This document shows, in pieces, positions 1 to 64,000 of a stretch of 64,000 nucleotides of DNA. A program made the translations under genes and the position numbers. The stretch is from contig CP086569.2 in NCBI GenBank assembly GCA_009914755.4, positions 33,056,001 through 33,120,000 of the forward strand. The letters are read 5' to 3'. The notes under the pieces were generated by a model that made no database searches, had not been told where the DNA came from, and saw only the letters and a program-made list of their open reading frames with translations. The stretch's first letter is position 1. The number at the start of each line of letters is the position of its first letter. Source of the stretch: the human T2T-CHM13v2.0 reference genome, Homo sapiens.

Positions 1-274
1 TTATAATATATAAAAATTATAATATGTACTACAAATATATATATTATATATCATATATGATATAGTACCTTTGTTATATATCATAATACATAAAAATGTG
101 TATTATGTTATCTATAATTATATAATTTCATATATAAGATGTATAATATGTATCATATATTATATATGTTATGTAATATATATAGTATATATAAGATGAC
201 ACAGGATAAATATTATATACTATGACATATAAAATATATCAGGTTATATGTTACATATAAGGCATAGCACATAA

Positions 275-595
<321 letters not shown>

Positions 596-1140
596 ATATT
601 TTTTAAATGAAAAAAAATTTCAAAGGTACTCTGCTTGGTACAATAATCAAATGTATAAACTGAGGAATAAAACATAACCATGAAACCTACTTATAACTGC
701 ATATGGAAAATACAGAGGATAATTTTTTAAATAACATATTTTGAAAGCCTTAACTAGTAATTTGAAGAGTTGGCATTTGAAAGGCCAGTATGAATATACC
801 TTCAAAGCAGCAACACAGGTTCCCCATGAGAAAAAGCAAACACAGGGAAAATAAAAACACAAAGGTTCAATCTCTTCTGACCTTTGAAAGACACAGCACA
901 GACAGTGGTCCTTAGGACGAAGAGCAGGAGACCCCTAATTCCGTCACCATGGCGATAGGGCATAAACATTGCTGGGTGAGGGCACAATCCACATTGTGAG
1001 GTCCAACTGCTGCCAGGAAGACAGGAGTGCTTTTACACAGACCGAAAGGTCATTGAAGGCTCAGAGTTTTGTTTCAAGAACTGAATCCCAAGCCCACACG
1101 TTATTAGGCTGCGCTTCTTAAAACAAGTTATGAGATGGGA
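596..1140. other. ~545-bp GC-normal segment of the DYZ2-type unit, of unknown derivation; recurs once per unit except in unit 13
   Basis: Lies between the Alu 5' end and the start of the AT-rich block (gagatgggaaaaagggcacccacaaacatacg). Carries the recurring 71-aa and 61-aa minus-strand ORFs, which I treat as non-coding. Confidence 0.6.
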
Positions 1141-2420
1141 AAAAGGGCACCCACAAACATACGTATACATTATGTATATAATAATATACAGTATCATATA
1201 TATAATATATATAACCTATGTATAATATTGTTTTACATCCTGCATCTTATGTTATATATATTGTATAAAATATAATAATTGATAATATATAAGTTTTATA
1301 AATATACAATATGACATATAGTATATATTATAATTTATGACATATATAATATATGTTATATGTCATATATAGAATATATTATACGGTTAATATACGTATT
1401 AAATATAAATTATACATTATATATATTATATATAATATATCTGTTATATATAATACCCATTATGCATAATATATATATTATGTCTATGTTATATATAGTA
1501 TAAAACAACATATAATAATATATAATTGTATATATAAAATGCGACATATAATATATATTATATTTTATAACATATGTAATATATATTATATATTATATAT
1601 AATACGTTGTATGTAAAATACCTATATTAAATATATATTATATGACTATGTTATTAATTACATGTCACATGTGTTATATATTATATATTTTACATAGAAT
1701 ATACCGGTTACATACAACATATACTATGTTACCTATAATGTATAATTTATTACATGTAAAATAAAGAATGCAATATATTATGTATAATTTATAATATACC
1801 ATATGTAGAATGTGATATATATATCATATAATATATGATATATGATAGACAGTATATGATATATAACATACAATATATGATTCCTAATATATATGGTATA
1901 CAATATATATTTTATGATATGTATTCTATATGTTTTATATTCTGTTATATATAACTATTTGAAATTATATATAACTGTATAATATTTTATGTAAATATGT
2001 AATATAATATATATAACTATATAATATATTATATATAACTATATATTATGTTATATATACTTTTATAACATAATTTACATAAAATAACATAATATAATAT
2101 ATATTATATTATTTCATATTACATAATATATATTACATATCACCCAGTATAACTAACATACATAATATTATAATATAGATTATATTATGTTATATTAAAT
2201 ATCATATAAATCATGTATCATATATTCTATAATATATATTACACATTATATAATATGTATGTTGTCTATTATGTGATATATATAACTATATATATAATTA
2301 TATTTTTATACATATAACTAGATAAACATGTAATTCTACATATTTTCATTTATAATATGTAGAATTATATAATCATATATAATTATTTATATTCTATAAA
2401 AAATTTTATCATTATATAAA

Positions 2421-4840
<2,420 letters not shown>

Positions 4841-7260
4841 TTATAATATTTAAAAATTATAATATGTACTACAAATATATATATTATATATCATATATGA
4901 TATAGTACCTTTGTTATATATCATAATACATATAAATGTGTATTATGTTATCTATAATTATATAATTTCATATATAAGATGTATAATATGTATCATATAT
5001 TATATATGTTATGTAATATATATAGTATATATAAGATGACACAGGATAAATATTATATACTATGACATATTAAATATATGAGGTTATATGTTACATATAA
5101 GGCATAGCACATAACATGTAATATATATCATATATAATTTTTTTTTAGACAGAATCTTGTCCTGTTGCACACGGTGGGGTACAATGGCGCCAACTTTGCT
5201 CACTGCAACTTCTGCCTCACGGGTCCAAGCGATTGTCCTCCCTCAGCCTCCCAGGTAGCTGGGACTACACCACACTGGGACTACACCAGCTGCCACCATG
5301 CCTAGCTAATTTTTTGGATATTTAGTAGTGACAGCGTTTCACTGTATTGGCCAGGATGGTCTTGATCTCTTCACCTTGTGATCCCCTTGCCTTGGCCTCC
5401 AAATTTGCTGGGATTACAGGCCTGAGCCAAGATCCATATTTTTTAAATGAAAAAAAATTTCAAAGGTACTCTGCTTGGTACAATAATCAAATGTATAAAC
5501 TGAGGAATAAAACATAACCATGAAACCTACTTATAACTGCATATGGAAAATACAGAGGATAATTTTTTAAATAACATATTTTGAAAGCCTTAACTAGTAA
5601 TTTGAAGAGTTGGCATTTGAAAGGCCAGTATGAATATACCTTCAAAGTAGCAACACAGGTTCCCCATGAGAAAAAGCAAACACAGGGAAAATAAAAACAC
5701 AAAGGTTCAATCTCTTCTGACCTTTGAAAGACACAGCACAGACAGTGGTCCTTAGGACGAAGAGCAGGAGACCCCTAATTCCGTCACCATGGCGATAGGG
5801 CATAAACATTGCTGGGTGAGGGCACAATCCACATTGTGAGGTCCAACTGCTGCCAGGAAGACAGGAGTGCTTTTACATAGACCGAAAGGTCATTGAAGGC
5901 TCAGAGTTTTGTTTCAAGAACTGAATCCCAAGCCCACACGTTATTAGGCTGCGCTTCTTAAAACAAGTTATGAGATGGGAAAAAGGGCACCCACAAACAT
6001 ACGTATACATTATGTATATAATAATATACAGTATCATATATATAATATATATAAACTATGTATAATATTGTTTTACATCCTGCATCTTATGTTATATATA
6101 TTGTATAAAATATAATAATTGATAATATATAAGTTTTATAATTATACAATATGACATATAGTATATATTATAATTTATGACATATATAATATATGTTATA
6201 TATCATATATAGAATATATTATACGGTTAATATACGTATTAAATATAAATTATACATTATATATATTATATATAATATATCTGTTATATATAATACACAT
6301 TATGCATAATATATATATTATGTCTATGTTATATATAGTATAAAACAACATATAATAATATATAATTGTATATATAAAATGCGACATATAATATATATTA
6401 TATTTTATAACATATGTAATATATATTATATATTATATATAATACGTTGTATGTATAATACCTATATTAAATATATATTATATGACTATGTTATTAATTA
6501 CATGTCACATGTGTTATATATTATATATTTTACATAGAATATACCGGTAACATACAATATATACTATGTTACCTATAATGTATAATTTAATACATGTAAA
6601 ATAAAGAATGCAATATATTATGTATAATTTATAATATACAATATGTGGAATGTGATATATATAACATATAATATATGATATATGATATACAGTATATGAT
6701 ATATAACATACAATATATGATTCCTAATATATATGGTATACAATATATATTTTATGATATGTATTCTATATGTTTTATATTCTGTTATATATAACTATTT
6801 GAAATTATATATAACTGTATAATATTTTATGTAAATATGTAATATAACATATATAACTATATAATATATTATATATAACTATATATTATGTTATATATAC
6901 TTTTATAACATAATTTACATAAAATATCATAATATAATATATCTTATATTATTTCATATTACATAATATATATTACATATCACCCAATATAACTAACATA
7001 CATAATATTATAATATAGATTATATTGTGTTATATTACATATCATATATATCATGTATCATATATTCTATAATATATATTACACAGTATATAATATGTGT
7101 GTTGTCTATTATGTGATATATATAACTATATATATAATTATATTTTTATACATATAACTAGATAAACATGTAATTCTACATATTTTCACTTATATTATGT
7201 AGAATTATATAATCATATATAATTATTTATATTCTATAAAAAATTTTATCATTATATAAA
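4841..7260. repeat. DYZ2-type unit 3
   Basis: 2,420 bp; a few substitutions relative to units 1-2. Confidence 0.85.
5138..5435 (-). mobile_element. Alu fossil, unit 3 copy
   Basis: Same element, +2,420 bp. Confidence 0.85.
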
Positions 7261-9680
<2,420 letters not shown>

Positions 9681-12100
9681 TTATAATATATAAAAATTAT
9701 AATATGTACTACAAATATATATATTATATATCATATATGATATAGTACCTTTGTTATATATCATAATACATATAAATGTGTATTATGTTATCTATAATTA
9801 TATAATTTCATATATAAGTTGTATAATATGTATCATATATTATATATGTTATGTAGTATATATAGTATATATAAGATGACACAGGATAAATATTATATAC
9901 TATGACATATAAAATATATGAGGTTATATGTTACATATAAGACATAGCACATAATATGTAATATATATCATATATAATTTTTTTTTAGACAGAATCTTGT
10001 CCTGTTGCACAGGGTGGGTTACAATGGCGCCATCTTTGCTCACTGCAACTTCTGCCTCACGGGTCCAAGCGATTGTCCTCCCTCAGCCTCCCAGGTAGCT
10101 GGGACTACACCACACTGGGACTACACCAGCTGCCACCATGCCTAGCTAATTTTTTGGATTTTTAGTAGTGACAGCGTTTCACTGTATTGGCCAGGATGGT
10201 CTTGATCTCTTCACCTTGTGATCCCCTTGCCTTGGCCTCCAAATTTGCTGGGATTACAGGCCTGAGCCAAGATCCATATTTTTTAAATGAAAAAAAATTT
10301 CAAAGGTACTCTGCTTGGTACAATAATCAAATGTATAAACTGAGGAATAAAACATAACCATGAAACCTACTTATAACTGCATATGGAAAATACAGAGGAT
10401 AATTTTTTAAATAACATATTTTGAAAGCCTTAACTAGTAATTTGAATAGTTGGCATTTGAAAGGCAAGTATGAATGTACCTTCAAAGCAGCAACACAGGT
10501 TCCCCATGAGAAAAAGCAAACACAGGGAAAATAAAAACACAAAGGTTCAATCTCTTCTGACCTTTGAAAGACACAGCACAGACAGTGGTCCTTAGGACGA
10601 AGAGCAGGAGACCCCTAATTCCGTCACCATGGCGATAGGGCATAAACATTGCTGGGTGAGGGCACAATCCACATTGTGAGGTCCAACTGCTGCCAGGAAG
10701 ACAGGAGTGCTTTTACACAGACCGAAAGGTCATTGAAGGCTCAGAGTTTTGTTTCAAGAACTGAATCCCAAGCCCACACGTTATTAGGCTGCGCTTCTTA
10801 AAACAAGTTATGAGATGGGAAAAAGGGCACCCACAAACATACGTATACATTATGTATATAATAATATACAGTATCATATATATAATATATATAACCTATG
10901 TATAATATTGTTTTACATCCTGCATCTTATGTTATATATATTGTATAAAATATAATAATTGATAATATATAAGTTTTATAATTATACAATATGACATATA
11001 GTATATATTATAATTTATGACATATATAATATATGTTATATATCATATATAGAATATATTGTACGGTTAATATACGTATTAAATATAAATTATACATTAT
11101 ATATATTATATATAATATATCTGTTATATATAATACCCATTATGCATAATATATATATTATGTCTATGTTATATATAGTATAAAGCAACATATAATAATA
11201 TATAATTGTATATATAAAATGCGACATATAATATATATTATATTTTATACCATATGTAATATATATTATATATTATATATAATACATTGTATGTATAATA
11301 CCTATATTAAATATATATTATATGACTATGTTATTAATTACATGTCACATGTGTTATATATTATATATTTTACATAGAATATACCGGTTACATACAATAT
11401 ATACTATGTTACCTATAATGTACAATTTATTACATGTAAAATAAAGAATGCAATATATTATGTATAATTTATAATATACAATATGTGGAATGTGATATAT
11501 ATAACATATAATATATGATATATGATATACAGTATATGATATATAACATACAATATATGATTCCTAATATATATGGTATACAATATATATTTTATGATAT
11601 GTATTCTATATGTTTTATATTCTGTTATATATAACTATTTGAAATTATATATAACTGTATAATATTTTATGTAAATATGTAATATAATATATATAACTAT
11701 ATAATATATTATATATAACTATATATTATGTTATATATACTTTTATAACATAATTTACATAAAATATCATAATATAATATATATTATATTATTTCATATT
11801 ACATAATATATATTACATATCACCCAATATAACTAACATACATAATATTATAATAAAGATTATATTATGTTATATTAAATATCATATATATCATGTATCA
11901 TATATTCTAAAATATATATTACACATTATATAGTATGTATGTTGTCTATTATGTGATATATATAACTATATATATAATTATATTTTTATACATATAACTA
12001 GATAAACATGTAATTCTACATATTTTCATTTATAATATGTAGAATTATATAATCATATATAATTATTTATATTCTATAAAAAATTTTATCATTATATAAA
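9681..12100. repeat. DYZ2-type unit 5
   Basis: 2,420 bp. Confidence 0.85.
9978..10275 (-). mobile_element. Alu fossil, unit 5 copy
   Basis: Same element, +2,420 bp. Confidence 0.85.
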
Positions 12101-16940
<4,840 letters not shown>

Positions 16941-19110
16941 AATATATAAAAATAATAATATGTACTACAAATATATATATTATATATCATATATGATATA
17001 GTACCTTTGTTATATATCATAATACATATAAATGTGTATTGTGTTATCTATAATTATATAATTTCATATATAAGATGTACAACATGTATTATATATTACA
17101 TGTGGTGTAGCTGGGACTACACCACACTGGGACTACACCAGCTGCCACCATGCCTAGCTAATTTTTTGGATTTTTAGTAGTGACAGCGTTTCACTGTATT
17201 GGCCTGCATGGTATTGATCTCTTCACCTTGTGATCCCCTTGCCTTGGCATCCAAATTTGCTGGGATTACAGGCCTGAGCCAAGATCCATATTTTGTAAAT
17301 GAAAAAAAATTTCAAAGGTACTCTGCTTGGTACAATAATCAAATGTATAAACTGAGGAATAAAACATAACCATGAAACCTACTTATAACTGCATATGGAA
17401 AATACAGAGGATAATTTTTTAAATAACATATTTTGAAAGCCTTAACTAGTAATTTGAAGAGTTGGCATTTGAAAGGCCAGTATGAATATACCTTCAAAGC
17501 AGCAACACAGGTTCCCCATGAGAAAAAGCAAACTCAGGGAAAATGAAACCACAAAGGTTCAATCTCTTCTGACCTTTGAAAGACACAGCACAGACAGTGG
17601 TCCTTAGGACGAAGAGCAGGAGACCCCTAATTCCGTCACCATGGCGATAGGGCATAAACATTGCTGGGTGAGGGCACAATCCACATTGTGAGGTCCAACT
17701 GCTGCCAGGAAGACAGGAGTGCTTTTACATAGACCAAAAGTTCATTGAAGGCTCAGAGTTTTGTTTCAAGAACTGAATCCCAAGCCCACACGTTATTAGG
17801 CTGCGCTTCTTAAAACAAGTTATGAGATGGGAAAAAGGGCACCCACAAACATACGTATACATTATGTATATAATAATATACAGTATCATATATATAATAT
17901 ATATAACCTATGTATAATATTGTTTTACATCATGCATCTTATGTTATATATATTGTATAAAATATAATAATTGATAATATATAAGTTTTATATTTATGCA
18001 ATATGACATATAGTATATATTATAATTTATGACGTATATAATATATGTTATATATCATATACAGAATATATTATACGGTTAATATACGTATTAAATATAA
18101 ATTATACATTATATATTATATATAATATATCTGTTATATATAATACCCATTATGCATAATATATATATTATGTCTATGTTATATATAGTATAAAACAACA
18201 TATAATAATATATAATTGTATATATAAAATGCGACATATAATATATATTATATTTTATGACATATGTAATATATATTATATATTATATATAATACGTTGT
18301 ATGTATAATACCTATATTAAATATATATTATATGACTATGTTATTAATTACATGTCACATGTGTTATATATTATATATTTTACATAGAATATACCGGTTA
18401 CATACAATATATACTCTGTTACCTATAATGTATAATTTATTACATGTAAAATAAAGAATGCAATATATTATGTATAATTTATAATATACAATATGTGGAA
18501 TGTGATATATATAACATATAATATATGATATATGATATACAGTATATGATATATAACATACAATATATGATACCTAGTATATATGGTATACAATATATAT
18601 ATTATGATATGTATTCTATATGTTTTATATTCTGTTATATATAACTAATTGAAATTATATATAACTGTATAATATTTTATGTAAATATGTAATATAATAT
18701 ATATAACTATATAATATAATATATATAACTATATATTATTATATATATACTTTTATAACAAAATTTACATAAAATATCATAATATAATATATATTATATT
18801 ATTTCATATTACATAATATATATTACATATCACCCAATATAAGTAACATACATAATATTAAATTATATATTATATTATATTATATTAAATATTATATATA
18901 TCATGTATCATATATTCTATAATATATATTACACATTATATAATATGTATGTTGTCTATTATGTGATATATATAACTATATATATACTTATATTATTATA
19001 CATATAACTAGATAAACATGTAATTCTACATATTTTCATTTATAATATATAGAATTATATAATCATATATAATTATTTATATTCTATGAAAAATTATATA
19101 ATTATATAAA
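16941..19110. repeat. DYZ2-type unit 8, short (2,170 bp) because of a ~248-bp internal deletion
   Basis: ORF copy spacing 15322 to 17494 is 2,172 instead of 2,420. The deletion removes ~133 bp of AT-rich flank plus the poly-A-proximal ~115 bp of the Alu (sequence around 17060-17105). Confidence 0.8.
17105..17287 (-). mobile_element. Alu fossil, unit 8 copy, truncated (~183 bp; the poly-A-proximal part is deleted)
   Basis: Begins abruptly at gtgtagctgggactacaccac after AT-rich sequence; the 5'-end motif gagccaagatcc is retained at 17276-17287. Confidence 0.8.
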
Positions 19111-26507
<7,397 letters not shown>

Positions 26508-28918
26508 TTATAATATATAAAAATTATAATATGTACTACAAATATATATATTATATATCATATATGATATAGTACCTTTGTTATATATCATAATACATAT
26601 AAATGTGTATTATGTTATCTATAATTATATAATTTCATATATAAGATGTATAATATGTATTATTTATTATATATGTTATGTAATATATATAGTATATATA
26701 AGCTGACACAGGATAAATATTATATACTATGACATATAAAATATATGAGGTTATATGTTACATATAAGGCATAGCACATAACATGTAATATATATCATAT
26801 ATAATATTTTTTTAGACAGAGTCTTGTCCTGTTGCACATGGTGGAGTACAATGGCGCCATCTTTGCTCACTGTAACATCTGCCTCATGGGTCCAAGCGAT
26901 TGTCCTCCCTCAGCCTCCCAGGTAGCTGGGACTGCACCACACTGGGACTACACCAGCTGCCACCATGCCTAGCTAATTTTTTGGATTTTTAGTAGTGACA
27001 GCGTTTCACTGTATTGGCCAGGATGGTCTTGATCTCTTCACCTTGTGATCCCCTTGCCTTGGCCTCCAAATTTGCTGGGATTACAGGCCTGAGCCAAGAT
27101 CCATATTTTTTAAATGAAAAAAAATTTCAAAGGTACTCTGCTTGGTACAATAATCAAATGTATAAACTGAGGAATAAAACATAACCATGAAACCTACTTA
27201 TTACTGCATATGGAAAATACAGAGGATAATTTTTTAAATAACATATTTTGAAAGCCTTAACTAGTAATTTGAAGAGTTGGCATTTGAAAGGCCAGTATGA
27301 ATATTCCTTCAGAGCAGCAACACAGGTTCCCCATGAGAAAAAGCAAACTCAGGGAAAATGAAACCACAAAGGTTCAATCTCTTCTGACCTTTGAAAGACA
27401 CAGCACAGACAGTGGTCCTTAGGACGAAGAGCAGGAGACCCCTAATTCCGTCACCATTGCGATAGGGCATAAACATTGCTGGGTGAGGGCACAATCCACA
27501 TTGTGAGGTCCAACTGCTGCCAGGAAGACAGGAGTGCTTTTACATAGACCGAAAGGTCATTGAAGGCTCAGAGTTTTGTTTCAAGAACTGAATCCCAAGC
27601 CCACACGTTATTAGGCTGCGCTTCTTAAAACAAGTTATGAGATGGGAAAAAGGGCACCCACAAACATACGTATACATTATGTATATAATAATATACAGTA
27701 TCATATATATAATATATATAACCTGTATATAATATTGTTTTACATCCTGCATCTTATATTATATATATTGTGTAAAATATAATAATTGATAATATATAAG
27801 TTTTATATTTATACAATATGACATATAGTATATATTATAATTTATGACATATATAATATATGTTATATATAATATATAGAATATATTATACGGTTAATAT
27901 ACGTATTAAATATAAATTATACATTATATATATTATATATAATATATCTGTTATATATAATACCCATTATACATAATATATATATTATGTCTATGTTTTA
28001 TATAGTATAAACCAACATATAATAATATATAATTGTATATATAAAATGTGACATATAATATATATTATGTTTTATGACATATGTAACATGTATTATATAT
28101 TATAGATATTACGTTGTATGTATAATACCTATATTAAATATATATTATATGACGATGTTATTAATTACATGTCACATATGTTATATATTATATATTTTAC
28201 ATGGAATATACCGGTTACATATAATATATACTATGTTACCTATAATGTATAATTTATTACATGTAATATAATGAATGTCATATATTATATATAATTTATA
28301 ATATACAATATGTGGAATGTGATATATATAACATATATGATATATGATATAAAGTATATGATATATAACATACAATATATGATACGTAATATATATGGTA
28401 TACAATATATATTTTATGATATGTATTCTATATGTTTTATATTCTGTTATATATAACTATTTGAAATTATATATAACTGTATAATATTTTATGTAAATAT
28501 GTAATATAATATATATAACTATATAATATATTATATATAACTATATTTTATGTTATATATACTTTTATAACATAATTTACATAAAATATAATAATATAAA
28601 ATATATTATATTATTTCATATTACATAATATATATTCAATATCACCCAATATAAGTAACATACATACTATTAAAATATAGATTATATTATGTTATATTAA
28701 ATATCATATATATCATGTATCATATATTCTATAATATATATTATGCATTATATAATATGCATGTTGTCTATTATGTGATATATATAACTATATATATAAT
28801 TGTATTATTATACATATAACTATATAAACATTTAATTCTATATATTTTCATTTACAATATATAGAATTATATAATCATAATTATTTATATTCTATAAAAA
28901 ATTATATCATTATATAAA
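26508..28918. repeat. DYZ2-type unit 12
   Basis: ~2,411 bp, more diverged. Confidence 0.75.
26805..27102 (-). mobile_element. Alu fossil, unit 12 copy
   Basis: Same element. Confidence 0.8.
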
Positions 28919-30212
28919 TTATAATGAGATGGGAAATAGGGCACACACAAACATACGTATACATTATGTATATAATAATATACAGTATCATATATATAAC
29001 ATATATAACCTATGTATAATATTGTTTTACATCCTGCATCTTATATTATATATATTGTATATAATATAATAATTGATAATATATAAGTTTTATATTTATA
29101 CAATATGACATATAATATATATTATATTTTATAACATATATAATATATATTATGTATCATATATAATATATTATATGGTTAATATACGTATTAAATATAA
29201 AATATATATTATAAGTATTATATATAGTGTACCTAAGTTATATATAATATACCCTATATATAATATATATATTATGTCTATGTTATATATAGTATAAAAC
29301 AACATATAATAATATATAATTTTATATATAAAATATGACATATAATATATATTATATTTTATGACCTGTATAATTTATATTATATATTATATACAATACG
29401 TTTTATGTATAATATATATATTAAATATATATTATATGACTATGTTATTAATTATATGTCATATATGTTATATATTATATATTTTACATAGAATATACTG
29501 GTTATATATAATATATACTATGTTACCTATAATGTATAATTTATTACATATAATATATTGTATGTCATATATTATATATAATTTATAATATACAATATGT
29601 GGAATATGATATATATAACATATAATATATGATATATGATATACAATATATGATATATAATATACAATATATGATACATTATATAGATGGTATACAATAT
29701 ATATTTTATGATATGTATTATATATGTTTTATATTATGTTATATATAAGTATGTGAAATAATATATAACTGTATAATATTTTATGTAAATATGTAATATA
29801 ATATATATAACTATGAAATATATTATATATAACTATAAATTATGTCTTATATAGTTTTATTACACTTTACATAAAATATCATAATATAATATATATTATA
29901 TTATTTTATGTTACATAATATATATTATATATCACATAATATAAGTTACTTACATAATATTAAAATATAGATTATATTATGATGTATTAAATATCATATA
30001 TATCATGTATCATATATTGTATAATATATATTATACATTTTATATTATATATGTTGTCTATTATGTGATATATATAATTATATATATAATTACATTATTA
30101 TACATATAACTACATAAAGATGTAATTCCATATGTTTTTATTTACAGTATATATAATTATATAATCATATATATTTATTTATATTCTAGAAAAAATTATA
30201 TCATTATATAAA
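28919..30212. repeat. DYZ2-type unit 13, Alu-less partial unit (~1,294 bp)
   Basis: At 28919-28935 the unit start motif ttataat is fused directly to gagatgggaaatagggcac, the 3' end of the GC-normal block. About 1,135 bp is therefore missing (AT flank, Alu and almost all of the GC-normal block), and only the AT-rich block remains. Confidence 0.75.
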
Positions 30213-34660
<4,448 letters not shown>

Positions 34661-34664
34661 TATG

Positions 34665-37393
34665 GACTCCTTTGGAATGGTCTAGTATGCAATGCAATCG
34701 ACTGGCAGGGAATTAAAAGGAATGCAATCGAATGGATTGCACAGGAATGCAATGGACTCGAATAGATTGGAAACAGAATGCAAAGGAATGGAATGGAATA
34801 GTATGGAATGGAATGGAAAGGAATGGAGTGGAATAGACTAGAGTAGAATGGAATTTACTCGAAAGCAATGGACTGGAATAGAACTTTCTTGAATGGGCTG
34901 GAATCAAACGGAATGGAATGCTGTGCAATCAAATAGAATGAAAGAGAATCAAATCCAATCGAATGGATTGGAAAGGAATTGACTGAAATGGAATGGACTA
35001 GAATGGAAGGCAAAGGAATGGAATCTATAGGAATGGACTGTAATGGAATGGAATGGAAGGGATTGGAATGGAATCGAATGGAATGGACTGCAATAGAAAG
35101 GATTCGAATGGAATGAAAAAGAATTGAATGGAATAGAACAGAATGGAATCAAATCGAATGAAATGGAATGGAATAGAAAGGATTCGAATGGAATGCAATC
35201 GAACGGAATGGAATCGAACGGAATGGAAAAAAATGGAAGAAAACTGGCAAGAAATGGAATCGAAATGAATGGAGTGTTATGGAACGGACTCAAAAGGAAT
35301 TGAATGTAATAGAATGGAGTGGAGTGGACTCGAATATAATGGACTGGAATGGAATGAAATCACATGGAATGGGAACGAATGGAATGGAATGGAAAGGAAT
35401 GGAATCGAATGGAAAGGAATCGAATGGAAGGGAATGAAATTGAATCAACAGGAATGGAAGGGAATAGAATAGACGGTAATGGAATGGACTCGAATAGAAT
35501 GGACACGAATGCTCAAATTGAATGGACTCGAATGGAATGGAAACGAAAGGAATGTCATCGAATGTAATTGAATCGATTGGAATGAAATCGCATAGAATGG
35601 AGTGGAATCAAATGGAATTGAGTCGAAAGGAAAGGAAGCGAATGGACTGAAATGAAATGGAATGGAATTGAATGGAAAGTAATGCAATGGAATAGAATGG
35701 AACGAAATTTCACGGAATGGAATCAAACTGAATGGAATCAAATCAATGGAATCAAATCAAATGGAATGGAAAGGAATTGAATGGAGTAGATGGGATTGGA
35801 TGGGATTGGAATGAAATGTACTGGAAAGAACTCGAATTTCATGAAACGGAATGGAATGAATTGGAACGGAATGGACTCGAATGGAATGGAATGTCATGGA
35901 ATGGCATCAAATGGAATGGCATCAAATGGAATGGAATCGAATGCAATGGAATGCTATGGAATGGAATGGAATGCATTGGAATGGAATGTCCTCTAATGGA
36001 ATGGATTCGAGTGGAATGGAATCGAATATAATGGAGTCGAATGAAATGGAATTGAAAGGAATGGGACCGAATACAATGGAATATACTGGAATGTAATGTA
36101 ATGAACTCGAATGTAATTGACTGCAATGGAATGTACATGAATGGAATGTAATCGAATGGAAAGTAATCCAATGGAATAGAATCTAATGCAATAAAATCGA
36201 CTCAAATAGAATAGAATGTAATGGAATGGAGTGCAGTGCAATGGAATGGAATGGAATGGAATGCAGTGGAATGGAATGGAATGGAATGCAATGGAATGGA
36301 ATGTATTAGAATGTAATGAACATTAATGGAATGTACTCGAATGGATTCGACTGGAATGGAATCGTACGGAATGGAATCTAATGGAATGGAATTAAATGGA
36401 AATGAATCAAATTGAATAGCACGGAATTGAATTGAATGGAATGGAATGCAATGGAATCTAATGAAACGGAAAGGAAAGGAATGGAATGGAATGGAATGGG
36501 CTGGAATGGAAAGGAATCGAAACGAATGGAATGGAATCGAACTGAAGAGACTGGAATGGAATGCACTGGAATGGAAGGGAGTGTAATGGAAGGTTCTCGA
36601 AAAAAATGGAATCGAATGGAATGGAATTGAATGGAACGGAATAGAGTCGAATGGAATTGAATGGAATGGAATGGACTAGAGTGAAATGGAATCGAACCAC
36701 AAGGAATGGACAGGAATAGAATGGTCTCGAATTGAATGGAATCGTATGGAATGGCATCAAACGGAATGGAATGGACAGCCACGGAATGGAATGCACTCGA
36801 ATGCAATGGAGTCGAAACTAATGGACTGGAATAGAATGGACTCGACTGGTACGGACTCCAATGGAATGGAATCGAATGCAAGGGAATCGAACGGAATGGA
36901 CTCGAAGGGAAAAGACTGCAATGGAAAGGTCTCGAATGGAATGGAAATTAATGGAATGGATTGGAATCGAATGAAATGGAGTCAAAAGGAATGGAATCGA
37001 ATGGCAAGAAATCAAATGTAATGGAATCGCAAGGAATTGATGTGAACGGAACGGAATGGAATGGAATCCAAAGGAATGGAATAGAATGGAATGGAATCGA
37101 ATGGAAAGGACTCGAATGGAAATCACTCGAATAGAATGCAATTTAATAAAATAGGATCAAATGTAATGGAATGGAATGGAAAGGAATCGAAACGAAAGGA
37201 ATGGAGACAGATGGAATGGAATGGAACAGAGAGCAATGGTATAGAATGGAATGGAATCATCTGGAATGGAATTGAATGGAATGGAATAACATGAAATGGA
37301 ATGGAATGGAATGGAATGCCCTTGAATTAAATGGACTGGAATGGAATGGACTCGAACAGAGTGGAATGGAAAGTGTTGAAATATAATGGAATG
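34665..37393 (+). repeat. DYZ1-type unit 1, degenerate (2,729 bp)
   Basis: Relative to unit 2: ~105 bp net loss between 34928 and 35269; a 15-bp gain near 35950; ~730 bp deleted between 36241 and 36378, corresponding to unit-2 positions ~39080-39810. Confidence 0.8.
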
Positions 37394-40300
37394 GACTCCT
37401 TTGGAATCGTCTAGTATGCAATGCAATCGACTGGCAGGGAATCAAAAGGAATGTAATCGAATGGATTGGACTGGAATGCAATGGACTCGAATAGATTGGA
37501 AACGGAATGCAAAGGAATGGAATGGAATAGTATGGAATGGAATGGAAAGGAATGGAGTGGAATAGACTAGAGTGGAATGGAATGGACTGGAAAGCAATGG
37601 ACTGGAATGGAACTTTCTTGAATGGACTGGAATCAAACGGAATGGAATGCAATGCAATCAAATGGCATGGAATAAAATAGAATGAAAGAGAATCAAACGG
37701 AATTGAATCGAATGGAATCGAATGGATTGGAAAGGAATAGAATGGAATGGAATGGAATTGACTCAAATGGAATGGACTAGAATGGAATGGATTCGAATGG
37801 AAGGCAAAGGAATGGAATCTATTGGAATGGACTGTAATGGAATGGAATGGAAGGGATTGGAATGGACTCGAATGGAATGGACTGCAATAGAAAGGATTCG
37901 AATGGAATGAAAAAGAATTGAATGGAATAGAACAGAATGGAATCAAATCGAATGAAATTGAATGGAATAGAAAGGAATGGAATGAAATGGAATGGAAAGG
38001 ATTCGAATGGAATGCAATCGAATGGAATGCAATCGAATGGAATGGAATCGAACGGAATGGAATAAAATGGAAGAAAACTGGCAAGAAATGGAATCGAAAT
38101 GAATGGAGTGTTATGGAACGGACTCAAAAGGAATTGAATGTAATAGAATGGAGTGGAGTGGACTCGAATATAATGGACTGGAATGGAATGAAATCACATG
38201 GAATGGGAACGAATGGAATGGAATGGAAAGGAATGGAATCGAATGGAAAGGAATCGAATGGAAGGGAATGAAATTGAATCAACAGGAATGGAAGGGAATA
38301 GAATAGACGGTAATGGAATGGACTCGAATAGAATGGACACGAATGCTCAAATTGAATGGACTCGAGTGGAATGGAAACGAAACGAATGTCATCGAATGGA
38401 ATTGAATCGATTGGAATGAAATCGCATAGAATGGACTGGAATCAAATGGAATTGAGTCGAAAGGAAAGGAAGCGAATGGACTGAAATGAAATGGAATGGA
38501 ATTGAATGGAAAGTAATGCAATGGAATAGAATGGAACGAAATTTCACGGAATGGAATCAAACTGAATGGAATCAAATCAATGGAATATAATCAAATGGAA
38601 TGGAAAGGAATTGAATGGAGTAGATGGGACTGGATGGGATTGGAATGAAATGTACTGGAAAGGACTCGAATTTCATGAAACGGAATGGAATGAATTGGAA
38701 CGGAATGGACTCGAATGGAATGGAATGTCATGGAATGGCATCAAATGGAATGGAATCGAATGCAATGGAATGCTATGGAATGGAATGGAATGCATTGGAA
38801 TGGAATGTCCTCTAATGGAATGGATTCGAGTGGAATGGAATCGAATATAATGGAGTCGAATGAAATGGAATTGAAAGGAATAGGATCGAATACAATGGAA
38901 TATACTGGAATGTAACGTAATGAACTCGAATGTAATTGACTGGAATGGAATGTACATGAATGGAATGTAATCGAATGGAAAGTAATCCAATGGAATAGAA
39001 TCTAATGCAATAAAATCGACTCAAATAGAATAGAATGGAATGGAATGGAGTGCAGTGCAATGGAATGGAAGGGAATGGAATGCAATGGAATGTAATGTAA
39101 TGGAATGGAATGGAATGGGATGGAATGGTATGGAATGGATAGTAATGGACTGGAGTGAAATGGACTGGAAAGGAATGGACTCAAATTGAAAGGGCTCGAA
39201 AGGAATGCAGTCAAATGGAATGATCTGGAATGGAATGAACACGAATGTAATGCAATCCAATAGAATGGAATCGAATGGCATGGAATATAAAGAAATGGAA
39301 TCGAAGAGAATGGAAACAAATGGAATGGAATTGAATGGAATGGAATTGAATGGAATGAGAATGAATGGAGTGAAATTGTATGCAGTAGAAGAGAATAGAA
39401 TGGAATGCAAGCGAAAGGAAAGGAATGGATTGGAATGGAATGGAATTCATTGGAATGGAAGGGAATGTAGTGTAATGGACAGGCCTGGAATAAAGTGGAA
39501 TGCTACGGTCTCGAATGGAATAAAAATGTATGGAATGGAATGCAATGAAACGGAATCGAATGTCATAGAATGTAATGGAATGCAAAAAAATGGAATCCAA
39601 AATCATTGACTGGAAAGGCTGGGTGTCGAAAGGAATTGACTCCAATGGAATGGAATCGAATGGAATGGAAGTGAATAGAATCGAACTAAATCGAATGGAA
39701 TGGAATTGATAGGAACGGAATGGAAAGGAATGCAATGATTTGGCATGGAATGGAATCGAATGGCATCGAATGGAATGGAATGGAATGCAATGGAATGGAA
39801 TGTATTAGAATGTAATGAACTTTAATGGAATGTACTCGAATGGATTCGACTGGAATGGAATGTTCTGGAAGTGAATGGACTCCAATGGAATGGATTCGAA
39901 AGGAATGGAATCGTACGGAATGGAATCTAATGGAATGGAATTAAATGGAAATGAATCAAATTGAATAGCACGGAACTGAATTGAATGGAATCGAATGCAA
40001 TGGAATCTAATGAAACGGAAAGGAAAGGAATGGAATAGAATGGAATGGGCTGGAATGGAATGGAATCGAAACAAATGGAATGGAATCGAACTGAAGAGAC
40101 TGGAATGGAATGCACTGGAATGGAAGGGAGTGTAATGGAAGGTTCTCGAAAGAAATGGAATCGAATGGAATGGAATTGAATGGAACGGAATAGAGTCGAA
40201 TGGAATTGAATGGAATGGAATGGACTAGAGTGAAATGGAATCGAACCACAAGAATGGACAGGAATAGAATGGTCTCGAATTGAATGGAATCGTATGGAAT

Positions 40301-40941
40301 GGCATCAAACGGAATGGAATGGACAGCCACGGAATGGAATGCACTCGAATGCAATGGAGTCGAAACTAATGGACTGGAATAGAATGGACTCGACTGGTAC
40401 GGACTCCAATGGAATGGAATCGAATGGAAGGGAATCGAACGGAATGGACTCGAAGGCAAAAGACTGCAATGGAAAGGTGTCGAATGGAATGGAAATTAAT
40501 GGAATGGAATGGAATCGAATGAAATGGAGTCAAAAGGAATGGAATCGAATGGCAAGAAATCGAATGTAATGGAATCGCAAGGAATTGATGTGAACGGAAC
40601 GGAATGGAATGGAATCCAAAGGAATGGAATAGAATGGAATGGAATCGAATGGAAAGGACTCGAATGGAAATCACTCGAATAGAATGCAATTTAATAAAAT
40701 AGGATCAAATGTAATGGAATGGAATGGAAAGGAATCGAAACGAAAGGAATGGAGACAGATGGAATGGAATGGAACAGAGAGCAATGGTATAGAATGGAAT
40801 GGAATCATCTGGAATGGAATTGAATGGAATGGAATAACATGAAATGGAATGGAATGGAATGGAATGCCTTTGAATTAAATGGACTGGAATGGAATGCTCT
40901 CGAACAGAGTGGAATGGAAAGTGTTGGAATAGAATGGAATG
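37394..40941 (+). repeat. DYZ1-type unit 2 (3,548 bp)
   Basis: Anchor-to-anchor spacing. Confidence 0.85.
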
Positions 40942-43900
40942 GACTCGTTTGGAATGGTGTAGTATGCAATGCAATCGACTGGCAGGGAATCAAAAGGAAT
41001 GTAATCGAATGGATTGGACTGGAATGCAATGGACTCGAATAGATTGGAAACGGAATGCAAAGGAATGGAATGGAATAGTATGGAATGGAATGGAAAGGAA
41101 TGGAGTGGAATAGACTAGAGTGGAATGGAATGGACTGGAAAGCAATGGACTGGAATGGAACTTTCTTGAATGGACTGGAATCAAACGGAATGGAATACAA
41201 TGCAATCAAATGGCATGGAATAAAATAGAATGAAAGAGAATCAAATGGAATTGAATCGAATGGAATCGAATGGATTGGAAAGGAATAGAATGGAATGGAA
41301 TGGAATTGACTCAAATGGAATGGACTAGAATGGAATGGATTCGAATGGAAGGCAAAGGAATGGAATCTATTGGAATGGACTGTAATGGAATGGAATGGAA
41401 GGGATTGGAATGGACTCGAATGGAATGGACTGCAATAGAAAGGATTCGAATGGAATGAAAAAGAATTGAATGGAATAGAACAGAATGGAATCAAATCGAA
41501 TGAAATGGAATGGAATAGAAAGGAATGGAATGAAATGGAATGGAAAGGATTCGAATAGAATGCAATCGAATGGAATGGAATCGAACGGAATGGAATAAAA
41601 TGGAAGAAAACTGGCAAGAAATGGAATCGAAATGAATGGAGTGTTATGGATCGGACTCAAAAGGAATTGAATGTAATAGAATGGAGTGGAGTGGACTCGA
41701 ATATAATGGACTGGAATGGAATGAAATCACATGGAATGGGAACGAATGGAATGGAATGGAAAGGAATGGAATCGAATGGAAAGGAATCGAATGGAAGGGA
41801 ATGAAATTGAATCAACAGGAATGGAAGGGAGTAGAATAGACGGTAATGGAATGGACTCGAATAGAATGGACACGAATGCTCAAATTGAACGGACTCGAAT
41901 GGAATGGAAACGAAAGGAATGTCATCGAATGGAATTGAATCGGTTGGAATGAAATCGCATAGAATGGAGTGGAATCAAATGGAATTGAATCGAAAGGAAA
42001 GGAAGCGAATGGACTGAAATGAAATGGAATGGAATTGAATGGAAAGTAATGCAATGGAATAGAATGGAACGAAATTTCACGGAATGGAATCAAACTGAAT
42101 GGAATCAAATCAATGGAATATAATCAAATGGAATGGAAAGGAATTGAATGGAGTAGATTGGGTTGGATGGGATTGGAATGAAATGGAATGGAAAGGACTC
42201 GAATTTCATGAAACGGAATGGAATGAATTGGAACGGAATGGACTCGAATGGAATGGAATGACATGGAATGGCAAGAAATGGAATGGCATCAAAGGGAATG
42301 GAATCGAATGCAATGGAATGCTATGGAATGGAATGGAATGCATTGGAATGGAATGTCCTCTAATGGAATGGATTCGAGTGGAATGGAATCTAATATAATG
42401 GAGTCGAATGAAATGGAATTGAAAGGAATGGGATCGAATACAATGGAATATACTGGAATGTAATGTAAAGAACTCGAATGTAATTGAATGGAAAGGAATG
42501 TACATGAATGGAATGTAATCGAATGGAAAGTAATCCAATGGAATAGTATCTAATGTAATAAAATCGACTCAGATAGAGTAGAATGTAATGGAATGGAGTG
42601 TAGTGCAATGGAATGGAATGGAATGGAATGCAATGGAATGGAAAGGAATGGAATGGAATGGAATGGAATGGGATGGAATGGTATGGAATGGATAGTAATG
42701 GACTGGAGTGAAATGGACTGGAAAGGAATGGACTCAAATTGAAAGGTCTCGAAAGGAATGGAGTCAAAAGGAATGGTCTGGAATGGAATGAACACGAATG
42801 TAATGCAATCCAATAGAATGGAGTCGAATGGCATGGAATATAAAGAAATGGGATCGAAGAGAATGGAAACAAATGGAATGGAATTGAATGGAATGGAATT
42901 GAATGGAATGGGAAGGAATGGAGTGAAATTGTATGCAGTAGAAGAGAATAGAATGGAATGCAAGTGAAAGGAAAGGAATGGATTGGAATGGAATGGAATT
43001 CATTGAAATGGAAGGGAATGTAGTGTAATGGACAGGCCTGGAATAAAGTGGAATGCTACGGTCTCGAATGGAATAAAAATGTATGGAATGGAATGCAATG
43101 AAACGGAATCGAATGTCATAGAAAGTAATGGAATGCAAAAAAATGGAATCCAAAATCATTGACTGGAAAGGCTGGGTGTCGAAAGGAATTGACTCCAATG
43201 GAATGGAATCGAATGGAATGGAAGTGAATAGAATCGAACTAAATCGAATGGAATGGAATTGATAGGAACGGAATGGAAAGGAATGCAATGATTTGGCATG
43301 GAATGGAATCGAATGGCATCGAATGGAATGGAATGGAATGCAATGGAATGGAATGTATTAGAATGTAATGAACTTTAATGGAATGTACTCGAATGGATTC
43401 GACTGGAATGGAATGTTCTGGAAGTGAATGGACTCCAATGGAATGGATTCGAAAGGAATGGAATCGTACGGAATGGAATCTAATGGAATGGAATTAAATG
43501 GAAATGAATCAAATTGAATAGCACGGAATAGAATTGAATGGAATCGAATGCAATGGAATCTAATGAAACGGAAAGGAAAGGAATGGAATGGAATGGAATG
43601 GGCTGGAATGGAATGGAATCGAAACAAATAGAATGGAATCGAACTGAAGAGACTGGAATGGAATGCACTGGAATGGAAGGGAGTGTAATGGAAGGTTCTC
43701 GAAAAAAATGGAATCGAATGGAATGGAATTGAATGGAACGGAATAGAGTCGAATGGAATTGAATGGAATGGAATGGACTAGAGTGAAATGGAATCGAACC
43801 ACAAGGAATGGACAGGAATAGAATGGTCTCGAATTGAATGGAATCGTATGGAATGGCATCAAACGGAATGGAATGGACAGCCACGGAATGGAATGCACTC

Positions 43901-44502
43901 GAATGCAATGGAGTCGAAACGTCGAAACTAATGGACTGGAATAGAATGGACTCGACTGGTACGGACTCCAATGGAATGGAATCGAATGGAAGGGAATCGA
44001 ACGGAATGGACTCGAAGGGAAAAGACTGCAATGGAAAGGTCTCGAATGGAATGGAAATTAATGGAATGGAATGGAATCGAATGAAATGGAGTCAAAAGGA
44101 ATGGAATCGAATGGCAAGAAATCGAATGTAATGGAATCGCAAGGAATTGATGTGAACGGAACGGAATGGAATGGAATCCAAAGGAATGGAATAGAATGGA
44201 ATGGAATCGAATGGAAAGGACTCGAATGGAAATCACTCGAATAGAATGCAATTTAATAAAATAGGATCAAATGTAATGGAATGGAATGGAAAGGAATCGA
44301 AACGAAAGGAATGGAGACAGATGGAATGGAATGGAACAGAGAGCAATGGTATAGAATGGAATGGAATCATCTGGAATGGAATTGAATGGAATGGAATAAT
44401 ATGAAATGGAATGGAATGGAATGGAATGCCCTTGAATTAAATGGACTGGAATGGAATGGACTCGAACAGAGTGGAATGGAAAGTGTTGAAATAGAATGGA
44501 AT
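40942..44502 (+). repeat. DYZ1-type unit 3 (3,561 bp)
   Basis: Anchor-to-anchor spacing. Confidence 0.85.
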
Positions 44503-47500
44503 GGACTCGTTTGGAATGGTCTAGTATGCAATGCAATCGACTGGCAGGGAATCAAAAGGAATGTAATCGAATGGATTGGACTGGAATGCAATGGACTCGA
44601 ATAGATTGGAAACGGAAAGCAAAGGAATGGAATGGAATAGTATGGAATGGAATGCAAAGGAATGGAGTGGAATAGACTAGAGTGGAATGGAATGGACTCG
44701 AAAGCAATGGACTGGAATGGAACTTTCTTGAATGGACTGGAATCAAACGGAATGGAATGCAATGCAATCAAATGGCATGGAATAAAATAGAATGAAAGAG
44801 AATCAAATGGAATTGAATCGAATGGAATCGAATGGATTGGAAAAGAATAGAATGGAATGGAATGGAATTGACTCAAATGGAATGGACTAGAATGGAATGG
44901 ATTCGAATGGAAGGCAAAGGAATGGAATCTATTGGAATGGACTGTAATGGAATGGAATGGAAGGGATTGGAATGGACTCGAATGGAATGGACTGCAGTAG
45001 AAAGGATTCGAATGGAATGAAAAAGAATTGAATGGAATAGAACAGAATGGAATCAAATCGAATGAAATGGAATGGAATAGAAAGGAATGGAATGAAATGG
45101 AATGGAAAGGATTCGAATGGAATGCAATCGAATGGAATGAAATCGAATGGAATGGAATCGAACGGAATGGAATAAAATGGAAGAAAACTGGCAAGAAATG
45201 GAATCGAAATGAATGGAGTGTTATGGAACGGACTCAAAAGGAATTGAATGTAATAGAATGGAGTGGAGTGGACTCGAATATAATGGACTGGAATGGAATG
45301 AAATCACATGGAATGGGAACGAATGGAATGGAATGGAAAGGAATGGAATGGAAAGGAATGGAATCGAATGGAAAGGAATCGAATGGAAGGGAATGAAATT
45401 GAATCAACAGGAATGGAAGGAAGTAGAATAGACGGTAATGGAATGGACTCGAATAGAATGGACACGAATGCTCAAATTGAATGGACTCGAATGGAATGGA
45501 AACGAAAGGAATGTCGTCGAATGGAATTGAATCGATTGGAATGAAATCGCATAGAATGGAGTGGAATCAAATGGAATTGAATCGAAAGGAAAGGAAGCGA
45601 ATGGTCTGTAATGAAATGGAATGGAATTGAATGGAAAGTAATGCAAGGGAATAGAATGGAACGAAATTTCACGGAATGGAATCAAACTGAATGGAATCAA
45701 ATCAATGGAATATAATCAAATGGCATGGAAAGGAATTGAATGGAGTAGATTGGATTGGATGGGATTGGAATGAAATGTACTGGAAAGGACTCGAATTTCA
45801 TGAAATGGAATGGAATGAACTGGAACGGAATGGACTCGAATGGAATGGAATGTCATGGAATGGCATCAAATGGAATGGCATCAAATGGAATGGAATCGAA
45901 TGCAATGGAATGCTATGGAATGGAATGGAATGCATTGGAATGGAATGTCCCCTAATGGAATGGATTCGAGTGGAATGGAATCGAATATAATGGAGTCGAA
46001 TGAAATGGAATTGAAAGGAAAGGGATCGAATACAATGGAATATACTGGAATGTAATGTAATGAACTCGAATGTAATTGACTAGAATGGAATGTACATGAA
46101 TGGAATGTAATCGAATGGAAAATAATCTCATGGAATAGAATCTAATGCAATAAAATCGACTCAAATAGAATAGAATGGAATGGAGTGGAGTGCAGTGCAA
46201 TGGAATGGAATGGAATGGAATGCAATGGAATGGAATGGAATGGGATGGAATGGTATGGGATGGATAGAAATGGACTGGAGTGAAATGGACTGGAAAGTAA
46301 TGGACTCAAATTGAAAGAGCTCGAAAGAATGGAGTCAAATGGAATGGTCTGGAATGGAATGAACACGAATGTAATGCAATCCAATAGAATGGAATCGAAT
46401 GGCATGGAATATAAAGAAATGGAATCGAAGAGAATGGAAACGAATGGAATGGAATTGAATGGAATGGAATTGAATGGAATGGGAACGAATGGAGTGAAAT
46501 TGTATGCAGTAGAAGAGAATAGAATGGAATGCAAGCGAAATTAAAGGAATGGATTGGAATGGAATGGAATTCATTGGAATGGAAGGTAATGTATTGCAAT
46601 GGACAGGCCTTTAATAAAGTGGAATGCTACGGTCTCGAATGGAATAAAAATGTATGGAATGGAATTCAATGAAACGGAATCGAATGTCATAGAATGTAAT
46701 GGAATGCAAAAAAATGGAATCCAAAATCATTGACTGGAAAGGCTGGGTGTCGAAAGGAATTGACTCCAATGGAATGAAATCGAATGGAATGGAAGTGAAT
46801 AGAATCGAAGTAAATCGAATGGAATGGAATTGTTAGGAACGGAATGGAAAGGAGTGCAATGATTTGGCATGGAATGGAATCGAATGGCATTGAATGGAGT
46901 GGAATGGAATGCAATGGAATGGAATGTATTAGAATGTAATGAACATTAATGGAATGTACTCGAATGGAATCGACTGGAATGGAATGTTCTGGAAGTGAAT
47001 GGACTCCAATGGAATGGATTCGAAAGGAATGGAATCTAATGGAATGGAATTAAATGGAAACGAATCAAATTGAATAGCACGGAATTGAATTGAATGGAAT
47101 CGAATGCAATGGAATCTAATGAAATGGAAAGGAAAGGAATGGAATGGAATGGAATGGGCTGGAGTTGAATGGAATCGATACGAATGGAATGGAATAGAAC
47201 TGAAGAGACTGGAATGGAATTCACTGGAATGGAAGGGAGTGTAATGGAAGGATCTCGAAAAAAATGGAATCGAATGGAATGGAATTGAATGGAACGGAAT
47301 AGAGTCGAATGGAATTCAATGGAATTGAATGGACTAGAGTGAAATGGAATCGAACCACAAGGAATGGACAGGAATAGAATGGTCTCGAATTGAATGGAAT
47401 CGTATGGAATGACATCAAACGGAATGGAATGGACAGCCACGGAATGGAATGCCCTCGAATGCAATGGAGTCGAAACTAATGGACTGGAATAGAATGGACT

Positions 47501-48050
47501 CGACTGGTACGGACTCCAATGGAATGGAATCGAAAGGAAGGGAATCGAACGGAATGGACTCGAAGGGAAAAGACTGCAATGGAAAGGTCTCGAATGGAAT
47601 GGAAATTAATGGAATGGAATGGAATCGAATGAAATGGAGTCAAAAGGAATGGAATCGAATGGCAAGAAATCGAATGTAATGGAATCGCAAGGAATTGATG
47701 TGAACGGAACGGAATGGAATGGAATCCAAAGGAATGGAATAGAATGGAATGGAATCGAATGGAAAGGACTCGAATGGAAATCACTCGAATAGAATGCAAT
47801 TTAATAAAATAGGATCAAATGGAATGGAATGGAATGGAAAGGAATCGAAACGAAAGGAATGGAGACAGATGGAATGGAATGGAACAGAGAGCAATGGTAT
47901 AGAATGGAATGGAATCATCTGGAATGGAATTGAATGGAATGGAATAACATGAAATGGAATGGAATGGAATGGAATGCCCTTGAATTAAATGGACTGGAAT
48001 GGAATGGACTCGAACAGAGTGTAATGGAAAGTGTTGAAATAGAATGGAAT
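44503..48050 (+). repeat. DYZ1-type unit 4 (3,548 bp)
   Basis: Anchor-to-anchor spacing. Confidence 0.85.
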
Positions 48051-51000
48051 GGACTCCTTTGGAATGGTCTAGTATGCAATGCAATCGACTGGCAGGGAAT
48101 CAAAAGGAATGTAATCGAATGGATTGGACTGGAATGCAATGGACTCGAATAGACTGGAAACGGAATGCAAAGGAATGGAATGGAATAGTATGGAATGGAA
48201 TGGAAAGGAATGGAGTGGAATAGACTAGAGTGGAATGGAATGGACTGGAAAGCAATGGACTGGAATGGAACATTCTTGAATGGACTGGAATCAAACGGAA
48301 TGGAATGCAATGCAATCAAATGGCATGGAATCAAATGGAATGAAAGGGAATCAAATGGAATTGAATCGAATGGAATCGAATGGATTGGAAAGGAATAGAA
48401 TGGAATGGAATGGAATTGACTCAAATGGAATGGACTAGAATGGAATGGATTCGAATGGAAGGCAAAGGAATGGAATCTATTGGAATGGACTGTAATGGAA
48501 TGGAATGGAAGGGATTGGAATGGACTCGAATGGAATGGACTGCAATAGAAAGGATTCGAATGGAATGAAAAAGAATTGAATGGAATAGAACAGAATGGAA
48601 TCAAATCGAATGAAATGGAATGGAATAGAAAGGAATGGAATGAAATGGAATGGAAAGGATTCGAATGGAATGCAATCGAATGGAATGGAATCGAACGGAA
48701 TGGAATAAAATGGAAGAAAACTGGCAAGAAATGGAATCGAAATGAATGGAGTGTTATGGAACGGACTCAAAAGGAATTGAATGTAATAGAATGGAGTGGA
48801 GTGGACTCGAATATAATGGACTGGAATGGAATGAAATCACATGGAATGGGAACGAATGGAATGGAATGGAAAGGAATGGAATCGAATGGAAAGGAATCGA
48901 ATGGAAGGGAATGAAATTGAATCAACAGGAATGGAAGGGAATAGAATAGACGGTAATGGAATGGACTCGAATAGAATGGACACGAATGCTCAAATTGAAT
49001 GGACTCGAATGGAATGGAAACGAAAGGAATGTCATCGAATGGAATTGAATCGATTGGAATGAAATCGCATAGAATGGAGTGGAATCAAATGGAATTGAAT
49101 CGAAAGGAAAGGAAGCGAATGGACTGAAATGAAATGGAATGGAATTGAATGGAAAGTAATGCAATGGAATAGAATGGAACGAAATTTCACGGAATGGAAT
49201 GAAACTGAATGGAATCAAATCAATGGAATCTAATCAAGTGGAAAGGAAAGGAATTGAATGGAGTAGATTGGATTGGATGGGATTGGAATGAAATGTACTG
49301 GAAAGGACTCGAGTTTCATGAAACGGAATGGAATGAATTGGAACGGAATGGACTCGAATGGAATGGAATGTCATGGAATGGCATCAAATGGAATGGCATC
49401 AAATGGAATGGAATCGAATGCAATGGAATGCTATGGAATGGAATGGAATGCATTGGAATGGAATGTCCTCTAATGGAATAGATTCGAGTGGAATGGAATC
49501 GAATATAATGGAGTCGAATGAAATGGAATTGAAAGGAATGGGATCGAATACAATGGAATATACTTGAATGTAATGTAATGAACTCGAATGTAATTGACTG
49601 GAATGGAATGTACATGAATGGAATGTAATCGAATGGAAAGTAATCCAATGGAATAGAATCTAATGCAATAAAATCGACTCAGATAGAGTAGAATGTAATG
49701 GAATTGAGTGCAGTGCAATGGAATGGAATGGAATGGAATGCAATGGAATGGAATGGAATGGAAAGGAATGGAATGGAATGGGATGGAATGGTATGGAATG
49801 GATAGTAATGGACTGGAGTGAAATGGACTGGAAATGAATGGACTCAAATTGAAAGGGCTCGAAAGGAATGGAGTCAAAAGGAATGGTCTGGAATGGAATG
49901 AACACGAATGTAATGCAATCCAATAGAATGGAATCGAATGGCATGGAATATAAAGAAATGGAATCGAAGAGAATGGAAACAAATGGAATGGAATTGAATG
50001 GAATGGAATTGAATGGAATGGGAACGAATGGAGTGAAATTGTATGCAGTAGAAGAGAATAGAATGGAATGCAAGCGAAAGGAAAGTAATGGATTGGAATG
50101 GAATGGAATTCATTGGAATGGAAGGGAATGTAGTGTAATGGACAGGCCTGGAATAAAGTGGAATGCTACGGTCTCAAATGGAATAAAAATGTATGGAATG
50201 GAATGCAATGAAACGGAATCGAATGTCATAGAATGTAATGGAATGCAAAAAAATGGAATCCAAAATCATTGACTGGAAAGGCTGGGTGTCGAAAGGAATT
50301 GACTCCAATGGAATGGAATCGAATGGAATGGAAGTGAATAGAATGGAACTAAATCGAATGGAATGGAATTGATAGGAACGGAATGGAAAGGAATGCAATG
50401 ATTTGGCATGGAATGGAATCGAATGGCATCGAATGGAATGGAATGGAATGCAATGGAATGGAATGTATTAGAATTTAATGAACTTTAATGGAATGTACTC
50501 GAATGGATTCGACTGGAATGGAATGTTCTGGAAGTGAATGGACTCCAATGGAATGGATTCAAAAGGAATGGAGTCGTACGGAATGGAATCTAATGGAATG
50601 GAATTAAATGGAAATGAATCAAATTGAATAGAACGGAATTGATTTGAATGGAATCGAATGCAATGGAATCTAATGAAACGGAAAGGAAAGGAATGGAATG
50701 GAATGGAATGGGCTGGAATGGAAAGGAATCGAAACGAATGGAATGGAATCGAACTGAAGAGACTGGAATGGAATGCACTGGAATGGAAGGGAGTGTAATG
50801 GAAGGTTCTCGAAAAAAATGGAATCGAATGGAATGGAATTGAGTGGAACGGAATAGAGTCGAATGGAATTGAATGGAATGGAATGGACTAGAGTGAAATG
50901 GAATCGAACCACAAGGAATGGACAGGAATAGAATGGTCTCGAATTGAATGGAATCGTATGGAATGGCATCAAACGGAATGGAATGGACAGCCACGGAATG

Positions 51001-51604
51001 GAATGCACTCGAATGCAATGGAGTCGAAACTAATGGACTGGAATAGAATGGACTCGACTGGTACGGACTCCAATGGAATGGAATCGAATGGAAGGGAATC
51101 GAACGGAATGGACTCGAAGGGAAAACACTGCAATGGAAAGGTCTCGAATGGAATGGAAATTAATGGAATGGAACGGAATCGAATGAAATGGAGTCAAAAG
51201 GAATGGAATCGAATGGCAAGAAATCGAATGCAATGGAATCGCAAGGAATTGATGTGAACGGAACGGAATGGAATGGAATCCAAAGGAATGGAATAGAATG
51301 GAATGGAATCGAATGGAAAGGACTCGAATGGAAATCACTCGAACAGAATGCAATTTAATAAAATAGGATCAAATGTAATGGAATGGAATGGAAAGGAATC
51401 GAAACGAAAGGAATGGAGACAGATGGAATGGAATGGAACAGAGAGCAAAGGTATAGAATGGAATGGAATCATCTGGAATGGAATTGAATGGAATGGAATA
51501 ATATGAAATGGAATGGAATGGAATGGAATGCCCTTGAATTAAATGGACTGGAATGGAATGGACTCAAACAGAGTGGAATGGAAAGTGTGGATATAGAATG
51601 GAAT
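48051..51604 (+). repeat. DYZ1-type unit 5 (3,554 bp)
   Basis: Anchor-to-anchor spacing. Confidence 0.85.
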
Positions 51605-54600
51605 GAACTCCTTTGGAATGGTCTAGTAGACAATGCAATCGACAGGCAGGGAATCAAAAGGAATGTAATCGAATGGATTGGACTGGAATGCAATGGACTC
51701 GAATAGATTGGAAACGGAATGCAAAGGAATGGAATGGAATAGTATGGAATGGTATGGAAAGGAATGGAGTGGAATAGACTAGAGTGGAATGGAATGGACT
51801 GGAAAGCAATGGACTGGAATGGAACATTCTTGAATGGACTGGAATCAAACGGAATGGAATGCAATGCAATCAAATGGCATGGAATAAAATAGAATGAAAG
51901 AGAATCAAATGGAATTGAATCGAATGGAATCGAATGGATTGGAAAGGAATAGAATGGAATGGAATGGAATTGACTCAAATGGAATGGACTAGAATGGAAT
52001 GGATTCGAATGGAAGGCAAAGGAATGGAATCTATTGGAATGGACTGTAATGGAATGGAATGGAAGGGATTGGAATGGACTCGAATGGAATGGACTGCAGT
52101 AGAAAGGATTCGAATGGAATGAAAAAGAATTGAATGGAATAGAACAGAATGGAATCAAATCGAATGAAATGGAATGGAATAGAAAGGAATGGAATGAAAT
52201 GGAATGGAAAGGATTCGAATGGAATGCAATCGAATGGAATGAAATCGAATGGAATGGAATCGAACGGAATGGAATAAAATGGAAGAAAACTGGCAAGAAA
52301 TGGAATCGAAATGAATGGAGTGTTATGGAACGGACTCAAAAGGAATTGAATGTAATAGAATGGAGTGGAGTGGACTCGAATATAATGGACTGGAATGGAA
52401 TGAAATCACATGGAATGGGAACGAATGGAATGGAATGGAAAGGAATGGAATGGAAAGGAATGGAATCGAATGGAAAGGAATCGAATGGAAGGGAATGAAA
52501 TTGAATCAACAGGAATGGAAGGAAGTAGAATAGACGGTAATGGAATGGACTCGAATAGAATGGACACGAATGCTCAAATTGAATGGACTCGAATGGAATG
52601 GAAACGAAAGGAATGTCGTCGAATGGAATTGAATCGATTGGAATGAAATCGCATAGAATGGAGTGGAATCAAATGGAATTGAATCGAAAGGAAAGGAAGC
52701 GAATGGTCTGTAATGAAATGGAATGGAATTGAATGGAAAGTAATGCAAGGGAATAGAATGGAACGAAATTTCACGGAATGGAATCAAACTGAATGGAATC
52801 AAATCAATGGAATATAATCAAATGGCATGGAAAGGAATTGAATGGAGTAGATTGGATTGGATGGGATTGGAATGAAATGTACTGGAAAGGACTCGAATTT
52901 CATGAAATGGAATGGAATGAACTGGAACGGAATGGACTCGAATGGAATGGAATGTCATGGAATGGCATCAAATGGAATGGCATCAAATGGAATGGAATCG
53001 AATGCAATGGAATGCTATGGAATGGAATGGAATGCATTGGAATGGAATGTCCCCTAATGGAATGGATTCGAGTGGAATGGAATCGAATATAATGGAGTCG
53101 AATGAAATGGAATTGAAAGGAAAGGGATCGAATACAATGGAATATACTGGAATGTAATGTAATGAACTCGAATGTAATTGACTAGAATGGAATGTACATG
53201 AATGGAATGTAATCGAATGGAAAATAATCTCATGGAATAGAATCTAATGCAATAAAATCGACTCAAATAGAATAGAATGGAATGGAGTGGAGTGCAGTGC
53301 AATGGAATGGAATGGAATGGAATGCAATGGAATGGAATGGAATGGGATGGAATGGTATGGGATGGATAGAAATGGACTGGAGTGAAATGGACTGGAAAGT
53401 AATGGACTCAAATTGAAAGAGCTCGAAAGAATGGAGTCAAATGGAATGGTCTGGAATGGAATGAACACGAATGTAATGCAATCCAATAGAATGGAATCGA
53501 ATGGCATGGAATATAAAGAAATGGAATCGAAGAGAATGGAAACGAATGGAATGGAATTGAATGGAATGGAATTGAATGGAATGGGAACGAATGGAGTGAA
53601 ATTGTATGCAGTAGAAGAGAATAGAATGGAATGCAAGCGAAATTAAAGGAATGGATTGGAATGGAATGGAATTCATTGGAATGGAAGGTAATGTATTGCA
53701 ATGGACAGGCCTTTAATAAAGTGGAATGCTACGGTCTCGAATGGAATAAAAATGTATGGAATGGAATTCAATGAAACGGAATCGAATGTCATAGAATGTA
53801 ATGGAATGCAAAAAAATGGAATCCAAAATCATTGACTGGAAAGGCTGGGTGTCGAAAGGAATTGACTCCAATGGAATGAAATCGAATGGAATGGAAGTGA
53901 ATAGAATCGAAGTAAATCGAATGGAATGGAATTGTTAGGAACGGAATGGAAAGGAGTGCAATGATTTGGCATGGAATGGAATCGAATGGCATTGAATGGA
54001 GTGGAATGGAATGCAATGGAATGGAATGTATTAGAATGTAATGAACATTAATGGAATGTACTCGAATGGAATCGACTGGAATGGAATGTTCTGGAAGTGA
54101 ATGGACTCCAATGGAATGGATTCGAAAGGAATGGAATCTAATGGAATGGAATTAAATGGAAACGAATCAAATTGAATAGCACGGAATTGAATTGAATGGA
54201 ATCGAATGCAATGGAATCTAATGAAATGGAAAGGAAAGGAATGGAATGGAATGGAATGGGCTGGAGTTGAATGGAATCGATACGAATGGAATGGAATAGA
54301 ACTGAAGAGACTGGAATGGAATTCACTGGAATGGAAGGGAGTGTAATGGAAGGATCTCGAAAAAAATGGAATCGAATGGAATGGAATTGAATGGAACGGA
54401 ATAGAGTCGAATGGAATTCAATGGAATTGAATGGACTAGAGTGAAATGGAATCGAACCACAAGGAATGGACAGGAATAGAATGGTCTCGAATTGAATGGA
54501 ATCGTATGGAATGACATCAAACGGAATGGAATGGACAGCCACGGAATGGAATGCACTCGAATGCAATGGAGTCGAAACTAATGGACTGGAATAGAATGGA

Positions 54601-55152
54601 CTCGACTGGTACGGACTCCAATGGAATGGAATCGAAAGGAAGGGAATCGAACGGAATGGACTCGAAGGGAAAAGACTGCAATGGAAAGGTCTCGAATGGA
54701 ATGGAAATTAATGGAATGGAATGGAATCGAATGAAATGGAGTCAAAAGGAATGGAATCGAATGGCAAGAAATCGAATGTAATGGAATCGCAAGGAATTGA
54801 TGTGAACGGAACGGAATGGAATGGAATCCAAAGGAATGGAATAGAATGGAATGGAATCGAATGGAAAGGACTCGAATGGAAATCACTCGAATAGAATGCA
54901 ATTTAATAAAATAGGATCAAATGGAATGGAATGGAATGGAAAGGAATCGAAACGAAAGGAATGGAGACAGATGGAATGGAATGGAACAGAGAGCAATGGT
55001 ATAGAATGGAATGGAATCATCTGGAATGGAATTGAATGGAATGGAATAACATGAAATGGAATGGAATGGAATGGAATGCCCTTGAATTAAATGGACTGGA
55101 ATGGAATGGACTCGAACAGAGTGTAATGGAAAGTGTTGAAATAGAATGGAAT
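51605..55152 (+). repeat. DYZ1-type unit 6 (3,548 bp); near-identical to unit 4
   Basis: Anchor spacing; six-frame ORF translations identical to those 7,102 bp upstream. Confidence 0.85.
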
Positions 55153-58100
55153 GGACTCCTTTGGAATGGTCTAGTATGCAATGCAATCGACTGGCAGGGA
55201 ATCAAAAGGAATGTAATCGAATGGATTGGACTGGAATGCAATGGACTCGAATAGACTGGAAACGGAATGCAAAGGAATGGAATGGAATAGTATGGAATGG
55301 AATGGAAAGGAATGGAGTGGAATAGACTAGAGTGGAATGGAATGGACTGGAAAGCAATGGACTGGAATGGAACATTCTTGAATGGACTGGAATCAAACGG
55401 AATGGAATGCAATGCAATCAAATGGCATGGAATCAAATGGAATGAAAGGGAATCAAATGGAATTGAATCGAATGGAATCGAATGGATTGGAAAGGAATAG
55501 AATGGAATGGAATGGAATTGACTCAAATGGAATGGACTAGAATGGAATGGATTCGAATGGAAGGCAAAGGAATGGAATCTATTGGAATGGACTGTAATGG
55601 AATGGAATGGAAGGGATTGGAATGGACTCGAATGGAATGGACTGCAATAGAAAGGATTCGAATGGAATGAAAAAGAATTGAATGGAATAGAACAGAATGG
55701 AATCAAATCGAATGAAATGGAATGGAATAGAAAGGAATGGAATGAAATGGAATGGAAAGGATTCGAATGGAATGCAATCGAATGGAATGGAATCGAACGG
55801 AATGGAATAAAATGGAAGAAAACTGGCAAGAAATGGAATCGAAATGAATGGAGTGTTATGGAACGGACTCAAAAGGAATTGAATGTAATAGAATGGAGTG
55901 GAGTGGACTCGAATATAATGGACTGGAATGGAATGAAATCACATGGAATGGGAACGAATGGAATGGAATGGAAAGGAATGGAATCGAATGGAAAGGAATC
56001 GAATGGAAGGGAATGAAATTGAATCAACAGGAATGGAAGGGAATAGAATAGACGGTAATGGAATGGACTCGAATAGAATGGACACGAATGCTCAAATTGA
56101 ATGGACTCGAATGGAATGGAAACGAAAGGAATGTCATCGAATGGAATTGAATCGATTGGAATGAAATCGCATAGAATGGAGTGGAATCAAATGGAATTGA
56201 ATCGAAAGGAAAGGAAGCGAATGGACTGAAATGAAATGGAATGGAATTGAATGGAAAGTAATGCAATGGAATAGAATGGAACGAAATTTCACGGAATGGA
56301 ATGAAACTGAATGGAATCAAATCAATGGAATCTAATCAAGTGGAAAGGAAAGGAATTGAATGGAGTAGATTGGATTGGATGGGATTGGAATGAAATGTAC
56401 TGGAAAGGACTCGAGTTTCATGAAACGGAATGGAATGAATTGGAACGGAATGGACTCGAATGGAATGGAATGTCATGGAATGGCATCAAATGGAATGGCA
56501 TCAAATGGAATGGAATCGAATGCAATGGAATGCTATGGAATGGAATGGAATGCATTGGAATGGAATGTCCTCTAATGGAATAGATTCGAGTGGAATGGAA
56601 TCGAATATAATGGAGTCGAATGAAATGGAATTGAAAGGAATGGGATCGAATACAATGGAATATACTTGAATGTAATGTAATGAACTCGAATGTAATTGAC
56701 TGGAATGGAATGTACATGAATGGAATGTAATCGAATGGAAAGTAATCCAATGGAATAGAATCTAATGCAATAAAATCGACTCAGATAGAGTAGAATGTAA
56801 TGGAATTGAGTGCAGTGCAATGGAATGGAATGGAATGGAATGCAATGGAATGGAATGGAATGGAAAGGAATGGAATGGAATGGGATGGAATGGTATGGAA
56901 TGGATAGTAATGGACTGGAGTGAAATGGACTGGAAATGAATGGACTCAAATTGAAAGGGCTCGAAAGGAATGGAGTCAAAAGGAATGGTCTGGAATGGAA
57001 TGAACACGAATGTAATGCAATCCAATAGAATGGAATCGAATGGCATGGAATATAAAGAAATGGAATCGAAGAGAATGGAAACAAATGGAATGGAATTGAA
57101 TGGAATGGAATTGAATGGAATGGGAACGAATGGAGTGAAATTGTATGCAGTAGAAGAGAATAGAATGGAATGCAAGCGAAAGGAAAGTAATGGATTGGAA
57201 TGGAATGGAATTCATTGGAATGGAAGGGAATGTAGTGTAATGGACAGGCCTGGAATAAAGTGGAATGCTACGGTCTCAAATGGAATAAAAATGTATGGAA
57301 TGGAATGCAATGAAACGGAATCGAATGTCATAGAATGTAATGGAATGCAAAAAAATGGAATCCAAAATCATTGACTGGAAAGGCTGGGTGTCGAAAGGAA
57401 TTGACTCCAATGGAATGGAATCGAATGGAATGGAAGTGAATAGAATGGAACTAAATCGAATGGAATGGAATTGATAGGAACGGAATGGAAAGGAATGCAA
57501 TGATTTGGCATGGAATGGAATCGAATGGCATCGAATGGAATGGAATGGAATGCAATGGAATGGAATGTATTAGAATTTAATGAACTTTAATGGAATGTAC
57601 TCGAATGGATTCGACTGGAATGGAATGTTCTGGAAGTGAATGGACTCCAATGGAATGGATTCAAAAGGAATGGAGTCGTACGGAATGGAATCTAATGGAA
57701 TGGAATTAAATGGAAATGAATCAAATTGAATAGAACGGAATTGATTTGAATGGAATCGAATGCAATGGAATCTAATGAAACGGAAAGGAAAGGAATGGAA
57801 TGGAATGGAATGGGCTGGAATGGAAAGGAATCGAAACGAATGGAATGGAATCGAACTGAAGAGACTGGAATGGAATGCACTGGAATGGAAGGGAGTGTAA
57901 TGGAAGGTTCTCGAAAAAAATGGAATCGAATGGAATGGAATTGAGTGGAACGGAATAGAGTCGAATGGAATTGAATGGAATGGAATGGACTAGAGTGAAA
58001 TGGAATCGAACCACAAGGAATGGACAGGAATAGAATGGTCTCGAATTGAATGGAATCGTATGGAATGGCATCAAACGGAATGGAATGGACAGCCACGGAA

Positions 58101-58706
58101 TGGAATGCACTCGAATGCAATGGAGTCGAAACTAATGGACTGGAATAGAATGGACTCGACTGGTACGGACTCCAATGGAATGGAATCGAATGGAAGGGAA
58201 TCGAACGGAATGGACTCGAAGGGAAAACACTGCAATGGAAAGGTCTCGAATGGAATGGAAATTAATGGAATGGAACGGAATCGAATGAAATGGAGTCAAA
58301 AGGAATGGAATCGAATGGCAAGAAATCGAATGCAATGGAATCGCAAGGAATTGATGTGAACGGAACGGAATGGAATGGAATCCAAAGGAATGGAATAGAA
58401 TGGAATGGAATCGAATGGAAAGGACTCGAATGGAAATCACTCGAACAGAATGCAATTTAATAAAATAGGATCAAATGTAATGGAATGGAATGGAAAGGAA
58501 TCGAAACGAAAGGTATGGAGACAGATGGAATGGAATGGAACAGAGAGCAAAGGTATAGAATGGAATGGAATCATCTGGAATGGAATTGAATGGAATGGAA
58601 TAATATGAAATGGAATGGAATGGAATGGAATGCCCTTGAATTAAATGGACTGGAATGGAATGGACTCAAACAGAGTGGAATGGAAAGTGTGGATATAGAA
58701 TGGAAT
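55153..58706 (+). repeat. DYZ1-type unit 7 (3,554 bp); near-identical to unit 5
   Basis: Anchor spacing; ORF translations identical to those 7,102 bp upstream. Confidence 0.85.
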
Positions 58707-61700
58707 GAACTCCTTTGGAATGGTCTAGTAGACAATGCAATCGACAGGCAGGGAATCAAAAGGAATGTAATCGAATGGATTGGACTGGAATGCAATGGAC
58801 TCGAATAGATTGGAAACGGAATGCAAAGGAATGGAATGGAATAGTATGGAATGGTATGGAAAGGAATGGAGTGGAATAGACTAGAGTGGAATGGAATGGA
58901 CTGGAAAGCAATGGACTGGAATGGAACATTCTTGAATGGACTGGAATCAAACGGAATGGAATGCAATGCAATCAAATGGCATGGAATAAAATAGAATGAA
59001 AGAGAATCAAATGGAATTGAATCGAATGGAATCGAATGGATTGGAAAGGAATAGAATGGAATGGAATGGAATTGACTCAAATGGAATGGACTAGAATGGA
59101 ATGGATTCGAATGGAAGGCAAAGGAATGGAATCTATTGGAATGGACTGTAATGGAATGGAATGGAAGGGATTGGAATGGACTCGAATGGAATGGACTGCA
59201 ATAGAAAGGATTCGAATGGAATGAAAAAGAATTGAATGGAATAGAACAGAATGGAATCAAATCGAATGAAATGGAATGGAATAGAAAGGAATGGAATGAA
59301 ATGGAATGGAAAGGATTCGAATGGAATGCAATCGAATGGAATGGAATCGAACGGAATGGAATAAAATGGAAGAAAACTGGCAAGAAATGGAATCGAAATG
59401 AATGGAGTGTTATGGAACGGACTCAAAAGGAATTGAATGTAATAGAATGGAGTGGAGTGGACTCGAATATAATGGACTGGAATGGAATGAAATCACATGG
59501 AATGGGAACGAATGGAATGGAATGGAAAGGAATGGAATCGAATGCAAAGGAATCGAATGGAAGGGAATGCAATTGAATCAACAGGAATGGAAGGGAATAG
59601 AATAGACGGTAATGGAATGGACTCGAATAGAATGGACACGAATGCTCAAATTGAATGGACTCGAATGGAATGGAAACGAAAGGAATGTCATCGAATGGAA
59701 TTGAATCGATTGGAATGAAATCGCATAGAATGGAGTGGAATCAAATGGAATTGAATCGAAAGGAAAGGAAGCCAATGGACTGAAATGAAATGGAATGGAA
59801 TGGAATGGAAACTAATGCAATGGAATAGAATGGAACGAAATTTCACGGAATGGAATGAAACTGAATGGAATCAAATCAATGGAATCTAATCAAGTGGAAT
59901 GGAAAGGAATTGAATGGAGTAGATTGGATTGGATGGGATTGGAATGAAATGTACTGGAAAAGACTCGAATTTCATGAAACGGAATGGAATGAATTGGAAC
60001 GGAATGGACTCGAATGGAATGGAATGTCATGGAATGGCATCAAATGGAATGGCATCAAATGGAATGGAATCGAATGCAATGGAATGCTATGGAATGGAAT
60101 GGAATGCATTGGAATGGAATGTCCTCTAATGGAATGGATTCGAGTGGAATGGAATCGAATATAATGGAGTCGATTGAAATGGAATTGAAAGGAATGGGAT
60201 CGAATACAATGGAATACACTGGAATGTAATGTAATGAACATGAATGTAATTGACTGGAATGTAATGTACATGAATGGAATGTAATCGAATGGAAAGTAAT
60301 CCAATGGAATAGAATCTAATGCAATAAAATCGACACAGATAGAGTAGAATGTAATGGAATGGAGTGCAGTGCAATGGAATGGAATGGAATGGAATGCAAT
60401 GGAATGGAATGGAATGGAATGGAATGGAATGGAATGGAATGGAATGGTGTGGAATGGATAGTAATGGACTGGAGTGAAATGGACTGGAAATGAATGGACT
60501 CAAATTGAAAGGGCTCGAAAGGAATGGAGTCAAATGGAATGGTCTGGAATGGAATGAACACGAATGTAATGCAATCCAATAGAATGGAATCGAATGGCAT
60601 GGAATATAAAGAAATGGAATCGAAGAGAATGGAAACAAATGGAATGGAATTGAATGGAATGGAATTGAATGGAATGGGAACGAATGGAGTGAAATTGTAT
60701 GCAGTAGAAGAGAATAGAATGGAATGCAAGCGAAAGGAAAGGAATGGATTGGAATGGAATGGAATTCATTGGAATGGAAGGGAATGTAGTGTAATGGACA
60801 GGCCTGGAATAAAGTGGAATGCTACGGTCTCGAATGGAATAAAAATGTATGGAATGGAATGCAATGAAACGGAATCGAATGTCATAGAATGTAATGGAAT
60901 GCAAAAAAATGGACTCCAAAATCATTGACTGGAAAGGCTGGATGTCGAAAGGAATTGACTCCAATGGAATGGAATCGAATGGAATGGAAGTGAATAGAAT
61001 CGAACTAAATCGAATGGAATGGAATTGATAGGAACGGAATGGAAAGGAATGCAATGATTTGGCATGGAATGGAAACGAATGGTATCTAATGGAATGGAAT
61101 GTAATGTAATGGAATGGAATGTATTAGAATGTAATGAACTTTAATGGAATGTACTCGAATGGATTCGACTGGAATGGAATGTTCTGGAAGTGAATGGACT
61201 CCAATGGAATGGATTCAAAAGGAATGGAATCGTACGGAATGGAATCTAATGGAATGGAATTAAATGGAAATGAATCAAATTGAATAGCACGGAATTGAAT
61301 TGAATGGAATGGAATGCAATGGAATCTAATGAAACGGAAAGGAAAGGAATGGAATGGAATGGAATGGGCTGGAATGGAAAGGAATCGAAACGAATGGAAT
61401 GGAATCGAACTGAAGAGACTGGAATGGAATGCACTGGAATGGAAGGGAGTGTAATGGAAGGTTCTCGAAAAAAATGGAATCGAATGGAATGGAATTGAAT
61501 GGAACGGAATAGAGTCGAATGGAATTGAATGGAATGGAATGGACTAGAGTGAAATGGAATCGAACCACAAGGAATGGACAGGAATAGAATGGTCTCGAAT
61601 TGAATGGAATCGTATGGAATGGCATCAAACGGAATGGAATGGACAGCCACGGAATGGAATGCACTCGAATGCAATGGAGTCGAAACTAATGGACTGGAAT

Positions 61701-62265
61701 AGAATGGACTCGACTGGTACGGACTCCAATGGAATGGAATCGAATGGAAGGGAATCGAACGGAATGGACTCGAAGGGAAAAAACTGCAATGGAAAGGTCT
61801 CGAATGGAATGGAAATTAATGGAATGGAATGGAATCGAATGAAATGGAGTCAAAAGGAATGGAATCGAATGGCAAGAAATCGAATGTAATGGAATCGCAA
61901 GGAATTGATGTGAACGGAACGGAATGGAATGGAATCCAAAGGAATGGAATAGAATGGAATGGAATCGAATGGAAAGGACTCGAATGGAAATCACTCGAAT
62001 AGAATGCAATTTAATAAAATAGGATCAAATGGAATGGAATGGAATGGAAAGGAATCGAAACGAAAGGAATGGAGACAGATGGAATGGAATGGAACAGAGA
62101 GCAATGGTATAGAATGGAATGGAATCATCTGGAATGGAATTGAATGGAATGGAATAATATGAAATGGAATGGAATGGAATGGAATGGAATACCCTTGAAT
62201 TAAATGGACTGGAATGGAATGGACTCGAACAGAGTGGAATGGAAAGTGTTGAGATAGAATGGAAT
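58707..62265 (+). repeat. DYZ1-type unit 8 (3,559 bp)
   Basis: Anchor spacing; contains an uninterrupted (GGAAT)~12 run at ~60396-60455. Confidence 0.85.
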
Positions 62266-64000
62266 GGACTCCTTCGGAATGGTGTAGTATGCAATGCAAT
62301 CGACTGGCAGGGAATCAAAAGGAATGTAATGGAATGGATTGGACTGGAATGCAATGGACTCGAATAGATTGGAAACGGAATGCAAAGGAATGGAATGGAA
62401 TAGTATGGAATGGAATGGAAAGGAATGGAGTGGAATAGACTAGAGTGGAATATAATGGACTGGAAAGCAATGGACTGGAATGGAACTTTCTTGAATGGAC
62501 TGGAATCAAACGGAATGGAATGCAATGCAATCAAATGGCATAGAATAAGATAGAATGAAAGAGAATCAAATGGAATTGAATGGAATGGAATCGAATGGAT
62601 TGGAAAGGAATAGAATGGAATGGAATGGAATTGACTCAAATGGAATGGACTAGAATGGAATGGATTCGAATGGAAGGCAAAGGAATGGAATCTATTGGAA
62701 TGGACTGTAATGGAATGCAATGGAAGGGATTGGAATGGACTCGAATGGAATGGACTGCAATAGAAAGGATACGAATGGAATGAAAAAGAATTGAATGGAA
62801 TAGAACAGAATGGAAACAAATCGAATGAAATGGAATGGAATAGAAAGGAATGGAATGAAATGGAATGGAAAGGATTCGAATGGAATGCAAACGAATGGAA
62901 TGGAATCGAACGGAATGGAATAAAATGGAAGAAAACTGGCAAGAAATGGAATCGAAATGAATGGAGTGTTATGGAACGGACTCAAAAGGAATTGAATGTA
63001 ATAGAATGGAGTGGAGTGGACTCGAATATAATGGACTTGAATGGAATGAAATCACATGGAATGGGAACGAATGGAATGGAATGGAAAGGAATGGAATCGA
63101 ATGGAAAGGAATCGAATGGAAGGGAATGAAATTGAACCAACAGGAATGGAAGGGAATAGAATAGACCGTAATGGAATGGACTCGAATAGAATGGACACGA
63201 ATGCTCAAATTGAATGGGCTCGAATGGAATGGAAAAGAAAGGAATGTCATCGAATGGAATTGAATCGATTGGAATGAAATCGCATAGAATGGAGTGGAAT
63301 CAAATGGAATTGAATCGAAAGGAAAGGAAGCGAATGGACTGAAATGAAATGGAATGGAATTGAATGGAAAGTAATGCAATGGAATAGAATGGAACGAAAT
63401 TTCACGGAATGGAATCAAACTGAATGGAATCAAATCAATGGAATCTGATCAAATGGAATGGAAAGGAATTGAATGGAGTAGATTGGATTGGATGGGATTG
63501 GAATGAAATGTACTGGAAAGGACTCGAATTTCATGAAACGGAATGGAATGAATTGGAACGGAATGGACTCGAATGGAATGGAATGTCATGGAATGGCATC
63601 AAATGGAATGGCATCAAATGGAATGGAATCGAATGCAATGGAATGCTATGGAATGGAATGGAATGCATTGGAATGGAATGTCCTCTAATGGAATGGATTC
63701 GAGTGGAATGGAATCGAATATAATGGAGTCGAATGAAATGGAATTGAAAAGAATGGGATCGAATACAATGGAATATACTGGAATGTAATGTAATGAACTC
63801 GAATGTAATTGACTGGAATGGAATGTATATGAATGGAATGTAATCGAATGGAAAGTAATCCAATGGAATAGAATCTAATGCAATAAAATCGACTCAGATA
63901 GAGTAGAATGTAATGGAATGGAGTGCAGTGCAATGGAATGGAATGGAATGGAATGCAATGGAATGGAATGGAATGGGATGGATTGGTATGGAATGGATAG
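62266..64000 (+). repeat. DYZ1-type unit 9 (partial, cut by the window end)
   Basis: Anchor at 62266. Confidence 0.8.

What the first reader, a model, noticed from the sequence alone, without database searches (positions are those of the whole stretch)
44850..59197. Two-unit (7,102-bp) block present twice in tandem at near-100% identity
From ~44850 to ~52095, every six-frame ORF translation recurs exactly 7,102 bp downstream. Only 2-3 amino-acid-level differences are visible across ~7.2 kb, whereas adjacent single units differ at dozens of sites and by 15-bp indels. This indicates a very recent unequal-crossover duplication, or gene conversion, of a dimer of DYZ1-type units. It could alternatively be an assembly artefact if the source is not a telomere-to-telomere assembly.
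Basis: seen in the sequence. Interest (0 to 1): 0.6.

Follow-up and report, generated by a model that had tools for sequence, protein, structure and literature searches.

The report
Recent two-unit duplication in Y-chromosome satellite
A 7.1-kb piece made of two neighbouring units of the human Y-chromosome satellite DYZ1 sits twice in a row with only two base differences; this is a real but ordinary product of out-of-register exchange in tandem repeats, a process already documented for this region.

Summary
Window 44845-52098 equals 51947-59200 at a gapless lag of 7,102 bp, with 2 mismatches in 7,254 bp (99.97%). All other pairs of ~3.55-kb units differ by 60-99 substitutions and 1-6 indels (97.2-98.3%). 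The sequence is human Yq12 heterochromatin. A DYZ2/HSat1B array of 2,420-bp units (1-~34,650) abuts a DYZ1/HSat3 array (~34,660-64,000). This rests on published DYZ1 primers, one HaeIII site per unit, and GC and CpG values that match the literature. The identical stretch is one period plus a 152-bp tract present three times. That is the signature of a tandem duplication made by homologous exchange two units out of register, most likely between sister chromatids. A gene-conversion tract would have no reason to end there. Each copy carries one derived singleton, which gives an age of roughly 365 generations (44-1,318) at the published Yq12 mutation rate. There is no wider 7.1-kb periodicity, because the flanking units do not alternate. 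An assembly artefact cannot be excluded without reads. Such events are known: T2T-Y reports iterative tandem duplications by unequal exchange, and a pedigree study finds about one de novo gain or loss of one or two whole DYZ2 units per Y transmission. Verdict: real, ordinary, low interest.

The parts
44845..51946 (.). Copy A of the duplicated 7,102-bp block: units U3 (44845-48392, 3,548 bp) and U4 (48393-51946, 3,554 bp)
   Evidence: Lag-7102 identity and the unit identity matrix.
51947..59048 (.). Copy B of the block: units U5 (51947-55494) and U6 (55495-59048). U5 = U3 and U6 = U4, each with 1 mismatch and 0 indels.
   Evidence: pair (3,5) has 3547 matches and 1 mismatch; pair (4,6) has 3553 matches and 1 mismatch.
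59049..59200 (.). Third copy of the 152-bp identity tract (the same sequence as 44845-44996 and 51947-52098). This is the inferred interval within which the out-of-register exchange took place.
   Evidence: Bounding mismatches lie at 44844 and 52099. It is the third-longest of 99 perfect-identity tracts between U3 and U7, whose median is 22 bp.
47453..47453 (.). Difference 1: C in copy A versus A at 54555 in copy B. C is a derived singleton.
   Evidence: All other window units carry A. The derived 17-mer and 25-mer are unique in the window and absent from 39 external DYZ1 loci, whereas the ancestral 17-mer and 25-mer occur 29 times there.
58514..58514 (.). Difference 2: T in copy B versus A at 51412 in copy A. 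T is a derived singleton.
   Evidence: The ancestral k-mers are present in every other unit that covers the site and occur 21-24 times in external loci; the derived k-mers are absent.
41283..44844 (.). Left flanking unit U2. It is at background divergence to U4 (98.06%) and U3 (97.3%).
   Evidence: At lag 7102 there are 19 mismatches in 43921-44844.
59049..62607 (.). Right flanking unit U7. It is at background divergence to U5 (97.2%) and U6 (98.3%), so it does not continue a dimer alternation.
34660..64000 (+). DYZ1 (HSat3-type, GGAAT-rich on the + strand) array of about 8.3 units. The first unit (34673-37734) is truncated and rearranged.
   Evidence: There is one GGCC site per unit, giving fragments of 3,539-3,571 bp, with GC 38.6% and one CpG per 35 bp. 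Published primers hit once per unit.
1..34650 (.). Adjacent DYZ2 (HSat1B-type) array of 2,420-bp AT-rich units, with GC 23.8% and one CpG per 152 bp. This is the context of the finding.

Best explanation
This is a recent tandem duplication of two adjacent DYZ1 units in the human Yq12 heterochromatin. The inferred ancestral array read ...U2-U3-U4-U7-U8... Two copies of the array paired two units (7,102 bp) out of register. These were most likely sister chromatids, because this part of the Y has no homologue. A homologous exchange then occurred inside a 152-bp stretch that was identical between the start of U3 and the start of U7. A replication-restart or template-switch event using the same homology would give the same product. 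That product is ...U2-U3-U4-U3'-U4'-U7..., with no novel junction sequence. Afterwards each copy acquired one point substitution. The block has no coding or RNA function of its own; it is one step of the expansion and contraction by which this satellite evolves. Shown directly: the two copies, the exact lag, the absence of indels, the 152-bp triple tract and the derived state of both differences. Inferred: the exchange mechanism, the sister-chromatid partner and the age.
For: (1) There are 2 mismatches and 0 indels in 7,254 bp at lag 7,102, against 60-99 substitutions and 1-6 indels per unit pair elsewhere. (2) The lag equals exactly two whole units (3,548 + 3,554), the copies are head to tail, and nothing lies between them. 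(3) The identity tract is the period plus 152 bp. The 152-bp tract is bounded on the left by a U2/U4 difference (44844) and on the right by a U3/U7 difference (52099), as expected if the exchange lay between those two markers. It is the third-longest of 99 identity tracts between U3 and U7, median 22 bp. (4) The two differences are derived singletons, one in each copy. They are absent from all other units and from 39 independent DYZ1 loci, as expected for mutations after the duplication. (5) The sequence is DYZ1 next to DYZ2. Seven of eight primers from PMC3925983 hit once per unit. HaeIII fragments are 3,539-3,571 bp, GC is 38.6% and 23.8%, and CpG density is 1 per 35 and 1 per 152 bp, against 38% and 24%, 1 per 35 and 1 per 150 bp in Hallast et al.. 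[quoted passage not shown] A four-generation pedigree found five de novo SVs of 2,416-4,839 bp, each of one or two whole DYZ2 units, about one per Y transmission.
Against: No reads are available, so the second copy could be an assembly false duplication. Exchange between sister chromatids cannot be told from replication-based duplication or intrachromatid events by sequence alone. An exchange falling in a tract of 152 bp or more has about 20% prior probability given the tract lengths, so that detail is consistent but not discriminating. Hallast et al. report that homogenisation is concentrated in array centres, whereas this event lies only about 10 kb from an array edge.
Confidence: 0.8

Rival explanations
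1. Long-tract gene conversion. Four units were already present, and a 7.25-kb tract copied from U3-U4 overwrote the two following units without changing copy number.
For: Interlocus gene conversion is active in Yq12. In the pedigree study, 29% of de novo SNVs there have identical matches at non-orthologous sites, and 17% of events in a later study were classed as conversion. Sequence identity alone is compatible with conversion.
Against: The tract would have to be 7,254 bp, so that donor and acceptor abut and overlap by just 152 bp. For an arbitrary tract length, landing within about 150 bp above the lag has a probability of roughly 1-2% (my estimate). The tract would also have had to erase all 5-6 indels. 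Conversion events inferred in Yq12 involve single or few clustered SNVs, not 7-kb tracts.
Confidence: 0.07
2. Assembly artefact. A single U3-U4 dimer was falsely duplicated by the assembler, and the two 'differences' are consensus errors or somatic variants.
For: Satellite arrays are the most error-prone parts of assemblies. Population-scale work still flags and excludes intervals in Yq12. Only two single-base differences distinguish the copies, and both are singletons seen nowhere else, as errors would also be.
Against: There are no Ns and no break at the junction. The copies sit in a coherent array with a clean homology-bounded junction. Events of this kind and size are validated biologically at about one per Y transmission, so the prior for a real event is high. 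A second near-identical pair (DYZ2, 1-2245 = 2421-4665) occurs in the same window, which fits a genuinely dynamic region.
Confidence: 0.09
3. An established 7.1-kb dimeric higher-order repeat of DYZ1, of which the window shows two periods.
For: K-mer lag counts peak at 7,102, with further peaks at 7,110 and 14,212. One external short-read contig is 7,186 bp long, about two units.
Against: Flanking units do not alternate. U7 is the unit least like U3 and U5 (97.2%). U1-U3 is 97.55% and U2-U4 is 98.06%, all at background. The 7,110 and 14,212 peaks are ordinary unit-to-unit matches at two and four units. The 7,186-bp contig is two near-identical monomers, 99.95% at lag 3,559. The U3-type marker TTAAAGGCC occurs nowhere in the metagenome collection and in none of the six genome-contig loci found.
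Confidence: 0.03

Closest known systems
Tandem duplications by unequal exchange in human Yq12 (DYZ1/DYZ2), as described for T2T-Y (Rhie et al. 2023, bioRxiv 10.1101/2022.12.01.518724) and 43 Y assemblies (Hallast et al. 2023, 10.1101/2022.12.01.518658)
   Same: It involves the same satellites and the same head-to-tail duplication of whole units. It shows near-identity of recent copies against a background of about 98%, and the inferred mechanism is the same (unequal or sister-chromatid exchange).
   Different: The published descriptions emphasise large events (up to 5 Mb, spanning several blocks) and homogenisation in array centres. This event is the smallest scale but one (two units) and lies about 10 kb from a DYZ2/DYZ1 boundary.
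De novo whole-unit structural variants in Yq12 seen in a four-generation pedigree (Porubsky et al. 2025, PMC12240836)
   Same: These are gains or losses of exactly one or two whole repeat units (2,416-4,839 bp), about one per Y transmission, in the same region.
   Different: The observed de novo events affected DYZ2 units, whereas this one affects DYZ1 units. This event is not de novo: it carries two later substitutions, so it is probably tens to about 1,300 generations old.
Smith (1976) model of tandem-repeat evolution by unequal crossover, and the emergence of alpha-satellite higher-order repeats
   Same: An out-of-register homologous exchange duplicates a multi-unit block, which is the first step by which a higher-order period can arise.
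   Different: Only two copies exist here and there is no propagated higher-order periodicity. The monomer is 3.55 kb rather than 171 bp.

Membership tests
Human DYZ1 (HSat3A6) satellite | Tandem unit of about 3.5-3.6 kb | tested here: met
   Units are 3,548-3,562 bp. The literature gives about 3.5 kbp, or a 3,569-bp modal HaeIII fragment, and about 3.6 kb.
Human DYZ1 (HSat3A6) satellite | Built from diverged copies of the pentamer GGAAT/CATTC (TTCCA) | tested here: met
   The five rotations of GGAAT are the five commonest 5-mers, about 1,700-1,780 each in 26 kb. Self-identity peaks at lags 5, 10 and 15.
Human DYZ1 (HSat3A6) satellite | One HaeIII (GGCC) site per unit, giving the classical ~3.56-kb fragment | tested here: met
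   There are seven GGCC sites in the DYZ1 part, with spacings of 3,553, 3,571, 3,539, 3,563, 3,539 and 3,554 bp.
Human DYZ1 (HSat3A6) satellite | Matches published DYZ1-specific primers | tested here: met
   Seven of eight primers from PMC3925983 Table 5 match once per unit with 2 or fewer mismatches; primer A is found in only 5 units, and primers C and F have a few extra weak matches. A primer pair recalled from memory also matches once per unit in convergent orientation, 154 bp apart. I could not find that pair in the paper library.
Human DYZ1 (HSat3A6) satellite | GC about 38% and one CpG per about 35 bp; alternates with DYZ2 arrays (2.4 kb, GC about 24%, one CpG per about 150 bp) | tested here: met
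   Measured values are 38.6% and 1 per 35.3 bp. The adjacent 2,420-bp repeat gives 23.8% and 1 per 152 bp, matching Hallast et al..
Human DYZ1 (HSat3A6) satellite | Location on Yq12 of a human male | not testable with these tools
   The window has no coordinates. Independent copies recovered from contaminated bacterial and metagenome assemblies are 98.5-99% identical, which fits human origin.
Tandem duplication by out-of-register homologous exchange (unequal sister-chromatid exchange / NAHR) | Two head-to-tail copies with nothing between them, at a lag equal to a whole number of repeat units | tested here: met
   The lag of 7,102 equals 3,548 + 3,554, and the copies abut at 51946/51947.
Tandem duplication by out-of-register homologous exchange (unequal sister-chromatid exchange / NAHR) | The identity tract equals one period plus the homology tract at the exchange point, with no novel junction sequence | tested here: met
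   7,254 = 7,102 + 152. The 152-bp tract is present three times and is among the longest identity tracts between the paired units.
Tandem duplication by out-of-register homologous exchange (unequal sister-chromatid exchange / NAHR) | Copy-number gain relative to the ancestral or related haplotype; support from spanning reads | not testable with these tools
   No reads and no orthologous Y assemblies are available here.
Higher-order repeat (multi-unit period propagated along the array) | The same multi-unit period continues into neighbouring units (three or more periods, alternating unit types) | tested here: not met
   U1, U2, U7 and U8 are at background identity to the units two positions away (97.2-98.3%).
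Interlocus gene conversion | A patch of identity whose length is unrelated to the donor-acceptor distance; no change of unit number | tested here: inconclusive
   The tract length coincides with the lag plus 152 bp, which argues against conversion. Unit number in the ancestor cannot be determined here.
Assembly false duplication | Read depth about half of the flanks and no molecules spanning both copies | not testable with these tools
   No read data are available.

The most novel reading that the evidence does not exclude
The block is the first step of a nascent 7.1-kb dimeric higher-order repeat. It is founded on an unusually divergent unit variant: U3/U5 has 98 private alignment columns, is about 97% identical to all other DYZ1 copies seen, and its TTAAAGGCC marker is absent from every external DYZ1 copy recovered. 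It arose at an array edge rather than in the centre, and it could serve as a lineage-specific structural marker on the Y phylogeny.
Probability: 0.1. Interest if true: 0.25.

Novelty: already known. Interest (0 to 1): 0.1.

Why it matters
It matters little beyond bookkeeping. It is a clean, base-resolved small example of how the Yq12 satellites expand: an exchange two units out of register within a 152-bp identity tract, datable from two later substitutions. If read-validated, it could serve as a structural marker for a Y lineage and as a calibration point for exchange-tract requirements in satellite DNA. It also illustrates that six-frame ORFs in this region are artefacts of the pentamer repeat.

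Tried and rejected
- **Gapless autocorrelation.** Run over the whole DYZ1 part, it showed only the 5- and 15-bp sub-periods, because indels break the register. I replaced it with k-mer lag counts and gapped unit alignments.
- **The repeat finder.** Even with a 30-nt seed it was swamped by pentamer-level matches at 60% identity and gave nothing usable.
- **BLAST of one unit against the window.** It returned many out-of-register alignments at about 69% identity. Only the in-register hits were used.
- **Primer provenance.** A literature search for the recalled primer TCCACTTTATTCCAGGCCTGTCC found nothing, so that primer pair is marked as recalled. Primers from PMC3925983 were used instead.
- **External 7.1-kb periodicity.** The long metagenome contigs (L010, L011, L019, L027; parent contigs 52-55 kb) are noisy long-read assemblies with 79-267 gap openings per alignment. 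They cannot resolve 99.97% from 98% identity. The 7,186-bp contig L029 is two near-identical monomers.
- **U3-type marker.** The scan found 0 hits in metagenome contigs, and none of the 6 genome-contig hits carries it.
- **Rfam at gathering threshold.** There were no matches in the window.
- **Pfam on the two long minus-strand ORFs.** Only sub-threshold low-complexity matches appeared: Extensin_1 at 27 bits against a 105 cut-off, and Pentapeptide_4 at 25 against 38. A coding interpretation is rejected.
Full report

Yes. Scanning the lag-7,102 diagonal shows a slightly longer tract. It is bounded by mismatches at 44844 and 52099. So 44845-52098 equals 51947-59200: 7,254 bp, 2 mismatches (47453 C/A and 51412 A/T) and no indels.

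The exact stretches of 3,958 and 2,608 bp on this diagonal are the two longest exact repeats in the whole 64-kb window.

I cut the GGAAT-rich part into units in one phase:

| Unit | Start | Note |
|---|---|---|
| U0 | 34673 | truncated |
| U1 | 37735 | |
| U2 | 41283 | |
| U3 | 44845 | |
| U4 | 48393 | |
| U5 | 51947 | |
| U6 | 55495 | |
| U7 | 59049 | |
| U8 | 62608 | cut by the window end |

I then aligned all pairs with gaps. U3/U5 and U4/U6 are each 99.97% identical, with 1 mismatch and 0 indels. Every other pair is 97.2-98.3% identical at aligned columns, with 60-99 substitutions and 1-6 indels.

With about 150 differences expected at background divergence, two or fewer has a probability of about 8e-62.

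**2. What is the sequence?**

The window has two parts.

- Positions 1 to about 34,650 are an AT-rich repeat (GC 13-27% in 2-kb windows) with a 2,420-bp period.
- From about 34,660 onward there is a GGAAT-rich repeat of 3,548-3,562 bp.

The second part has all the testable marks of human DYZ1 (HSat3A6).

- The five rotations of GGAAT dominate the 5-mer spectrum.
- There is one HaeIII site per unit, giving fragments of 3,539-3,571 bp. The classical fragment is 3.56 kb, and the modal fragment in Hallast et al. is 3,569 bp.
- GC is 38.6%, with one CpG per 35 bp. The neighbouring repeat has GC 23.8% and one CpG per 152 bp. Hallast et al. give 38% and 24%, and 1 per 35 and 1 per 150 bp, for DYZ1 and DYZ2.
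- Seven of the eight DYZ1 primers in Table 5 of PMC3925983 match about once per unit with two or fewer mismatches.
- A primer pair I recalled from memory also matches once per unit, 154 bp apart. I could not confirm its source in the paper library.
- Independent DYZ1 copies were recovered as human contamination in bacterial genome assemblies and metagenomes. They are 98.5-99% identical to U1, U2, U4 and U7.

The window is therefore a DYZ2-to-DYZ1 array boundary in human Yq12 heterochromatin, and the finding lies about 10 kb inside the DYZ1 array.

Nothing in it looks like a gene. Rfam finds nothing at gathering threshold. The long minus-strand ORFs translate to IPFHS-type pentapeptide repeats, which is what (GGAAT)n encodes, and they give only sub-threshold low-complexity Pfam matches.

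**3. How did it arise?**

The lag is exactly two whole units (3,548 + 3,554 = 7,102 bp). The copies abut head to tail.

The identical stretch is one period plus 152 bp. As a result, the 152-bp sequence 44845-44996 is present three times; the other two copies are at 51947-52098 and 59049-59200. Its left boundary is a difference between the ends of U2 and U4. Its right boundary is a difference between U3/U5 and U7.

This is what is expected if the ancestral array read U2-U3-U4-U7. Two copies of it paired two units out of register, and an exchange took place somewhere inside a stretch that was identical between the start of U3 and the start of U7.

That stretch is the third-longest of 99 perfect-identity tracts between U3 and U7, whose median is 22 bp. 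This fits a homology-dependent exchange. However, tracts of this size or longer cover about 20% of the unit, so the detail is not decisive.

Because this part of the Y has no homologue, the partner is most likely the sister chromatid. Replication-based template switching within the same homology would leave the same product and cannot be separated by sequence.

Gene conversion is the main biological rival, and I rate it much lower. A conversion tract has no reason to be 7,254 bp, that is, to end within about 150 bp of the point where donor and acceptor meet. I estimate that coincidence at 1-2%. The tract would also have had to erase five or six indels. Conversion events inferred in Yq12 involve single or few clustered SNVs.

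A standing 7.1-kb higher-order repeat is rejected within the window.

- U7 is the unit least like U3/U5 (97.2%).
- U1-U3 and U2-U4 are at background identity.
- The k-mer peaks at 7,110 and 14,212 bp are ordinary matches two and four units apart.

**4. How old is it?**

Both differences are derived singletons, one in each copy: 47453C in U3 and 58514T in U6. The ancestral base is found in every other unit that covers the site, and in 21-29 occurrences among the 39 external loci. The derived 17-mers and 25-mers occur nowhere else. This is the pattern of one mutation per copy since the duplication. Consensus errors would look the same.

With 2 differences in 7,102 bp and the Yq12-specific rate of 3.86e-7 per bp per generation (PMC12240836), the age is about 365 generations. 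The Poisson 95% interval is 44-1,318 generations.

With an approximate euchromatic Y rate of 3e-8, taken from my own knowledge, the age would be about 4,700 generations. Either way it is far younger than the 2-2.8% background divergence would suggest.

**5. Comparison with what is known**

[quoted passage not shown] - Hallast et al. describe DYZ1 and DYZ2 arrays whose central units are homogenised by expansion and contraction, while edge units diverge.
- Porubsky et al. observed five de novo structural variants of 2,416-4,839 bp, each made of one or two whole DYZ2 units, about one per Y transmission.

The present block is a DYZ1 example of the same class of event. It differs only in its small scale and its position near an array edge.

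The window itself shows the published edge gradient. DYZ2 units fall from about 99% mutual identity to 96% and 90% toward the boundary, and the first DYZ1 unit is truncated and rearranged.

A second very recent event is visible at the left edge of the window. Positions 1-2245 are identical to 2421-4665, one DYZ2 unit apart, and the match is cut by the window start.

**6. What remains open**

Without reads I cannot exclude a false duplication by the assembler. I give that about 9%. The biological prior for real events of this size is high, and the junction is clean and bounded by homology.

The long external contigs are noisy long-read assemblies. The one 7.2-kb short-read contig is two near-identical monomers.

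One mildly unusual feature is that U3/U5 is a divergent variant. It has 98 private alignment columns, against 23-37 for the other units, and it is about 97% identical to all external copies. Its marker TTAAAGGCC was found in no external DYZ1 copy. The duplication has therefore doubled a rare unit type. This is the basis for the low-probability 'nascent higher-order repeat' reading.

**7. Verdict**

- The phenomenon is already known for this region.
- Interest is low.

Noticed in passing
window 1-4665: Positions 1-2245 are exactly identical to 2421-4665 (lag 2,420, one DYZ2 unit). The match is cut off by the window start and is followed by ordinary ~1% divergence. This is probably a second very recent one-unit duplication or conversion in the DYZ2 array.
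   Followed up: partly
window 15029-34650: DYZ2 units become more divergent and structurally irregular toward the DYZ2/DYZ1 boundary. The unit at 15029-17200 has a 248-bp deletion. The unit at 27016-30719 is 3,704 bp, with about 1.3 kb of extra AT-rich sequence (GC 13% at 28-30 kb). The unit at 30720-33108 is only ~90% identical to the others. This matches the published 'diverged array edges' pattern.
   Followed up: partly
window 34673-37734: The first DYZ1 unit after the boundary is truncated. It starts at about position 420 of the unit phase used here, and global alignments to the other units show internal gaps totalling ~750-790 bp.
   Followed up: partly
L001-L006 (genome contigs) and L007-L039 (metagenome contigs): Human DYZ1 sequence is present in bacterial genome assemblies: Actinomadura cremea JCM 3308, Streptomyces kurssanovii JCM 4388, Streptosporangium violaceochromogenes JCM 3281, Streptomyces sp. 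NPDC050549, Senimuribacter sp. DSM 106208 and a Polyangiaceae MAG. It is also present in 33 stretches of metagenome contigs. Several contigs are about 3.6 kb, which looks like one collapsed unit. This looks like contamination with male human DNA.
   Followed up: partly
window 34660-64000: Within DYZ1, the 15-bp sub-period gives higher self-identity (68%) than the 5-bp period (64%). Most indels between units are 15 bp, which suggests a 15-mer (three-pentamer) sub-structure.
   Followed up: no
window 46601-46623 and 53703-53725: The U3/U5 variant unit carries CC>AA in the site matched by a commonly used (recalled) Y-specific DYZ1 PCR primer, right next to the HaeIII site. U3/U5 has 98 private alignment columns, against 23-37 for the other units.
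   Followed up: partly
window 44367-52296, minus strand: ORFs of 170-275 aa encode IPFHS-like pentapeptide repeats, the translation of the pentamer satellite. They give only sub-threshold Pfam hits (Extensin_1, Pentapeptide_4), so they are not genes.
   Followed up: yes
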